A stretch of 64,000 bases of DNA from Parcubacteria group bacterium (GTDB lineage Bacteria; Patescibacteriota; Minisyncoccia; Moranbacterales; UBA11712). The notes beneath the pieces were generated by a model. The model ran no database searches. It was not told the DNA's origin and saw only the letters and a program-made list of their open reading frames with translations. The first letter of the stretch is position 1; the number at the start of each line of letters is the position of its first letter. The position numbers and the translations under genes are program-made. The DNA is taken from the NCBI GenBank assembly GCA_041659685.1, contig JBAZXV010000001.1, positions 178,771-242,770 on the forward strand, read 5' to 3'. Positions 1-64,000 of this stretch are shown piece by piece.

Positions 1-2321
1 TCGTCTTAAGTTCCATTGATTCAATTTCTGCGCCAAGTGAGATTCCCTGCTTGGTTTTTGCTTTTCGAATTTCATCAATTGCTTTGATAGCGCTTTCAAA
101 ATCGGAAATGTCCGGCTTCGAGGATAGTTTCATCTTTTCCGGCCATACTGAAACATGGACACTTTTCACTTTTTCCATATTTCTGAAAAAGGTCTGAAAA
201 ATTTCTTCCGTCACAAACGGCATGATAGGCGCGTACATTTTTAATATACTGAAAAAGACTGTGGAAAGCGTTTTTATGGCCGCATCTTTAGATTTTTTGT
301 CACTCCCAAAAAGGCGATATTTCACGAACTCGACGTAATAATCCGCCAGCTTTGACCAGAAAAATTTGTCTATCTCTTCCTTGGCCTTCGCGTAGGTATA
401 GTTTTCAAAATTTTTCGTAACAGCGGCAATAGTCTTATTCATTTCCTGAAGGATCCAGAGGTCGGATTTTTCCAACTTATCCTTGCTTCCCACAAGCATC
501 GGTTTTTTGGTATGCATCGAGAGAAGCCGCGCCACATTCCAAAGTTTCGTCGTCGTCCTCCGGCCTTTTTTCACTTCGAGAATATTGAACTTAAGGCTTT
601 GTCCCAGCGTCGCGCCCGTCGCCCAATACCGCACCGCGTCAGCCCCGTATTCTTCAATTATTTTTTCCGGAGGAATATAATTTCCAAGCCTTTTTGAAAT
701 TTTTCGTCCTTGTTCGTCAAGGCCGTGTCCTGATATCATCGCGCTTCGAAATGGCAAATGATTATGGTGATAATGGGATTTTACGATCGTATAAAACAGC
801 CAAGTCCTTATGATTTCAAAAGCTTGCGGACGAAGGGAAGAAGGATACAGTTTTTCCTGGATAGGTTTTTCGCTTACCAATTTTTGGGCGATAATCGGCG
901 TGAGAGATGATGTCGCCCAGGTATCAAGAACATCCTGTTCGGGGATAAATTTTTTTCCGCCGTCTGCCTCTCCGGCAGATAAACATTTCGGGCAGACTTT
1001 TATTTTCGGCTGCTCTTCAAGGGGATCGACCGGCAAATCTTTTTCTTCCGGCAAAATTATTTCTCCGCATTTTCCGCAGTACCAGACAGGAAAAGGAACT
1101 CCGTAATAGCGTTGGCGGGAAATGCACCAGTCCCATTTGATATTTTCGACCCATTCGTCATATATTTTTTTCATTTCCTTCGGATGCCATTTGAGTTCTT
1201 TGCCGCGCTTCAAAAAATCATTTTTTGCTTCGAGAATTTTAATGAACCACTGGTCCGATTCGATGTACTCGACGTCCGTTCCGCACCGCTCATGAGTATA
1301 GACGGAGTGCTTGATCGGCTCAATCTTTTCAATCGCGCCAACAGCCTCTAAATCCTCGACAATCATTTTTCTCACTTCGAGAACCTTCATTCCTTCGTAT
1401 TTTCCGCCTGCCTGCGAGAACCGGCCGTTAGGAAGAATAAGTTCTGTCGGCTCGGCTTCTGGATGGCGCGAAAGCCATTCAATGCATTCTCCGCCTCCAT
1501 AAGAGCAATAATAGACTACCCCGCTGCCATACTCCATGTTCGTGGCAACGTCGGCCGTGAGGACGACTTTTTTCTTCGTAAGCGGCATTGTCACTTTTTT
1601 GCCGATAAGTTTTTTGTACCGCTTGTCTTTCGGATTAACGGAAATTCCCATCACCGCCGGCAGAAGTTCCGGTCGCGTTGTGGCAAAAACCAGAGTGTCT
1701 CCCGTTTCCGCCTTAACTTTTATATAAACCAGATTGCTTTCTTTTTCCTCAGCTTCAAGGTCGGCTTGGGCGATGGCAGTTCGGCAAGTCGTGCACCAGA
1801 GAATCGGTTTTTTGGCTTTATATATTTTATTTTTTCTGTAGAGATCAAGAAAAGACCACTGGGAAATTTTTCGGCAATGATCATTGATTGTGCTGTATGT
1901 TTTTGTCCAGTCAACGGAAATTCCGAGAAGTGACCAAAGCTTTCGATAGGTTTCGGAACCTTTTTTGGTTTCCTTAAGACAGAGCTTTATGAATTCAGAT
2001 CTCGTTATTTTTGACTTGTTGATCTTGTATTTTTTCTCGACAAATCTTTCCGTCGGGAGGCCGTTGTCGTCAAATCCCATCGGATAATAGACATTGAAGC
2101 CGCGCATTCGCTTATAGCGGACGACAAATTCCGCCTGGGCATAACTCATTACGTGCCCCGCGTGCAAATGGTCGGCCGAGACATAGGGAGGCGGCGTATC
2201 AATTGAAAAAATTTCCCCTTTGGCTTTGGGATTGAATTTATATATCCCCTCTTTTTCCCAAAACTCGCGCCACTTCGGCTCAGCTTCGGAAGGATTATAG
2301 TGTTTTGAAATTTCTTTCATT
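1..2321 (-). CDS. valS: Class I aminoacyl-tRNA synthetase, most likely valyl-tRNA synthetase; the C-terminal end runs off the window start
   Basis: Minus-strand translation from the ATG at 2321 gives MKEISKHYNPSEAEPKWREFWEKEG..., with PPPYVSADHLHAGH (HIGH-type motif) and WCISRQRYYGVPFPVWYC. Near position 1 the frame still reads MPFVTEEIFQ-like ValRS C-terminal sequence. No stop occurs before the window edge, which is why the ORF track lists no ORF here. Confidence 0.6.
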
Positions 2322-2330
2322 GGTAATTTA

Positions 2331-2987
2331 TCAGTTAATAGTCGGCTCTTTTGCTTCGCCGAAAATCGCTTCCGATCTATTCAGTTCAAGAGCCCATTTC
2401 TGGTTCCCAAAATCAAAGTGCCACCATTCATCTTTGTCGACAGAAAAACCTTCGGCTATCATTGCCTCGCGAAGCATTTTTTGATTATTTCTAGCCTCGA
2501 TATTTGTGTCTGCGTTTTCAAAATAATACGAACTCGCCTCCGGACCGAAATAATCAAATTCGGTTCCCATATCCAGCTCATTCCCGTCTTTATCGACTAA
2601 TGTCAGATCAACCGAACCGCCAGTGGCGTGAGGGGGAATCCGATTCGCGTCATTGGCGTCGGTAACAAAAACTCCGACTTCGGCTTTCAGTTTTTCTTCA
2701 TCCCAATCGGGATTTTTTCCTTTCAATTCATTCCAAAATTTTTCATAGATGGCGTTTTGGACCTTTCGAGAGCGGTAACCATCCCAAAGTTTGAATTTAT
2801 AGCCTTTGAATCCTTGTTGTATTTTCAGCAATTTATCTGCGACAGTTTTTCTGAGAAACATTCTTGAGTCTTCCGACAAACCTTGCTTGAAATACATCGG
2901 CTCCAAAATAAAATCATAATTCTTAAGATCGACGAGCGGATCTTGCGATTCACTAATTGGAATGACTTGGAAGTTAAGTAAAGACAT
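2331..2987 (-). CDS. ddpX: D-alanyl-D-alanine dipeptidase, VanX/DdpX-like M15 peptidase
   Basis: 218-aa ORF with DEWWHFDF and HATGGSVDLTL motifs typical of the VanX family. Confidence 0.6.
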   Translation of the reverse strand: MSLLNFQVIPISESQDPLVDLKNYDFILEPMYFKQGLSEDSRMFLRKTVADKLLKIQQGFKGYKFKLWDGYRSRKVQNAIYEKFWNELKGKNPDWDEEKLKAEVGVFVTDANDANRIPPHATGGSVDLTLVDKDGNELDMGTEFDYFGPEASSYYFENADTNIEARNNQKMLREAMIAEGFSVDKDEWWHFDFGNQKWALELNRSEAIFGEAKEPTIN

Positions 2988-3006
2988 GCTAAAAGTGTAT
3001 TTTGAA

Positions 3007-5070
3007 TTATTTTCTTACTTTCACTTTCAGTTCTTTTTCGAGCGATGAGATTATTTTTTCCATCACCGCGTCGATTTCTTCGGAAGTCAAAGTTTTAGCG
3101 TCGGAGCCGATTTTGAGGCGCAAGGCTAAACTTTTCTCTCCCTCTTTTTCGAAAACATCAAAAAGATCAATATTTTTCACGAGACTCCCTCCGGTTTTTT
3201 TGACGTTTGCGACAATGTCAGCGTACTTTGTATCTTTTTCAATGAACATGGATAAGTCCCGCTCGACAATCGGAAACTTACTGATAGAGTGATATAATGT
3301 TTCTTTTGGAAGCAGTCTGAGTAGTTCTTCGGTTCCGAGTCCAAAATATGCAACGCGTTGTTTTATTCCGTATTTTTTTGATATCAGAGGATTTATTTCC
3401 CCGATTTTCCCGATTTTTTCTCCGTTAATTATAATCCTTGAGATTCTGCTTGGATGCCAAAAACCGAAATCCGTATCCTGCGCTTCGAATTTAATATTAC
3501 GCAATCCAAGCTTATTTAATATACTTTCCAATTCACCCTTTAGCGCTAAAATAGAGTTCTCTTTTGCTGAATTGCTAACCAATCCTCCCGCTAAAACACT
3601 TTCTTCATAAGGCGTATTCCCTTTCTTTCCAAATTCCCTTCCGATTTCGAAAATCTTGATATCGGAGAAATTTTTCAAGTTCAGATTAACATTTTTCAAA
3701 ATACCCGGAGAAAATGTTTCTCTCAAATATTGCTGCTCCGAACTCAATGGATTCGCCACTTCAATATGATCTTCTACTCTCAGGCCGCATTTTTCAATAT
3801 CCTCTTTTCCGTAGAATGAATAGTTCATAACCTCCGAAAAACCGAACCCGATCAAAATGTCACGCAGTTTATTTTCGAAATCCCTTTTCTCATTTCGGGG
3901 CAGTGCCTTCACTTCAGCGCAAGGCGCTTGCTCTTTGATATTTTCATATCCGTAGATGCGGCCGATTTCTTCAATGAGATCTTCCTGGGTTTTGAGATCA
4001 ATCCGGTGTGTTGGAATTTCAAAAAATATCCACTTAGACACCGAGTGTCTAAGTGATTTGAGGCCGAGATTTTCCAGGATATTTTTCATTTTTGCGATCG
4101 GAATATTTTCACCCAACAAACGATTTACATAGTTCGTGTCCAATTTTACCTGCCACGGCTTCACTTTTTTCGGATAAATGTCCATGATTGAGGCAGCTTC
4201 AATATTTTTTCCGCAAATCTCTTTTGTGAGTTCTATTGCCCTCGCCATCGCCGTTTCCGCCAAATTCGGATCAATTTCGCGCTCAAACCGGTGGGACGAT
4301 TCAGTGATAATATTTTGCGAAGTTCTTGTTTTTCGAATGCTTGTCGCATTAAAATTGGCCGATTCAAGAACAATCGAAGCAGTTTTATTGCTAATAGCTG
4401 AATCGGATCCGCCCATCACTCCGGCCAGCGCCAAAACTTTCTCGGAATCGGCGATCACTAAATCATTTTCACTTAACATATATTCTTTATCATCAAGCAA
4501 TATAATCTTTTCATTCTTCTTGGCTCTGCGAATAATAATTTTGATTTTTGAATTTGAAGTTTTGGATTTATTTGAGATTTCTCCTTTTATTTTCTCTAAA
4601 TCAAAGGAGTGCATCGGCTGTCCGGTTTCGAGCATGACATAATTTGTAATATCGACAATATTATTGATCGGCTTAACACCTGAAACCAGCAATCTTGTCT
4701 GCATCCATTTTGGCGAAGGGCTAATTTTAATATTTTTAATAACCGCCCCGACATAACGCAGACAAAGTTTTTTGTCTTTAATTTCAATATTCACCCCAAG
4801 GTCCGACCTTGGGACAGCTAGAGCGCTCCCAACATTAAATGTTGGAGTAAACTTCCGTCCTTCGAGAGCGCAGATTTCCCGCGCCATGCCGATGTGCGAC
4901 AGCGCGTCGTGCCCGCGGTTTGGGAGAATAGAAAATTCCATTTGCGTTTCTTTTCCTTCGGTTTTTAGGCCCTCAAACTCAAATGACCGCATGGTCAAAA
5001 GATCCGCCAATTGTTTTGGCGATTTTTTTGTTTTGGATAGTTCTTTTAGCCAGGTATATGAGTATTTCAT
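3007..5070 (-). CDS. pheT: Phenylalanyl-tRNA synthetase beta subunit
   Basis: 687 aa beginning MKYSYTWLKEL, with B3/4 and B5 domain-like regions. It lies immediately downstream of pheS. Confidence 0.9.
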   Translation of the reverse strand: MKYSYTWLKELSKTKKSPKQLADLLTMRSFEFEGLKTEGKETQMEFSILPNRGHDALSHIGMAREICALEGRKFTPTFNVGSALAVPRSDLGVNIEIKDKKLCLRYVGAVIKNIKISPSPKWMQTRLLVSGVKPINNIVDITNYVMLETGQPMHSFDLEKIKGEISNKSKTSNSKIKIIIRRAKKNEKIILLDDKEYMLSENDLVIADSEKVLALAGVMGGSDSAISNKTASIVLESANFNATSIRKTRTSQNIITESSHRFEREIDPNLAETAMARAIELTKEICGKNIEAASIMDIYPKKVKPWQVKLDTNYVNRLLGENIPIAKMKNILENLGLKSLRHSVSKWIFFEIPTHRIDLKTQEDLIEEIGRIYGYENIKEQAPCAEVKALPRNEKRDFENKLRDILIGFGFSEVMNYSFYGKEDIEKCGLRVEDHIEVANPLSSEQQYLRETFSPGILKNVNLNLKNFSDIKIFEIGREFGKKGNTPYEESVLAGGLVSNSAKENSILALKGELESILNKLGLRNIKFEAQDTDFGFWHPSRISRIIINGEKIGKIGEINPLISKKYGIKQRVAYFGLGTEELLRLLPKETLYHSISKFPIVERDLSMFIEKDTKYADIVANVKKTGGSLVKNIDLFDVFEKEGEKSLALRLKIGSDAKTLTSEEIDAVMEKIISSLEKELKVKVRK

Positions 5071-5073
5071 AGC

Positions 5074-6095
<1,022 letters not shown>

Positions 6096-6212
6096 ATTCT
6101 AAAAATACTCCAAAAATAAAAAAAAGTCCAGAATAAGGACTTGCTAAAAAGTTATGCGGCGGGGCAAGGAAACTGCAGATGCAGCCCTCGCCCCGGTCTA
6201 GTCAGATTTTAT

Positions 6213-6413
6213 TTAGGGCACGATTTTAGCGCGTTTCCAATCCTGCCAAAGCTTATACGCGCTAACAGCCGTTAGTGCAGCAGCTATGGCGGCCAGAATT
6301 AGGTGCGCTTGGGTATTTTCCAGATCCTTGCTTTCAATTGCTCCCAAGACCAATTTGCAGAAAAGGTTTGTGGTCATGAGAGTGGTCATGAATCGTATTC
6401 CTACGACGAACAT
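6213..6413 (-). CDS. Hypothetical small protein (66 aa) in a GC-richer patch
   Basis: ORF only, with a hydrophobic segment. Local GC is visibly higher than in the flanking genes. Confidence 0.25.
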   Translation of the reverse strand: MFVVGIRFMTTLMTTNLFCKLVLGAIESKDLENTQAHLILAAIAAALTAVSAYKLWQDWKRAKIVP

Positions 6414-6468
6414 AATGGAGAATCTCCTTTCAAACCTTTATCAGGCGTCTTGGTTTTGGGCAGTCAGG

Positions 6469-6840
6469 TCAAGCGGCAGGTGGTCGGGGATCTTTGACCG
6501 ATACCACCAAACCTTCATGTTTGACGCACCAGCCCCGGCCGACATACAAGCCTGAGTAGCCAACAATGTAACGATCGCCTCCGGGCCAAAATTCGACTCG
6601 ATACTCGTTTTTACCCACTGCCTGTTTTACCAGGAATGGGATGTCCTCGGGAACATTTTCCCAGGGAATCGGCCTGCCGATCATGCGCCATTCAGCGAAC
6701 AGATAAGTCAGGGCAACGGCGCAAATAACTGCACTCAGCATAACGATAGCCATCTTATAACCTTCGACGATATAGCTATAGGTTATGGCGGAGACCACAC
6801 CGAAACTCATGAACGCCATCAATAACAATATTTTCTTCAT
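6469..6840 (-). CDS. Hypothetical membrane protein, with the start at MKKILLL
   Basis: Two predicted TM helices (MKKILLLMAFMSFGVVSAITY and AIVMLSAVICAVALTYLF). It sits in the GC-richer patch, and the upstream part of the ORF-track entry is probably non-coding. Confidence 0.4.
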   Translation of the reverse strand: MKKILLLMAFMSFGVVSAITYSYIVEGYKMAIVMLSAVICAVALTYLFAEWRMIGRPIPWENVPEDIPFLVKQAVGKNEYRVEFWPGGDRYIVGYSGLYVGRGWCVKHEGLVVSVKDPRPPAA

Positions 6841-7066
6841 AGTAGGATCCTTTTTAAAGTATATTTTCCCATTGCGTTGTTCCGCATACTGAGAATGTAT
6901 AATTACACTACTTTCAATGACAAAAGTCAAGCGTGAAGAACCCAACTCTAAAATTTACTTTAAGTATAGAAAAATACAGCCTCTGTTGGCTGTAAATTAA
7001 ATAATCAGCTTTGTATCGCGAAGAGATCTATATGATAATAAATGGCTTAATTAATGCTTCTTTGAC

Positions 7067-7104
7067 AGAGGGGCTAAGCCCCCAACTGGGGACTTAGCCC
7101 CTCT
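7067..7104 (-). terminator. Perfect 12-bp inverted repeat (agaggggctaag ... cttagcccctct) downstream of the amidohydrolase gene, a putative terminator or hairpin
   Basis: The stem-loop is seen directly in the sequence. There is no clear U-tract, so its function is uncertain. Confidence 0.35.
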
Positions 7105-7153
7105 CAAGAGCTGAAATAATTTGAGTTGATCTGGTATAAAACATTAAGCAATA

Positions 7154-8584
7154 CTATCTCCCCGCCACTCTTTTTCTCAGCGCCATATGTCTTTTTTGGA
7201 GTTCGGCTAGGAGTTTGCTTTCATTAACAAGCTGATGGCGTCTCCCTGCCACGATAAATTGCCCGTTTATCATGAGATCCCGGACAACCCGCCCGCCGTG
7301 GGTAACGAGGTTTCCGAGAAGCGTCATGGGGTTTTTTTGATCGAATGGGATGAATCCGCGGTCTTTGAGTTTCCAAAAAGCAAGGTCGGCTTTCATTCCC
7401 GGCAAAATTCTTCCCCGGTCCGGCATATTAAGGACCCTGGCTCCGTTCACGGTCATCATTTTGAAAAGGGATCCGAATTTAACGGTTCTATTGTAAAGAT
7501 GGGTAACGCGAGTCTGATAGGCTTCAGAAAGAAGATCCAGGCGGCTCTTCGAAACCACTCCGTCGGTTCCAAGAGAAAGAAACTGCGAACCTTCGAAATC
7601 GCGAAATTTCCACAGCGGAAATGTCCCGCTTTTATGGATAACATTCGATGTCGGAAGATGAACGACTCCCACTTTGTTCTTGATAAGTTTTCTTATCTCG
7701 GCGTCGTTAATGTATATCGAATGGGATACTATCGTGCGATTGGTAAGCAGATGATATTTTTCCAGAGTTTCGACTTCCCGCATCCTGTGTTTTCTCAGGC
7801 ACTGCTCGGCCACATTTTCGCTTTCCGCCATGTGGCAGGTTATCAAAAGATCATATTTATCACTGAGCCTCTTCACTTCCTTTAATACTTTTGGGGAAGC
7901 TTTATAGACATAGTGAAAGCAAATGGCAAGATGCGAAGAATCATTTTTATTTTCTTTCACCAATCGCTCGATCAGTTCCGGGGAGTTTTCCGGATGTACG
8001 CTGGAAGCAACACTGACCGCATTTATGACATTCTGCTTTGTCGCGCGAGCAGCGATTTCAAGGGGATGATAAGAAGAAAAATGACTAAGTGTCGTTGTAA
8101 TTCCTCCTTTTTGCTGTTCGGTGATGTCACCTATTGATGAATATGAATAGTCTTCCTCGCTCATTACCTGCTCCCACTGGGGAAATGAAGCAATGGTTTC
8201 GTCCACTCCCTCCCCTTCATCAAGCATCATCGCAGACCGCATCAAATACATGGGCGGATGGGCATGCGCATTAATGAGCCCCGGCGTCACCACGATTCCA
8301 CCCCGCATGCCGGCATCGTATGTGTTATCGAATTTTTGATGTTTTACCTTTTTTGAAGGCAAGACCTCTTTTATGGTGTCACCCTGGATGATAATGGAAT
8401 GATTTTCATAGCAGCGCAGTTTCTCGGTTTCGTCGCAGGAAAAGAGATAAGGAATATTTTTAATAAGGATTGTTTTTGGTTTCCTTCCCCTCTTATCTTT
8501 TAGCCGGCTATGCTTGGCGCTTTCCTCAAACGGAATTGCCCTTAAACTGCTTTTGATTCTTTTATATAATTTTTCATGAGACAT
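7154..8584 (-). CDS. Amidohydrolase-family metal-dependent hydrolase (nucleoside/aminohydrolase deaminase-like)
   Basis: VTPGLINAHAHPPMYLMRSAM metal-binding motif of the amidohydrolase superfamily. The start is set at MSHEKLY, and the N-terminal extension in the ORF track is probably not coding. Confidence 0.65.
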   Translation of the reverse strand: MSHEKLYKRIKSSLRAIPFEESAKHSRLKDKRGRKPKTILIKNIPYLFSCDETEKLRCYENHSIIIQGDTIKEVLPSKKVKHQKFDNTYDAGMRGGIVVTPGLINAHAHPPMYLMRSAMMLDEGEGVDETIASFPQWEQVMSEEDYSYSSIGDITEQQKGGITTTLSHFSSYHPLEIAARATKQNVINAVSVASSVHPENSPELIERLVKENKNDSSHLAICFHYVYKASPKVLKEVKRLSDKYDLLITCHMAESENVAEQCLRKHRMREVETLEKYHLLTNRTIVSHSIYINDAEIRKLIKNKVGVVHLPTSNVIHKSGTFPLWKFRDFEGSQFLSLGTDGVVSKSRLDLLSEAYQTRVTHLYNRTVKFGSLFKMMTVNGARVLNMPDRGRILPGMKADLAFWKLKDRGFIPFDQKNPMTLLGNLVTHGGRVVRDLMINGQFIVAGRRHQLVNESKLLAELQKRHMALRKRVAGR

Positions 8585-8777
8585 ATTTTTTTCTGATTTA
8601 TGGATATTACCAAAGCCTGTCTCGAATTCATGACAGACTACATATTTCCGAGACAAGCTCCTAACTAAAACCACCCATTGCTGGACGATTATCATTTTAT
8701 CCCCTTGCGCAAAAGACCGCAAACGCCTGCCGGCAAGGCAGGCAAGCTTCGGGGAGCTTCATTGGATTATACAGGCG

Positions 8778-11276
8778 CTATAGCAAATCATCAAGTCCCA
8801 CAGCGCAATCATCTCCTTTTCTTATGTCTCCGCCGATTAGCCTTTTGACTATCTTGTCGCCGATTTTATCCTGGATAAAACGATCGACGGATCTGGCTCC
8901 GAATTTGCGGTCAAAGCCCCTGTCGACAACATAGCTTGCGATTTCCGGATCGAACTGGATGTTAATGTTTTCTTCCTTTTTTAGGCGGGCGGCATATTTT
9001 TCGAGCTGTAGTTCGGTCACTTCCATTATTTCTTGTTTCAAAAGAGGATGGAAGAAAATAACTCCATCGAAACGATTGAGAAACTCCGGCCTGAAAATCC
9101 CCTCCTTAATAATATGATCAACCAGTTTCCCCTGAATCTCATCGGGGTTCATCCGGGCATCAACCGCTTCTTTTATGAAATCCGATCCGGCATTGGAGGT
9201 TGCGATAATTATCAAATTTCTGAAATTCACTTTTTTTCCGAAGGCGTCCGTAAGCCATCCTTCGTCAAGAATCTGCAAAAATAAGTTAAGGACATCCGGA
9301 TGAGCTTTTTCTATTTCATCAAGAAGCAGCAATGAGTATGGATTTTCCTTGACCTTATTGGTCATTTGTCCGCTCATATTTATTTCAACCGACCCGAGCA
9401 ATCGGTCAAGCGCTTCGGCTTTTTGATATTCGCTCATATCCAGGCGAATCATCCGGTTTTCGTCTCCGAAATAAGCTTCCGCCAGAGCTTTCGCTGATTC
9501 CGTTTTTCCGACGCCAGTAGGGCCCAAAAAAAGGAAACTGCCCATAGGCTTGGCGGCATTTGCCATGCCGACTCGCGCCCGCCGCATCGTTTCTGCAATT
9601 TGCTTTATGGCAAAATTCTGGCCGATTATCCGCTGATGGAGGATATCTTCAAGACTCAAGAGTTTTTCCTTTTCACCTTCCTGCATCTCGCCCAAGGGAA
9701 CTTTGAATTTTTTTGAGACCACTTCGGCAACTGTTTGCGGACTGATATGCTTTTCAGACGGTTTTTGCGACCAAAAAAGAAAAACTTCCTCCATAAGATC
9801 GAGTGCCTTTTCCGGAAAAGGAGAATCCGTAATGTATCGGTCCGAAAGCTTTACGATCTCCCTCAGAGCCTGGTAAGTGAATACAACCCTTTGCTCTTCA
9901 ATTTTTTTAAGGCCGAAAAGAAGCACTTCCATCGTCTGGTCGGCGCCTATTTCCTCAAGCTGAACTTTATCAAAATATTTGGTTATCCCCTCTTTTTTTT
10001 CTATATTTTCATGGAACTCGGCGGGAGTCGCCAGGCCGATTACTTGAAAAGTGGGAATGCTTAGGAATTCTCCAAGCACGTTTGAAATATCCTCGCCGGG
10101 ATTTTTTTGATTTGAAAGAAAGTGACGGCCGATATTATCAATAACCAAAATTATGTTTCCGGCATACGCCGCTTCAAAAAACATCGACCTCAAAATATCC
10201 TCGATTTGGTTCTGGTCGCTAAGGCCGGAGCACATTTCCCCCATATTGATTTCAAGAACTCTTTTTCCGATCAAATAAGGATTTGATTCCCCTTTTCTGA
10301 TTTTCCTCGCCAAAGAATGGACCAGAGTCCGCTTTCCGACGCCGGCTTCGCCGACAATAAAGGCGCTGTTCTGGCTGGGTCGGGTCAAAATCAGCTCCAA
10401 AAGTTCCATTTCCTGCGCCCGTCCGATTAATTTCGCGTTTTTATATTCCGTCAGATCGCCTTCTGAGAGGTCTGCCGCATACCTGTCCAGATGAACCGTG
10501 TAAGCGTAAGTCCAATACCGGCCAATAGGCAAAGTATTATAGAGGTTTTCTTTGATCCAAAACTTTTTCCTTTTTTCATTTTCCAGCCAGCGCATTGTCT
10601 CCCAATTGATAATTTTTTCAAATTCTTCCGTTGTGACATCGCATTCCCTCAGAATTTCTTTCAACGCATCCGGATCCGGCAAAGAACTTCGGTTGCCTCC
10701 CTCAAAGTCTTTTCCGATTCGCTGCCAGATCCTTGAAAACCATTTTTGCGAAATCAATTTTTCCAAACTGCCTGTCGTATTTTTTTTGGCGGCAGAAAAT
10801 GACCTCCAGGAAACAAGAGTAATGACAACCGCAACGGCGAAGGAAAAACCTTCAATAACAGCGGGAAAATACGACTTTGCGGGAACGGAATAAAAAAGCC
10901 CGACCCCTAAAAATAAAAAGAGCGGCAGGAAAAGCCACATAACCAAAATCATTAATCCCAAAACAAGAGTCGAAATTTCCGCCAACACTCCCAGGAGTAT
11001 GATAAAAGTTCTTACCGTCGCTCCTAAAAATCGGGTAATGAGATTCTCAAAGGCAGACTGCGCCAAAAGAAGCGGATGAAATCCCAGCCGCGAAACATGG
11101 GAAATATCTCTTCTCCAGGATGAAAACAATGTTCGAAAATGCCTGGAAACGCCGAAATACCACCAAAAAAATCCCAGATAATTTTTCCAAATATCCAAAA
11201 GTTTTCTTGTTCCTTGGAGATAATGCCAAGTGAGAAAATTCATTTTTATTTTTTTGATATATAAATATTTTAGCAT
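8778..11276 (-). CDS. ClpA/ClpB-family double AAA+ ATPase fused to an N-terminal multi-pass membrane domain
   Basis: D1 has GEAGVGKRTLV and D2 has the canonical GPTGVGKTESAKALAE, plus NLFLQILDEGWLTDAFGKKVNFRNLIIIATSNAGS (sensor region). The first about 170 aa hold roughly four hydrophobic helices. Confidence 0.75.
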   Translation of the reverse strand: MLKYLYIKKIKMNFLTWHYLQGTRKLLDIWKNYLGFFWWYFGVSRHFRTLFSSWRRDISHVSRLGFHPLLLAQSAFENLITRFLGATVRTFIILLGVLAEISTLVLGLMILVMWLFLPLFLFLGVGLFYSVPAKSYFPAVIEGFSFAVAVVITLVSWRSFSAAKKNTTGSLEKLISQKWFSRIWQRIGKDFEGGNRSSLPDPDALKEILRECDVTTEEFEKIINWETMRWLENEKRKKFWIKENLYNTLPIGRYWTYAYTVHLDRYAADLSEGDLTEYKNAKLIGRAQEMELLELILTRPSQNSAFIVGEAGVGKRTLVHSLARKIRKGESNPYLIGKRVLEINMGEMCSGLSDQNQIEDILRSMFFEAAYAGNIILVIDNIGRHFLSNQKNPGEDISNVLGEFLSIPTFQVIGLATPAEFHENIEKKEGITKYFDKVQLEEIGADQTMEVLLFGLKKIEEQRVVFTYQALREIVKLSDRYITDSPFPEKALDLMEEVFLFWSQKPSEKHISPQTVAEVVSKKFKVPLGEMQEGEKEKLLSLEDILHQRIIGQNFAIKQIAETMRRARVGMANAAKPMGSFLFLGPTGVGKTESAKALAEAYFGDENRMIRLDMSEYQKAEALDRLLGSVEINMSGQMTNKVKENPYSLLLLDEIEKAHPDVLNLFLQILDEGWLTDAFGKKVNFRNLIIIATSNAGSDFIKEAVDARMNPDEIQGKLVDHIIKEGIFRPEFLNRFDGVIFFHPLLKQEIMEVTELQLEKYAARLKKEENINIQFDPEIASYVVDRGFDRKFGARSVDRFIQDKIGDKIVKRLIGGDIRKGDDCAVGLDDLL

Positions 11277-11382
11277 AAATCAAGGGAAATAAAAACAACC
11301 CGGCAGACTGGTTGCTAGATCATTATACGATTAATTAATTTTACTAATCAGTTTCTATGCATATTGCTTAATTATCAATTTT

Positions 11383-19306: not shown

Positions 19307-20374
19307 ATGAAAAGCCAGGTCGAAGAAGTGAAAAAAGAATACAAGAGCCTGAAAAGCGAGCTTGAAAAGCCCGAGATTGTTTCCAATTCCCAAAAAATGA
19401 AGACCGTGGGCAAGAGATTGGCCGAGCTTGAAGAAATTATGACTAAGATAAGAGAATTTGAAGATATTGAAAAACAAATGCGCGAGAACGCCGAAATTGT
19501 GAATACGGAAAAAGATCCTGAATTCAGGAATATGGCCATGGAAGAAAATATCAATCTTTCAAAGAACAAGGAAACGGTTGAAAAAGAGCTTCAGTCCCTC
19601 CTTATCCCCAAAGACCCGAATGATTCCAAAAATATTATCGTGGAGATCAGAGCCGGAGCCGGCGGTGACGAATCCGCTCTTTTCGCAGCCGAGCTTTTCA
19701 GAATGTACAGCCGTTACGCCGAAAAAGAGAAATGGAGGATATCTCTCCTCAATTCCAGCCAAAACGCAATTGGAGGCTTTAAGGAAGTAGTTTTTGGCGT
19801 CGAAGGATCAAGCGTATACGGAAAAATGAAATATGAATCCGGCGTCCATCGGGTGCAAAGAGTCCCGGAAACAGAAAAGATGGGAAGAGTCCATACTTCA
19901 ACAGCCACGGTTGCCGTTCTTCCTGAAGCAGAAGAGGTTGACCTCGAAATCAATCCCAATGACCTTCGAATCGACACTTACTGCTCTTCCGGTCCCGGAG
20001 GGCAAAGCGTAAACACGACTTACAGCGCCGTGAGGATTACCCACATCCCCACCGGGACGGTTGTCACCTGCCAGGACGAAAAATCGCAGATAAAGAACAA
20101 GGAAAAGGCGCTGAAAGTCCTTCGCTCCCGAATTTTGGCCGAGCAAGAAGCCAAAAAAGCGAAAGAAATGGGAGATCAAAGACGCAGTCAGATTGGGACG
20201 GGTGACCGCAGCGAGAAAATCAGGACTTATAATTTCCCTCAGGATCGAATCACGGATCATCGGATTAAAGAAAGCTGGAGCAATATCCAGGGAATATTGG
20301 ACGGAGATTTGGGGAAAATTATCAACAAATTGGAGGAAGAAGATATGAAGAGGAAAATGATCAACAGTCAATGA
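19307..20374 (+). CDS. prfA: Peptide chain release factor 1
   Basis: [17 protein letters not shown] (the RF1 tripeptide position reads PET) and [12 protein letters not shown] (GGQ). Start is placed at [10 protein letters not shown]. Confidence 0.9.
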
Positions 20375-21264
20375 AAGCCATCGACATAACCATCAAAGAT
20401 CTCCTGCAAAATACTGCTTTAGCAAAAAATTTAGCTCCTTTAGATCGGGAGCTTCTTTTATCCTTGGTTCTGGGAAAGGATCGGGAGTATGTTTTGGCTC
20501 ATCCGGAAAAAAAGCTGACTGCCGCCCAAACGGCAAAGTTTATTCAATTCGCAAAAAGACGGCTCAAGGGCGAGCCTGTGGCTTATATTTGCGGCAAAAA
20601 GGAGTTCTACGGATTGGAGTTCGATGTTAACAAAAATACATTAATCCCCCGTCCCGAAACCGAACTGCTAGTTGAAGCTTCGCTTCAAAGAATTATGAAT
20701 TATGAATTAGGAATTAGGAATATTATTGATGTTGGCACGGGTTCGGGCAATATTATAATTTCCATAGTTAAAAATATTCCAGCTAACATTAGAAAGAAAT
20801 TAAATTTCTACGCGTCTGACATTTCGGGAAAAGCCTTAAGAGTTGCTCAAAAAAACGCGCTAAAGCATAAAGTCAATCGATCTGTTAAATTCATAAAATC
20901 GGACCTCTTGAAATTCGCCCTAAAGAAAAAAATGAAGGGGAATGTCATAATTCTTGCCAACCTGCCTTATGTTTCTTCCAAGTTGTATAAGAAAAATAAA
21001 AAGAATCTTCAATTCGAGCCAAAAGAGGCTTTAATAAGCGCAAATAATGGCCTCGCCCATTACACTAGACTCCTCGAGCAGATAAAAATATTATCCGATT
21101 TGCGTCATGCGTTATGCGTTACGTGCTGCTTTGAGATAAGTCCCGAACAAAGGATTCCGGCAAAAAGGTTTTTATTGAAATATTTCCGAGGGGCAGAGGT
21201 TGTTTTTCATAAAGATTTGGCCGGAAAATTCAGAATTCTCGAAATCAATATTGAAACGAGATAA
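20371..21264 (+). CDS. prmC: Release-factor glutamine N5-methyltransferase (HemK/PrmC)
   Basis: [14 protein letters not shown]-binding motif and an NLPYV variant of NPPY. Its ATG overlaps the prfA TGA as ATGA. Confidence 0.8.
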
Positions 21265-21391
21265 GTTCCCTTCTTTCCACTTAAATTGACATTTTTTTCC
21301 TATTCCTGCTATATTTTATAGTACAAAAGGCATAATTCCGGAGGGCTCGAACATTAATAATTCAAACTAATCTAGAAAGGAAGGTGTACAC

Positions 21392-22057
21392 GTGGAAAAT
21401 AATTCTGAAAATTCGGAGAAAAAAGACGAGTCTTCTTCGAATGAAGGGAGGGAAAAAATGAAAGTCTGGCTCCAGGAGAATCTCCGCATGCTAGTCAGCA
21501 TTGTTATTGTGGTTGTTATAGCAGGCGGAATATACGCATATTCCAAGCGCACTCAGGCCCCGATGAACAATAACGAACCCGCTGTCAGCGAGGAATCCGG
21601 CGAAGGTAAAATAAGCGTTATTGGCGGCGACACAGCCAACGAAGAAAACAATGAAGCGGCTAATAACGAAGAACAAACCGCTCCTCAAGCCGAAGAAATG
21701 CAAAAACCGGCTGAAACAACGCAACAAAATGAAGCTGTAACAGCACCGGCAAGCCAGGAAACCGGATCTTCGTTTGTGGAAACGGCGGCTCCGGGCGACG
21801 GAACGACAAAATTAGCCCGAAGAGCGCTGGCAAATTATCTTGAGAAAAATCCCGATACCAGTTTAACAGCCGAGCACAAGATATACATCGAAGATTACCT
21901 AAGACGCCAGGTGCCAAACGGAAAACTAGCAATCGGAGCAACCAGAGAATTCAGCAAAGGCATGATTGCCAACGCGATTGAAAAATCAAAGAACTTGAAC
22001 GAGAAGCAGCTCCAAAACCTGCAAAAATACGCAAATGCTGTGCCTGGATTGAATTGA
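21392..22057 (+). CDS. Hypothetical membrane-anchored protein with a low-complexity acidic/Asn-rich region
   Basis: GTG start after an AAGGAAGG Shine-Dalgarno sequence, and a TM helix (MLVSIVIVVVIAGGIYAY). Confidence 0.45.
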   Translation: MENNSENSEKKDESSSNEGREKMKVWLQENLRMLVSIVIVVVIAGGIYAYSKRTQAPMNNNEPAVSEESGEGKISVIGGDTANEENNEAANNEEQTAPQAEEMQKPAETTQQNEAVTAPASQETGSSFVETAAPGDGTTKLARRALANYLEKNPDTSLTAEHKIYIEDYLRRQVPNGKLAIGATREFSKGMIANAIEKSKNLNEKQLQNLQKYANAVPGLN

Positions 22058-22132
22058 TTAAATCCAAAACATCTTAAATAAAAATTGTTCCTTCTTATAA
22101 AACCGATCTTGATTAGTCTTTAAAGATCAGCT

Positions 22133-22157
22133 AAAAAACCGGCAAGGCCCGGTTTTT
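22133..22157 (+). terminator. Rho-independent terminator
   Basis: aaaaccgg-caaggc-ccggtttttt. Confidence 0.55.
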
Positions 22158-22227
22158 TAGTTTTTATTCCTCTTATGGTACCGGGGCAATCCTGTACAAA
22201 AGCGTCTATTTGATTTAATATGCTTCT

Positions 22228-23691
22228 ATGAAAAAGATTCACCGCCGCCTCATTTTTTGGCTTTTTTTCGTGTTATTTGCCGTTTCCACGCCGATAGCTG
22301 TGCTTTACTCTCAGGGATATCGTTTTGATCAGTATCGCCAAATTTTCATCCACAGCGGGTCAATCACCGTCAAATCAATACCCGCCTCAGCCAATGTATA
22401 TTTGAACGGAAAATTGCAAACCGGGAGCAGTCTCGATATTATCAATAATTCCTTCACCCTAAACGGCCTGCGTCCGGGAAGTTATTCACTGCAGGTAAGC
22501 GCCGATGGTTACCAGGAATGGGTAAAGCAAGTCGAAGTCCATAGCGGCATATCCAGCGAGTTTTGGAATGTTTTTTTAGCTCCCCAAAAGCTGTCTCCCA
22601 ATGAATTGTCAGCGACAAAGGTGGAACGTTTTTTCCCCTCTCCTTTTGGAAAATATGTCGCTTTTGTGAATAATGATCAGAACAAGTTTCACCTCTGGTC
22701 TTATGATGTCGAAAACAACGAATCGACAGCGATATACGAGGGTGACGAACTTGAATTTTCAAAAAATAAGTCTGAAAACCTGGAATGGAATTTTAAAGAA
22801 AGATTGTTATTGAGCCCGGTTTCAAGGAATGACCGGAAGGATTATCTTATTTCCGACCTGGAAAAGGAATATGACAGTTTTTTTCTCTCAAATTCAACCG
22901 AGCTCCGAAATTTTAGCAGTGCGCGCTGGAGTTCGGAAAATCAATGGACGCTATATTTTCTGGCAAGGAAATCAGATGAAGATCGGCAGAATTTATACAG
23001 TTACGATGTTTCAACCAAAGAACTGAGAGAGATAACGGAAGATGTGTTGGCGTTTGATTTTTCGGGAAGCAGTATATATGCCATACGGAGCAACAATGTT
23101 ATATATAAATTCAATATTGACGGAAAAGAAATAAATCAGGTCACAGTCAGTCCGATCTCCGACGAGGAGCTGGGAAACTCTTCAAGACTTATAATTTATG
23201 ACGAAGACAGGCAGGCGGTGATATCCGAGACAGGAGGGCTGTTTGTGCGCAATAATGAAACTGAGGATACCATCCGTAAAATAGCCGATAATGTGAACGA
23301 AATCCAATTTTCGGATGATGGGAAAAAAATGCTCTTTTGGAACAAAAATGAGGTCAGCGTTCTTTTCTTGAGGGATTGGGATGTTCAGCCGCAGCGAAAA
23401 GAAAATGAAATCCAGGAAATAATGAGATCCTCGTCTTCCCTTGACAATGTATTTTGGTTTCAGGATTATGAACATATTCTGTTCACATATCAGAATAAAA
23501 TTAAGATAATCGAACTTGACCCCAGAGATCATCGGGTTTCAATGAATCTCTTTGAGAATAATCTTGATTCTTTTCCCGCCGCCTATGATTCAAGGAATAA
23601 TAATTATTATTATATCGGCGATGGAAATGTGCCAGGAACTCTTTATCAAATACAGCTCCTTCCAAGACCCGGCCTATTTGGGCAACAATAA
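22228..23691 (+). CDS. PEGA-domain containing protein with a C-terminal beta-rich region
   Basis: N-terminal TM helix followed by a PEGA-like segment (ITVKSIPASANVYLNGKLQTGSS...GSYSLQVSADGYQEW). Confidence 0.55.
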   Translation: MKKIHRRLIFWLFFVLFAVSTPIAVLYSQGYRFDQYRQIFIHSGSITVKSIPASANVYLNGKLQTGSSLDIINNSFTLNGLRPGSYSLQVSADGYQEWVKQVEVHSGISSEFWNVFLAPQKLSPNELSATKVERFFPSPFGKYVAFVNNDQNKFHLWSYDVENNESTAIYEGDELEFSKNKSENLEWNFKERLLLSPVSRNDRKDYLISDLEKEYDSFFLSNSTELRNFSSARWSSENQWTLYFLARKSDEDRQNLYSYDVSTKELREITEDVLAFDFSGSSIYAIRSNNVIYKFNIDGKEINQVTVSPISDEELGNSSRLIIYDEDRQAVISETGGLFVRNNETEDTIRKIADNVNEIQFSDDGKKMLFWNKNEVSVLFLRDWDVQPQRKENEIQEIMRSSSSLDNVFWFQDYEHILFTYQNKIKIIELDPRDHRVSMNLFENNLDSFPAAYDSRNNNYYYIGDGNVPGTLYQIQLLPRPGLFGQQ

Positions 23692-23745
23692 ATCAAAATG
23701 ACTCTGGGCGAATCGTGCAATAAGCGCTTTTGATTCATTCAGAAA

Positions 23746-23776
23746 CAAAAAAGGCCCGTCTTTCACGGGCGTTTTT
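23746..23776 (+). terminator. Rho-independent terminator after the PEGA gene
   Basis: aaaaaaggcccgt-ctttc-acgggcgttttt. Confidence 0.6.
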
Positions 23777-23808
23777 ATATATAGTCAAATGGCAAGAGCA
23801 AGAGCTAT

Positions 23809-23961
23809 TATTTCTTCCATTGAGGGATCGCTCCGCCAAACGGCGACGCTCCTTGAAACCTTGCGGTTTCAATTCTTCCACCACGGGAAAACTCACGTTT
23901 CCCCGACCCCTTTCCGCCCTTAATGTCAGGAAGCTATCGCTTTTTCCATTGAGGGGCGCGT
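23809..23961. repeat. Second copy of the conserved double-hairpin element, flanked by a 15-nt direct repeat (ccctcaatggaaRaa)
   Basis: The core at 23847-23915 (cgctccttgaaacc-ttgc-ggtttcaa...acgggaaaactcacgtttccccgacccctttcc) matches 11427-11496. Direct repeats ttccattgaggg lie at 23815-23826 and 23946-23957. It sits just 3' of rpsI. Confidence 0.5.
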
Positions 23962-24371
23962 CTGGCTTTTTTAAGGCCTGACTTCTTTCTCTCAACCACT
24001 CTTGCGTCTCTTGTTAAATATCCAAGATCTCTCAGGGGTTTTCGCAGCGATTCATTAAAAATGACTAACGCTCTTGCTACTCCAAGCCTGATTGCCTCCG
24101 CCTGCCCCCTTATTCCGCCTCCTCGAACAATAACGGAAGCATCGAACGAAGCTGTTTCCTGGACACTTATCAAAGGAGCAATGGCCGTATCGCGCAGTTC
24201 TACGGGACCAAAAAAATCATTCAGTTTGCGGCCGTTAACGATAAATCCTTCGTGAGAAGATTTCTTTTCATCCAAAGCAAAAAGCCTCACCTGGGCCACA
24301 GCAGATTTCCGTCGTCCGATACCCTTATAATACTTCGTCGGTTTCTTCTTTTCTTCTTTTTTTTCCGGCAT
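23934..24371 (-). CDS. rpsI: 30S ribosomal protein S9
   Basis: C-terminus ARRAPQWKKR. Confidence 0.9.
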   Translation of the reverse strand: MPEKKEEKKKPTKYYKGIGRRKSAVAQVRLFALDEKKSSHEGFIVNGRKLNDFFGPVELRDTAIAPLISVQETASFDASVIVRGGGIRGQAEAIRLGVARALVIFNESLRKPLRDLGYLTRDARVVERKKSGLKKARRAPQWKKR

Positions 24372-24393
24372 ATGGAATATTTTCGAGTAATGG

Positions 24394-24810
24394 CTAATTA
24401 GTTATCTTTTCTAACTTCTCTTTTATTCCGTGTTCCTTGTCCTTAAAAACCAAGAGTCTTTTCATCATCCGGTTTCTTAATTTATTTTTGGGAAGCATCC
24501 CGTACACTGATTCGACAACCACCTGGCGCGAATCTCTTTCCATTTTATCTTTTAACTTGCGCGATGTAATTCCTCCCGGGTAACCCGAAAAAGTGTGGTA
24601 CATTTTTTTATCCTTCTTTCCGCCGGTAGTCCTGATTTTATCAGTGTTCACCACTACCGTGAAATCGCCCCCGTCCTTGTTGGGAAGATAATCCTTTTTA
24701 TGCTTTCCCTGCAGGATAAAAGCGGCTCGCGCTGACATTCTTCCAAGAATAAAATCATCGCAGTCAAAAAGAAAATATTTCCTTGAATCCTTCGGCTGTT
24801 TGCTGTTCAT
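24394..24810 (-). CDS. rplM: 50S ribosomal protein L13
   Basis: L13-like sequence ILGRMSARAAFILQGKHKKDYLPNKDGGDFTVVVNTDKI. Confidence 0.9.
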   Translation of the reverse strand: MNSKQPKDSRKYFLFDCDDFILGRMSARAAFILQGKHKKDYLPNKDGGDFTVVVNTDKIRTTGGKKDKKMYHTFSGYPGGITSRKLKDKMERDSRQVVVESVYGMLPKNKLRNRMMKRLLVFKDKEHGIKEKLEKITN

Positions 24811-24837
24811 AATATGTTCCCTCTTTATATATGCAAA

Positions 24838-25215
24838 TTATTCACTTAGCATTTCCAGGATTGCCATTTTTGCGCTGTCTGAGCGCCTGGCTCCCTTTTT
24901 GATTACTCTTGAAAATCCACTTTCTCTCTTGGAAAATCTTCCGGCAATGCTCTTTATTTGCTCCATTCCTACATTTTTAGGAAGCTGAGCAGTCAGGTAT
25001 CTCACAACGGCCAATTTACTGCCTTTTTCGTCAGTCGCGACCACCTGCTTGAATCTTGAAATAATCCGATCACTGATTCTTTTCAGCTCTTTGGCCTTAG
25101 CTTCAGTCGTGGTAATTCTTCCTTTCGTTATAAAGCTGCCAAGCATGGTTTTGAGCATCGCTTCCCGCTGATCCTTTTTCCGGCTAAATTTTCTGATTTT
25201 CTTTAAATGCTTCAT
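24838..25215 (-). CDS. rplQ: 50S ribosomal protein L17
   Basis: L17-like QREAMLKTMLGSFITKGRITTTEAKAKELKR. Confidence 0.85.
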   Translation of the reverse strand: MKHLKKIRKFSRKKDQREAMLKTMLGSFITKGRITTTEAKAKELKRISDRIISRFKQVVATDEKGSKLAVVRYLTAQLPKNVGMEQIKSIAGRFSKRESGFSRVIKKGARRSDSAKMAILEMLSE

Positions 25216-25244
25216 TTTATTAGCAATTTCTCTAATGAATCAAA

Positions 25245-26231
25245 TTACGATTTCAGCGTCAGACCGAAATTTCCAACCGCTTTCTTTATTTCTTTTATGC
25301 CTTTATTTCCCATTCCTTCCATATTCATCAGTTCTTCCTCGCTGAATTTGATCAGGTCGGCAATCGTCTTTATGTTATTCTTTTCAATAATATTTGCAGT
25401 GCGTGTTGAAAAGGCAATCGTTTCCACGCTTCGATTCAGCGCTTCTTCATCCTGGTTCTTTTCAGTCCCTGCTTCAATTTTATCCGCGCCTTCTTTCTCG
25501 TCCGATTTTAACTCTTTTTCTTCATCGCTTTCCTCTATTTTTCCTTCGTCAAACGAACCGATGGCATCAAACTGCTCAATAACAATTTTCACGGATTTTT
25601 CAAAGGCTTCCTCCGGTGACATTGTGCCGTCCGTTTCGACTTCAAGGGTAATCTTGTCATAGTCAGTTCTCTTCCCGACACGGGTATTTTCAACGTTATA
25701 GTTAACTCTCTTTATCGGTGTATAAATAGCGTCGATAGCGATTAATCCTATCTCCTTTTTCTCCCTGTCCTGCTGTTCCACCGGAACATAACCCAGCCCC
25801 TTTTGAACTTCGATTTCCATTTCAAGCTCCCCTTTCTTATCCGTAATGGTGGCAATCGGCGCTTCTTTGTTTATCACTTCAACATCGGCCGGGCATTGTA
25901 TTTGCGCCGCCGTAATTTTCTTTTCGCCCTTTTCTTTTAAAGTCAGCCTTACGGGTTCATCCTTATGCACCTTGAAACGAACCTTTTTGAGATTCAAGAT
26001 TATTTGAATAACATCTTCCAGCACTCCCGGAAGAGTTGAAAATTCGTGAGATACGCCGGTGATTTTCACTGAGGTAATGGCCGCTCCGGGAAGCGAAGAA
26101 AGAAGCACTCTCCTGATTGCATTTCCAAGCGTTGTTCCATACCCTGGATAACATCCGTCTATTTCAATTTTTGCGGTATTTTTTCCCGTTTCGACGCATT
26201 TCGGTTTTTTGGGGACAGATACTTTTACCAT
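25245..26231 (-). CDS. rpoA: DNA-directed RNA polymerase alpha subunit
   Basis: GYGTTLGNAIRRVLLSS and a C-terminal CTD. Start is placed at MVKVSVPKK. Confidence 0.9.
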   Translation of the reverse strand: MVKVSVPKKPKCVETGKNTAKIEIDGCYPGYGTTLGNAIRRVLLSSLPGAAITSVKITGVSHEFSTLPGVLEDVIQIILNLKKVRFKVHKDEPVRLTLKEKGEKKITAAQIQCPADVEVINKEAPIATITDKKGELEMEIEVQKGLGYVPVEQQDREKKEIGLIAIDAIYTPIKRVNYNVENTRVGKRTDYDKITLEVETDGTMSPEEAFEKSVKIVIEQFDAIGSFDEGKIEESDEEKELKSDEKEGADKIEAGTEKNQDEEALNRSVETIAFSTRTANIIEKNNIKTIADLIKFSEEELMNMEGMGNKGIKEIKKAVGNFGLTLKS

Positions 26232-26305
26232 TTTTTTGCCGCCCTCTCTCAGTTTCAGAAAACTGAGCAAGGATTTAATTGTTTAATTGCTTATAAAAAC
26301 ATTAT

Positions 26306-26944
26306 TTATCTCGAGTAGTATTCAACGACCATTTGCGCATCCACATCCACACTCAAGTCATCCTTTGTCGGTCTTGATTTTACCAAAACAGTCATCTTTT
26401 CATCATTAACTTCCAGCCATCCGGGTTTTTTCATTCCTTCTCTGTTCTTTAAGGACTCAGCTAGCTTAACAAAGAAACCTTTGCTTTTCTTGCTTTGCTT
26501 CACCTCAACCAAGTCGTTAGGCTTTACTTCAAAGGACGGGACATTCACTCTTTTTCCGTTCACTGAAAAATGAGAATGGCTGACCATTTGTCTGGCTTGC
26601 CTCCGATTACTTGCCAAAGCCGCCCTGTAAATCACATTATCAAGCCTCATCTCAAGCTTTTGAAGCAGGAGATCTCCCGTTACGCCCTGTTTGTTCTGCA
26701 CTTCCTTAAAATATTTCTTGAATTGCCTTTCAAGAACATTGTAAATTCTCTTTATTTTTTGCTTCATGAGAAGTTGCTGCCCATATTCGCTCGACATTCT
26801 TTTCCCCTTCGCCCCATGGACACCTGGCGGATAAGCGCGCCGAACCATCGCACACTTCGGCGTCCCGCATCGATCACCTTTCAAAAAAAGCTTCTCTTTC
26901 GCTCTCCTGCAAAGCCTGCATTTTTTATTTAAATCTTGCGGCAT
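26306..26944 (-). CDS. rpsD: 30S ribosomal protein S4
   Basis: MPQDLNKKCRLCRR zinc-ribbon N-terminus and an S4 domain. Confidence 0.9.
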   Translation of the reverse strand: MPQDLNKKCRLCRRAKEKLFLKGDRCGTPKCAMVRRAYPPGVHGAKGKRMSSEYGQQLLMKQKIKRIYNVLERQFKKYFKEVQNKQGVTGDLLLQKLEMRLDNVIYRAALASNRRQARQMVSHSHFSVNGKRVNVPSFEVKPNDLVEVKQSKKSKGFFVKLAESLKNREGMKKPGWLEVNDEKMTVLVKSRPTKDDLSVDVDAQMVVEYYSR

Positions 26945-26979
26945 AATTTATATAGCTATCTAAGAATAATTACTTGCAA

Positions 26980-27534
26980 CTAAACTCTTCTGGGTTTTCT
27001 CGGCCGGCATCCGTTGTGAGGAATTGGAGTTATATCTTTAATCGACGTTATTTCAAAATCGTTATTCGCCAAAGCTCTGATTGACGCTTCTCTTCCTGAT
27101 CCCACCCCTTTTACATAAACTTCGACTTCACGAAGCCCGTATTTGGAAACTTTTTCGGCGGCTGTGTTGACTATCTGAGTGGCTGCGTATGGCGTCGCTT
27201 TTTTGGCTCCTTTGAAACCCAGCGATCCGGCGCTGCACCAAGCCAGAATCTTTCCTCCAAGATCGGAGAAAGCGACAATCGTGTTATTATAGGTGCATTG
27301 AACATGCACTTGGCCTTTGAGTACTTGGCGCCGCACCTTCTTTTTCTTTTTTTTCAGGGCTGCTTTTTCCTCATCCTTCTCATCACCCTCTTTTGGAGCA
27401 GTTGCCTCGGCCTCATTAATATTCCCGGGAATACTCTCGGTCTTTACACCCTTTTTTTTGGGAGCGGAAACATCTCCCGGTTTTTTCCCGGCGTCCTCTT
27501 TGCTTTCTTCGATTGTTTTAGTGTTATCGGTCAT
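26980..27534 (-). CDS. rpsK: 30S ribosomal protein S11 with an N-terminal charged extension of about 55 aa
   Basis: C-terminus GCRPRKPRRV and an S11 core. The N-terminus is K/E-rich. Confidence 0.85.
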   Translation of the reverse strand: MTDNTKTIEESKEDAGKKPGDVSAPKKKGVKTESIPGNINEAEATAPKEGDEKDEEKAALKKKKKKVRRQVLKGQVHVQCTYNNTIVAFSDLGGKILAWCSAGSLGFKGAKKATPYAATQIVNTAAEKVSKYGLREVEVYVKGVGSGREASIRALANNDFEITSIKDITPIPHNGCRPRKPRRV

Positions 27535-27593
27535 TTTATTCTATGGATTTTTCAAAAATACGATTATTTAACGCTATTTTATAAATTCAAGTC

Positions 27594-27983
27594 TTACGTT
27601 TTTTCAGCAGAGGGCTTCCTTCCGCTACCCGCAGTTTTTCTCACATTACCCCTGACTGTCCTGGTGTTCGTTTTGGTTCTCTGTCCTCTTACCGGCAGAC
27701 CCTTGGAATGCCTGATTCCGCGGTAGCATCCTATGTCTTTGAGTCTTTTTATATTCATCTGCTTCTGGTGCTTTAATTCCCCTTCAATCGTAAAATTCTT
27801 TTCAATATAATCTTTCAAATTATTGACAATGCTTTCGCTGAGATCCTTTGTCCTTATATTCTGATCCAATTTCAAAGCAGACAGTATTTGATTACTTCTT
27901 GATAAGCCTATTCCGTAAATATATGTGAGGGCGATTACTATTCTTTTGTCATCGGGTATGGTTACCCCTGCGATACGAGCCAT
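27594..27983 (-). CDS. rpsM: 30S ribosomal protein S13
   Basis: Begins MARIAGVTIPDDKRIVIALTYIYGIG. Confidence 0.9.
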   Translation of the reverse strand: MARIAGVTIPDDKRIVIALTYIYGIGLSRSNQILSALKLDQNIRTKDLSESIVNNLKDYIEKNFTIEGELKHQKQMNIKRLKDIGCYRGIRHSKGLPVRGQRTKTNTRTVRGNVRKTAGSGRKPSAEKT

Positions 27984-28004
27984 ATGTTGGTATGTTTAAT
28001 TCTT

Positions 28005-28118
28005 TTAACCCTGTCTTTGCTTGTGTTTGGGCACAGTGCAAATAACGTAAAGCTTCCCTTTCCTTTTTATAATTTTACACTTATTGCAAATTTTTTTTAC
28101 TGATGCTCTGACTTTCAT
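28005..28118 (-). CDS. rpmJ: 50S ribosomal protein L36 (37 aa, absent from the ORF track)
   Basis: Minus-strand translation gives [37 protein letters not shown]. Confidence 0.8.
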
Positions 28119-28153
28119 ACTATTATTAATTGATCTAAATTTAATAAAATTAC

Positions 28154-28372
28154 TTACATTCTTTGCACAATCCTGCCTTTCGTAAGATCATACGGACTCA
28201 TTTCAACCATAACCCGGTCACCAGGCAAAAGCCTGATATAATTCACTCTCATGCGTCCTGATATGTGAGCCAGTATTTCATGGCCATTTTCAAGTTCAAC
28301 TCTGAATGTCGTGTTTGGAAGAGTTTCTTTTACCAAACCCTGCAGCTTAATTATCTCTTTTTCTTTTGACAT
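28154..28372 (-). CDS. infA: Translation initiation factor IF-1
   Basis: [42 protein letters not shown], an S1-like fold. Confidence 0.85.
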
Positions 28373-28566
28373 AATTATCGCCAAAGCGCATCCAAAATCA
28401 AAACAAAGGCTAATGCCCTGCCTTGTATAGCTTAACATTTAGGGCATTTCAATCCAATAGCTTGATTTGCTGTCTTTTGACTTTATTCAATCTTTTTAAA
28501 CTTTATATATATTAACAATTCTGTTTATTTTGTCAACCCCAAAAGAACACTGTCTCAATATCTTCC

Positions 28567-30552
28567 TTATTTAATGGTAATTTCAACTCTTTTTTCGCTC
28601 ATAGGAACTCGAGAAACAAAAAACGGCCAAAAACTAATATCTGCTTTTAAAATGGCCGGATAAGTTTCCGCAAGGGAATTGATTTCACTGGCCTTTTTCC
28701 CCAAAATACCCCTTTTAAAATTTTCAATGTCAACGGCGCTGGCAACTCCAAAATCAGCCTTGGCTCCAAACTTTATCTCCCCTTCTTTCAGTTTTTCCTC
28801 CGACAAAACATATGTTATGGAGTTATTAAAGTTAACGAGCTGGCCCTGCTTGCTGATTTCCGCCTCTACAACTTGTCTTACATCATCGTCCGAAAAAGAA
28901 AGGGTTTGGGCTTTCACTTTCACCGCATATGTAAATTTTTCAGCCTCCGTCCCCGCGCTTTCCGAGGGCGCCGCACTCACCGTTTCCGTCACCACTGAAT
29001 CTTCAAATATTTTTTTACCGGACGGAAGATTTCTGCTTATTCCTTCAATAGCTTTTTTTTCCGCTTCAGCCACCAATTGTTCTTTCGCTTTCTCGATATC
29101 TTGCGCTGACACTATCAATGTTTCACCTTCCGAGCCGCCGCTCATCGCCTTTGAGGATTTGGCGTAAAATTTGTCGTATTTCGGTCCGCCTTCAAAGCCG
29201 GGTATCTTAAAGTCCGCCGGTTCGATATTGAAATCTTTTCCGGCTTTATCGGCCGCAACATCGACTTCAATTGCTCCAGGTTTTGTTTCGGACCCGACTT
29301 TAGTCATTCCGGGGACAATAACCGATTTTTTTATCCTGAATATCTTTCCGTCAGCCGTTTCGAGTCTCGTGGTGCTGACAAGCGGCTGATCGTCCGAACT
29401 AAATTCATTATATATCACGACTTTTCCGGTCGCCTTTCCTCCTCCATTCTTGCTTCCGGTCGCGTTAAAATCCCGTGATTTTTCCTGCGTTATTTCTTCA
29501 ACAGCCGCGGGGATTTTATTTTCGCTCCAATTGATTCCGGCTTGCGATGTGCTGGCGACAATATCCGCAGAACTTGTTTTTTCCTGCCCCTTTAGATGAA
29601 GGACCACTTGAGCCTTCGGGAGATTGAAATATGCCCAGGCAACGCCCGCCATAAGGAGAAAAACAACAGCGAAAAGCATAAAATACAAGCCGACTTTGCT
29701 CTTTATCTTCGTCTCCTTTAATTTTCCGGCCTTTCTTTTCGACACCTTTTCTTGCTTCTGAAGAGTTGGCGAGCCGCCAAAAAATTTTTCCGCCTGATTC
29801 TCAATATGGGCATCATTGTTTGTTTTTTGATAGAATTGTTCCATTGCCTCAGATTTTTTTTCGTCTTCCTGAAATCCTTTTTTTTCTGCTGCGGCAACAT
29901 CGCGGCTCTTTGCTTTTGATTTTGGCCTTGGTTTTGGTTTCGGGCTCGCCACAATATCAGACATCCGGACCGATTTATCCGTTTTTTTGTGTGTTTCGCT
30001 TTTTTCGGATTTTTTCCCCCCCTCTTTTTCATTGTTTAAATCAGCCATTATTTTCTCACTGCGGTCCGAAAATTCTATGTTTTCGATGTTGCTGTCCTTT
30101 GCTTCACCCCCTTCAGAAAACTTTTCCCCTTGACCCTGATTTTGGTTGATCCTGGGAGGATCTTCAAAATAATTTCCGGAACCAAATGATTCTTGTTCGT
30201 CATTCTCTCTCAAAATTTCTTCTCTTTCTCCCTCGCTGATCGTCATATTTTTCTGAAACGAATTTTCCGATATTTCTTCGTCCTCCATTACCGGCCCTTC
30301 AATTTCCCCTTGCACTAAAATTCCCGCCTTTTCTATCAGCTTCTTGCCAATCTTGTCTTGAGTCACGATCATAATTCTTCTTTTTCTCCGATCAGATTCT
30401 TTTTTAAGCAACTTTAAGTTCACAAGACTTTGAAGAAGCAAGGCTCGTTTCGGGGCAACAATAATAACTTCTCCGGCTTCAGCCTTCCTGATTCGATCGA
30501 TTATCGAAGTTATTTCTTCGTCTATGTCGATGTAAATGGTTTTATGAGACAC
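28567..30552 (-). CDS. Hypothetical bitopic membrane protein (661 aa): N-terminal cytoplasmic domain, acidic low-complexity linker, one TM helix, and a large extracytoplasmic domain
   Basis: TM helix at VGLYFMLFAVVFLLMAGVAWAYF. No recognised catalytic motif. Confidence 0.5.
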   Translation of the reverse strand: MSHKTIYIDIDEEITSIIDRIRKAEAGEVIIVAPKRALLLQSLVNLKLLKKESDRRKRRIMIVTQDKIGKKLIEKAGILVQGEIEGPVMEDEEISENSFQKNMTISEGEREEILRENDEQESFGSGNYFEDPPRINQNQGQGEKFSEGGEAKDSNIENIEFSDRSEKIMADLNNEKEGGKKSEKSETHKKTDKSVRMSDIVASPKPKPRPKSKAKSRDVAAAEKKGFQEDEKKSEAMEQFYQKTNNDAHIENQAEKFFGGSPTLQKQEKVSKRKAGKLKETKIKSKVGLYFMLFAVVFLLMAGVAWAYFNLPKAQVVLHLKGQEKTSSADIVASTSQAGINWSENKIPAAVEEITQEKSRDFNATGSKNGGGKATGKVVIYNEFSSDDQPLVSTTRLETADGKIFRIKKSVIVPGMTKVGSETKPGAIEVDVAADKAGKDFNIEPADFKIPGFEGGPKYDKFYAKSSKAMSGGSEGETLIVSAQDIEKAKEQLVAEAEKKAIEGISRNLPSGKKIFEDSVVTETVSAAPSESAGTEAEKFTYAVKVKAQTLSFSDDDVRQVVEAEISKQGQLVNFNNSITYVLSEEKLKEGEIKFGAKADFGVASAVDIENFKRGILGKKASEINSLAETYPAILKADISFWPFFVSRVPMSEKRVEITIK

Positions 30553-30672
30553 AATAAAAATAAAAAATTAAAGTTTTAAAATATTTTGAATGTTAAAATC
30601 ATTTTGGCATTAAAATAATTTTTGCACTTTGGATTGTCATTTTTCATTTTTATTTTTACATTTTCAATTAAT

Positions 30673-31935
30673 CTAGTTTTGCATCATTTTAACTGCCCGA
30701 CGGAGCATGCTGGAGAGCACTTTTTCCTCTCCAACCAAATCAAGGGCCAGGTTTGCGAGACCCATCGGAGTGACATCCTGCGGATTTTGCAAAAACCCCG
30801 TATTGTCATGAATGTTTGTGACATCTTTTGGCTGCAGAAATCCAACCGACGGCACTTTGGAAAAGGGGAGATTCTTAAGCCATTCCTGACTCTGCAAAGC
30901 CTTTTTTATGCCCGGCAGCGCCGAGCCTCCGCCGCAGAGCAGTATTCTGCGGGGCAAAAGATCCGATTCGGCATATTCTCCCAAAGAGAGCTCAACCCCG
31001 TCCAGCCACACCTGACAATCTTCCGCAAGCATCTTTTCAATCCTGCGGCTGACATCTCTCCCTGTTTCACCGCGGCCATATCTTATTTTAAGTTGTTCGG
31101 CTTCTTCAAAGTTAATGTTAAGCTCCTGCGCCAAACGTTTCGTGAAAGCCCTGCCGCCCAGAGCAAACATTTTTGTGCCTTCAAGGCCTCCGTTTCTGAC
31201 TAAGGCTATATCCGTAGTACCGCCCCCGATATCAATGAATATGGCGCTAAAATCAACTGTATTTTCAAGTCCCATTGATCTGGCGACAGCGTACGGCTCA
31301 GCCGCAATGCTGAGAAGATCCAGATTAAGTTCCTCCGCGATTTTTTGGAGCGCTCCCAGATGAATCATTGGAGCGTAAGCGTTAAAAACTCCTATGGAAA
31401 CATCCCTGCCCTGGAAACCGAGAGGATTTGTGACCCGGTATCCGTCGATCCTTACATCAACAATGGCGGCGTTAATAAGTTTGACATCGATTTCGCTGTG
31501 CCCCGTTTCCCAAGCCAATTGCTGCCTGATGCGGTCAAACGCCTTCCATTGAACTTTTTGGACAATATTTTTAAGTTCCGGAAGATCAATCCTGATTTCC
31601 GGCTTTACCCGCTCGTAATGGACAGTCGTTGTTGATCCCTTTACGAGCTCTCCCGCAATTCCCATTATGGTTTGTTCGACTTGCCGAACTCCTGCCATCT
31701 CCTCGGCTTTGGAGATCGCCTCTTCGCAAGAGCTGACGACGCCGGCAATATCGCTCACTGCCCCCGATTGCATGTCCCCCAGACGCTGCCTGGCACGCCC
31801 GACGCCGGCCACGATTCCTTTTTCCGATTCTTCGTCAATCTTAAAAATCAGGGCTTTTACAACCTCTGTGCCGATATCCAAAGCCAGCGCGTGACCGGCG
31901 CTTCGCCTCCGAAATATTTTCGATATTATTCCCAT
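30673..31935 (-). CDS. ftsA: Actin-like ATPase, FtsA-like (could be PilM-like)
   Basis: LALDIGTEVVKALIF and FIDIGGGTTDIALV phosphate-binding motifs of the ASKHA/FtsA family. At 420 aa it is the same size as E. coli FtsA. Confidence 0.55.
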   Translation of the reverse strand: MGIISKIFRRRSAGHALALDIGTEVVKALIFKIDEESEKGIVAGVGRARQRLGDMQSGAVSDIAGVVSSCEEAISKAEEMAGVRQVEQTIMGIAGELVKGSTTTVHYERVKPEIRIDLPELKNIVQKVQWKAFDRIRQQLAWETGHSEIDVKLINAAIVDVRIDGYRVTNPLGFQGRDVSIGVFNAYAPMIHLGALQKIAEELNLDLLSIAAEPYAVARSMGLENTVDFSAIFIDIGGGTTDIALVRNGGLEGTKMFALGGRAFTKRLAQELNINFEEAEQLKIRYGRGETGRDVSRRIEKMLAEDCQVWLDGVELSLGEYAESDLLPRRILLCGGGSALPGIKKALQSQEWLKNLPFSKVPSVGFLQPKDVTNIHDNTGFLQNPQDVTPMGLANLALDLVGEEKVLSSMLRRAVKMMQN

Positions 31936-32014
31936 ATACCGTTGTTCTTTGTTTTCATTTCAATTATACTAGAATATATGAAAGAGGAAAAGCGCCGCCC
32001 CATAAAATTTAATA

Positions 32015-33079
32015 TTGAATAAGCCTCTCTTCGCATATCGGGTTCGGCATACTATCCGTAAACACGACATAATCTTCAAAAAAATGAATTTCCCGTACGA
32101 AAAAATTTATAAAATATTGAGATTTATAATTTACCTTATTCCGGTTGCATCAGTAGTTATCGGTCTTTATCTGATCCTTTTTCCGATTGAAAGCTTTAAC
32201 TATTACAGCGACAAGCCAAGTCTTTCCAAATTTGAGTTTATGAAAAATATCGATGCGAACGAAATTCGTTTCGGTGTTTTTCCCCTTCGAAACCATCGCT
32301 TCATCAATCTCAAGATAAATTCAGCGCAAACAGAAAAAGACTCGTGCCGGAAGAATCCCCCGTCTGTGTATCTCGAAAGGACTTATCAGGCTTTTCTATA
32401 TCCCGATGGAGGAACAGTGAACTCAAAAGAGGAATTAAAAGATCTTTTATTCGCTGATAACAACACGGAATATCCCAACGGGTCACTGCTTCACCTTAAA
32501 CCGACCGATGAAGTTTTCTTCATAAGCCATGGAAAAAGGATTCTGTTTCCCGGTCCGGAAATATTTTTTTCGTTCGGATTCAATTTCGACAACTTAAACG
32601 AAGTGGATCAATCGACAATCGACCAATTTCCCGAAGCGGACGATAAAGTTTTTCTTTGGACTAATCCTCATCCCGACGGAACAATTTTTCAAGGATTTCC
32701 TTCCCATTCGCTCTATCTCGCGCTGAACGGAAGGAAATATCTGATTCCCAGTCCGGAAATTCTGAAAGATTTATGGCCGAACTATTACACAATCCCGGTT
32801 GATGACATATCGCCGGAAAACAAAACAGAGTGTCGTCCGTCTGAAAAAGATTATGCCCAGGGCGCCGTAGCTTGCAGTTTCGATACAAATAATCTGCCTC
32901 TTTCCATCGGAAAATATTATTTATTTACCGTGAAATATCCTGATTCGTGCCCCGTCTCGGATATCCACCCTGAAAATGCCCGGATAAACTTCATCGCTGA
33001 AAGATCTTATGCGACAATCAAGGATACGATAAGAACAATTTTTGCTTCAGTTCTCAATCGTTATATACAACAGCAATAA
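32015..33079 (+). CDS. Hypothetical membrane-anchored protein
   Basis: N-terminal TM helix (ILRFIIYLIPVASVVIGLYLILF). The start may be the internal MNFPYEK. Confidence 0.45.
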   Translation: MNKPLFAYRVRHTIRKHDIIFKKMNFPYEKIYKILRFIIYLIPVASVVIGLYLILFPIESFNYYSDKPSLSKFEFMKNIDANEIRFGVFPLRNHRFINLKINSAQTEKDSCRKNPPSVYLERTYQAFLYPDGGTVNSKEELKDLLFADNNTEYPNGSLLHLKPTDEVFFISHGKRILFPGPEIFFSFGFNFDNLNEVDQSTIDQFPEADDKVFLWTNPHPDGTIFQGFPSHSLYLALNGRKYLIPSPEILKDLWPNYYTIPVDDISPENKTECRPSEKDYAQGAVACSFDTNNLPLSIGKYYLFTVKYPDSCPVSDIHPENARINFIAERSYATIKDTIRTIFASVLNRYIQQQ

Positions 33080-33094
33080 CAGTAAATTATCTTT

Positions 33095-33481
33095 ATGACG
33101 CAAGATAAATTTTTTTACCGGTTGACAAAAGATCTTCTGATATCACTCGTGATAACTTATTTTTTGTCCCTAATCCCCGAACTTATTCTGCCCGGAGTGG
33201 TGAGTTCCCATTTTAATCCGAAATATCTTTTGTTTTTTATTTTGATTCTGGGAATAGTCTTCTTTTGGCTGGGTAAAAAATATCCCGTCCAGGAAAAATT
33301 AAGATTCAGAGCCATCTCAAAAAATCTTTTAAATTTCATGCTTTTCGTCGTAATGGTAATGTTGGCTCTAAGTCTTTATAAGATGAAGATTTGGCAGATA
33401 TTGATTGTTCTGGTACTATCATTAGTCCTCCTGATATCGGCCGAGAAAATGCTCGTACCGGAAAATAATGAGGAGCAGTGA
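33095..33481 (+). CDS. Hypothetical multi-pass membrane protein
   Basis: Four hydrophobic helices. The ORF is contiguous with the next one. Confidence 0.4.
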   Translation: MTQDKFFYRLTKDLLISLVITYFLSLIPELILPGVVSSHFNPKYLLFFILILGIVFFWLGKKYPVQEKLRFRAISKNLLNFMLFVVMVMLALSLYKMKIWQILIVLVLSLVLLISAEKMLVPENNEEQ

Positions 33482-33907
33482 TTGTTCTTTAGACAGAGTT
33501 TGCTGTTAAACCAAGGAGGTTTGCGCATAATGACCGACAGGCAAAAAGCAAGCGTTTTTTCTCTCGTGGCGGGCTTGATAATCATGCTAGCGGCACAGTG
33601 TGCTTATCTTGGATCGGGATATTCTTATCTCAAGAATGATATCCCCAAGCCTCTCGAATTATTCCTGGTGATTTTTGTCTTTGTATTCCTGCTTCTCCAC
33701 TTCTCCATGATTGACGGAAAAAGAAGCAGGCTCCTGCATTATCTGACCATAACCCTGCCGGCGATTTATTTTTTGGAAATATATTTTTTTCCAATCGCCA
33801 AAAGCAAAGAAGTCAAGTATTTGCTGGCTTCCGTGACGGTATGGTGGATTATCGGATGGTGGACAATTGCCTGGGCTGATTTTCTAAAAATTTTAGACGA
33901 CCATTAA
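33482..33907 (+). CDS. Hypothetical multi-pass membrane protein
   Basis: Hydrophobic helices. Its start overlaps the previous stop (TGATTG...ATG). Confidence 0.4.
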   Translation: MFFRQSLLLNQGGLRIMTDRQKASVFSLVAGLIIMLAAQCAYLGSGYSYLKNDIPKPLELFLVIFVFVFLLLHFSMIDGKRSRLLHYLTITLPAIYFLEIYFFPIAKSKEVKYLLASVTVWWIIGWWTIAWADFLKILDDH

Positions 33908-33966
33908 AAACGGGCTCGGTTATTATAACCGGGCCCAGCGTATTTTAGCGGATACATTCGTTCTAA

Positions 33967-35529
33967 TTATTCTATTTTTTTCCCCTCTCCGACTCCTGCC
34001 ATTTCGGTTCGCTTTGCTTTTATAATATTTTTATATCCCATGGAAGCGGCGAGGCTTTTTGTCGCAAACTGCCGCCGCGCTCCGTTTTCGATGAAATAAT
34101 ATTTACTGCGATAATTCACCGTCGCGCCGCTCTGAAAAGGAAAAACTTCCCTTGTTTTGTATTTTTTCAAAAATTTCTGTGAAACTTTTATGGCCATTCC
34201 CCGGGAAAAAGTGGCCCGAAAAACGTCTTTCGATATTTTTTTCTTAAGGCCTTTTTCAGAAACATAGAAATAATTTTTATAGTCGCCCGTAAGAAGCGCG
34301 CCTGCTGGAAAACTATCCGCGCTGGAAATAATTTCACCCTCTGCATATCGGGCGCTTTCCCCGTCCGAAATATCGTGCGCAGAGCTCCGGTCTATTGATT
34401 TCAGATCACTGTCCGAGAGAATTATCCTTCTTTTTTTATTTCCTGATAAAATGAAATAATTCCCTCCTAAATCTTTCACGAAGGCGCCGTTTCGAAATTC
34501 CGCCGGCGATCCGCTTGGGAAACTTGCCCATTTTTCGCTCGTAATTTCCACAAAACTTGAAGAGTCATAACTGGAAGAAAGAAGGCTGTCACCGCTTATT
34601 GTCCGCAAATTTCCATTCTCAATAATCCCCCGCTTTCCCTCGGAAGAAACCTTGACCAATGTTCCGGACGGATAATCAAACAACCCTTGCTGGACGGAAA
34701 CTTCCGCATCGCCTCCCGATCCATAAGCAAGAATCTGGTTTTTCGAGATATTGACTACCGGCTGCCGCCCGCTTTTCGAATATCTTTTTCCGTTTGCTAT
34801 TTCATAGGCAGTACCGCCAACTTCGTATGAATATGCGTAATTTGAAAATTCTTCCGAAAACTCGGCGCCCTTTGATCTCATCGCATCCAAATTATCGTAT
34901 ATTCTTTTTCCCGGACAGTCGGTGCTGCCGATATCCCTGTGGCCGATAACTGTGTTATCCAGCTTTTTACCGTGAAACTTTATGTCGGAATTGACGGTGA
35001 TGCTATTATTGGCCGCCAGCCATCCCACAAGTTTTTGAAGCGAATCCTGCGCTTCGGCCGATAATTTTTCGTCATCGTAATTTCCAATAACTGCAATTCC
35101 GATCGATCCCTCATTGTAATTCGTCCCGTTGTAATAAGCGTGTCCGCCGACTGCGCCGTTCCCGCCATAACGACCTTCGAAAATCTTCCCGTCTTTTCCG
35201 ATTATATAATTATATCCGATGTCACCCCATTTTTTGGTGTATGAATGGTATTTATATATTTTCCTGACTTGCTTTGCCGTCGATCCGGAATATGACGCGG
35301 CAGTGTGATGGACAACGATTACTTTCGGATCCTCATATTTCGCCGGCCAAATATTTTTCGTTCTTTTTTCATAGCTTGACTTGGACCAGCTCGATCGCGG
35401 ATATATTTCCGGAACGTCTGAGACGGACAGCTTCGAATTCTTGGCCGAGACAAAACAAAAAGGCGCGCCCGACAGACCCGCGATTGCAATTAATATGATG
35501 ACAGCTTTTTTTGTTTTTATTTTAGTCAA
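33967..35529 (-). CDS. Secreted N-acetylmuramoyl-L-alanine amidase (Amidase_2 / PGRP domain) with C-terminal repeats
   Basis: Signal peptide, then VVHHTAAS...GDIGYNYIIGKDGKIFEGRYGG...GHRDIGSTDCPG. Confidence 0.7.
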   Translation of the reverse strand: MTKIKTKKAVIILIAIAGLSGAPFCFVSAKNSKLSVSDVPEIYPRSSWSKSSYEKRTKNIWPAKYEDPKVIVVHHTAASYSGSTAKQVRKIYKYHSYTKKWGDIGYNYIIGKDGKIFEGRYGGNGAVGGHAYYNGTNYNEGSIGIAVIGNYDDEKLSAEAQDSLQKLVGWLAANNSITVNSDIKFHGKKLDNTVIGHRDIGSTDCPGKRIYDNLDAMRSKGAEFSEEFSNYAYSYEVGGTAYEIANGKRYSKSGRQPVVNISKNQILAYGSGGDAEVSVQQGLFDYPSGTLVKVSSEGKRGIIENGNLRTISGDSLLSSSYDSSSFVEITSEKWASFPSGSPAEFRNGAFVKDLGGNYFILSGNKKRRIILSDSDLKSIDRSSAHDISDGESARYAEGEIISSADSFPAGALLTGDYKNYFYVSEKGLKKKISKDVFRATFSRGMAIKVSQKFLKKYKTREVFPFQSGATVNYRSKYYFIENGARRQFATKSLAASMGYKNIIKAKRTEMAGVGEGKKIE

Positions 35530-35581
35530 GATATTCCGATCCCCTAATTTTATTATAAATTACTCTTGGAATTATTTTCAA

Positions 35582-36550
35582 CTAATCCGCTTTTCCCAAT
35601 TCCGCGTCATCGTTGACATACTGAAATGTGCAATTTTCATTTGTTTTTGCATCAATAGCGCTAAAAGCCTCCGGCGAAAGTCCGCCAACCCGCCCCGTCC
35701 AAATAGCCGGCCCCGATTCAAGGATCGCAGCCACAACTTTTTTTCCGTTTCGCTTGTTGGTGACCAGCACTTTTTTCTTTTTATACCACTTTTTTTTGGC
35801 AGTGTTCGCGTCCAGAGCGCGCGTGACTCTCTCCCATTGTCCTCCTTTATACCGATATTCCAATTTCACGCTATCCCCTTTGTCATGGCTCGCCACTGAG
35901 CTCTTATAGCCTCTCTTCAGGCCCTTTAGCTTGTCTCCTTGCTTTGATGAATATCTTATATATTCGCTTCCGATTTTGACATAACCGGATTTAGGAAAGT
36001 CATCCGCCGAGTCAAGGAGTAAAGAAGCGCTGTCTTTTCCCAGTTTTTCTTTGAGATCCGATTCCGGCTCTTTCCAGTCGGCATATTCCCAGCGCATCGT
36101 AACGTAATATTTTTCGTATTTTTCATCGTCTTTATCAAGAGGACCGAATGAACCGTATCCTCCGGCCATGCCATTGCGGCAGGACGACGGAGTGTCCGCC
36201 ATTTTATAGTGACTTGAAGCTGACTGATTTTTTTTCAGCCAAAGATGCTGTTCGCGGGCAATTTTTCCGGACGAATCGGGAAGGGGATACTTTCCTTCAA
36301 CAATGTTTACGCTGCCCCCTGAGCCTTCTCCATTTTCTTCGCTTCCGTTGTTTTGGCCCGCCTGACAGTTTTTAACCGCTGTCTGATATTCGCTCCGGCT
36401 TATTTTTGGGAGATATTTTTGCCAATAAGCCTGGGGCACATTATTTTTTTCCAGCAAATTCTGCCACTTTGATTCTTTAGCGGCGCACAAAGTGGAATTC
36501 ATTCCAAAAACAGCAAACAAAACTAAAAGTATTTTCCAATTTTTTGGCAT
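35582..36550 (-). CDS. Secreted protein with a C-terminal RlpA-like double-psi beta-barrel domain
   Basis: Signal peptide. The C-terminus VLVTNKRNGKKVVAAILESGPAIWTGRVGGLSPEAFSAI matches the RlpA DPBB pattern. Confidence 0.5.
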   Translation of the reverse strand: MPKNWKILLVLFAVFGMNSTLCAAKESKWQNLLEKNNVPQAYWQKYLPKISRSEYQTAVKNCQAGQNNGSEENGEGSGGSVNIVEGKYPLPDSSGKIAREQHLWLKKNQSASSHYKMADTPSSCRNGMAGGYGSFGPLDKDDEKYEKYYVTMRWEYADWKEPESDLKEKLGKDSASLLLDSADDFPKSGYVKIGSEYIRYSSKQGDKLKGLKRGYKSSVASHDKGDSVKLEYRYKGGQWERVTRALDANTAKKKWYKKKKVLVTNKRNGKKVVAAILESGPAIWTGRVGGLSPEAFSAIDAKTNENCTFQYVNDDAELGKAD

Positions 36551-36668
36551 TTTGCAATTTGCTTGTTAAATGTTTTTAGACTTTCTCTGCCTGCTTATTG
36601 ATATCATAACACATTTTACTGAAGCCCGTTTAGAGACTCCGGATCAACCCGGCAAGTCCGATAATTTC

Positions 36669-37145
36669 CTACGGCTGTAAATTTTCGGGCCTGATCTGGA
36701 TGCCGTCAGCCGTCATGGTGCCGTCGGAATTGCTTTTTCCGCTCACCATAACCTGTTCACCCATGTTAAGATCGGAAGAAGATCCCTGAATTGATTTTCC
36801 AATGGAAGTGCTGTCGGAAAAAAATATTATTTTCGATCCGCCATCCCTGGTCTTAATTGTCATGCTTTTGTCGTCTTTTGACATTATCTCCCCCGCCGCA
36901 ATGCCTCCGTTCTGAGCGCCCCCAGCTCCCTTTGCAAACCCGGAACCTCCCGCTCCTGCCGGACCGCCTTGTCCGCTTCCCATTTTTCGCTGCTGGCCGT
37001 CTTCAAACTGGCCGCCGCTGGCCTTTAAAAGCCCCTTTTTTCCAAGACTGCTTTTCTCAAAAGCCGTCCCGCCATAAAAAGCTCCTCCGCCGACAATAAT
37101 AATTAATATGATTCCGATAGATACGTACTTATTATTCATATGCAT
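36669..37145 (-). CDS. Membrane-anchored Gly-rich hypothetical protein
   Basis: N-terminal TM helix and a GGxG low-complexity region. Confidence 0.4.
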
Positions 37146-37245
37146 TAAATTAAAAATTATTCATGAAGCTCCCAAGTTTGCAAAGGGGAATATAAACTCT
37201 AATTTTTTAAAAATCCAAATTTCTGGGATTTTGAGAAAAACTCTG

Positions 37246-37821
37246 TCACCTTGAGACGACATTGACGCTTGTCGTTTCATAGACAACTTTTCTGGCTCCG
37301 TCGAAGAGACCCTTTACGTCAATTTTATAATTCTTGTGAAGATAGGTTAATTTTTTCGTGCTGCCGCTCTTGGATCGGATAGTCGTATCATCAGACACAT
37401 ATACTTCCACTGTCCCGTGGCTCGATGTGCTTATCTTGATTATTTTTTTGGTCTTATCAATCTTTCTTATTTTTCCCCTTAGCGGATCTTCCAGCTTCCA
37501 AATAGAAAGATTGGTTACGCTGTCAGCCGATATGTCTTTGGAATTGTCTTTTTCTCCCCTTACATCGATATGGTCATTCTTTTTCATTTCATCGAGACTG
37601 GCTTTTTTCCCGTCATACCGGAAGAAATTAGCATCCGAAGTGTCAATATAATATTTTTTTCCGTTCAGTTTGGCTGTGATTGTGTCACCGGATACTTTGG
37701 TTATTTTAGCGTTCTCAAGCACCAAATCGCTTGACGCTTTAGCTGGCAAGATTGAAAAGAGTAAGGCAAGGGAGAAAAGAACAACTTTAACGGCAGTTTT
37801 CATTTTTAATGTTTTTTCCAT
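37246..37821 (-). CDS. Secreted hypothetical protein with two internal repeat domains
   Basis: Signal peptide plus two similar segments (ITAKLNGKKYYIDTSD and TVEVYVSDDTTIRSKS). Confidence 0.4.
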   Translation of the reverse strand: MEKTLKMKTAVKVVLFSLALLFSILPAKASSDLVLENAKITKVSGDTITAKLNGKKYYIDTSDANFFRYDGKKASLDEMKKNDHIDVRGEKDNSKDISADSVTNLSIWKLEDPLRGKIRKIDKTKKIIKISTSSHGTVEVYVSDDTTIRSKSGSTKKLTYLHKNYKIDVKGLFDGARKVVYETTSVNVVSR

Positions 37822-37858
37822 TTTAGTTTTACTTTATTGATATATATTAAATTATTGC

Positions 37859-39073
37859 TTATTCGTATCTCAATGCTTCGATAGGGTTTAAATTGGCCGC
37901 CCGCCGGGCTGGATAGAATCCAAAGACTATTCCGACTGCCGCCGAAACCCCGAAGGCAAGCAGGATTGAATACGTTGAAATCTGCGTATTTTGGCCGGCA
38001 AATTTGGTGACGGCAAGAGATGCGCCCCAACCGACTAAAATTCCGATTATTCCGCCCAAAAAGGTCAGGGCAACCGCTTCTGACAGAAATTGCAGATTAA
38101 TATAGGCTTTTCTGGTACCAACCGCTTTCCGAAGTCCGATTTCCCTCGTTCTCTCCGTCACATTCATTAGCATCATATTCATTATCCCGATCCCTCCGAC
38201 AAGAAGCGAGATTCCGGCAATAGAGGAAAGCAGAATGGTGAATGTATTTGTCACGCTTGTCGCTGTGGCAATAATATCATTTTGGTTCAAGATATTGAAG
38301 TCCGCCTGCGTCGCATCCGAGATTTTGTGCCTCACAAGGAGGAGATCGGAAATTTGCTGCTGCACCGAAGTCATCGACGATTGGTCCACTGCGGCAATGC
38401 TGATGTCTGAGAGATAATTATTCCCGGTAAGATAATGCTGGGCAGCCGTAATCGGAACATAAACATAGTCGTCCGGATTATTAAATCCTGACCCGCCTTT
38501 AGCTTGCGTCACGCCAACCACCTTGAAATCAACTCCCTTTATTTTTATGGATTGGCCGACCGGATTGGAATTTTCGCCAAAAAGATCATCCCTGGCAGTG
38601 GGACCCACAATAGCCGCTTTTGCCGAGCTTTTGATTTGTTGGTCGGAAAAAAATGAACCGATGTCCATCGTCACGTTTCGGGCTGTCAGATAATCAGCGA
38701 TGGTTCCAACCACTTCCGTGTTCGTATTATTGCCTTTCGCCGTCACCTGATATCTTCGCGAAGATTCCGGAGCCACCGCCTTTACGCTTTGAATTTGATC
38801 TTTGATTGCCTGGGCATCCTCAGTCGTAAGCGTTTGAGAACTGCCGGCACCTTGGCTTATCCCGCCGACTCTCTGGGCTCCGGGCATGACAATGATAAGA
38901 TTGGAGCCGATAGCCTCAATATTGCTTTCGATGGAGCTTTGGGCTCCCTGCCCTATCGCCACCATTGTGATGACGCTCGCTATGCCGATAACAATACCCA
39001 AAATTGTAAGTCCGGAGCGGGCTTTATTTTGAGTCAGGGCCCAAATTGTTTCCTCAATTAAATCTTTTATCAT
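37859..39073 (-). CDS. ABC transporter permease, FtsX/MacB family
   Basis: MacB-like N-terminal TM helix, a periplasmic domain, and a C-terminal FtsX triple-TM region. Confidence 0.8.
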   Translation of the reverse strand: MIKDLIEETIWALTQNKARSGLTILGIVIGIASVITMVAIGQGAQSSIESNIEAIGSNLIIVMPGAQRVGGISQGAGSSQTLTTEDAQAIKDQIQSVKAVAPESSRRYQVTAKGNNTNTEVVGTIADYLTARNVTMDIGSFFSDQQIKSSAKAAIVGPTARDDLFGENSNPVGQSIKIKGVDFKVVGVTQAKGGSGFNNPDDYVYVPITAAQHYLTGNNYLSDISIAAVDQSSMTSVQQQISDLLLVRHKISDATQADFNILNQNDIIATATSVTNTFTILLSSIAGISLLVGGIGIMNMMLMNVTERTREIGLRKAVGTRKAYINLQFLSEAVALTFLGGIIGILVGWGASLAVTKFAGQNTQISTYSILLAFGVSAAVGIVFGFYPARRAANLNPIEALRYE

Positions 39074-39130
39074 TTCTTCCTGCCCAGTTAAATGCCTCCG
39101 ACAAAGTCAAGGCAATTTCGCAAGGTGAAA

Positions 39131-39814
39131 CTATTTAACGGATTGAATGTCGCTTTCAATGAGGCCGTCACGGACAGAAATTATCCGGTCTGCGAAATCA
39201 GCCACCTCCATTTCGTGCGTAATAAGAACAATAGTATGGCCATTTTTGTTGAGTTTTTTGAAAGTATCCATGACTTTATGGCTGGTTTTTGTATCGAGAT
39301 TGCCTGTCGGTTCATCAGCCAAAATAATCGAGGGATTGTTTATAAGAGCCCGCGCAATAGCCACTCTTTGCATCTGCCCGCCGGAAAGCTGATTAGAGAG
39401 ATTAAAAAATTTTCCCTCCTCGAGTCCTGTTTGCTCCAATGCTTTTCTGGCTCTCTTCTCCCGTTCTTTATATGGCGTGCCCGTATAAAGCAGCGGCATC
39501 ATTACATTCCGAAGCACTGTTGTCCTGGGAAGAAGATTAAATGCCTGAAAAACGAAACCTATTTTATTTCGGCGCAGATCAGATAATTCATTATCCGAAA
39601 GCATGGAAACTTCTTTTCCGTCCAAAAAATATTCTCCGCTTGTCGGAGTGTCCAATGCCCCCAGCAAGTGCATAAGAGTGGATTTTCCGCTCCCGGAAGG
39701 TCCGATTATGGAAACAAATTCACCTTCCTTTATCCTGAATGAAACTTCCTTAAGAGCGGTTGTTTCCACATCGCCGTTAATATAAACCTTTTTAAGATTT
39801 TTACATTCTATCAT
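39131..39814 (-). CDS. ABC transporter ATP-binding protein (MacB/LolD-type)
   Basis: GPSGSGKST Walker A, LSGGQMQRVAIARAL signature, and ILADEPTGNLD Walker B. Confidence 0.85.
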   Translation of the reverse strand: MIECKNLKKVYINGDVETTALKEVSFRIKEGEFVSIIGPSGSGKSTLMHLLGALDTPTSGEYFLDGKEVSMLSDNELSDLRRNKIGFVFQAFNLLPRTTVLRNVMMPLLYTGTPYKEREKRARKALEQTGLEEGKFFNLSNQLSGGQMQRVAIARALINNPSIILADEPTGNLDTKTSHKVMDTFKKLNKNGHTIVLITHEMEVADFADRIISVRDGLIESDIQSVK

Positions 39815-39845
39815 AGTTTATGTTGAGCTTTTCGGAACGCAATAT

Positions 39846-41066
39846 TTAACGGCCGCCGCCGCCCAATCCGGGAATCCTAAGGGATGACGATCCTCCCCCT
39901 GCCCCGCTTGAAGAACTTGCGCTTGTCGCATTCAGGTTGATGGTTTGGGTGACAACTTTATCTCCCTCATTAATCCCGTTTGCAATTTCCGTGTCTGTTC
40001 CGTTTGAAATGCCGATTTCAACGTTTTTCCGCACCGGAGTCTGGCCGTCATTTAAGACTTCCACATATGTTAATCCGCCCTGGCTTTTTACAGCGCTTGC
40101 CGGCGTTATTAAAACATTTTGCTTGACGTCGGTGATTATAGAGGCTGAAACGCTCATTTCCGGCTTAATTCTTGAATCCAGTGAATCAATATTAATCGTG
40201 ACGTTATAAGTCACAACACCTTGATCGATAGTGCCCAGAGAGTCTATTTTTTCAACTGCTCCCGTTGTCTGAAGCCCGTCGACAGCGTCAAAACTTAGCG
40301 AAACTTTTTGCCCTTGAGACACATTCGCCACATCCACTTCGTTAACTTGCACTTGGGCTTTCATCGTTCCAAGATCACCGATGATAATCGGCGCCTGTGA
40401 AGTACTGCTTGAAGAGAGCCGGCTGAGATCATCACCGTTCTTTATGTTTACGGCGTTAACAGTTCCGTCGATCGTGGCCGTTACCTTTCTTTTGCCAGCC
40501 TCGGTCAGAGTGTTGCTGTAATCCGCCTGGGTGGCGGCGAGATTTTTTTCCGCCTGGGTGACTTTATCTTCAGCCGTATCAATCTTGTCCTTCATTACTT
40601 TCAATTGTTTGTCAGTGTAAGTCCCCGGAGTCTTTTCTTCTTTCTTTTTGTTGGCATTATAGTCGGCTTTAGCTGACTTCACATCCACTTTTGCTGATTC
40701 AACGGCGTCTTTGGATTGTTTTAGCGAGGCATTCGCTTTCGCAACGCTAACCGTCAAATCACCGTTGACAATATTAAAAAGAAATTGGCCTTTTTTCACT
40801 TGGTCCCCCACAGCCACCGCCAAATCGGCCACCGTCCCTGTGATTGTCGGATCGACTGTGGCGCTTTGGTCCACTATAATATTTCCGCTTGCAGAGATAG
40901 AGGAAGTAAGAGTACCTTTTTCGACAGCCTGAGTGGTATACTGCGCCTGGGTGGTCGTCGTTTTTGATTTTTTGTACCAGTAATAGCTTCCCCCGGCTAT
41001 TAACAGCACTATCGCAATCCAAACATACTTCCTCTTTTTTCCAAGCATGGAGTGTATTTTTGCCAT
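39846..41066 (-). CDS. Efflux periplasmic adaptor (membrane fusion protein, MacA/HlyD family)
   Basis: N-terminal TM anchor, a coiled-coil region, and beta-barrel/lipoyl segments. Start is placed at MAKIHSML. Confidence 0.7.
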   Translation of the reverse strand: MAKIHSMLGKKRKYVWIAIVLLIAGGSYYWYKKSKTTTTQAQYTTQAVEKGTLTSSISASGNIIVDQSATVDPTITGTVADLAVAVGDQVKKGQFLFNIVNGDLTVSVAKANASLKQSKDAVESAKVDVKSAKADYNANKKKEEKTPGTYTDKQLKVMKDKIDTAEDKVTQAEKNLAATQADYSNTLTEAGKRKVTATIDGTVNAVNIKNGDDLSRLSSSSTSQAPIIIGDLGTMKAQVQVNEVDVANVSQGQKVSLSFDAVDGLQTTGAVEKIDSLGTIDQGVVTYNVTINIDSLDSRIKPEMSVSASIITDVKQNVLITPASAVKSQGGLTYVEVLNDGQTPVRKNVEIGISNGTDTEIANGINEGDKVVTQTINLNATSASSSSGAGGGSSSLRIPGLGGGGR

Positions 41067-41067
41067 A

Positions 41068-41565
41068 TTAATTGTTTTCACTGCCGCTAAAAACTCGGAC
41101 CAGATCAGCATTCACCACGCCATTGTCTCCCGGGCTTCCCATAACTACGATTCGGTCATCCTTTTTAAGGTCGCCGATTTTAATGTCATCGCTTTGCCGC
41201 TTGATAATAGTTTTGTCCGTCACCGCAACAGTGTTTTCTTTTCCGTCTCTGTCCCTGACGATTATATTATTGTCTGAAATTGAAATAACTGCTCCGGCAA
41301 GCCCATGAGCATTTCTAAAATCCCGACTCTCCGGATCAAATGGCAGGCCGGGCCTCGCCTGCGGTCCCGGCGGAAAATCAGGCCTGATCCGGTGGGAACC
41401 GACAAAGTTTCGCTCGTAATTTTCGCCGAACTTATAGGAAAACCTGGCTTTTTTAAGACCAACCGCCACACCGCCGGCAAAACTGGCAAGGATTACCAAA
41501 AATACCCCTATAGCCAGAGCGGCCACTTTGATCATTTTTGATTTTGTCGCTTCTTGCGTATCCAT
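41068..41565 (-). CDS. Hypothetical membrane-anchored protein
   Basis: TM helix (VAALAIGVFLVILASFAGGVAVGL). Its stop overlaps the start of the adaptor gene by 4 nt. Confidence 0.4.
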   Translation of the reverse strand: MDTQEATKSKMIKVAALAIGVFLVILASFAGGVAVGLKKARFSYKFGENYERNFVGSHRIRPDFPPGPQARPGLPFDPESRDFRNAHGLAGAVISISDNNIIVRDRDGKENTVAVTDKTIIKRQSDDIKIGDLKKDDRIVVMGSPGDNGVVNADLVRVFSGSENN

Positions 41566-41731
41566 ATATATTATATATCTTAATTAAATAATTACCCTTC
41601 GCCATCAGCCTGCCCTCCGAAAAAATTATATTTTTATACCTTTATTTAGCGGACCGCCGCCTCCCGCATCCGGCGCAAAAATAAAAACCTGAATCCTGTC
41701 CGCTAATTTTCAAAAAAGCGGATCAAAAACC

Positions 41732-42139
41732 TCACACCCAGTTTTTAGTGTGATAATTGCTTGTCGATTTAAAATAAAAATCGATCGACAAAATCAGAAG
41801 CAAAACCGACGCAAGAACTATGGCCAAAGAAGCGGCCGGAAATGTTTCAAGAAGCGAAAAGGCAAAATCCTTCCAAAATGAAGCGACTGCCGCCGTATCA
41901 GATCCCGCCAGCCTCAAAAGGCTCCAAAATTCCGATTTGGCGATTCCGTTCCAAAAATTCATAACAACAAAAATAAAAGCCCCGAGAGAGAAAAGTGTGA
42001 GCGCGTCCGCAAAAATAAGCCTTTTCTTTGACCGCCAGCTTTTTTCCAAAGCAATTGATTTCAGTATTTTCTCTTCGATCCCCTGCGAAGGTTCGATATT
42101 TTTGAGGTTTTTGAACAGGCTCTGCATAGTATGTGGCAT
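41732..42139 (-). CDS. Hypothetical membrane protein
   Basis: Two or three hydrophobic helices. Confidence 0.35.
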   Translation of the reverse strand: MPHTMQSLFKNLKNIEPSQGIEEKILKSIALEKSWRSKKRLIFADALTLFSLGAFIFVVMNFWNGIAKSEFWSLLRLAGSDTAAVASFWKDFAFSLLETFPAASLAIVLASVLLLILSIDFYFKSTSNYHTKNWV

Positions 42140-42245
42140 ATAATTATATTACGAGTGAATGCCTGTTATGGACGCATCCGTGTTTTTTGTGGTATTTTTG
42201 CCTTAGCTTTGATAAAGTTTTACTGATAAATCTGCCGACAACAAA

Positions 42246-42884
42246 ATGAGCCTGATTAAGACAAAATACGATAAAAATTATTTTGAAAATTATTTTTATC
42301 GAGAGAAATTAAACTCCCAAAGAAACGAAAAACGGATCAAGGAGCTCCTCAAAAACAAAAAGGATGGAGAATTGCTGGAATTGGGATGCGGCGAGGGTAA
42401 TTTCCTTAAGAAGGCAGAACCATTTTTTAATATTAGCGGATTGGACATTTCCAGTTATGCCGTAAGGAAGGCAATCAAATTGCTTGGATACAAAGTTTAT
42501 CAAGACGATATTAACGGAACTTCTCTACGAAAAAATTATTACGACGCAATTATAGCATTCAATGTGCTGGAGCACATGAAAAATCCTAAGATAATTATTA
42601 ATAAGTCATGCCAAGCGCTCAAAAAGGACGGGATATTGTTTGGGTCTGTTCCAAACAACTTCGGAGTTATTGGCAAAATAGCGACAAAATTTTCAAATAA
42701 AATTGATAAAACGCACTGTTCGACTTATATCCCTTCCGTTTGGAAAAAACATTTTTCTGACGCGGGCTTTAAAAGCATAATTTTCTTCGGCGAAACTCCG
42801 ATCGGAAGAAATCGCAATATCTACCTTAAGAATAAATTATGGAAATATTTTTCATTTAATCTTATATTTGTTTGCAAGAAATAA
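42246..42884 (+). CDS. Class I SAM-dependent methyltransferase
   Basis: LLELGCGEGNF motif I and AFNVLEHMKNP. Confidence 0.65.
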   Translation: MSLIKTKYDKNYFENYFYREKLNSQRNEKRIKELLKNKKDGELLELGCGEGNFLKKAEPFFNISGLDISSYAVRKAIKLLGYKVYQDDINGTSLRKNYYDAIIAFNVLEHMKNPKIIINKSCQALKKDGILFGSVPNNFGVIGKIATKFSNKIDKTHCSTYIPSVWKKHFSDAGFKSIIFFGETPIGRNRNIYLKNKLWKYFSFNLIFVCKK

Positions 42885-42925
42885 TTCCTTACCCGTCCCG
42901 GCACTTAAAGTCGGGGTGAATTTTT

Positions 42926-43477
42926 TTATTTTAGAAATTCTTTCAGCTTTTTCAGCCCTCTTTGATGCCGGCTTTTGATAGTGTTATACGGCTCTTCCAA
43001 AATTTCAGAGATTTCGTGGAGGGAAAAGTCTTCCTTATAGCGCAGAAGCAATATCGCGCGGTAGTGCGGCGGGAGTTTTTGGAGAAGGGCGCCCAATTCT
43101 TCGGCGATGTTTTTTCGTTCCAGAATTTCATCCGGCAAAAATTTTTCGTCCTCAATATTTTCGAGCCAATTTTCCCCTTCTTCATCTGAAAATTTGGAGA
43201 AGGGAATTTCTTTTTTCTTCTTGAAATAATCAAAGGCCGTGTTTTTGGCGATGGCGAAAAGCCAAGTTTTGAAACTCTTCTTCGGATCGAAACGCCTTAG
43301 GTTCTTCCATACCTTTACGAAAGCGACTTGCGTTAAATCTTCGGCCGTATCGCGGTCGTTCACTAATCGGAAGATAAAATTATATACCGGTTTCAGGTAT
43401 ATTTTCACGATTTCCGAAAAAACGGCTTCATCGCCGCTTAAATGTTTTTTGATCAGTTCCTTGTCGTTCGATTCCAT
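42926..43477 (-). CDS. ECF-type RNA polymerase sigma factor
   Basis: Region 2 is DLTQVAFVKVWKNLRRFD and region 4 is LLLRYKEDFSLHEISEIL. Confidence 0.8.
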   Translation of the reverse strand: MESNDKELIKKHLSGDEAVFSEIVKIYLKPVYNFIFRLVNDRDTAEDLTQVAFVKVWKNLRRFDPKKSFKTWLFAIAKNTAFDYFKKKKEIPFSKFSDEEGENWLENIEDEKFLPDEILERKNIAEELGALLQKLPPHYRAILLLRYKEDFSLHEISEILEEPYNTIKSRHQRGLKKLKEFLK

Positions 43478-43490
43478 AAACTTTCCAAAT

Positions 43491-44603
43491 TCAACTTTTT
43501 AGCCATTCCAGTGTTTCACGCGCGCATTTCTCCCACAAAAAATCCTCAGCTCTTTTGAGGCCCTTTTCTGCCAGTTGTTTCTGCAGATTATTGTTTCCCA
43601 GGATTTCCCGCAAAGATTTTTCCAATTCAATGGCATTATTTGGCTTATATAAAATACCGTTTCCCCCTATGATTTCCCCCAGACTTGAATTATCAGCCGC
43701 AACAACCGGCGTTCCGCAAGCCATCGCCTCGAGAACAGGTATGCCGAATCCCTCATAAAGAGAGGGAAGAACGAAAACTTCCGCGCCCCAAAGGAGAGCC
43801 GGCAGATCCGCAGTCTCATATTTTCCCGTCGAAATAATCTTCGGATTATTTTTTATGCGCTTCATTGTCTCTTCATACATCCATCCCAGATCCCCGGCAA
43901 TCACAAGTTTTTTTTCTTTTACCGATCCGTCTCTTTGCAGAGATTCAAACGCGTCGATCAAGGCCTGGATATTTTTTCTCGGCTGCAAGGCTCCGGCATA
44001 GATTATATATTTGTCCGCCGGCAATTTGTATTTAGCTCTTATTTTTTCCATCCGCTCTTCCGAGACATTTCTGCTAAATAAATCTTTGTCGTATCCGTGA
44101 TAAATGACTCTTATTTTCTCTTCGCGCAGTCCCGGATATATTTTCAGGAGATCATTTTTTGTCGAATTAGAAACGGCAATCAGCTTGTCGGCGTTGCGAA
44201 CCGCATAGTCAGTGAAGAAATTCAAGCGGCGCAAATCTTTTTTAGGAAAATGATCGGGAAATAATTTGAAAGCGAGATCATGGATCGTGACAATGGTTTT
44301 AGTGTTCTTTGACCTGAGAAGGGGCAGGGAATGCATCGGCATCCAAAGGATATCAGGTTTTGTTTTTCGCATTTCCCAGGCAAAACGGGTTTGCGTCCAG
44401 TAAAAGGGAAACTTAAGCTTTATTATTTTGTAATTGTCAAAAACGGGAAATTTTAATTCCGGATTAAATTCATTTTCGTGATATATCAAAAATTGGTCCT
44501 CCGTGTCAAGAAGACCAAAATTTTTTAGAACGTTTTGAATATAAATCCGCGTGCCGTCAATCCGCTTATGGTCAAGATCCGCCGCACTTATGGCAATTTT
44601 CAT
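43491..44603 (-). CDS. Glycosyltransferase family 4
   Basis: GIPVLEAMACGTPVVA, a GT4 EX7E-region motif. Confidence 0.8.
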   Translation of the reverse strand: MKIAISAADLDHKRIDGTRIYIQNVLKNFGLLDTEDQFLIYHENEFNPELKFPVFDNYKIIKLKFPFYWTQTRFAWEMRKTKPDILWMPMHSLPLLRSKNTKTIVTIHDLAFKLFPDHFPKKDLRRLNFFTDYAVRNADKLIAVSNSTKNDLLKIYPGLREEKIRVIYHGYDKDLFSRNVSEERMEKIRAKYKLPADKYIIYAGALQPRKNIQALIDAFESLQRDGSVKEKKLVIAGDLGWMYEETMKRIKNNPKIISTGKYETADLPALLWGAEVFVLPSLYEGFGIPVLEAMACGTPVVAADNSSLGEIIGGNGILYKPNNAIELEKSLREILGNNNLQKQLAEKGLKRAEDFLWEKCARETLEWLKS

Positions 44604-44604
44604 A

Positions 44605-46095
44605 TTAATAATTTTTGAATTTTCCTTTTTTCACATCCCTCAAAAATTCCATAAAACCTTCCTGCGCTTCCTGTTCAAACATCGCCCTAACGGCCATAGG
44701 CGTGGTCGCCGGTGATTTCCAGTTGTATATGGGTTTTAGGTTTTTTCTCATGATATAAGCGGTTTTGACCAAAAAGTTCGTGTCGCCCTGCACGGGACAG
44801 GCGTAGATATAGTCTTCAGGATCACCGCTTTGATTAAATCCGCCCTTGACCTCAAAAGTAACCGGCAAACCCTGGTTTTTTATTTTCCTGAACGCCTCAA
44901 CCGGATCCGGATAATGATTGAAATTTTTATTGAGATATTTTATATTCTCGTTTTTTATATCTTTGAGTTGATGAGACTCAACCATCACAGTGCGGCTGAG
45001 TTTCCGGTCAAAAAAACAGGCTCCGCCTTTTTGGGGCTTCAAGGGATTTTGGGCCACAATCTCCATCACCATGTTATATCCCTTTTTCCCAAGCTCAAGC
45101 GCCAGAGCAAGACTGGGAAGATCCACGGCGCAGGTGAGATAACCCAGATCCTCGACGTTATAAGAGAGCAGATCGTCATGAGCAGCCAGAATATCCTCAA
45201 ATTCCCGGCTGGAAAGAAAAAATCTCCTGCCTGTGTCCTTCGGATCAACCCTGAAAATGACATTGTCATGTGTTTTTTGCATGATCATCTGTCCGTGATT
45301 GTGAAGCCTCTTGTTTTTTTCCGTTGTTCGATCATAAAAAAGACTTCCTTCTTTGATATACATCCCGTGAAAACTTCTTTGGATCATGAAATATATCCTT
45401 TGCGGGCTAAACCCGAAAAAATTGAACCGCTTGAATTCATCAAGAATTTCTTCCGCCGTCTGCTCGTTCAAAACGATCAAGGCGCTTTGTTTTTCCAGAA
45501 CGTTGTTTGGATTTTTGTTATTCTGCCTTGCAATCCTGGCGACATCATAAGCCATTTGAAGCATGTGCCGATTGCCAAGGGAAATGCTTCGCATCTCCCG
45601 GGGATCTCTTCCTGCGATTTCCAGAACCTTTTTTTTGGTTATTTCTCTTGCTATTCCCCTTCTTTTCTCAGCCAGTTTTTTTCCTTTTACTCCGCCTTTT
45701 TTTAGTTCCTGAAGAGCCTCCTGGCGGATGTGTCCGACAACCTCGTCGAGAGAGAATTGGCTGAGATCGAGGAGATATTTTGTTCCCAACCCCAAACGGG
45801 TGGCTTCCCCCGCCGCCGTATGCTCCCAGAAAAATTTTCCCTCAAGGATCGCTTTTTCCGAGACCGAAGTTCCTATTTTGTCATCATCAAGCACAATTAT
45901 CCTTTTCTCGTCAATCGGCTCGAGATATTTATAATTTTCGTAGGCGTTAATCTTTGGCTGATCTTTTTTTATCTCGGCAATTGTCGTTTTTCCGGCATTC
46001 TTATAAAAACGATGCAGCATCCATTCAATATACCGCGCCACCGAGATGCGGTATTCCTCAAATGAATCGAGATGAATTTTCGGTTTATTGCCCAT
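44605..46095 (-). CDS. Putative UDP-sugar pyrophosphorylase-like nucleotidyltransferase (UDPGP-like); assignment tentative
   Basis: HTAAGEATRLGLGTKY resembles the UDPGP G-rich loop. About 500 aa, and its start overlaps the GT4 stop. Confidence 0.35.
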   Translation of the reverse strand: MGNKPKIHLDSFEEYRISVARYIEWMLHRFYKNAGKTTIAEIKKDQPKINAYENYKYLEPIDEKRIIVLDDDKIGTSVSEKAILEGKFFWEHTAAGEATRLGLGTKYLLDLSQFSLDEVVGHIRQEALQELKKGGVKGKKLAEKRRGIAREITKKKVLEIAGRDPREMRSISLGNRHMLQMAYDVARIARQNNKNPNNVLEKQSALIVLNEQTAEEILDEFKRFNFFGFSPQRIYFMIQRSFHGMYIKEGSLFYDRTTEKNKRLHNHGQMIMQKTHDNVIFRVDPKDTGRRFFLSSREFEDILAAHDDLLSYNVEDLGYLTCAVDLPSLALALELGKKGYNMVMEIVAQNPLKPQKGGACFFDRKLSRTVMVESHQLKDIKNENIKYLNKNFNHYPDPVEAFRKIKNQGLPVTFEVKGGFNQSGDPEDYIYACPVQGDTNFLVKTAYIMRKNLKPIYNWKSPATTPMAVRAMFEQEAQEGFMEFLRDVKKGKFKNY

Positions 46096-46113
46096 AACTT
46101 TAATATGTTTACG

Positions 46114-46923
46114 CTATAGTAATCTTTTTTTCGCAATCGCTTTCAATTCCGCGTTGAACTCTTCAATCGCCTGATCGATGAGAGGATCAAAATTCTTGTA
46201 TATTTCTTTGTCTCTGACAATATTCCCGGCATCGAGCAAAGAATCATAAGTTCCCGCATCCAGCCATTCGCCGGATATTTTGTTAACATTCAGCTCGCCC
46301 ATATCCAAATATTTTTTATTTACATCGGTTATTTCTATTTCCCCTCTTTCCGACGGCTTCAGGCTTTTGGCAATTTCTACGACGCGATTGTCGTAAATAT
46401 ACGCCCCCGTCACGCAATAATTGCTTTTCGGATTTTCCGGCTTCTCTTCGATTGAAATGGCTTTTCCGGTGCCGTCGAATTCAACGATTCCGAATCTTTC
46501 CGGATCCGGAACCTCTTTGGCGAAAATCATTCCTCCCTCTCCGAATTTCTTTATAAACGAAGAAAGATCGTCTTCAAAAATATTGTCGCCAAGTATCATC
46601 GTTACGCTGTCCTTTCCAATAAAGGGTTCTCCCAAAATAAACGCATCCGCCAGTCCTTTGGGAAGCTTTTGAACCTCGAAATAAAGATGAATCCCGTGAT
46701 TTTTGAAAATCGATCCGAGAAGATTCAGAAATTGGCCTGAATGATCAGGCGAAACAATCATCAGAATATCTTTGATTCCCGCCTTGATAAGGACATTCAG
46801 CGGATAAAAGACCATCTGCCGGTTATAAACCGGGAGAAGCTGCTTCGAGGTTGTCGCGGTAAGCGGAAACAGTCTTGTAGCCGTCCCGCCGGCGAGAATT
46901 ATCCCCTTCATTTTTTTTGCCAT
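46114..46923 (-). CDS. rmlA: Glucose-1-phosphate thymidylyltransferase
   Basis: MKGIILAGGTATRLFPLTATTSKQLLPVYNRQMVFYPL. Confidence 0.85.
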   Translation of the reverse strand: MAKKMKGIILAGGTATRLFPLTATTSKQLLPVYNRQMVFYPLNVLIKAGIKDILMIVSPDHSGQFLNLLGSIFKNHGIHLYFEVQKLPKGLADAFILGEPFIGKDSVTMILGDNIFEDDLSSFIKKFGEGGMIFAKEVPDPERFGIVEFDGTGKAISIEEKPENPKSNYCVTGAYIYDNRVVEIAKSLKPSERGEIEITDVNKKYLDMGELNVNKISGEWLDAGTYDSLLDAGNIVRDKEIYKNFDPLIDQAIEEFNAELKAIAKKRLL

Positions 46924-46927
46924 ACGA

Positions 46928-47797
46928 TTATAAATTATAGTTTTTATTCAAATATTCTTTGAGCGCGTCTTTATAATTTCGGAGCGGCTTCAATTTAGTG
47001 TTGCGCAAGACCGAAGAATGCGGCCTTTTGGCGGGGCGGGGAAATTCCGACGACGGAACCGGGATTATTTCCATCTCGATGCCGGCCATCTTGAAAAGCT
47101 CCTGCGCCGCTTCATACCAGGTGCAGGGACCTTCATTGACGACGTGATAAATTCCAAAAGGAACGGCTTCCTCGATAATTTTTTTCGTCTCGAGAGCAAG
47201 ATCGGGAGTGTAGGTAAAACAGCTCCTTTCTTCATCAACAAGCTTCAGGGTGCTGTTGTCTTTTGCGAGTTGCATCATCGTATCAAAAAAACTTCGCTTA
47301 GACATTTCCGATCTCCCCGGATTTCCAAAAAGTTTTGAGGTTCTGATGATATAAAATTTATCCGCGTTCTTCCTGATTTCCTCTTCACCCAGAAACTTCG
47401 AACGGGCATAATTGGAGATTGGATTAGGTTTGTCATTTTCGTCATATTCTCCTTTTTCGCCGTCAAAAACATAGTCACTGCTGTAGTGTACGACCGGAAT
47501 TCCCTTTTCTTTTGCTATTTTAGCCAAAAATCCCGGACCAAAGCCGTTAACTTTTTTTGCCAGCTCAAATTCAATTTCATCCGACTCGCAGCGGTCAACC
47601 GCATTGTAACCGGTTGCATTTATGACCGCAATCGGATCAATTTCCTCAATCTTGTTCCTCAGACTTTCTTCGGACGTTATATCGATTTCACTGCGATCAA
47701 AAGCAAAAACTTCCCAGCTTTGGCTGTCTTCAAAAACTTTAACAAGGTCTTGTCCCAGCATTCCGTGCGAACCGATGACCATAATGCGATTATTCAT
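46928..47797 (-). CDS. rmlD: dTDP-4-dehydrorhamnose reductase
   Basis: IMVIGSHGMLG Rossmann motif, YSSDYVFDG, and SNYARSK. Confidence 0.85.
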   Translation of the reverse strand: MNNRIMVIGSHGMLGQDLVKVFEDSQSWEVFAFDRSEIDITSEESLRNKIEEIDPIAVINATGYNAVDRCESDEIEFELAKKVNGFGPGFLAKIAKEKGIPVVHYSSDYVFDGEKGEYDENDKPNPISNYARSKFLGEEEIRKNADKFYIIRTSKLFGNPGRSEMSKRSFFDTMMQLAKDNSTLKLVDEERSCFTYTPDLALETKKIIEEAVPFGIYHVVNEGPCTWYEAAQELFKMAGIEMEIIPVPSSEFPRPAKRPHSSVLRNTKLKPLRNYKDALKEYLNKNYNL

Positions 47798-47815
47798 TCT
47801 GCAGGGCGCTAATAA

Positions 47816-48874
47816 TTAATTATTTTCACCGGATTCCCCATATTGCTTTTCATAATATTTCATATATTCCCCGCTTTTAATTTTCCGCCACCAAGACTCG
47901 TTGGCTTTATACCATTCGACAGTTTTTTTCATTCCTTCGTCAAAATTTGTCCGCGGCTCCCATCCGAGTTCGTTTTTAATTTTCGTAAAATCAATCGCAT
48001 ATCTTCTGTCATGGCCGGGCCGGTCCTTTACGTATTCTATCATTTCCTCTCCCTTTCCGAGAAGATCCAGAATTTTTTTGGTAATTTCGATATTTGGCTT
48101 TTCCGAGTCGCCTCCGACACAATAGGTTTCTCCGATCTTCCCTTTGTGGATGATCAGGTCGATCGCCTCGCAATGATCCTCAACGAAAAGCCAGTCGCGA
48201 ACTTGCATCCCATCGCCATAGACAGGAAGCTTTTTTCCCTCAATCACATTCGTAATAAAAAGCCCGTGGAGTTTTTCGGGAAACTGGAATGGGCCGTAGT
48301 TATTCGAGCAATTGGAAATTGTGACTGGCAGGTTGTGGGTATGAAAATAGGCCATCACAAGATGATCAGCGGCAGCTTTTGAAGCGGAATAAGGGCTCCG
48401 CGGCGCAAAAGGGGTTTTTTCGTTGAAAAGCGGGTCATTCGGTCCCAAATGGCCGAAAACTTCGTCCGTCGAAACGTGATGAAATCTCTTCGGGCCGTTT
48501 GCTTTCGCGGCTTCCAGAAGATTATGCGTCCCGACGATATTGGTGCGGATAAACGCCGCGCTGTCGAGAATAGAGCGGTCTACGTGTGATTCCGCGGCAA
48601 AGTTAACAATAACATCAATGTCCTTAGCAAGATCATTAACCAAATCTTTATCCGCGATATCGCCTTTTACGAACTTATAATTCGGATTATTTTCGATATC
48701 TTTAAGATTTTCGAGATTTCCCGCGTAGGTTAAAAGATCAAGATTTACAATCTTGTAATCCGGATAATTCTTGAGCATGTAGCGGACAAAATTGGAACCG
48801 ATGAATCCGGCGCCGCCGGTGACAAGAAGTGAGAGTTGGGATTTGTGAGTTGGGATTTGTGAGTTATTTTTCAT
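47816..48874 (-). CDS. rmlB: dTDP-glucose 4,6-dehydratase (N-terminal extension contains a 14-nt tandem duplication)
   Basis: LLVTGGAGFIGSNFV and the YSASKAA active site. The N-terminus MKNNSQIPTHKSQLS is encoded by a cacaaatcccaact x2 repeat. Confidence 0.9.
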   Translation of the reverse strand: MKNNSQIPTHKSQLSLLVTGGAGFIGSNFVRYMLKNYPDYKIVNLDLLTYAGNLENLKDIENNPNYKFVKGDIADKDLVNDLAKDIDVIVNFAAESHVDRSILDSAAFIRTNIVGTHNLLEAAKANGPKRFHHVSTDEVFGHLGPNDPLFNEKTPFAPRSPYSASKAAADHLVMAYFHTHNLPVTISNCSNNYGPFQFPEKLHGLFITNVIEGKKLPVYGDGMQVRDWLFVEDHCEAIDLIIHKGKIGETYCVGGDSEKPNIEITKKILDLLGKGEEMIEYVKDRPGHDRRYAIDFTKIKNELGWEPRTNFDEGMKKTVEWYKANESWWRKIKSGEYMKYYEKQYGESGENN

Positions 48875-49217
48875 TATATTTGATTAATCCGCTTAGCATT
48901 TTCGCAATTTCTTCGCTTTGTTTATATAATTTATTGTAATCTTCTTTCGAAATATAACCTTGCATTAATGCTAAATCTAATAAACTAACGACTTCATACA
49001 ATGATCCCTTAGCGATATTGAATAAATTTCTGCTTTCTTTATTACTAATTCTGCCACTCGCTTCAGCTATATTAGCAATTACTGAAATTGCAGCTCTTAT
49101 AATTTGACTAATTAACGAAAATTTCAAATGTGGTGGAAACTTTTCTGATATTTTGAAAATTTCGCCATTAAACACTAAGGCTTTTTTGTAAACGTCCAGT
49201 CTCTCGAATTTATACAT
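48864..49217 (-). CDS. Four-helix-bundle protein (23S rRNA intervening-sequence protein family)
   Basis: 117 aa with the conserved IAEASGR and GSLYEV motifs of the family. It is inserted between rmlC and rmlB and overlaps the rmlB start by 11 nt. Confidence 0.65.
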   Translation of the reverse strand: MYKFERLDVYKKALVFNGEIFKISEKFPPHLKFSLISQIIRAAISVIANIAEASGRISNKESRNLFNIAKGSLYEVVSLLDLALMQGYISKEDYNKLYKQSEEIAKMLSGLIKYNEK

Positions 49218-49247
49218 AAATCTCTATCTCAATTCTCTATCTCAAAT

Positions 49248-49814
49248 CTAAAACGGCGAAACAAAATCCTTAAAAAACTGCAGTTTTTCGTCCTTGCCCG
49301 ACAAAACCGGGTTTTCAATCGGCCAATCTATATTCAAAGTCGGATCATTCCAAATGATTCCGCTTTCCGCTTCCGGCGCATATAAATTATCCACCTTATA
49401 CATAAATTCCGTGTTGTCTTCAAGCGTGCAATAGGCATGGGCAAATCCGCGCGGGACAAAAAGCATCTTGGAGTTATCCCCGCCTGCCGGCGAGGCCGGG
49501 GCCGAAAGTTCAAATCCTTCCCATTTCCCGAATGTGGGCGAGTCTTTGCGAAGGTCAACAATCACGTCATAAACCTTGCCTCTTGTCACCCGCACCAATT
49601 TCGCCTGCGCATTTGGCGGAAGCTGGAAATGAAGCCCCCGAAGAACTCCTTTTTTCACTGAAAGAGAATGGTTATCCTGGACAAATCTTGAAACGATTCC
49701 TTTTTCAGAAAACACATTCTCACTGTACGACTCAAGAAAAAAACCTCGCTCGTCGCGAAATACTTTTGGTTTGATTAAGTATGCGCCCTTAAGAGTGGTT
49801 TCAATAAATTCCAT
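49248..49814 (-). CDS. rmlC: dTDP-4-dehydrorhamnose 3,5-epimerase
   Basis: RGFFLESY, GLHFQ and a cupin fold. Confidence 0.85.
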   Translation of the reverse strand: MEFIETTLKGAYLIKPKVFRDERGFFLESYSENVFSEKGIVSRFVQDNHSLSVKKGVLRGLHFQLPPNAQAKLVRVTRGKVYDVIVDLRKDSPTFGKWEGFELSAPASPAGGDNSKMLFVPRGFAHAYCTLEDNTEFMYKVDNLYAPEAESGIIWNDPTLNIDWPIENPVLSGKDEKLQFFKDFVSPF

Positions 49815-49913
49815 ACAAAATAATACTACTCTATCTCGTAAAAAAAATCAAAAATCAGCCGTGAGCTGATTTATTGAATGATTATCGCGAAGCGATGGCT
49901 TAACTTTTACTTT

Positions 49914-50772
49914 CTAAAGCTCTCCCCGCATCAGCTTGTTGAGCCGCTCCTTCACTTCTGCATCGCTCGGTTCGCCTGTTTCTCCGGTTGAAACCACCGT
50001 TTTTTCCTGATCGCTTTCCGCTATCGGAAGATTGGACGGAGCGACATTCTGCATATCCCGCGAAGTAATAATCGGTTCGGGAGCCTCTTCCTTTTTCGTC
50101 ACAGCCGAAGTTTCCGCTTCAGACATCTTAAAAACTTTTTTTTCCGGCACAATAACCGGCGAAATTAATGTTTCCGCTGATTCTTTTTTCACTGCAATCT
50201 CGTCTGGAAAATCACTGCTGCCGCGCGGCATCCCGAACGCTTCAGAAAACAGCCAGAAAAGAAAATACAGCAGAAATCCAATGCCGAATCCCCAGCCGAC
50301 ATTTCGGATTACGTCCGGCTTGACCGGGCTCTGAGAAACTTGCGGATCGCTTACGAGTATATATTTAAACGGCGATCCGCCGTAAAGATCTCTCGCATGG
50401 GACGCGATTTTTTCCGGCAAACCGGAAATAACATCTTCTGCCGGTTTTATATCCGCTTCTCCCGCCAGAAAAATAACGGTAATCGTCGAAGAATTTGAAC
50501 TAAGCTCCGTATGGTCGTAATCCTTTGCATCGCTTCCCAGAATATTACCCTTGAAGCTGGGACTATTCATCATTTCTGCCGTGTTTCCCGCCTCAAGATA
50601 GAGATTCTGTCCGGCGGTTGCCGAGTTTCCGGACGGAACAATTACGATCTTTCCGGTTACCTGCCAGTATTTTGTGACAAAGAGCGAGTATAAACGCTGC
50701 CAGCGCAAAAATCAAGGCGGCGAATATCGCCCGGCTAAGTAAAATTTTAAATTGGCCTTGCTGCTGAGGCAT
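49914..50772 (-). CDS. Wzz-like polysaccharide chain-length determinant with an apparent frameshift near 50675-50690 (possible pseudogene or sequencing error)
   Basis: ATG at 50772 opens MPQQQGQFKILLSRAIFAALIFALAAFILAL (a TM anchor). This joins the 49914..50708 frame (FVTKYWQVTGKIVIVPSG...second TM NVGWGFGIGFLLYFLFWLF) only via a 1-nt shift at an AAA homopolymer. Confidence 0.45.
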
Positions 50773-50795
50773 AATTATATGTTATCTAAAAAATA

Positions 50796-51992
50796 TTAAA
50801 GCCATGTGCCGCGCCTGGGGGCGAGAAATTGTTTGCCTTTCCCCGCATTCGCCTTTTCCCGCTTTTCAAGGACAACTTGATGATACACGCTCTCTATTTC
50901 GTCAACGATCTTATCCCAATTATACTCTTCTTTCACCATCCGGCGAGCCTTTTCCCCCATCGCTTTCGCTTTCAGGGGATGATTTACCAGATATTCAAAC
51001 TTGCTCATAAGGTCAAACGTATCCCCCACCCGAAAAACGAATCCGTTCTCATGGATAGCAGAAAGGTTCTCCGGAATATCGCTGACAAGCGGAGCAAGTC
51101 CCATCCCCATGGATTCGAGAAGCGCGAGCGACAAACCTTCCGCGCGCGATGGCTGGGCATAAAAAGCCGCGTTTTTATAGAGAGCCGCCAATTTTTCGCC
51201 TCTCTGCACACCCGCAAAAACGATGTCTTTCCGGCCCCGAATCATAGCCTTGAGCTCTCGGACATAGTCATCCGTATAGCTTCCTCCCCCGGCGACTACC
51301 AGCTTGAACTCTTTATCGATTTTTTCCTGAGCCTTGAGATTGATAAAAGCCTGAATAAGGGTGTGAATTTCCTTGTGGGCAACCAAACGGCTGACAGCTA
51401 AAGCGTATTTATTCTTCTTCAGCGGCCATTTTTTGAAAACATCCAGCGAAGACGCCTTTTTAAACACAGTGACGCCGTTGGGAATCACAAGGGAATCCCT
51501 TCCATATTTTTCCAGACCGATATTTCTCAAATGATCCGTAACAGAGATTGTCTTATCGGGAACATTAAGGATAATTCTTTCCCCCAGCCGCAGATAGGCC
51601 CGGGCTATGAATCCCCATTTATGATGCTCATAATCCTGAGACTGATAAGTCGAAACGACAGCGGTCCTGCCGCAAAAAATTTTTGGAATAAAAGAAAGGG
51701 TCGACGGTCCCAGAGAATGATAATGGATCACATCGTAATCCTGGAAAAGGGCATGGATCGTGGAAAGAAGAGTGTGGGAAATCGCATCAAGATGCTTCGT
51801 CTTGATGGTTGGTATATGAACCAGCTTTACTCCCTTGTAGCTTTTTAAGTTTTTGGGAGTATAATAGTCCCTCACATACACAAAAACCTCGTGGCCTTTT
51901 TTCGCCATCCGGACAGCCACTTCGTCCACATATCTTTCCACGCCTCCAATCTTGGCGGGAATTCCTTTTTGTCCTATGTATGCAAGCTTCAT
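50796..51992 (-). CDS. Glycosyltransferase family 4
   Basis: MKLAYIGQKGIPAKIGGVERYV N-terminus and a C-terminal GT4 fold. Confidence 0.75.
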   Translation of the reverse strand: MKLAYIGQKGIPAKIGGVERYVDEVAVRMAKKGHEVFVYVRDYYTPKNLKSYKGVKLVHIPTIKTKHLDAISHTLLSTIHALFQDYDVIHYHSLGPSTLSFIPKIFCGRTAVVSTYQSQDYEHHKWGFIARAYLRLGERIILNVPDKTISVTDHLRNIGLEKYGRDSLVIPNGVTVFKKASSLDVFKKWPLKKNKYALAVSRLVAHKEIHTLIQAFINLKAQEKIDKEFKLVVAGGGSYTDDYVRELKAMIRGRKDIVFAGVQRGEKLAALYKNAAFYAQPSRAEGLSLALLESMGMGLAPLVSDIPENLSAIHENGFVFRVGDTFDLMSKFEYLVNHPLKAKAMGEKARRMVKEEYNWDKIVDEIESVYHQVVLEKREKANAGKGKQFLAPRRGTWL

Positions 51993-52054
51993 AAAATTGC
52001 AAATTTGCCTTCCTTATAAGATTCTACGCCAGGCAAACGATAAACTTTGAATCA

Positions 52055-52663
52055 TTAGGGCTTTACGTAAAAATCCTGAGCATTGGAATTATTTTCTCCA
52101 TCCGTCACAAAAACAGAGTATGTCTTGTCTTTCGCAACATTGGGAACCGCGACACGAATAGTTTTGTTTGATCGCTTGATGATCTTTGCGCTCTCGCTTC
52201 CGAACTTTACTGATATATTCCTTTTGTTGAAATTAATCCCCTTTATTTCCAGTTTGTCTCCAACGCTTCCCTTGTAGTAATCGTTTTTATTGGAAATATT
52301 TTTTATCCGGTAAAGCTGAGGGCCCGGATACGTCACAAAAAATTTCATCGATTTTGTGCAAGCGCCGACATCCTTGCAAACCCGCACCCGGTATGTGTTT
52401 CCGAGCTCCACTTCCGGAACATAAACATAGATTTTTTTCTTGCTCCATTTCTTCACTTCGGCATTAGTGTCCCCGAATTTCACCTGTCCTTCTTCGTTTC
52501 CAAAATCTTTCCCGGATATCTTAATCAGCTTTCCCGGCGAGCCTTTGTATGCGGAAAATTTGTACAGTCTCGGACATTTGGCCGCCCCTGCATTTTGGAC
52601 GGATCCAACCAAAAAAGAACCGGCTAAAATTAGCGCTATGGCGGTTTTTCTTAGTTTTACCAT
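52055..52663 (-). CDS. Secreted protein with two IPT/TIG-like domains
   Basis: Signal peptide and repeated segments (KISGKDFGNEEGQVKFGDTNAEVKKWSKKKIYVYVP / KGINFNKRNISVKFGSESAKIIKRSNKTIRVAVP). Confidence 0.45.
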   Translation of the reverse strand: MVKLRKTAIALILAGSFLVGSVQNAGAAKCPRLYKFSAYKGSPGKLIKISGKDFGNEEGQVKFGDTNAEVKKWSKKKIYVYVPEVELGNTYRVRVCKDVGACTKSMKFFVTYPGPQLYRIKNISNKNDYYKGSVGDKLEIKGINFNKRNISVKFGSESAKIIKRSNKTIRVAVPNVAKDKTYSVFVTDGENNSNAQDFYVKP

Positions 52664-52710
52664 AAGTTTATATTACTTATTAATAAATATTAATAAATTG
52701 ACATTTCAGG

Positions 52711-54000
52711 CTAGCAAACAGACCGAAAAATGTCAATTATATCGCGATTATATTTTTCTGGGTTGAATTTTTCAGCCGGAAACTCAAAATTCGGCTTATT
52801 TCCCGATGCATATGCCATTATTTTGTCCTTAAATTCCTTTTGATTATTCGCCAGATAACCGTTTTGGCCATTTTCTATTATTTCGTCGTATCCTCCGGTT
52901 TTATAACCGACAAAGGGCTTTCCTGCGCTGATCGCTTCAAGTGCAATCAGTCCAAAAGTTTCCGGAAGCCGTGAAGCGGAAACAACGAAAACCGATTCCT
53001 GAATCAATTTATTTAACTCGATATTATTTTTAAAACCGGCATATTCCGTATTTGCGCAAAGCGGAATGTCGAAGCCGCTCTCTTTACTGCCTGCTAGAAC
53101 TAATTTTATCGGCATATCCCTGAAAATCTCGGTCAACTCATCGATATTTTTTTCTTTAGAGATGCGGCCGAAATAGAGAGCGAATTTTTCCCCGCCCGCG
53201 GCTGGCGCGGAATGCGCATTCCGGATATTCGCGAAATGAGGCAGAACTTTAATTTTGCCTTCGGAAAAGCCCGCCTGGACAAGAATATTTCTTACAAACC
53301 GGCTCGGAGCGATGAACAAATCGACATTTTTTTCATAAATGCCGAGCCAACGATGAAAATAAATTCCTAAAACGCTTATTAAGCTTTTAAGATAAGAATT
53401 TTTCACGCATTTTTTCGGAACGCAGTGCCAGTATTTTCCAGCGACGCACTTTTCGCAATAAGGCTTTTCGTCCGCCTTTGCAGAAAAATATTGTTTTTCT
53501 GCGGATTTTTCAGACCCTGAAATTATGTTCTGCTCCGGCGAATGTTCGCCGCAACGGTTCTTTTGCGGTTTATCCCCTGCAACTTCGCAGTTTAAAAGAT
53601 AATTCGGACAAATTAGCTTCCAGTCATGGACAGTCATAACAATCGGAATTCCTCGTTTTTTTATTTCAGGAAGAATTGAGGGGGAAATTTGATGGTAAAT
53701 ATTATGAATATGGACGACATCCGGCCGAAATTCATCCAGAATTTTTGCAATTTTTCGCCTGGCTTCAAATGACCAAAAAATGCGGAGTCCGCCTTTGATT
53801 TTATTTATCGCGCCGCCGTTTTCATAGTCCACCCGGCTGACAAAATGATTTGAAAAATCCGAATGCAGATTTTTCGGATGGCTCATTGAAAAAACAGCGG
53901 CTTCATTTCCGTTTGAATTCAGCAGCTTCACGAGATCGACAAAATGCTTGTCGGCTCCGCCTCGGACATGGTTGAATTTATTGATTTCAAGGATTTTCAT
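52711..54000 (-). CDS. Glycosyltransferase family 4 with a Cys-rich insertion
   Basis: MKILEINKFNHVRGGADKHFVDL N-terminus, a C-terminal GT4 fold, and a CxxC...CxxC insert. Confidence 0.7.
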   Translation of the reverse strand: MKILEINKFNHVRGGADKHFVDLVKLLNSNGNEAAVFSMSHPKNLHSDFSNHFVSRVDYENGGAINKIKGGLRIFWSFEARRKIAKILDEFRPDVVHIHNIYHQISPSILPEIKKRGIPIVMTVHDWKLICPNYLLNCEVAGDKPQKNRCGEHSPEQNIISGSEKSAEKQYFSAKADEKPYCEKCVAGKYWHCVPKKCVKNSYLKSLISVLGIYFHRWLGIYEKNVDLFIAPSRFVRNILVQAGFSEGKIKVLPHFANIRNAHSAPAAGGEKFALYFGRISKEKNIDELTEIFRDMPIKLVLAGSKESGFDIPLCANTEYAGFKNNIELNKLIQESVFVVSASRLPETFGLIALEAISAGKPFVGYKTGGYDEIIENGQNGYLANNQKEFKDKIMAYASGNKPNFEFPAEKFNPEKYNRDIIDIFRSVC

Positions 54001-55523
54001 TTGTTTTCTTTTGTGTGAATATTTTTGTTTATTTCTTCCGGATAGCCTCCCAGAACAGCCAGTCCTCCAAGGATAATCCAAAAGAATACTGCCAGAAGAT
54101 TCGTTTCAAGATAGGTTTGAAATAAAAAGGCGATCAGATAATTTATAAACAATACTACAAAAACCACTTGAAAAAATTTTATCTCAGCGTTTCCCGCCGG
54201 CCCTTTTCTAGGCTTTCTGATATTGGAATAGAGCGGCCTGAATATTGAATAAAATATCGCGGTTATGAGGGCAATGCTCCAAATTCCCATTTGGATAAAC
54301 ATCGTGAGAAGGGAATTATGGATATTTCGCACTTCAATAAAATCTTTGTATTTCAGCCCAATCTCAACGGAAACCATTTTTCCGTAGCCCAATCCAAAAA
54401 TCAGCGAATGCTGAAAGTCCGTCCAGGCCGCCTCCCAAACGGATTTGCGCCAATTGAGGCTTTCATCGGAACTGACTTGCGCCGTGGAAACAAATCTTTG
54501 TCCGGCCACTCCGGCCGCTCCCCTGAAAACTTTGGAAACTCCGGATTGGGGGAAGATAAAGGATATGTAGGCGGCCAGAATAAACAGCACGGCCCCGAAA
54601 AAAGCGTAATGAAGAAGCATGGTCTTTAAGGTCTTGCTGTTTTTTTGAGGAAGAAGATAAAAAAGAAATAAGACGGAAATAAAAAGGCTTATCCAAAGAT
54701 GGCGCATGAGAGACCCGATAATGCCCGCGGTCCAGATTGGAATAAGGGCATATAAAAATTTATTGACTTTTGATTTTTTAAAACTCAGCCAGACAAAAGA
54801 GGCCAGCAAAGCCATTGAGAAATAAAAAGCGTGCGGAAAAGCCAAAATTCTTGTCCCCGGAGTGGAAAGAGGGGTAAATTCCGTCCAAAGGCCTTCGCCG
54901 CGGATAATCCCTATGAAAATGAAAATGGATGCGGCGGATGCGGCGGCCAAAAAAAACTTAAGGAGCTGAAAAATTTTTTCTCTTTCACTGAACAGGAAAA
55001 TAAAGGCAAAATAGAAAAGTCCGTAGAAAGAATAATTCTTGAATGTGCTGAAAGCGATGGCTTCGTCGGCGTGAAGAAAAAAAGCGCTCGCGAGAAAATA
55101 AACCGCGCTCGCGAGAATGAAGATTGCAATCAAATAGTCAACAATTTTCAGTTTCCTCGGCAAGCCGTTTTTTATGATCTGATAAATCGTTCCCAGCATC
55201 ACGCCGGCAAACAGGATGTCAATGGGGTATATTTTATATTCCGTCCGGTTCCAATATATCGGAACCAAAGTGAAAAATCTTTCGAAAATCACGGTCAGAA
55301 AAACAATGGCATAAAATCCGCTTCTTGGAAAAACAATCGAAAGCGCAAAACCGGCAGCCATTGCAAAAAAATAGATCGGGAAATTGAACCCGGCAACAAA
55401 ATTAGCCAGAATAAAAAGCGAAACCGCCGCAATAATGAAAACAGCGGTGGAGGTTTCTATGAATTCGCTTTTAGCGATTTTGACTGAAATAGTTCGCATA
55501 ATGTTGGGTATATTTTTTCGCAA
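53997..55523 (-). CDS. O-antigen ligase/polymerase-like multi-pass membrane protein
   Basis: More than 10 predicted TM helices and a Wzy_C-like region. It sits in the glycan locus. Confidence 0.55.
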   Translation of the reverse strand: MRKNIPNIMRTISVKIAKSEFIETSTAVFIIAAVSLFILANFVAGFNFPIYFFAMAAGFALSIVFPRSGFYAIVFLTVIFERFFTLVPIYWNRTEYKIYPIDILFAGVMLGTIYQIIKNGLPRKLKIVDYLIAIFILASAVYFLASAFFLHADEAIAFSTFKNYSFYGLFYFAFIFLFSEREKIFQLLKFFLAAASAASIFIFIGIIRGEGLWTEFTPLSTPGTRILAFPHAFYFSMALLASFVWLSFKKSKVNKFLYALIPIWTAGIIGSLMRHLWISLFISVLFLFYLLPQKNSKTLKTMLLHYAFFGAVLFILAAYISFIFPQSGVSKVFRGAAGVAGQRFVSTAQVSSDESLNWRKSVWEAAWTDFQHSLIFGLGYGKMVSVEIGLKYKDFIEVRNIHNSLLTMFIQMGIWSIALITAIFYSIFRPLYSNIRKPRKGPAGNAEIKFFQVVFVVLFINYLIAFLFQTYLETNLLAVFFWIILGGLAVLGGYPEEINKNIHTKENK

Positions 55524-55630
55524 TTGATAATTTTCAGAATTTTATGGAAACAAGCGGTGCTTTTTATTTCCATGAAACTCTGCCTCTCCCGCGGCATTGC
55601 TGCAGGAGAGGAGGCCTAAGGTACATTGGG

Positions 55631-56083
55631 TTATTTGCGCTTACGCCCGAATGGATCAGGCGTGACTTTCCAGGCGGTGACGAAGAACTCCTGGGCAGCA
55701 TAATCCCCTGTGACGGGACTGATGACGCCAACCTGGATCTTGGCCCATTTCACGGCACCGAAATCAAACTTGAGGATGTAGGTGTTGCCACCCGCATACT
55801 CAACCTTGCCGTCTTTCCAGTCGCCGTCGATATTATAGCGGGCGACCACGAAATCCCAATGGACCCGACGATCAAACTCGATCGCCATGCGGTAGCAAGT
55901 AATCCCGGAAACTGGCCCTGGTTCATTGTCTGGCCAGAGACCCTTCACAGTCCCCATAATTTGCCATCTGGGCATATCGTCCACGTATCTCACCCAGCTA
56001 AAGTCGGCCGCTTGACTACAGACTGCCCCGGCCAGCAAGAGAGCAAACCACACAAACAAGCAGACTATGCATTTTTTAAACAT
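55631..56083 (-). CDS. Hypothetical secreted protein, possibly a lipoprotein, in the GC-rich island
   Basis: Signal peptide LLLAGAVCSQA and high GC. Confidence 0.4.
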   Translation of the reverse strand: MFKKCIVCLFVWFALLLAGAVCSQAADFSWVRYVDDMPRWQIMGTVKGLWPDNEPGPVSGITCYRMAIEFDRRVHWDFVVARYNIDGDWKDGKVEYAGGNTYILKFDFGAVKWAKIQVGVISPVTGDYAAQEFFVTAWKVTPDPFGRKRK

Positions 56084-56101
56084 AACTCACAACCTCGCAG
56101 T

Positions 56102-56614
56102 TTATTGAATTTCAATATTGATGTTGCCGCCGCCGTTTTCCATGGTGACAGCTATGCCATACATCCCAAAGGCCAAGTCTGAGTTGGTTCCCCAGTATTT
56201 CATGACCTTTTCAGGCCAAAAGGAGAAGAGAAACATTCTCTCGACATCCAGAGCATCGTTGACATTCGCTCCCCGAGCAGATGCCACATAAACAAGAGAT
56301 GTTTTGATGAGGTCTTTAGCCGCCTTTTGATCCGGTGGCATCGAGGCAAAGAGGGACTTTATTTTCTTCCCCGTTTCATCCGCGGTCATAATGACCGTGA
56401 TCCTGCCGCCAATGGTCATTTTCTGAAAAGACCGCGATTCCGAATACCAGTGTCCGCTGGTGAATTCGAAACCCTGCTCTAAAAAGGATCCGGTCGCCAG
56501 AATCGCCGAATGGGTCAAGCTGCCGACTTTTTCTTCACTGGCATTGGAAATATTCGCCAGGCAGAAAGTCGCGATGAGGACCATAATAGAAATTAAAAGA
56601 GCCGATTTTTTCAT
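56102..56614 (-). CDS. Hypothetical secreted protein in the GC-rich island
   Basis: Signal peptide MKKSALLISIMVLIATFCLA. Confidence 0.4.
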   Translation of the reverse strand: MKKSALLISIMVLIATFCLANISNASEEKVGSLTHSAILATGSFLEQGFEFTSGHWYSESRSFQKMTIGGRITVIMTADETGKKIKSLFASMPPDQKAAKDLIKTSLVYVASARGANVNDALDVERMFLFSFWPEKVMKYWGTNSDLAFGMYGIAVTMENGGGNINIEIQ

Positions 56615-57042
56615 GGTTTACCTCTTCATTTAGAATATTCGGGAAAGATAGGCTTATCTCCCGAAAGATGCGCTTAAGGAAGCGAATTTTTCGAAAGATT
56701 AACTTTGTCCTCCTTTGCAGAACGCTATAAACGTAAACCCGCGAGTAGATGATAATGTTCTGCTTCGGCAGATTTCGCTCCGCCGAAGAATTAGAGAATG
56801 ACTTAGGAGCCAGTTCGCGGAGCTTCATTTTTTAACTCAATATAATATCATTTCGCCGCAAATTTGTCAAGTATTATTTTAGCTTATATAAGGCATTATT
56901 TTCTAATTTAGCATATATTTAATAAATTATCTATAATCTATCTCATGGATTTGCTTTAAGCAATAGGATCTTTCTCCAAAAACTTGCCATTCCTGGGCGT
57001 ATGGTTATAATGGGATATTAAAAAACAAAAGGAGGGCGAGGG

Positions 57043-57510
57043 ATGAAAAAATTTCATCTTTTGGTTTTTTTTCTTGTTCTTTTCAGCGCTTCCGCTCTCC
57101 GCTCCGAAACATCGGAAGAATTTTGGAGAGGGAAAGTAATTTTCGTCAACCAGTTGACCCAGGAGCTGATTACCTATCAGGACGGCAAAGAATTGCGCCG
57201 ATTCGATGTGATTATGGGAGACGCAAAATTCAAGACTCCGCAAGGAATTTACCGCGTGCAACACAAGGACCGGAAATATTGGTCCAATCAATACAGCACC
57301 TGGATGCCCAATTCTCTTTTTTTCATCTGGGACGAAAAAACCCGGATGGCCATCCACGCCGGTATTGTTCCGCTGAACAAGGAAATTACCCGCCAAAAAG
57401 CCACCCATGGATGCGTGCACGCGAGAAACAATGATGCGGAGTGGCTGTTCGACTGGGCGGAAGAAAAAGCAACCAAAATCATAATCTACGGGGATCGTTC
57501 CCAAGACTGA
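57043..57510 (+). CDS. L,D-transpeptidase (YkuD domain), secreted
   Basis: Signal peptide and the catalytic HAG...ATHGCVHA motif. The overlapping minus-strand ORF 56956..57504 is rejected. Confidence 0.7.
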   Translation: MKKFHLLVFFLVLFSASALRSETSEEFWRGKVIFVNQLTQELITYQDGKELRRFDVIMGDAKFKTPQGIYRVQHKDRKYWSNQYSTWMPNSLFFIWDEKTRMAIHAGIVPLNKEITRQKATHGCVHARNNDAEWLFDWAEEKATKIIIYGDRSQD

Positions 57511-57547
57511 CAGTCCTGATGTTGCATCAGGACTGTTTCATTTTTTC
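57511..57547 (+). terminator. Rho-independent terminator after the L,D-transpeptidase gene
   Basis: cagtcctgatg-ttg-catcaggactg followed by a T-rich run. Confidence 0.6.
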
Positions 57548-57818
57548 TCCTATTTTAATTTGTATCAGTAAACTAGTTTACTGGTTTGAAAAACCTAGAC
57601 ATCCGATGTCTTTTGACTTATGAATATTTATTCAGAAACTTTTTATAAGAAATAATTATTTTCGGTATCCTCAAGCGTTTGGACATCCAATGTCCAAAAT
57701 AGACAATTTTTCCAAATTAAAGAGCCGTATCAGTACTGACACGGCTCAATTTTTTCTTTGCCCCCTTTGTTACCTCCTTATGGGGGCGGTTATTTCGTGG
57801 CCGGGGTCCGGCCGGGGA

Positions 57819-58301
57819 TTACTTAACGTTCAGCGACGGTGGCCAGGGGTTGCCGTTGGGATCTAGTCCCCGGTCCTTGTCGGCATAGAGACCACCCTCC
57901 AGTTTGTAGACATATTGACCAGAGTTGACTGCGCCCAGGGATTCTACCGGAATCAACAGCCAGTATTTCCCGTGCTTAAACTGGATGCCGGTGTAAGAAC
58001 CCATATCAACCTTTTCGCCAGTCTTGACACTCCGGTTGGGCCCAAACAAGACCACCTCGGAGGGCTGCCAGCCTTGAGAATTCTTCACCGCGAAAGAAAT
58101 ACTGTTGCCTTCCTTGACGGCCGTAAATACGGTGCCCGCGGGCGGCAGAAACGTTTTGGACTTCGCGGTGTCAACCACGATTTTGACGTTACCTTGGGCC
58201 AAAGCCGTGGTCGTCATAAAGAACATGGAGGCGCAGAGCAGGACGCTCATGAAAACTCCGATACCCAAAATCTGCCACTCGGTTTTCCTTAATTTATTCA
58301 T
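57819..58301 (-). CDS. Hypothetical secreted protein
   Basis: GAGGAG Shine-Dalgarno sequence before the ATG at 58301, and a signal peptide MNKLRKTEWQILGIGVFMSVLLCASMFF. The upstream part of the ORF-track entry is probably not coding. Confidence 0.4.
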   Translation of the reverse strand: MNKLRKTEWQILGIGVFMSVLLCASMFFMTTTALAQGNVKIVVDTAKSKTFLPPAGTVFTAVKEGNSISFAVKNSQGWQPSEVVLFGPNRSVKTGEKVDMGSYTGIQFKHGKYWLLIPVESLGAVNSGQYVYKLEGGLYADKDRGLDPNGNPWPPSLNVK

Positions 58302-58395
58302 TACCGATCTCCTCTCAGTGTATTCCCCGCTAATGCAGGGAAGTTGTGTTCCGCGCCATTGGTTTTCACCTTTAGCGCGGAACGGGTTCATTGGG

Positions 58396-60963
58396 TCAGT
58401 CCTGATCAGGTCCCGCTTGTCTGACATCCTTTTTTTCAGGAACCGCAACAGGATTCTGTGGCTTTTCCAGAAACTGGGGCGGAGCGGACGACTCTGCCTT
58501 GGGTGTTTCCGGAGTTATTGGTTGTTCCGGCTTAACTTCTGCCGGAGTTTGAGGCGGCATAGCAGGCGGTTCCGCCGGCTTGGCCTCTGGTTTTTCCGGA
58601 ATTGATGGAATAATTATTTTTCCGTCCGGAACCTCAGGCAGAACAGGCTGTTCCACCTTGGGCGCATCCGGAACCGGCGTCGGAGCCTGGGCAGGTTGCT
58701 CAGGCTTGTCCGGAGTGATTGGTTGCTCCGGCTTGGTTTCTTGCGGAGCCGGGATTGGTAGCGCCGGAACCTTGATCGGCGTTTCCGGCTTGACTGCCGG
58801 ACACCGCTCCCTCAACTTCTTTTTACGTTTCGGCGGTTTTTTTACTTTTACCGGCGGAGCTTTTTCAACTGCGGGAGGACAGATAATTTTCGGCTCAGCC
58901 GGAATTATCGGTGCTGGAGGTAAAACCGCAGGAACAATCGGCTCAATTTCCGGCGTGTCCCAAGGAACTTCTTTGGTCCCGCATTCCACCATCGCGCCCT
59001 GGATGGTCCAAAATACGCGATAAAAATCGACAGAATCCAGATAGTAGTTTCTTTTCCCAAAATATCGGCCGTAGGAGAGGTATACTCCCCCAACTTCGAC
59101 CTGCACTTTGCCTCCGCCGCCCTTGGGGCCATGGCGGAAACGCAGAAAGGCCGGGCCCGCCGATATTTTGAACAGGTCATCGCACGGCGATTGATACAGG
59201 ACCGGCATAATACCGGCATGGAAAAACCCGTCCGTCTCCCAGAGCAGGAAGGCCTTCGCTCCCGGGAGCAGCTTGCCATATTTTCCGCTCTTCACCGGCT
59301 TCCACCAAAATTCCGTGGCGGCGTCAACCGTTGCATAGCGGCGGGACATCCGATAGTTAAAATCCCCTTTTTCCCAGCGTCGGCCCGCAAGAAGGCCAAT
59401 CGTCGTATCCGTCCCGCCCCAATCATGGCGGGTGATAATCTCCGGCCAAATGCCGAATGAACGGCTACAGCCTGATCCGGAGAATTCGGACGGGTGAACT
59501 TGATACTCATACCACCCGAACTTTGCCGCAGGTCCGACTCCCAAAAATACGTTGGGCGCCAATTCTGCTTCGAACGGCCGCAAAGCGATATTATGCCATG
59601 CAAACCGTCCCGAGAGATTCGGCTCACGGCTGATTCCACCTCCAATCGGTATTTCTACCCGTTTCGGATCGACCCACCAACGAATGCGCTGAGGAAGATC
59701 GATGTAGTCATTGAAGGTTTGACCTTGGCCTTTGACATCGGCAACAAACTGCCGATAGGGAATCTCACCGCCGATGTTGGCATTGTTTTCCCGGACATAC
59801 GACTGTCCATAACTTTTTTCGCTCTTCGCCGGGTTTGGATAGGCGCCGACTTTTTCATCTTTCCGGAAGGATTGCCAGAAAGCAAAATCCTTCTCGAAAA
59901 GCTCTACGCCATTTGTCTCGGTAGAGAGGCAAGGCGTGTTGTGATTGCGCAGAACGGTGGATGTAAATAATGCTGATCCAGCGCTCATTGCCATCCCAAT
60001 CGGCTCAGGACTGATTGTCAGCCCCCCATCATCGGCAAAGCGAACATAGCCACGGCGCCGGTCGGGTTTTTTGCAGGCCTCGACTAATTCGCCACGATCT
60101 GCCGCATAGCGGATCCCGTCCATCGGGACATAATACTTATTAAGGCCGGCAGCCCGAATAACTCCATCGAGCTGGCCTTTGTTGATGAGGCTCGTTCTCT
60201 GGAGACTATCAAGGCTCGTGCCATAGGTCTCGGCAACCAGAGCCATATACTCAGGATCTTTTTCTTCATACATTCCGCCCTGAAGTTTGGCATACTTGGT
60301 GCCTTCCAACCCCCAAACAACCAACTCACCACGTTTGTCTCCGCCAATGGCATTGTTGAAAAAACGGTCGCCACTGACAATTTTCCAATCGGAGGCAGAA
60401 CCAGTGAGTTCGGAGTTGAAATAGACTACGACCGGAAGCTTGCCATTCTTGTCGCTGCCGGACGGCAGAATAAAACCGTCCTCAATCCGACCAGAGCCGG
60501 AATTGACGGCCACCGCCTTCATGGTCTTTCCCTTAGCAAATTTAAGCGCAGGTGTGGGGATAAAACCTCTCACGGCAGTGACTTTTTTGGAGTCTTGCGG
60601 AGGTTTTTTGGTTGACCATGAATCACGAGGGGTGCAGAAGGGGGATTTCCATAATTTCCCATCTTCCCTATCCCCGTTCTCCGGGTTTTCCCACTTGTTG
60701 GGTTTGCGGGCCGTGTAAAACTGCCCGCTCTCCTGGTTCAGCCTTTCCTGGTAGATTTGGCCGTCACGAGAATTCTTCCACTCGCGGACCACACCGGGAT
60801 CGGCTTTTTCGGCGGAAGCGGCTTCTGAAACCTCTCCTCCGCTGCCGGAGCACTTATACCATCCCGGTTCGGAACCGGGAATTGGGTCTGCAGCTTTTGC
60901 TTGGCCGCTGGCAAAAACCAGCGAAAGGCCGAGCAGAGCAGCGATAAAAGACTTTCTGACCAT
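58396..60963 (-). CDS. Large secreted protein (855 aa) with a C-terminal Pro-rich repeat region
   Basis: Signal peptide MVRKSFIAALLGLSLVFASGQAKA and PExPxxP-type low complexity in the last about 150 aa. GC-rich. Confidence 0.5.
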   Translation of the reverse strand: MVRKSFIAALLGLSLVFASGQAKAADPIPGSEPGWYKCSGSGGEVSEAASAEKADPGVVREWKNSRDGQIYQERLNQESGQFYTARKPNKWENPENGDREDGKLWKSPFCTPRDSWSTKKPPQDSKKVTAVRGFIPTPALKFAKGKTMKAVAVNSGSGRIEDGFILPSGSDKNGKLPVVVYFNSELTGSASDWKIVSGDRFFNNAIGGDKRGELVVWGLEGTKYAKLQGGMYEEKDPEYMALVAETYGTSLDSLQRTSLINKGQLDGVIRAAGLNKYYVPMDGIRYAADRGELVEACKKPDRRRGYVRFADDGGLTISPEPIGMAMSAGSALFTSTVLRNHNTPCLSTETNGVELFEKDFAFWQSFRKDEKVGAYPNPAKSEKSYGQSYVRENNANIGGEIPYRQFVADVKGQGQTFNDYIDLPQRIRWWVDPKRVEIPIGGGISREPNLSGRFAWHNIALRPFEAELAPNVFLGVGPAAKFGWYEYQVHPSEFSGSGCSRSFGIWPEIITRHDWGGTDTTIGLLAGRRWEKGDFNYRMSRRYATVDAATEFWWKPVKSGKYGKLLPGAKAFLLWETDGFFHAGIMPVLYQSPCDDLFKISAGPAFLRFRHGPKGGGGKVQVEVGGVYLSYGRYFGKRNYYLDSVDFYRVFWTIQGAMVECGTKEVPWDTPEIEPIVPAVLPPAPIIPAEPKIICPPAVEKAPPVKVKKPPKRKKKLRERCPAVKPETPIKVPALPIPAPQETKPEQPITPDKPEQPAQAPTPVPDAPKVEQPVLPEVPDGKIIIPSIPEKPEAKPAEPPAMPPQTPAEVKPEQPITPETPKAESSAPPQFLEKPQNPVAVPEKKDVRQAGPDQD

Positions 60964-61037
60964 GGTCTTACACTCCTTTGCCTCGCTTCCCTTTCGTTTC
61001 TTCCTAAGCCAGACTCGGCGCGAATTTTTTTCATTTA

Positions 61038-61102
61038 ACCCGGGGAACTTAACCCGGACATTAAACGAAGAAAATTCAGTTTTTATGACCCGGGGAACTT
61101 AA
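61038..61102. repeat. 15-nt direct repeat acccggggaacttaa x2 (61038-61052 and 61088-61102) at the GC-island boundary
   Basis: Seen directly in the sequence. Confidence 0.4.
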
Positions 61103-61340
61103 TCACCCAGAATGAAACACCATAAGAACTTTGCTTTTGTCTTGCTTTTGGAAAATCCGGAGGAGTCGCAAGAAATTTTTGTGGGACAGCCGCCAGGCGG
61201 CTGCCATATATTGACTTTATACTGACAAAGTTGTAAATGAGCTGGCCCTCGTTTTCAAGGGTTGAGTGTCCCAAAGCCGCGGCTTTGAAAAACTCAGCCT
61301 CCGAAAAGATGGTTTTCAAGCCATCACGTTAAAGGCAAAA

Positions 61341-61371
61341 GTGGAATTCGCAGCTAAACCGCAAATTCCAC
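61341..61371 (-). terminator. Hairpin (gtggaatt ... aattccac) 3' of the Wzz/YveK-like gene
   Basis: 8-bp perfect stem with a 15-nt loop. Confidence 0.35.
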
Positions 61372-61411
61372 CTGCCTTTCAGTGTGTTGCTCTTAAGGTT
61401 CAACTTGAAAT

Positions 61412-62146
61412 TTACGTTTCTTTGAAATTGACTATCTCTCCCGTTTCTACGTCGATAATGTTTCCGGAATCGTCTTTCGTTATCGTTCTTCCCCAAATGC
61501 CGTTTATATCTTTTCCGCTGCCCGCTAGTTTCCCCTGACTAACAAGGCCTGCATAAAATGAAATTGCAAATATAAGGAAAAGTCCCACAAGAAATGATGC
61601 GCCGACCGAAAACGCCAGCATTGCGGCTCCCGGATTATTCTTTATCACCGGCGCGTTAATCATCCGCACTTCAATTTTTTGGTTTTCGCTGATAAAAAGA
61701 TTATTATTGTCCGCCAAAACTCCGGCCACTGTTTTTGAGATATTTTCTGCGTTCGTTCGATCACTCGCCAAGACCCTGAGGTGACTCATCCCCAGCTCCA
61801 TATTAAGCGATGTCCGAACCGTTTTTGCCCAGGATTTCATCCTGCTCTCCCGATCAATGGGCAAAATTTTAGAAAGTTCCGGATAACCTTCCGCAGCCTT
61901 ATTAAGAAAAGTTTCCGTGTAGATGCTTTCCGAAAGAAGCTTCGAAAAATGTTCGGTCGACTTCGCCAGAGTATAGGAATCAACGAATCCTTCCTGGTTT
62001 TGAATGACCAGCACGTCCAAATTGGACTGATATTTGGGAGTAAAAAGCATCATCCCCCAAAAAGTCACGGCCGCAAAAAGAAGGCCTGCCAATATCATGA
62101 TTCCTGATTTTTGCCTTAAAATAGCGGCAATTTGAGAATAATTCAT
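61412..62146 (-). CDS. Wzz/YveK-like polysaccharide chain-length determinant
   Basis: N-terminal TM helix, then PKYQSNLDVLVIQNQ, and a C-terminal second TM (AMLAFSVGASFLVGLFLIFAISF). Confidence 0.55.
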   Translation of the reverse strand: MNYSQIAAILRQKSGIMILAGLLFAAVTFWGMMLFTPKYQSNLDVLVIQNQEGFVDSYTLAKSTEHFSKLLSESIYTETFLNKAAEGYPELSKILPIDRESRMKSWAKTVRTSLNMELGMSHLRVLASDRTNAENISKTVAGVLADNNNLFISENQKIEVRMINAPVIKNNPGAAMLAFSVGASFLVGLFLIFAISFYAGLVSQGKLAGSGKDINGIWGRTITKDDSGNIIDVETGEIVNFKET

Positions 62147-62221
62147 GTTTATATAATTTAATTAATCAACCTGTTATTATACGCCTTTTTTATTATTTTG
62201 TCAATATGGACGTATGAATCG

Positions 62222-63628
62222 TTAAAAACTCAAGACTTTATCCCCTGTCAGCTTTTCATTCAATTCTCCTGTTGTCCCGTCGGTTTTTTGCATCTTAGCC
62301 GTGAAATCAATCTCTCCGGATCCGGACTGCTTCTGAACCAGCAGACTGTATGCCTTATTTTTCAGATCGGCCGGCAGGTTATACTCCAAAGTTACTGATT
62401 CCGTCTTCCCAATTTGAACATTTACGGGAAATCCAAAAACCTTTTTCCCCAGCTCATCGCTAAACCTCATTTCTTGCCCGGGAATACTCGACGTTTCAAG
62501 CCATGATCCTGCCGGAACGTAAACTCTCGCCCAATCATTGTAATTGGTGGTCATCCAGTCCTTGGCGCGGCAAGTGTGTTCATAAGTCAAAGTTAATTTT
62601 GCCTTCGGGTTTTCACCATTCATGTCAACGCTGTATTCAGCTTTTCTCTTGATACAGATATCGCTTTTCAGAGAATTAAGATTGGCGTCGACAACCATCA
62701 GATAGTCTCCGCTGTAATCCCGCACCTTTCCCGTCCAGTTCATATTTTCCGCCTCCGCCTCAAGGCTTTCGTCCTTAAAATACATCTGGATGTCTTTTTG
62801 CTTGAGGTGTTCTTCCATTTTTTTCCCGAGTTCCAACTGCTGGGAAAGCGTGAAATTATGGGCTTTTTCAATGAGAACCTCGGCCATTTCTTTCATGACG
62901 CTTTTTCTCTCTCCTTTGTCGATTCCCTGATCGCGATAGCCTTTTTCCACCTGGTATTCGAGCTGGAGAATGGCCGTTTCGTCGTTGTACTCCCCCGGAT
63001 AATCGTTGATTTTGACCGGCCCGGTTATCGAAAGGAAAGAATTAAGCACATTTGTGTTAACGGCAACGACCCCGTCAAAATTTTCTCCGCCCTGCCCGAG
63101 TTTATAGAAATATTCCGCTTTTTCGGCATTGGTCTTGAAATCAGGCGACCAGTTTGAATCGCGCAATTTCCAGGATTTAATATAGAGCATTTCCCCCATC
63201 GGATAAGGAGGGGTTTCCGTTTCAGGAATCCGCCCGTCGAAATTTCCCGTGTCGTGGATTTGAATATCGCTCACTTTTCCGTTTTTCGTCTTAAGAATTC
63301 CGAAAGACCCGATAAATCCGCCTCCGGGACGAAGTTCCATGTCATTTTGGAAAAGGATGAGAAAAGTTTGCTCGCGATTGAATCCGCCGGCTTTTTGATA
63401 TATGTCCGTCAAAACCTGAAGTTCGTTTCTGCGCTCGGATCCCACCGGCAAAATTTTCGCCAGCGGTTTTAGGTTTTCAATATTCCGGTTTTTCACCTGG
63501 AGAAACACATACCATCCGAAAAGCAGAACGACCGAAGCCAGCCAAAAAATCAGCCAAAACTTCCACGTGTTCTTCTTAATTTTCTTTTTTCCTTCTTTTT
63601 CAGGCAAAATTTCAGCCTTTTTTTCCAT
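62222..63628 (-). CDS. Membrane-anchored protein, DUF4012-like (tentative)
   Basis: N-terminal TM helix (WKFWLIFWLASVVLLFGWYVF) and a large extracytoplasmic domain. It is adjacent to the Wzz-like gene. Confidence 0.4.
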   Translation of the reverse strand: MEKKAEILPEKEGKKKIKKNTWKFWLIFWLASVVLLFGWYVFLQVKNRNIENLKPLAKILPVGSERRNELQVLTDIYQKAGGFNREQTFLILFQNDMELRPGGGFIGSFGILKTKNGKVSDIQIHDTGNFDGRIPETETPPYPMGEMLYIKSWKLRDSNWSPDFKTNAEKAEYFYKLGQGGENFDGVVAVNTNVLNSFLSITGPVKINDYPGEYNDETAILQLEYQVEKGYRDQGIDKGERKSVMKEMAEVLIEKAHNFTLSQQLELGKKMEEHLKQKDIQMYFKDESLEAEAENMNWTGKVRDYSGDYLMVVDANLNSLKSDICIKRKAEYSVDMNGENPKAKLTLTYEHTCRAKDWMTTNYNDWARVYVPAGSWLETSSIPGQEMRFSDELGKKVFGFPVNVQIGKTESVTLEYNLPADLKNKAYSLLVQKQSGSGEIDFTAKMQKTDGTTGELNEKLTGDKVLSF

Positions 63629-64000
63629 AAATTTGCTTTAAATAAAGTAAAATTATTATCTGCATATTAATACGTACTGACCCCTTATTTTAACTTTATA
63701 AACTAGCAAAAAAAGCATCTTTTGTCAATGGCAACCCAGCCGGGCTGGTTTTTTTGTTTTTTTCACATAAGTTAAGATAAAGCTCCCTGAGCTTACCTGC
63801 CTCGCCGGCAGGCAGGCGCTCGCGGTTTTCTGCGAAGGGGAATAAACTCACTTCATCTTTTGGCCAAGAAAATATTTCTGGAACTTTCGGGAATTAATCG
63901 GGATTATTTGAATTAAAAAAAGATTATCCGCACCTTAAACATCGGAAGTATTGCGCTTTTTTTTGCCTATGCTATAATTTTCTCAAACCATGATCCATTT

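Follow-up and report, generated by a model that had tools for sequence, protein, structure and literature searches.

A putative membrane-anchored Clp/Hsp100-type double AAA+ protein of CPR bacteria with a degenerate first AAA+ module and without aromatic pore loops

Introduction

Clp/Hsp100 proteins are the textbook example of hand-over-hand polypeptide threading by means of aromatic pore loops. ClpC and ClpA share with the protein analysed here the homology over two AAA+ modules (D1 and D2) and an AAA_2-type D2 that ends in a C-terminal D2-small domain; the short D1-D2 junction is found in ClpA as well, whereas ClpC has an M-domain. The Clp_N-like domain of ClpC and ClpA recurs in those relatives of our protein that we call type B, while the protein itself has no Pfam Clp_N, and it differs further from ClpC and ClpA by an N-terminus predicted to be integral to the membrane, a degenerate D1, the deletion of GYVG from D2 and the lack of an IGF/VGF loop. 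ClpB/Hsp104 resembles it in the stretch past sensor 1, which holds no ClpP-docking loop. Unlike ClpB/Hsp104, however, our protein has neither the coiled-coil M-domain (the Hsp70 coupling site) nor the pore-loop tyrosines, its D1 is dead by motif, and it appears to be anchored in the membrane.

Outside the Clp/Hsp100 clade, FtsH, Msp1/ATAD1 and Bcs1 likewise keep an AAA ring at the membrane by an N-terminal transmembrane anchor, but they are classical AAA proteins with one tier only; aromatic pore loops are present in FtsH and Msp1, and FtsH carries an M41 protease domain, whereas our protein has two Clp-type modules and gave no Pfam match to Peptidase_M41. In NSF and p97/Cdc48 one tier is mainly an assembly scaffold and the other does the work, an arrangement that we propose here too; both belong to another AAA clade, however, and are soluble, and their active tier threads substrate with aromatic pore loops. 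The Torsins, finally, are Clp/Hsp100 relatives without aromatic pore loops, associated with membranes and provided with transmembrane cofactors that are themselves degenerate AAA+ proteins (PMC5425593). Torsin with LAP1/LULL1 combines, as our protein would, an Hsp100-D2-like motor devoid of aromatic pore loops with a hydrophobic, N-terminal membrane association. The separate degenerate cofactor of Torsin would find its counterpart in the D1 of our protein, in cis, the membrane partner being either part of the same chain or the product of a neighbouring gene. Torsins have a single D2-like module without an arginine finger of its own and are eukaryotic and ER-lumenal, whereas our protein is two-tiered in one chain, keeps a probable arginine finger and sensor 2 in D2, and is bacterial and predicted to be cytoplasmic. 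The likeness is one of architecture and putative function, an analogy and not an orthology. A search of the literature for the family and its architecture returned no published description, in line with the preliminary description of this locus (made from the DNA letters), which had called the architecture not well described.

Results and Discussion

The gene and its reading frame

The window is the whole 64-kb stretch of DNA that was analysed; all coordinates refer to it, and all features discussed lie on its minus strand. The gene, which comes from an ultra-small, uncultured member of the CPR/Patescibacteria, occupies positions 8778..11276 (stop codon 8778-8780) as one uninterrupted reading frame of 832 amino acids, and an identical 832-aa protein is deposited at NCBI as MFA5925472.1. 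Its current annotation in databases is 'ATP-dependent Clp protease ATP-binding subunit ClpC'. Most homologues start at the position of M12 ('MNF/MDF..WHY'), and the true start is therefore probably 11243 rather than 11276, that is, the ATG at 11241..11243, as judged from the homologue alignment and the upstream sequence.

The preliminary description had itself named a way in which it could fail, namely that a hydrophobic upstream ORF had been joined in error to a soluble Clp gene. Such an assembly or gene-calling artefact could be suspected from other CPR genomes, in which the N-terminal module has a gene of its own. Nevertheless, ca. 60 homologues of ca. 815-850 aa, down to 35% identity, cover 97-99% of the query, the same fused architecture being found in ca. 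60 independent assemblies, and the third hydrophobic helix and the linker (see below) are specific to the fused forms; an artefact is scarcely credible.

Domain assignment and fold

Pfam recognises in the protein AAA_2 (E 3e-49), ClpB_D2-small (E 2.5e-18) and, in part, AAA_lid_9, while Clp_N (PF02861) was not matched by the whole protein nor by aa 1-272, a combination for which the preliminary description had advised to look. The tandem AAA+ modules, with an AAA_2-type D2 followed by ClpB_D2-small, are those of Clp/Hsp100 class I. The AlphaFold2 (AF2) model is confident throughout (pLDDT 89, pTM 0.82), and Foldseek places ClpC and ClpB structures on top of its matches (E 1e-45 to 1e-38), with 32-39% identity in the alignments to ClpC/ClpA, so that the assignment to the ClpA/B-type double AAA+ proteins made at first reading is borne out. 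D1 aligns with ClpC residues 159-444, and phmmer against B. subtilis ClpC gives E 1e-113 over D1 and D2. At the level of the individual subfamilies the protein falls far under every NCBIfam cut-off for ClpB, ClpA, ClpV, ClpK and ClpG: the best score, to TIGR03346 (ClpB), is 456.6 bits against a cut-off of 1232.1, followed by 413 against 993 for TIGR02639 (ClpA) and 376.6 against 884.95 for TIGR03345 (ClpV), and PRK11034, which tests for ClpA/ClpC/ClpE equivalogs, scores 304 against 1350.

The N-terminal membrane module

The protein begins with a basic domain (aa 12-88; 11013..11243) that belongs to no Pfam family and exists as a free protein of ca. 130 aa in other CPR genomes. It is helical and conserved, with the motif W17...T49-L-F-S-x-W54-[KR]-R-D...N78..R82..G85, and it is strongly basic, the family mean being 10.8 K+R versus 3.8 D+E. 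Hydrophobic segments follow (aa 89-160; 10797..11012), with a long helix at ca. 90-115, a short one at 117-130 and again a long one at 136-160; Kyte-Doolittle profiles of the protein peak at aa ca. 79-135 and ca. 135-160, and the AF2 model has N-terminal helices at 14-40, 68-115, 117-130 and 136-164. Membrane-spanning length is reached by two of them (ca. 90-115 and 136-160), and the hydrophobic helix in between measures 14-16 aa. Of the 'roughly four TM helices' that had been counted at first reading, the hydrophobic N-terminus stands, but the number was approximate, since we find a basic domain, two long helices and a short one. The suggestion of a membrane-tethered protein is supported, and the N-terminal module is conserved in the family: each of the 110 CPR homologues over which we counted (33-74% identity to the window protein) has hydrophobic N-terminal segments.

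The N-domain carries a net charge of +7 and positive charges also prevail past the last hydrophobic helix, so by the positive-inside rule a topology with both ends inside fits, and the membrane segments would form an N-in/C-in hairpin. We also considered a topology of three passes that would put the N-domain outside the cell, but the charge of the N-domain and the shortness of the middle helix speak against it. The hairpin leads into a helical linker (aa 161-236; 10569..10796), which on comparison by eye with the P0074, P0112 and L007 proteins resembles the final helices of the type B Clp_N-like domain (WFSRIWQRIG..., LKEILRECDVTTEEFEKIINWE), and a short Clp_N remnant is recognisable there by eye. 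Directly before D1 the alignment reveals the motif KKFW..ENL....IG..W.Y.YT (aa 237-262; 10491..10568), near-invariant in proteins of both N-terminal types and missing in a canonical ClpC.

A profile search with the N-domain found 1424 proteins at E <= 0.001; the best 150 of these 1424 are mostly shorter than 200 aa, and many belong to a stand-alone class of 122-136 aa. Seven such stand-alone partners, as well as the N-terminal 272 aa, gave nothing significant in Pfam. The stand-alone partner has only two hydrophobic helices, one of them long and the other short, and in all five informative contexts (L007, L009/10, L011/12, L013/14 and L015) its gene immediately precedes one for a membrane-anchored Clp-like protein (ca. 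820-856 aa, 30-42% identical to the window protein), the two genes overlapping by 14-26 nt or standing 1-3 nt apart. Since the N-terminal module is thus encoded elsewhere by a separate gene upstream of the Clp-like gene, the gene in the window represents a fusion of a two-gene module. Two more small genes upstream of the partner in L007 and L009 occur neither in the window nor at the other loci and are therefore placed outside the core module.

The first AAA+ module

D1 (aa 263-510; 9747..10490) is catalytically degenerate according to Pfam, the ClpC alignment and the family counts. Its changes were read residue by residue from the alignment with B. subtilis ClpC; in a canonical Bacilli ClpC, which served as control for both modules, GKT, KYRG, DE, RRF, GYVG and VGF are all present. 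The Walker A remnant reads GEAGVGKRT (aa 309-317; 10326..10352), with Arg for the canonical Thr, exactly as had been noted at first sight; GK[ST] is kept in a single homologue out of 110, and in 53 of them the Walker A Lys has itself become Arg. In the Walker B remnant ILVIDNIG (10128..10151) DE has turned into DN, and DE is retained by only 35 of the 110 relatives. The arginine-finger position (9966..9983) reads TKYFDK versus LERRFQ in ClpC, so that RR is replaced by KY, and no homologue has RR (0/110). The equivalent of pore loop 1, CSGLSDQNQIEDI versus ClpC AGTKYRGEFEDR (10194..10232), is without Tyr: KYRG has become SDQN in the window protein, and the family shows variable polar residues there. 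With GKR, DN and KY, the protein does not have a functional D1 nucleotide site. The degeneracy of the first ring, earlier suspected from GKR, goes well beyond that residue: with neither the Walker A Thr nor the Walker B Glu, with none of its two arginine fingers left and with the Tyr missing from its pore loop, D1 is by its motifs a pseudo-ATPase.

The second AAA+ module

D2 with its ClpB_D2-small domain (aa 511-832; 8781..9746) is catalytically intact by the same three kinds of evidence. Walker A is the canonical GPTGVGKTE (aa 585-593; 9498..9524), again as first read, with the GVGKT core in 110/110 homologues and GSTGVGKTE in three relatives. Walker B (LLLLDEIEKA; 9303..9332) has DE throughout (110/110), the putative arginine finger R735 in FRPEFLNRFDG (9063..9095), identified from the alignment, is conserved to at least 90% in FLNRFD, and in the sensor-2 motif GAR (8892..8900) G793 and R795 are invariant. 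Walker A, Walker B, sensor 1, the putative arginine finger and sensor 2 of D2 are thus invariant or nearly so in the 110 sequences. This conservation bears on the idea that we see the relic of a ClpC in decay, or else a purely structural pseudo-enzyme without ATP-dependent function, which the many lost canonical motifs and the reductive nature of CPR genomes might suggest. But catalytic motifs that hold (nearly) invariant among sequences only 33-74% identical, a gene that is widespread and lies among housekeeping genes, and a model confident over the whole length make decay very improbable.

The intact motor is not matched by intact substrate-handling elements. The remnant of D2 pore loop 1, LLGSVEINMSGQMT versus ClpC LVGSPPGYVGYDEGGQLT (9360..9401), shows a four-residue gap, and by this deletion (4-7 residues in the relatives) GYVG is gone; five of the 110 homologues have an aromatic residue in this loop. 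Neither KYRG in D1 nor GYVG in D2, the two aromatic pore-1 loops, is therefore found in the window protein, although the shortened D2 loop still has the hydrophobic residues V, I and M. The short D1-D2 junction means that there is no M-domain: from 'MEEV' to 'ISPQTV' the protein has ca. 12 residues versus ca. 85 in ClpC, and the distance from PEKA to IGQ is 61-63 aa in 109 of the 110 homologues. The ClpP-docking tripeptide [ILVM]G[FL] between sensor 1 and the D2 arginine finger is absent from all 110 (TSNAG...FRPEF, aa 693-732, in the window protein), and no ClpP, ClpX or FtsH gene came up when the 64-kb window was searched by tblastn, a weak negative from one window that says nothing of the whole genome. 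The search for a ClpP partner or an IGF/LGF loop that had been proposed in the preliminary description consequently turned up neither, and its reading as an 'unfoldase or disaggregase' loses ground with the deleted GYVG, the replaced KYRG, the absent ClpP loop and the missing M-domain. The label ClpC is misleading, since it implies ClpP-dependent proteolysis, for which the sequence gives no support.

An unfoldase of a more conventional kind might nonetheless be tethered here, that is, an extractor, disaggregase or FtsH-/Msp1-like dislocase without a protease, driven by D2 and using non-canonical pore residues to draw aggregated or membrane proteins through the channel. The anchor would set the entry face of D1 beside the bilayer, an arrangement known from FtsH and Msp1, the catalytic motifs of D2 are intact, the Clp_N-like domain is kept in type B relatives, and both the PS1 hairpin (DEGxLTD..G..V.F.N) and the D2-small domain are conserved in the family; moreover, p97 D1 and some other AAA+ tiers touch substrate without aromatic pore residues. 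Yet both pore-1 loops are lost, what remains of the D2 loop after the deletion is variable, the aromatic paddle is found in neither tier whereas p97 and NSF keep at least one such tier, and the ClpP loop and the M-domain are missing, so that we regard this reading as unlikely.

Proposed mechanism

We lean towards a membrane-docked ring in which a pseudo-ATPase D1 is the scaffold and D2 the single motor of a membrane remodeller or switch that does not thread its substrate. A Clp-type ring would be docked under the cytoplasmic membrane with the D1 face towards the bilayer. D1 would contribute assembly and transmission only, like the D2 of NSF, and the D2 of our protein would be the only motor. 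As both tiers are without substrate-gripping loops, we propose that ATP hydrolysis is not spent on the processive threading of polypeptides; its conformational changes would instead be relayed to the membrane module or to a partner, and the protein would be a non-processive remodeller or a switch of a membrane-embedded target. By analogy with Torsin and its transmembrane, degenerate cofactors, the nearest parallel, it probably acts as a non-threading remodeller, and neither as an unfoldase coupled to ClpP nor as a disaggregase coupled to DnaK. For every family member we infer the oligomeric state, the ATPase activity and the topology.

Some observations pull the other way. In other Clp proteins the Clp_N-like domain binds substrates or adaptors, and its presence in type B relatives, together with the conserved PS1 hairpin, makes a protein substrate and some use of the channel possible; also, V, I and M in the shortened D2 loop might weakly grip a chain. 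Judging from sequence, the protein probably does a different job at the membrane than the unfolding known of Clp/Hsp100. We would then be dealing with a large conserved clade that has kept the D2 motor, has lost the loops, the activity of D1 and the docking of partners, and would reside in the membrane, where a small protein is its dedicated partner; the Hsp100 scaffold would work there by another mechanism, and the family would provide a model from bacteria, perhaps easier to work with, for the mode of action of Torsin and other Clp relatives that lack the loops.

Distribution and gene neighbourhood

The degeneracy of D1, the deletion in the D2 loop and the absence of docking sites recur across the 110 CPR homologues. 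We define the clade by the hydrophobic N-terminus, D1 GxxGxG[KR]x[ST], the deleted D2 pore loop, KKFW..ENL..IG..W.YGYT and an intact D2, all of them present in the window protein and recurrent in the 110 homologues. Type B relatives retain a Clp_N-like domain, and P0066 also carries Clp_N. The named matches of the family are from CPR/Patescibacteria only, and the clade accordingly appears to consist of Clp/Hsp100-derived double AAA+ proteins, predicted to be integral to the membrane and seen here only in this group. The neighbours of the gene in the window are housekeeping genes and not those of a T6SS. Around five fused or type B homologues, conservation was limited to synteny at the level of Moranbacteria (amidohydrolase or deaminase, pheS/pheT, tsf and rpsB), and as the neighbourhoods are not conserved, they permit no guilt by association; in these five, no conserved neighbour hints at the target, and no secretion or transport genes are associated.

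These neighbourhoods weigh on a further reading, in which the protein would use ATP as a gate or translocase and pass bulky, folded or non-protein cargo (e.g. lipid), its widened, loop-free channel lying in line with a membrane pore of 12-18 helices. Bcs1, which is anchored in the membrane and transports folded cargo, is a precedent among AAA proteins, and the PTEX translocon with HSP101-EXP2 is another analogue; a channel without loops above a conserved membrane module would suit such a task, and so would the restriction of the named matches to CPR organisms, which rely on imported building blocks. But this argument is by analogy, no secretion or transport genes lie nearby, the two-helix stand-alone partner speaks against a pore, and the hydrophobic helices show little sequence conservation and no conserved polar residues that could line a pore. 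A gate or translocase thus seems quite improbable. For the non-threading remodeller that we prefer, a wider scenario can be put forward tentatively: a ClpC-like unfoldase of CPR bacteria may have become a membrane machine (a fused two-component module) for ATP-driven non-threading remodelling or gating; in bacteria it would correspond to Torsin plus cofactor, or to Bcs1. If true, this machine may play a central part in the envelope biology of minimal, host-dependent CPR cells. In genomes as small as those of CPR bacteria a gene that is widely kept probably matters, and the family points to unrecognised envelope or proteostasis biology in these bacteria. Scanning GTDB genomes with the window protein yielded no more than three relatives from Moraniibacteriota (70% identity) and the canonical Bacilli ClpC that served as control.

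Identity and Domain Composition

The Clp-like gene occupies the minus strand of the window as a single uninterrupted ORF (8778-11276) of 832 amino acids, flanked by the genes for EF-Ts, S2, PSP1, and PheS and by two tRNA genes; the identical protein is held at NCBI as MFA5925472.1 ('ATP-dependent Clp protease ATP-binding subunit [Parcubacteria group bacterium]'). The nearest GTDB species are Candidatus Moraniibacteriota, with 70% identity. The preliminary description had read a hydrophobic N-terminus joined to two AAA+ modules (D1 and D2), which the unbroken frame and some 165 hydrophobic N-terminal residues confirm. Its reservation that this N-terminus might be a mis-called, fused ORF is answered by about 60 full-length homologues (815 to 850 amino acids, identity down to 35%) that span 97 to 99% of the protein, and an annotation artefact is barely conceivable. 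Because M12 is where most of these homologues begin, the true start probably lies at 11243.

By homology, the protein can be assigned to class I of the Clp/Hsp100 family. Pfam recognizes AAA_2 (aa 576-737, E 3e-49), ClpB_D2-small (aa 745-825), and a partial AAA_lid_9 (aa 463-507), with nothing but generic P-loop matches in D1 and no Clp_N, the combination of AAA_2 without Clp_N that had been anticipated. The best NCBIfam models are ClpB, ClpA, ClpK, ClpV, and ClpG, all scoring far under their curated cut-offs (for ClpA, 413 bits vs 993). Identification as ClpA/ClpC, ClpB, ClpV, or FtsH was rejected on failure of the defining tests; databases name the protein 'ClpC' or 'AAA family ATPase'. Its fold and ancestry are familiar, its architecture and likely mechanism are not: a full-text literature search did not turn up, within the library searched, any account of a CPR (Patescibacteria, uncultured ultra-small bacteria) Hsp100 clade that is membrane-anchored and lacks pore loops.

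Degeneration of D1 and Conservation of D2

The protein was compared residue by residue with B. subtilis ClpC (PDB 3j3t and others) in a phmmer alignment (E ~1e-113). Both P-loops had been read correctly (GEAGVGKRT, aa 309-317, in D1; GPTGVGKTE, aa 585-593, in D2), and the degenerate first ring suspected from GKR proves to extend well beyond it. Besides Walker A (GEPGVGKTA in ClpC), D1 is altered in its pore loop (GLSDQNQIE vs GTKYRGEFE), Walker B (ILVIDNIG vs ILFIDELH), and Arg fingers (ITKYFD vs LERRFQ). D2 has lost its GYVG pore loop through a deletion of four residues (LLGS----VEINMSGQMT vs LVGSPPGYVGYDEGGQLT in ClpC); all its other catalytic elements are retained, namely Walker A, Walker B (LLLLDEIEKA), TSN, FRPEFLNRFD, and GAR. 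The D1-D2 junction is short (ca. 12 residues vs the ca. 85-residue M-domain of ClpC), and the ClpP-docking loop (IGF/LGF) for which a search had been proposed did not appear, there being no IGF/VGF-type loop between TSNAG and FRPEF.

Motifs were counted over an alignment of 110 homologues with 33 to 74% identity. D1 keeps GK[ST] in a single sequence and the 'DE' of Walker B in 35, its Walker A lysine is replaced by arginine in 53, and the 'RR' Arg fingers occur in none (0/110). The GVGKT core and the Walker B DE of D2 are present in all 110; the loop of D2, shortened as it is, has an aromatic residue in five, and the ClpP tripeptide occurs in 0/110; the D1-D2 junction measures 61 to 63 amino acids in 109. 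These counts are not an artefact of method, since one canonical Bacilli ClpC, taken as control, shows every canonical motif under the same script. The window protein is Clp/Hsp100-derived and membrane-anchored, with both tiers devoid of substrate-gripping loops and with the ClpP and M-domain interfaces gone. To judge from its motifs, D1 should be incapable of normal ATPase activity; D2 retains all its catalytic residues under strong conservation, and this invariance contradicts the view of the protein as a functionless relic, which we hold to be very improbable.

The N-terminal Membrane Module

The AF2 model, for which the alignment of the 110 homologues served as input, is confident (pLDDT 89, pTM 0.82) and matches ClpC and ClpB structures (E 1e-45 to 1e-38). 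It places N-terminal helices at residues 14-40, 43-48, 68-115 (very long), 117-130 (short), and 136-164 (long), with a conserved loop at 49-67, and a separate model of aa 12-170 alone is in agreement (pLDDT 90). Residues 12-88, the N-domain, are conserved (W17, T49, W54, N78, R82, and G85 invariant; motif TLFSPW[KR]RD) and strongly basic (family mean K+R 10.8 vs D+E 3.8); the hydrophobic helices that follow vary in sequence. From the positive-inside rule we infer that N-domain and AAA+ modules are both cytoplasmic; two membrane-spanning helices would link them as a hairpin, with the short hydrophobic one on the far side.

Directly before D1 (10491-10568, aa 237-262) lies a motif, KKFW..ENL....IG..W.Y.YT, that is near-invariant in the CPR clade with either N-terminal type (F239, W240, L245, W255, T260), absent from canonical ClpC, and ordered in the AF2 model (pLDDT 80-88). 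It might contact the membrane or a partner, or replace the lost loops.

A Two-gene Module and its Fused Form

When the N-domain served as the profile in an exhaustive search, 1424 proteins scored E <= 0.001. Among the top 150, the majority have fewer than 200 amino acids, and many fall in a tight class of 122 to 136 made up of the N-domain and two hydrophobic helices, one long and one short, its named members being annotated 'hypothetical protein [Patescibacteria group bacterium]'. In 5/5 informative genomic contexts (loci L007, L009/L010, L011/L012, L013/L014, and L015) the small gene is directly upstream of a Clp-like gene for ca. 820 to 856 amino acids, overlapping it by 14 to 26 nt or lying 1 to 3 nt apart; therefore, the window gene represents a conserved two-gene module in fused form (a Rosetta-stone relationship). 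The downstream proteins (30 to 42% identity to the window protein) share its degenerate D1 and carry another N-terminus (type B), in which a Clp_N-like domain comes after two TM helices. A third arrangement, in the Portnoybacteria protein P0066, combines the window protein's N-terminal module (type A) with a Clp_N-like domain, D1, and D2. The small membrane protein is an obligate genomic partner of the Clp-like protein or is fused to it; no neighbourhood beyond this pair is conserved among the gene contexts compared.

Two further small genes directly precede the stand-alone partner gene in the CPR loci L007 (5214-5567 and 5657-6001) and L009 (646-990 and 983-1327), encoding a ca. 115-aa two-TM protein and a ca. 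114-aa basic soluble protein with 33 to 45% identity between the two loci, in swapped gene order. As neither the window nor the other loci contain them, they may be lineage-specific accessory components of the module.

Proposed Mechanism

Going beyond the sequence facts of the window protein, we infer a ring beneath the membrane in which D1 would serve as scaffold and D2 as the single motor, ATP-driven motions being transmitted to the membrane module in place of processive threading. The membrane-tethered unfoldase or disaggregase of the preliminary description, taken as a non-canonical threading dislocase, seems unlikely to us, and a Bcs1/PTEX-like gate for bulky cargo rather less likely still. 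The nearest functional analogue is Torsin, a membrane-associated Clp/Hsp100 relative without aromatic pore loops that depends on transmembrane cofactors having degenerate AAA+ folds (PMC5425593). This is analogy and not membership, and the protein was rejected as a Torsin, because, unlike Torsin, it has two tiers and its D2 probably retains an Arg finger of its own. With its dead D1, lack of pore loops, and dedicated membrane partner, such a conserved double-ring Hsp100 would probably surprise AAA+ specialists.

Other Features of the Window

In the interval from tRNA-Tyr (11506-11589) to the Clp-like gene, the final bases of the tRNA with the adjoining downstream sequence (cccacaatcaaacagggaaa) are repeated ca. 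111 nt further downstream with one mismatch (minus strand, 11491-11510 and 11380-11399), and a spurious ORF (11355-11567) mirrors the pair as PSPPTI[KE]QGK twice; an integration at the tRNA could have left it as an att-like scar, or it could be a tRNA 3' fragment. A minus-strand gene (11750-12469) immediately preceding the tRNA pair and the Clp-like gene encodes a protein of 239 amino acids that has a hydrophobic segment at its N-terminus, a C-terminus that looks TPR-like by eye, and no Pfam match; the Moranbacteria locus L001 has a 239-aa gene at the equivalent position, more distant relatives do not. GC content is high in just one part of the window (ca. 0.54 vs 0.43 elsewhere), which holds an 855-aa minus-strand ORF (58396-60963) without a Pfam family, and Rfam finds no rRNA there; foreign DNA is one possibility, a fast-evolving surface protein another. 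Finally, the minus-strand PheS ORF (5142-6095) is listed with 317 amino acids vs 340 to 379 in syntenic loci (compared with L001 12068-13090), and the end of its translation looks, by eye, divergent for a PheS C-terminus; a frameshift or alternative stop may lie near its 3' end.

Follow-up and report, generated by a model that had tools for sequence, protein, structure and literature searches.

The region downstream of rpsI in the window, the stretch of 64,000 nt analysed here, carries one copy of a short structured element. With a probability of about 0.6, this copy belongs to a family of small, non-autonomous, structure-defined integrative elements which replace gene ends and occur across the Patescibacteria. 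According to the proposed mechanism, the moving unit would consist of a replacement gene end, a loop, a segment termed X' and a conserved core. In the rpsI copy, this replacement end would comprise the stop and the 7 codons before it. It would enter at a junction, p1, situated just inside the gene, and the gene body would then read on into the replacement end and stay functional. The 3' end of the core would be joined to the resident gene end, which would be displaced to a position 3' of the core and decay there. The direct repeat flanking the core appears to be a gene-end duplication resembling attL/attR and not an ordinary target-site duplication.

All parts of the window copy are found on the minus strand. 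The target gene, rpsI (ribosomal protein S9, 23934..24371), is intact, with an open reading frame, a Pfam match (PF00380, E=1.7e-37) and homologues, and its product ends in ...RRAPQWKKR before the stop. The junction p1 is placed between 23956 and 23955, the same position as in other rpsI copies, where it splits the Ala codon of RRA/PQW between the second and the third base. The gene-proximal repeat X_e (CCCTCAATGGAAAAAGCGATAGCT, 23932..23955), defined by repeat search and reading frame, contains the third base of this Ala codon, PQWKKR, the stop codon and two further nucleotides, i.e., the functional rpsI end; by analogy with the locus L140 discussed below, it was probably brought by the element. 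A loop (23926..23933) separates the rpsI end from X' (CATTAAGGG, 23917..23925). X' corresponds to the first 9 nt of the repeat (CCCTCAATG) in inverted form, is complementary to them at 8 of 9 positions, and can pair with either the proximal or the distal repeat; the same layout recurs in about 45 foreign copies. In the minimum-free-energy fold of 23815-23960, GCCCC..CAAU is paired with AUU..GGGC, and X_e, loop and X' form a predicted stem-loop which encloses the rpsI stop codon.

The conserved core (23827..23916) is supported by a covariance model score of 89 bits, covariation in 60 copies and predicted folds. It comprises, in order, CGGAAAGGGGTC, hairpin A (23885-23904, loop GTGA), GTGGTGGAAGAA, hairpin B (23853-23872, loop GCAA), GGAGCG, the variable hairpin C (about 23829-23849) and GCGAT, the three hairpins being taken from the folds. 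The distal repeat (CCCTCAATGGAAGAAATAATAGCT, 23803..23826), recognized by repeat search and translation, directly abuts the end of the core. It reads PQWKK followed by two stops and is probably the displaced original rpsI end. The unit is about 130 nt long. A bidirectional intrinsic terminator (23754..23770, assigned to neither strand) is common to rpsI and a convergent PEGA-domain gene.

Several of these features had been described in a first-pass annotation. The core noted there at 23847-23915 is indeed shared with a second window locus (11427-11495), with 88% identity over 69 nt, and this is the sole such pair in the 64 kb. The flanking direct repeat is confirmed, and its length exceeds the one stated: 23803-23826 and 23932-23955 match over 24 nt, with 20/24 positions identical and the differences A/G, G/A, C/T and G/A. 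The exact 12-mer within it, TTCCATTGAGGG, is present at 23815-23826 as reported, and its second copy is found at 23944-23955, not 23946-23957, a shift of 2. The chance expectation for an exact 12-mer to recur within about 130 nt is roughly 1e-5. The two open reading frames at 23730-23981 (+) and 23735-23995 (-), regarded as spurious, have no Pfam match and overlap rpsI and the element, consistent with that judgement.

A covariance model built from 23 foreign copies matches the window at 23817-23926 (89 bits, E=1.5e-29) and at 11412-11506 (86.9 bits). The third-best match reaches only 13.6 bits, which leaves exactly two copies in the 64 kb. The conserved unit exceeds the 69 nt shared by these loci, as it extends in the 3' direction through the variable third hairpin to GCGAT (23827) and in the 5' direction to CGGAAAGGGG (23916). 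The family consensus starts with (A/G/C)GG(A/G)AAGGGGTC, hairpin A, G-YGG-YGGAAG-NA, hairpin B and GGAGCG. It ends with a GCGAAGC mini-hairpin or the variable hairpin C, then GCGAC (GCGAT in the window genome).

The structure is strongly conserved in the family. In an alignment of 60 copies, which was fitted to the covariance model and is biased towards the structure, 87% of cells form standard pairs and 29 of the 31 pairs show a compensatory change; none of 500 shuffles reached the observed pairing values. Helices are 97% Watson-Crick, and the single-stranded purine-rich segments of the core are almost invariant. Hairpin loops are mostly of the G-N-N-A/G type. No clear excess of G-U pairs over A-C mismatches was seen in the helices of the family (19 vs 11, not significant), so that RNA folding and single-stranded DNA folding are not told apart by this count. 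When the whole window was searched against Rfam, only tRNAs reached the gathering score, and nothing credible was found at E<=10 around both copies; small ribozymes and group I introns were included. The best scores near the copies were those of IMES-2 (19 bits, cut-off 54.7) and the hairpin ribozyme (13.7 bits, cut-off 65). HDV-like, hammerhead and group I folds were also tried by hand and rejected, as needed pairings are missing, e.g., GGGAAAGG has no partner.

The second window copy follows tRNA-Tyr(GTA) (11506..11589, minus strand), which is preceded by tRNA-Thr(TGT) (11602-11675); the order Thr-Tyr-element is also present in L052 and L030. Its proximal repeat (11491..11527, minus strand) covers tRNA-Tyr from the T-loop to its 3' end and continues through the trailer, X' (ATCAAAC) and the first 7 nt of the core. 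The core itself measures 80 nt (11417..11496, minus strand) and is supported by the covariance model match of 86.9 bits. The distal repeat (11380..11416, minus strand) consists of a pseudo tRNA 3' half, in which the T-loop (GTTTGCAT) is damaged, and then a second ATCGAAC-AGGGAAA, and the repeat length is 37 nt. The distal repeat of this copy, like that of L058, extends through X' into the first 6-7 nt of the core. This run-on needs an extra event, such as a serial insertion followed by a deletion. The repeats of the two window loci are the ends of rpsI and tRNA-Tyr, so both are duplicated gene ends, and the first-pass view that the repeats are related to the target is upheld. A TCCCTC motif proposed as common to both insertion sites fared less well: it is located 8 nt from the core at the tRNA locus and 0 nt at the rpsI locus, and it is absent from other genomes.

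The family is widespread. A 22-base exact pattern from the second hairpin, searched in a collection of species-representative genomes, matched 53 stretches, nearly all of them in Patescibacteria MAGs of many classes. Up to four matches occur per MAG, and 13 of the 53 stretches lie within about 350 nt of a contig end. With the covariance model, 60 copies were found in about 50 MAGs. The general layout is gene body, proximal repeat, loop, X', core, distal repeat and native downstream sequence. The proximal repeat is the true gene end, and the loop after it sometimes includes a terminator. X', 7-28 nt long, is the reverse complement of the first part of the repeat and stands just before the core in about 45 foreign copies. 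In most copies the distal repeat begins 0 nt after the end of the core, i.e., after GCGAC, and the unit length varies from about 110 to 250 nt.

The targets are diverse and consist of gene ends. At least 12 tRNA species and at least 12 rpsI loci from many lineages are concerned, together with the C-terminal ends of sigma-70, MreB, an MraY-like protein and small proteins. The element is also found at 5' ends, in antisense orientation, within the first 10-20 codons of EF-G, DinB (in 2 genomes) and rplN; these copies oppose both the gene and its operon. Its presence is patchy, since only 7/80 metagenomic rpsI loci are filled; among closer rpsI relatives, L138 and L140/L141 are filled and L137 and L139 are empty. 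Tandem arrays exist in L067, L041 and L022, each unit with its own copy of PQWKKR-stop. In the tRNA-targeting subfamilies, the distal copy opens either with GTGAGA, which recurs, or with GTTCTAG and a mini-hairpin. The first bases of the "repeat" are therefore the element's own, and the junction is located in the T-loop. Flanking repeats were not found in L013, L032, L048, L043 and L056; the first three are bare cores between two tRNAs, or have no repeat. Keyword searches of the literature and searches with literal sequence strings gave no description of the element. Published group I introns in Patescibacteria tRNAs were considered as well; they sit in the anticodon loop and are unrelated to it.

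The flanking repeats measure from 18 to more than 84 nt, and the gene end is always spanned. Between the two copies of the six coding repeats, 41 codon changes are synonymous and 8 are non-synonymous, and 41/57 nucleotide differences fall at codon position 3 (P=3e-9). The MreB repeats, for example, show 13 synonymous and 0 non-synonymous changes over 23 codons, and the distal stop codon is kept. Neutral decay beside a constrained gene would give mostly differences of the non-synonymous type, so both copies come from functional gene ends. Moreover, the gene body is located 5' of the element in all cases, i.e., 13/13 protein genes and 21/21 tRNAs. This polarity of 34 to 0 speaks against a symmetric duplication, which would preserve genes on either side. 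Perfect repeats of 77 nt in L016 and of 49 nt in both L031 and L050 could be in-situ duplications.

Among the rpsI loci, L140 is filled and its relative L137 is empty, their rpsI genes being about 90-93% identical; L022 is an element-bearing Moranbacterium. Over the 120 nt before p1, L140 is 93% identical to L137 and 71% to L022. Over the 22 nt after p1, which form the proximal repeat, the values are 68% and 100%, respectively. The distal repeat of L140 matches the gene end of L137 at 20/22 positions, and the following UTR and terminator are about 88% identical. The proximal copy of L140 therefore came with the element, the distal copy represents the resident end that was displaced, and the breakpoint falls at p1. 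These three loci thus show the arrangement of flanking repeats that defines integrative elements with gene-end replacement. Alternatively, an old in-situ duplication could have been spread by homologous recombination, for which a crossover very near p1 would be required.

The window copy probably shares an L140-type history. This assignment depends on family analogy, since both window repeat copies are 20/22 identical to the empty-site relative L061 and the closest rpsI relatives of the window gene are at most 72% identical. Two further observations on the window copy agree with the analogy. The distal copy has lost its Arg codon (CGA to TAA), and the loop plus X' (CTTCCTGACATTAAGGG) resembles the element-borne segment (C/T)TTCT(G/A)ACATTGCGG of L063 and L019.

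The first-pass annotation had interpreted the two window loci as insertions of a mobile miniature element with duplication of its target site. The first part of this proposal is supported, as the element is miniature, multi-copy, non-autonomous and present at many loci. The second part is not supported, in view of the variable repeat length, the synonymous differences, the 34/34 polarity, the chimeric L140 locus and the X' segment. The annotation had itself named two findings that would speak against target duplication, and these are partly borne out: five copies are without repeats, and for the rpsI copies the proximal repeat is part of the moving unit.

A classical miniature transposable element, mobilized by a trans-acting transposase through staggered cuts, with repeats that start identical and then drift, is an unlikely explanation of the family. 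It would account for small, multi-copy, non-autonomous units at many targets, for the likeness of cores in one genome and for the perfect repeats in L016, L031, L050, L029 and L052, and presence-absence polymorphism together with the lack of coding capacity also fits such an origin. On the other hand, a duplication of 18 to more than 84 nt that always includes the gene end has no fixed short length, and its differences would not be expected to be mostly synonymous. Constant terminal inverted repeats are missing as well. The inverted segments flanking the core differ with every target, since X' is target-specific: the pairs are CATTAAGGG/CCCTCAATG at rpsI, TTCGAAC/GTTCGAA at tRNAs and GGATGC/GCATCC at DinB. 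The polarity and the foreign proximal copy of L140, with its breakpoint at the junction, argue strongly against this explanation. The same comparison applies to miniature repeats in general. Like MITEs, Correia elements, REP/REPIN, RPE and PATEs, the present elements are short, structured, multi-copy and non-autonomous, are often located just downstream of genes and break assemblies. Unlike those repeats, they have neither constant terminal inverted repeats nor a short fixed-length duplication, they carry and replace gene ends, and they keep a strict polarity to the gene body.

The location of the copies raises the question of a function in RNA. In this improbable alternative, the element would be a cis-acting RNA of 3' UTRs and tRNA trailers, involved in processing, stability or termination and inherited vertically, and the repeats would represent alternative pairings. 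The window copy is placed between the rpsI stop codon and the terminator and should therefore be co-transcribed with rpsI. Most copies are in sense orientation behind tRNAs or genes with high expression. The hairpins show strong conservation, with covariation, and carry mostly G-N-N-A/G loops, and the bare cores between tRNAs (L013, L032, L048) could be released by RNase P and RNase Z. However, the copies at EF-G, DinB and rplN are antisense to gene and operon; those in ribosomal-protein operons argue against a purely RNA role. The patchy presence among close relatives, the tandem arrays and the foreign origin of the proximal copy in L140 are also difficult to reconcile with vertical inheritance of a regulatory structure, and the helices show no enrichment of G-U pairs and match no Rfam family.

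Integrative elements provide another comparison. Phage 21 and e14, both in E. coli icd, as well as prophages and islands that target tRNA genes, bring a replacement gene end with them. The hallmark of integrase insertion into tRNA genes and gene 3' ends is a duplication of the gene end with an element-borne functional copy. The present units resemble such elements in several ways. They are inserted just inside the gene end and supply a functional substitute end with mostly synonymous differences. The resident end is displaced as a pseudo-copy, resulting in imperfect direct repeats around the element, and serial integration leads to arrays of displaced ends. Phage 21/e14-type elements, in contrast, are kilobases long and encode an integrase for one target, whereas the present unit has about 110-250 nt and no protein. 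Also unlike those elements, the same core occurs at about 15 targets, each with a matching antisense segment, so there is no single dedicated target per family.

These likenesses might suggest that the copies are scars or miniature derivatives of larger integrative elements, such as prophages or islands with tyrosine integrases, the core being a remnant of an attachment-site arm. The gene-end duplication and the position of the tRNA junction in the T-loop, a classic integrase crossover site, are in favour of this origin, which we nevertheless hold to be rather implausible. Integrases are site-specific, and about 15 unrelated targets have the same 77-nt core. When 1193 ORFs from the 53 loci (up to 8 kb each) were clustered all against all, no recombinase, reverse transcriptase or transposase family recurred; the recurring neighbours are housekeeping genes only, and no integrase is present in any of the 53 loci. 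Two core patterns had no match in viral contigs, which leaves a phage vector unsupported. None of the copies contains a kb-scale insert, their expansions being small hairpins.

Elements whose ends are defined by folded strands offer further comparisons. The IS200/IS605 elements and their hairpin-only derivatives also have hairpin-defined ends. Their cleavage and target sites are found via pairing with a short internal guide beside the hairpin, they excise seamlessly, and they can be non-autonomous. They use a 4-nt guide and a fixed tetra- or pentanucleotide target and leave no flanking repeat; the present family, by comparison, has a pairing segment of 7-28 nt, holds the paired sequence inside the unit and is linked to no Y1 transposase. 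The p1 sites share no motif and the copies have long repeats, which sets the family apart from IS200/IS605-derived PATEs. Furthermore, the copies antisense to ribosomal-protein operons do not fit the strict lagging-strand rule.

Integron attC sites and the attP(+) hairpin of CTX-phi, recombined by the host XerCD, share with the element a recombination substrate made of one folded strand. An inverted-box stem, an unpaired bulge, a variable terminal structure, a crossover at the 3' foot of the stem, cassette-like tandem arrays and a recombinase that can act in trans are further likenesses. In attC, however, the structure is conserved and the sequence is not, and insertion takes place at attI beside intI; CTX-phi targets dif. 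The core of the present family is about 80-95% conserved in sequence, and its targets are the ends of housekeeping genes. As for the attC boxes (RYYYAAC/GTTRRRY), only the tRNA-targeting copies are alike, with TTCGAAC/GTTCGAA, and the arrays follow housekeeping genes with no intI nearby. A diversity-generating retroelement was rejected, as the repeat differences in the window are not adenine-specific and no reverse transcriptase is found near the loci. In summary, the element does not qualify as a MITE, an integrase-encoding element, an IS200/IS605 derivative, an integron cassette or a member of any Rfam family.

In the gene-end replacement proposed here, both joints would be made at the 5' edge of the helix between X' and the gene end, in a folded single strand of DNA or RNA. 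Both adjoin a sequence which can pair with the same X' by the same junction, and this suggests a folded strand and a trans-acting activity. The joints would be made by a putative trans-acting enzyme that is not encoded nearby. For the window copy, a circle or tandem junction would join the core 3' end ..GGAGCGAT to CCCTCAATGGAAAAAGCG, and the empty allele would join ...AGACGCGC directly to the distal version CCCTCAATGGAAGAAATAATAG. Hairpin-primed or fold-back synthesis was considered as a source of X' and discarded, because it predicts the wrong orientation of the sequence that follows.

A more specific reading concerns X' itself. Tentatively, and with the odds against it, X' by the three-hairpin junction may select, through pairing, the phosphodiester to be cut and joined in the folded strand. 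This strand would be either DNA, with an unrecognised enzyme of the host acting on it, or RNA that works as a ribozyme. In that case the unit could move out of and into gene ends seamlessly, and it would be retargetable in principle by changing X' and the cargo end. Cores are 90-96% identical at unrelated targets (tRNAs, rpsI, EF-G, DinB, MreB, sigma-70 and others), and copies in one MAG are often mutual nearest neighbours. These near-identical cores at about 15 different targets indicate that new targets are gained; their likeness points to either retargeting or gene conversion between copies. A unit that carries a matching gene end and a matching X' leaves the acquisition of new targets unexplained.

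The remaining alternative, an RNA-level mobile element whose core would be a small ribozyme with X' as a guide for cleavage and ligation at the 5' edge of the helix on either flank of the unit, and which would be excised and circularised as RNA and reach DNA again via reverse transcription, fits the position of p1 and of the core 3' end at the 5' edge of the X'-pairing sequence by the same junction, the near-invariant purine-rich segments and the location in transcribed regions, but is very improbable, given that matches to known ribozyme families are lacking even at E up to 10, that no reverse transcriptase is found near the 53 loci, that antisense copies exist and that group II introns were absent from the 95 complete Patescibacteria genomes of a published survey (PMC13011429).

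Gene-end replacement by a small structured element would have several consequences for the biology of Patescibacteria. If it is correct, the smallest and most reduced bacterial genomes harbour elements of about 100 nt which repeatedly swap the ends of essential genes, such as those for tRNAs, ribosomal proteins, EF-G, MreB and a sigma factor, across lineages and with the genes left unbroken. This would explain why Patescibacteria genomes contain isolated 3' halves of tRNAs and pseudo gene ends, as well as assembly breaks at element sites and mosaic gene termini. The covariance model of the family can be used to annotate such regions and to avoid spurious ORF calls. Lastly, the finding points to an uncharacterised trans-acting enzyme or RNA that would join strands at a site set by a short helix beside a conserved junction, a type of mechanism that is already useful for programmable DNA insertion.

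Of the three hairpins of the core, the third, C, is variable, and conserved inserts occur in it, each specific to a subfamily. One group carries CGAGTCCAC-NNGG-GTTGAGC and another GTGTTAGCG...CGCGTGCC. The loci from other genomes listed for these inserts are L047, L011, L036 and L044 (labelled hairpin C), together with L008, L026, L030, L038 and L039. Inserts of 20-70 nt are also found between hairpins A and B, namely in L021, L030, L039, L044 and L051. The 5' portion of the core is GGGAAAGGGGTCGGGAAAACGGGA, on the minus strand at 23885-23916 and 11465-11496 of the window. Four G-tracts in it match a G-quadruplex motif if the loop of hairpin A is GGGA. This loop is the commonest one and is found at locus 1, the window copy after tRNA-Tyr. 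The rpsI copy of the window has a GTGA loop and is left without the fourth G-tract.

On the antisense strand of the core, one frame is open (..SLKPCGFNTSTAGKLPFSRPLS..). At L011, a copy at DinB, the displaced DinB start, the element and the real dinB share one continuous reading frame on the reverse strand, which leads from the distal repeat across the core to dinB. In other copies, inserts occur whose length is not divisible by three, which argues against a coding feature.

Five copies differ in their surroundings, four from the MAG clean1859 (L010, L024, L042 and L056) and one from WY3.bin51 (L043). An unrelated perfect hairpin, e.g., CCGAGTGAC-GAA-GTCACTCGG, lies 5' of their core, and a T-arm-like GTTCGAGTCCC lies 3' of it. 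Since the whole hairpin-core-T-arm unit is enclosed by inverted repeats of ~50 nt, which replace the direct repeats, these copies suggest a composite variant.

Repeated or lost integrations may have left traces at two protein-coding targets. Three successive C-terminal copies were observed 3' of MreB at L044 (about 5130-5330 in locus coordinates, 0-200 nt past the core, reverse strand). The third (..GQVAFEHLDVYKRSIMTKR and stop) is more diverged, has no recognisable core adjoining it and looks like the leftover of an earlier integration. At L059, an empty rpsI site, CCTATTGTG-AAAAGAG lies shortly past the stop codon (about 2924-2970). It is similar to X', the antisense of the repeat start, plus the first core bases, and could be the footprint of a lost element. 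Just past the rpsI stop codon in L137, L058 and L140, the native gene end of the clade forms a small hairpin that includes the stop codon (GCCAAACGATAGTTTGGC). This hairpin does not depend on the element and also occurs at the empty site (L137).

As for tRNA genes, the order tRNA-Thr(TGT), tRNA-Tyr(GTA), element is common to three different Patescibacteria genomes (window 11380-11675; L052 about 1700-2043; L030 about 5490-5903). Therefore, tRNA-Tyr is a recurrent target, like rpsI. The cores at L013 (2209-2305), L032 (4737-4833) and L048 (6033-6129) are bare, with neither flanking repeat nor X', and a tRNA lies at most 3 nt away on both sides (pairs Ile-Ala and Val-Phe). At these three sites, tRNA processing would set the core free as a discrete RNA of ~80 nt.

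Follow-up and report, generated by a model that had tools for sequence, protein, structure and literature searches.

In Clostridioides difficile, the S-layer cassette (slpA-secA2-cwp66) occurs as 13 recombining SLC types (Dingle et al. 2013, as summarized in PMC6254364). The slg clusters of Geobacillus and Paenibacillus place the surface-protein gene sgsE beside wsaA-F, wzm/wzt, the Wzy_C-type O-oligosaccharyltransferase WsaB and rmlACBD (PMC2943079). Known variable glycan and S-layer regions usually lie below the genome GC (PMC2943079), opposite to the cassette described here. YkuD enzymes, according to work cited in PMC12729407, tether beta-barrel proteins via N-terminal Ala-Asp motifs (Godessart 2021; Sandoz 2021).

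The locus lies in a 64,000-nucleotide window (the whole stretch of DNA that we analysed) from a Parcubacteria metagenome-assembled genome (MAG). The original prediction had proposed a GC-rich island at positions 55,530-61,100, carrying horizontally acquired surface or cell-wall cargo or else representing an assembly chimera. The assignment to surface or cell-wall functions is supported. We consider it probable that a small Parcubacteria/Moraniibacteriota clade has a conserved glycan locus for its cell envelope and that this region is the hypervariable centre of the locus, with a cassette that is swapped by recombination. This cassette would be a two-gene operon, encoding a Sec-exported 855-aa protein (BIG) and a small secreted partner, and adjoins a conserved YkuD gene.

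As far as the C. difficile cassette is described in PMC6254364, both systems hold a surface-protein gene and its neighbours as deeply diverged types at a fixed position, the types appear to be swapped by homologous recombination and do not track the genomic background, and a glycosylation locus with rhamnose genes is linked. In contrast to the C. difficile proteins, BIG belongs to an unrelated family without a CWB2 or SLH anchoring domain, and its cassette has a GC content well above that of the genome. The comparison also spans a clade of uncultivated lineages (backbones ~60-88% identical) rather than strains of one species. The slg clusters likewise combine a surface-protein gene that has its own transcript (predicted for BIG) with glycosyltransferases, a Wzy_C-family protein and rml genes. 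However, we identified neither an ABC transporter nor an initiating transferase beside the BIG cassette, and the variable parts of slg clusters have a GC content below that of the genome whereas the BIG cassette lies above it.

The window was compared with seven independently assembled related loci (L001, L003, L004, L008, L011, L013 and L015), making eight in all, and with two further contigs as gene maps only; all loci are metagenome assemblies. They share a common gene order of DUF4012, Wzz-like, big secreted, small secreted, (YkuD), (small ORFans), Wzy_C, GT4, TIG, GT4 and rml (rmlCBDA). Synteny across both junctions of the island was confirmed in 8/8 loci, and the two gene-map contigs agree. 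Most backbone proteins show 60-88% identity from locus to locus, the exceptions being TIG (as low as 46%) and the YkuD protein of L004 (42-50%). On the two sides of the cassette, the Wzz-like protein is 64-69% identical to its orthologues in seven loci and the Wzy_C protein 59-71% identical to its own. Since the slot is filled in every locus while the backbones have diverged this far, its position is ancestral to the clade. Window and L004 show colinear nucleotide homology at 72-75% identity from Wzz through the leader and BIG to Wzy, across both junctions.

The GC shift is real but not uniform along the island. Positions 55,530-61,100 have a GC content of 0.498, compared to 0.427 in the remainder of the window. 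Sliding-window analysis confirmed the deviation: the strongest 3-kb outlier in the 64 kb, 58,001-61,000, has a GC content of 0.536 and a tetranucleotide-distance z of 5.1, while background 3-kb windows have a mean GC of 0.428 +/- 0.014 and a maximum of 0.462. The core of the anomaly (57,750-61,050, GC 0.535) is narrower than first described. High GC falls into two blocks, 55,600-56,600 and 57,750-61,050, with AT-rich spacers between them (GC 0.33-0.40), and the YkuD gene, close to the backbone in composition, rises only slightly. Codon usage deviates as well, GC3 of the island genes being 0.55-0.67 where amino-acid composition and the codon usage of the background predict 0.47-0.50 (z-scores 2.7-5.3); GC is raised at codon positions 1 and 2 too. 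Six genes had been claimed, but only five are plausible (those for the 150-, 170- and 160-aa proteins, YkuD and BIG; Table 1). The gaps between the five hold no additional credible ORF, and NCBI locus tags WC831_01205 to WC831_01225 match the five-gene call. The claim of a signal peptide on every island protein stands for these five, all of which have a signal-peptide-like N-terminus as read from the sequence.

Table 1. Features of the cassette and its flanks; positions are counted from the first nucleotide of the window.
Feature	Position	Strand	Remarks
Wzy_C (O-antigen ligase / O-oligosaccharyltransferase family) membrane protein	53997..55523	-	Conserved right flank; Pfam Wzy_C
150-aa secreted ORFan	55631..56083	-	GC3 0.64; self-hit only; annotated as 85 aa by NCBI
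170-aa secreted protein	56102..56614	-	Second variable slot; no Pfam or PHROG match
Promoter-like site	56870-56842		Ahead of 170-aa gene
Minimal secreted YkuD L,D-transpeptidase	57043..57510	+	Pfam YkuD, E 1.5e-20; GC 0.466
Terminator of YkuD gene	57509-57537	+	
Terminator-like hairpin closing BIG-small operon	57722..57747	-	
160-aa secreted ORFan, WC831_01220	57819..58301	-	GC3 0.67; self-hit only among 5.8 billion proteins
BIG, 855-aa orphan secreted protein, WC831_01225 (NCBI)	58396..60963	-	GC 0.538, GC3 0.55
BIG helix and tail	58399..59025	-	Helix, residues 647-662, then Pro/Lys/Glu/Ala-rich tail (28% Pro)
Conserved polybasic block in BIG tail	58798-58857	-	PPVKVKKPPKRKKKLRERCP
Predicted 12-stranded beta-barrel domain of BIG	59026..59646	-	Residues 440-646
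BIG signal peptide and conserved predicted mature N-terminus	60850..60963	-	Residues 1-24, then A-D-P-I-P-G-x-E-x-G-W-Y-x-C
448-nt leader/promoter region of BIG	60964..61411	-	Blocks common to L004, L003 and L015
Direct repeat, copy 1	61038..61052	.	ACCCGGGGAACTTAA; on the sense strand within CCGGG...CCCGG hairpin unit
Direct repeat, copy 2	61088..61102	.	ACCCGGGGAACTTAA
Terminator-like hairpin after Wzz-like gene	61339..61373	-	16-bp stem, then T run
Wzz-like (chain-length-determinant-like) gene	61412..62146	-	Conserved left flank; weak Pfam Wzz match, E 8e-4, under gathering cut-off

BIG falls into at least seven classes at a 55% threshold, with identities of 60-82% within and 26-39% between classes. 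L004 clusters by its backbone with L001, L003 and L015 (DUF4012 and Wzz 78-87% identical), whereas its BIG resembles that of the window (75%), and three BIG classes occur inside one tight backbone clade. Differences between L003 and L001 are confined to BIG. L004 and L001 are ~80% identical in nucleotide sequence to 52 nt beyond the Wzz stop, with almost no similarity from there until Wzy. Between loci with different cassette types, homology ends right after the Wzz stop codon and resumes at Wzy_C. One breakpoint lies at the 3' end of Wzz, the other at the 3' end of BIG or the start of Wzy; the DNA of the polybasic block is the sole BIG segment that can be aligned between loci of different type. 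The small-gene slot after BIG holds at least four unrelated small secreted proteins across the other loci, and these types assort independently of BIG type. Thus, when tested as a recombining variable surface-protein cassette, the locus showed discrete, diverged classes at a fixed position, incongruence between alleles and flanks, and breakpoints in conserved flanks. Together with the independent assortment of the small genes, these patterns indicate that homologous recombination in the conserved flanks replaces the cassette, as in S-layer or O-antigen serotype switching, and they support the view that related lineages have repeatedly traded alleles that are deeply diverged.

In each locus, a GC-rich composition and a distinct codon dialect set the cassette apart, its internal spacer included. 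Compared to the backbone, BIG and the small gene have a higher GC3 (0.57-0.71 against 0.44-0.57), a lower proportion of AGR among Arg codons (0.11-0.29 against 0.29-0.41) and a lower proportion of GGA among Gly codons (0.11-0.27 against 0.36-0.56), each in 8/8 loci. The spacer between the two genes has a GC content of 0.41-0.54, where most backbone spacers have 0.15-0.42. Cassette tetranucleotide profiles correlate at 0.81 between loci but at only 0.43 with their own backbone. This GC-richness would reflect a horizontally circulating cassette pool, and it may stem from a reservoir of higher GC or from GC-biased conversion associated with recombination.

Could the cassette instead be an S-layer-like operon, passed on vertically and expressed at very high levels, that is under codon selection for translation or mRNA stability and diverges fast without exchange? 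Such selection would fit a dialect that is the same in all allele classes and avoids ATA, AGA, AGG, GGA and other A-ending codons, and also the rise of the T-ending CGT; BIG identity within a class is close to that of the flanks. The operon has its own terminators and a long structured leader with a hairpin pair, and long structured leaders are known from S-layer mRNAs. The terminator-like hairpin behind the Wzz-like gene implies a separate transcription start for BIG. The last 297 nt of the leader fold better than shuffled sequences (z = -3.7; equalled by 0/200 shuffles), and the leader gave no Rfam match. Paired hairpin-like units ~50 nt apart are found in the leaders of six of the eight loci, with locus-specific sequences, and the 15-nt direct repeat of the window is part of such a pair. 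However, the codon shift of the cassette shows no correlation, or a slightly negative one, with the shift seen in ribosomal-protein and rpoA genes of this genome (r = -0.20); AGA is preferred in those genes, CGT and CGC in the cassette. We infer that the GC-richness is not host codon adaptation. The elevation also extends to the non-coding spacer and to codon positions 1 and 2, and the three BIG classes in one tight clade, along with the reassorting small genes, form a pattern that pure vertical descent could not produce. We regard this explanation as unlikely overall.

BIG is an orphan secreted protein that is predicted to contain an outer-membrane-type beta-barrel. Seven relatives were found among 5.8 billion proteins and 12 among 1.84 billion representatives (profile search); there was no match in Pfam, PDB sequences or PHROG. 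The chain would comprise a signal peptide, an Ala-Asp/Glu-Pro-Ile-Pro-Gly N-terminus, a variable region of ~400 aa, the predicted barrel, a helix and an extended Pro/Lys-rich tail. Cleavage is predicted between AKA and ADPIPG, giving an Ala-Asp mature N-terminus. The A-(D/E)-P-I-P-G block is found in most family members, and P29, G30, E32, G34, W35, Y36 and C38 are invariant in the alignment. The description of BIG as Pro-rich applies only to its last 184 residues (28% Pro), whereas the rest has 6% Pro. The barrel domain is the best-conserved part across allele classes; its prediction was built on a 10-sequence alignment, and its hydrophobic outer face is clear for the C-terminal strands only. 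The 10 barrel domains matched no outer-membrane-protein family in Pfam at E values up to 10, and confidence in the full-length model is low (pLDDT 40). Such a barrel is unexpected here, because Patescibacteria are regarded as being without an outer membrane (PMC12102498, PMC8871954), and the membrane that it would occupy is not evident. No outer-membrane or BAM machinery was seen within the window.

Type V autotransporters (BrkA, Hbp, AIDA-I, NalP and EspP) differ from BIG in several ways. BIG shows no similarity to the Pfam autotransporter beta-domain family (PF03797) or to outer-membrane-protein families. The autotransporter barrel lies at the extreme C-terminus behind a pore-filling helical linker, whereas that predicted in BIG is followed by a helix and a Pro/Lys-rich tail of 193 residues, and autotransporter hosts have an outer membrane and BAM machinery, neither of which the BIG organism is thought to possess.

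A predicted 12-stranded outer-membrane-type barrel in a lineage thought to lack that membrane (PMC12102498) could also suit an exported effector that inserts into a host or partner membrane, as pore or anchor, with variability tracking host range. The extreme lineage restriction of the family and its discrete allele classes, typical of interaction interfaces, would agree with this. However, the gene is embedded in a locus for the cell's own wall glycan and adjoins the gene of a peptidoglycan enzyme, and the Pro/Lys-rich tail resembles a wall-spanning tether. To our knowledge, no outer-membrane barrel enters a foreign membrane without BAM machinery, and we hold out little likelihood for an effector.

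BIG would be a major envelope protein that is exposed at the surface and diversifies under pressure from phage or from a host or partner. The surrounding locus may glycosylate it or may make the product that anchors it, and the neighbouring L,D-transpeptidase may tether it to peptidoglycan. The YkuD-family enzyme beside BIG has an intact HGC active site, and this catalytic motif aligns with PDB 5bmq. As portrayed in PMC12729407, the LDT-tethered barrels of Brucella, Agrobacterium and Coxiella would share with BIG an Ala-Asp or Ala-Glu mature N-terminus (predicted in BIG) and a nearby secreted YkuD enzyme. Attachment sites expected of LDT-tethered barrels are a mature N-terminal Ala-Asp or Gly-Gly, or a C-terminal Lys. 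The likeness is positional and motif-level only, however, and those barrels tether a true outer membrane in Proteobacteria. In some BIG relatives (L008, L013 and the P0002 contig) the YkuD gene is missing at the locus, so BIG and YkuD, if functionally linked, need not be encoded side by side. Where orthologues are present in L001, L003 and L015, they are 70-77% identical to the window protein and have a GC content of 0.45-0.48; the YkuD gene belongs to the conserved backbone and not to the variable cargo. The 160-aa ORFan gene is probably co-transcribed with BIG. Beside the operon, each locus has 0-2 further small secreted ORFans. In the window, the 170-aa protein is 42% identical to L004 p169 and has no counterpart in the remaining loci, and none was found in the related loci for the 150-aa ORFan.

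The main reading of the original prediction, a recent horizontal island from a higher-GC foreign donor, draws on the strong deviation in GC, GC3, tetranucleotides and Arg codons, on the extension of high GC into the internal spacer and on a dialect unlike that of host ribosomal genes. However, protein affinities point to no other taxon. BIG relatives, wherever named, are from Parcubacteria or Moraniibacteriota, as are the named loci recovered via the flanking Wzz-like gene, and the 150-aa and 160-aa proteins are singletons. Nor is the slot absent from the syntenic position in any of the eight loci. There are no PHROG or phage-family matches, and the borders have no integrase, tRNA or flanking att-like repeat, the only tRNAs of the window lying at 11.5 kb. 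The 15-nt direct repeat reported at the island end does occur in exactly two copies (chance expectation ~0.13 matches; two reached in 1/100 shuffles), but both lie on one side, within the BIG leader, and do not bracket the island. Acquisition from a foreign donor is largely refuted, and we think it improbable; what stands of the horizontal claim is allele exchange among related lineages in an ancestral slot. An assembly chimera of two organisms' DNA, for which the abrupt composition change is the sole support, retains practically no probability: architecture and both junctions recur across samples and pipelines (among them JGI, Logan and NCBI MAGs), colinearity between window and L004 extends over both junctions, and the same order in seven independently assembled loci rules out a chimera as well as a recent insertion.

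No TR/VR-like repeat of a diversity-generating retroelement was found in the window. The sole retroelement-related feature is a bAvd-like 23S_rRNA_IVP gene at 48864-49217.

The window as a whole has a GC content of ~43%, and 3-kb windows without the flagged stretch (55530-61100) have a GC of 0.428 +/- 0.014, with a maximum of 0.462. At 58,001-61,000, GC reaches 0.536, and this segment is also the top tetranucleotide outlier of the window (z = 5.1). The compositional shift described in the original prediction is therefore real, but it does not form the single island that had been proposed: the enrichment is broken up into two blocks, at 55,600-56,600 and 57,750-61,050, which are separated by spacers with a GC of 0.33-0.40, and the YkuD (L,D-transpeptidase family) gene shows only a slight rise (0.466). 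The stretch holds five credible genes and not the six claimed, in agreement with NCBI locus tags WC831_01205 to WC831_01225. By sequence reading, all five have a signal-peptide-like start: a basic n-region, then a hydrophobic core, with small residues at -3 and -1. The four genes other than YkuD have a GC of 0.47-0.54 and a GC3 of 0.55-0.67, compared to 0.432 +/- 0.030 and 0.464 +/- 0.032 for 55 background ORFs. Since the amino-acid composition of each protein, combined with background codon usage, would give a GC3 of only 0.47-0.50, codon usage in these genes deviates. For the 150-aa gene, the longer reading adds a typical signal peptide, and a GAGG Shine-Dalgarno-like motif lies 12-15 nt upstream. 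Among 5.8 billion proteins, neither the 150-aa nor the 160-aa protein has a match other than itself. A 428-nt AT-rich spacer carries two diverging sigma-70-like sites, each with 11 of 12 consensus matches, one pointing at YkuD and the other at the 170-aa gene.

Positions of the genes of the flagged stretch and of further features in the window and related loci
Feature	Sequence	Position	Strand	Remark
150-aa gene	window	55631-56083	-	NCBI WC831_01205 gives 85 aa only
170-aa gene	window	56102-56614	-	
Two sigma-70-like sites	window	56842-57011		
YkuD gene	window	57043-57510	+	
160-aa small gene	window	57819-58301	-	
855-aa gene (BIG)	window	58396-60963	-	NCBI WC831_01225
Second GC-rich stretch	L001	~6200-6900		
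Second GC-rich stretch	L004	7113-7736		
Second GC-rich stretch	L013	~7800-8300		
Second GC-rich stretch	L015	~7400-8400		
Low-GC gene	L004	6424-7089		GC 0.34
117-aa gene	window	48864-49217	-	GC 0.285
69-nt direct repeat	window	11427-11495 and 23847-23915		88% identical
37-nt repeat	window	11380-11416 and 11491-11527		92% identical
MacA/MacB-like genes	window	37859-41111		

Seven related loci, all from independent assemblies, were found via the few homologues of the 855-aa orphan protein (hereafter BIG) and by scans with its conserved Wzz-like neighbour; two additional contigs are known as gene maps only. Named sources are Parcubacteria or Moraniibacteriota MAGs; BIG of the window matches, at full identity, a hypothetical protein from a 'Parcubacteria group bacterium' MAG (291-kb contig). 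All loci have a common order of DUF4012, Wzz-like, BIG, a small secreted gene, (YkuD, on the opposite strand), (zero to two small secreted genes), Wzy_C, GT4, TIG, GT4 and then rml genes. One of them, L004, is colinear with the window at 72-75% nucleotide identity over both borders of the supposed island. This colinearity, together with the recurring gene order, rules out the suspected assembly chimera and shows that the slot, filled in every locus compared, is ancestral to the clade. The suggestion of horizontally acquired surface cargo holds in part: surface cargo is supported, while acquisition from a foreign donor is not. PHROGs gave no matches. Exchange of the cassette (BIG and the small secreted gene after it) within the clade is well supported. 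A sharp compositional island alone is thus no proof of recent foreign DNA or of misassembly.

Backbone proteins, encoded by the conserved flanking genes, are mostly 60-88% identical across loci, the exceptions being TIG (down to 46%) and the L004 YkuD (42-50%). BIG, by contrast, falls into at least seven classes at a 55% threshold, with identities between classes of 26-39%. The window and L004 form one class (75% identical), L001, L008 and L013 a second (60-68%), L003 and L015 a third (82%), and L011 stands as a single member; more classes occur among database proteins. BIG class and backbone grouping do not coincide. By backbone, L004, L001, L003 and L015 form a single tight clade (DUF4012 and Wzz 76-88% identical), but three BIG classes are found among them. 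L004 and L001 share ~80% nucleotide identity up to 52 nt beyond the Wzz stop codon; from there to Wzy they are essentially unalignable, save for an intergenic patch of 77 nt and one of 135 nt at the 3' end of BIG, which encodes the conserved polybasic block. Between L003 and L001, the difference is confined to BIG, the small gene being common to both. Small genes are of at least four unrelated types and assort independently of BIG class, and the ORFans in the YkuD-Wzy slot differ from locus to locus. YkuD is 70-77% identical to its orthologues in L001, L003 and L015 and, judged by these identities, behaves as backbone despite the divergent L004 copy.

This pattern is that of a recombining serotype-like cassette. 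The envelopes of CPR/Patescibacteria are almost uncharacterised, and their surface is the contact zone with hosts and phages. The closest precedent is the S-layer cassette of C. difficile, of which 13 types are exchanged by homologous recombination (PMC6254364). For uncultivated Parcubacteria, the present locus offers a concrete case of 'serotype-like' switching with a comparable organisation. DGR-driven hypervariation was rejected, as the window is without a DGR-type repeat pair.

In each of the eight loci (the window and its seven relatives), BIG and the small gene after it are GC-rich, with a GC3 of 0.57-0.71 compared to 0.44-0.57 in the backbone of the same locus. A single codon dialect is common to all cassettes, and A-ending codons are rarer in it: AGR makes up 0.11-0.29 of Arg codons in cassettes versus 0.29-0.41 in backbones, and GGA makes up 0.11-0.27 of Gly codons versus 0.36-0.56. 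Tetranucleotide profiles of the cassettes correlate at 0.81 across loci but at only 0.43 with their own backbone, and the spacer that separates BIG from the small gene has a GC of 0.41-0.54, compared to 0.15-0.42 in most backbone spacers. Expression-linked host codon bias was rejected as the source, because the cassette shift does not track that of the ribosomal-protein and rpoA genes in the window (r = -0.20), which favour AGA where the cassette favours CGT and CGC. Cassette composition therefore looks regional and not like host translational adaptation. Candidate explanations for the GC-richness of every allele class are recombination-associated GC-biased conversion, a higher-GC reservoir, for example L013-like genomes, and selection. 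It is rare for a variable surface cassette to have a consistently higher GC than its host genomes in allele classes of such great age, and the case offers a natural test bed for recombination-associated GC bias versus selection.

The 15-mer ACCCGGGGAACTTAA occurs in exactly two copies, 50 nt apart. It had been placed at the end of the island, but the two copies sit together on one side, ahead of the 855-aa gene, and so do not bracket the region. In six of the eight loci, the Wzz-BIG spacer (220-448 nt) holds two copies of a 15-30-nt unit; L008 has three. The copies are spaced by ~50 nt and are found ~70-140 nt ahead of the BIG start codon. Unit sequences vary between loci, while within a locus the copies have a long identical core; the L003 and L015 units differ by one base, and both copies carry the change. 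A short inverted repeat is present in most units (CCGGG-N8-CCCGG in the window). Single units fold as hairpins only marginally better than shuffles (z from -0.4 to -4.0), and the 297-nt leader as a whole gives z = -3.7. Rfam had no matches in the region at E up to 1, and at gathering thresholds the window and five related loci yielded tRNAs only. Terminator-like hairpins mark off three units, Wzz, BIG-small and YkuD; a search for a sigma-70-like promoter for BIG found none. The repeat units could be paired operators or 5'-UTR hairpins.

BIG itself has no Pfam, PHROG or PDB-sequence matches, and its family profile matches only 12 representatives among 1.84 billion. Searching PDB sequences with this profile, or scanning the predicted barrel domains of the family against Pfam at E up to 10, returned noise only. 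AlphaFold modelled full-length BIG poorly (pLDDT 40). However, a model of its most conserved segment (residues 440-672), built from 10 diverse homologues, gave an all-beta meander with a pLDDT of 83.6 and a pTM of 0.75. Hydrophobic/polar alternation in the strands is clear in the C-terminal half and weaker in the N-terminal half, and the invariant residues of the segment are mostly glycines. Unlike in classical autotransporters, a helix and a tail of ~190 residues come after the predicted barrel. Pro accounts for 28% of the tail, which also has many Lys, Glu and Ala residues and includes the conserved block PPVKVKK..KKKLR.RC. Most homologues compared (L004, L015 and database proteins P0003-P0006 and P0013) end in P-[K/N]-x-M (PPKTM, LPKAM, VPNAM, PPKVM, IPKPM, FPKAM, KKVM); window BIG (58396-58420) is without this motif, its Pro-rich tail being ~90 residues longer and ending in GPDQD. 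Because Patescibacteria are generally held to be without an outer membrane (PMC12102498, PMC8871954) and a literature search found no earlier descriptions of outer-membrane-type barrels in Patescibacteria, the barrel predicted by the model is unexpected. An undescribed protein family with such a predicted barrel would bear on the monoderm/diderm question for CPR.

The locus resembles surface-glycoprotein loci, in which a structural gene with its own transcript has been described next to rml genes and to genes for glycosyltransferases and a Wzy_C-family O-oligosaccharyltransferase (PMC2943079). Mature BIG is predicted to begin with Ala-Asp-Pro-Ile-Pro-Gly, the best-conserved N-terminal block of the family, and the adjoining YkuD has an intact HGC site. 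In Hyphomicrobiales, YkuD enzymes fix beta-barrel proteins to peptidoglycan via N-terminal Ala-Asp motifs, and some substrates of L,D-transpeptidases are attached through a near-terminal Lys (PMC12729407). YkuD is absent from the locus in L008, L013 and one further contig. By analogy, tethering of BIG by YkuD through its Ala-Asp N-terminus may serve as a lead only. A wider reading, which we consider unlikely, is that in this presumed-monoderm Parcubacteria/Moraniibacteriota clade the main variable envelope protein would be a true 12-stranded beta-barrel of the outer-membrane type, which the neighbouring L,D-transpeptidase would anchor to peptidoglycan (through the Ala-Asp N-terminus or the Lys-rich tail), and that biased gene conversion, driven by recombination at a hotspot of switching, would keep the cassette pool GC-rich. 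If this were true, either these CPR cells would possess an outer layer containing lipid that has so far gone unrecognised, or the barrel would be deployed into a partner cell's membrane.

Several related loci carry a second GC-rich stretch (0.55-0.72 per 100 nt) upstream of DUF4012; it is absent in L003 and L008, and its window counterpart would fall past 64000. It contains no conserved ORF, no Rfam match and no sequence alignable between loci, and may be a further variable slot. In L004 it adjoins a low-GC gene whose match to IS200-like Y1 transposases is weak and falls short of the Pfam cut-off. Elsewhere in the window, the rmlC-like and rmlB-like genes are separated by an inserted 117-aa gene that belongs to the 23S_rRNA_IVP / bAvd-like four-helix-bundle family and is absent there in L001 and L003. 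The 69-nt direct repeat lies downstream of a tRNA pair and of rpsI. Another repeat, of 37 nt, overlaps the tRNA-Tyr 3' end and looks like a partial tRNA duplication. MacA/MacB-like ABC efflux genes lie directly upstream of DUF4012 in six relatives (L001, L003, L004, L008, L013 and L015); in the window they are found ~21 kb off, on the other side of the locus, and this displacement indicates a rearrangement.
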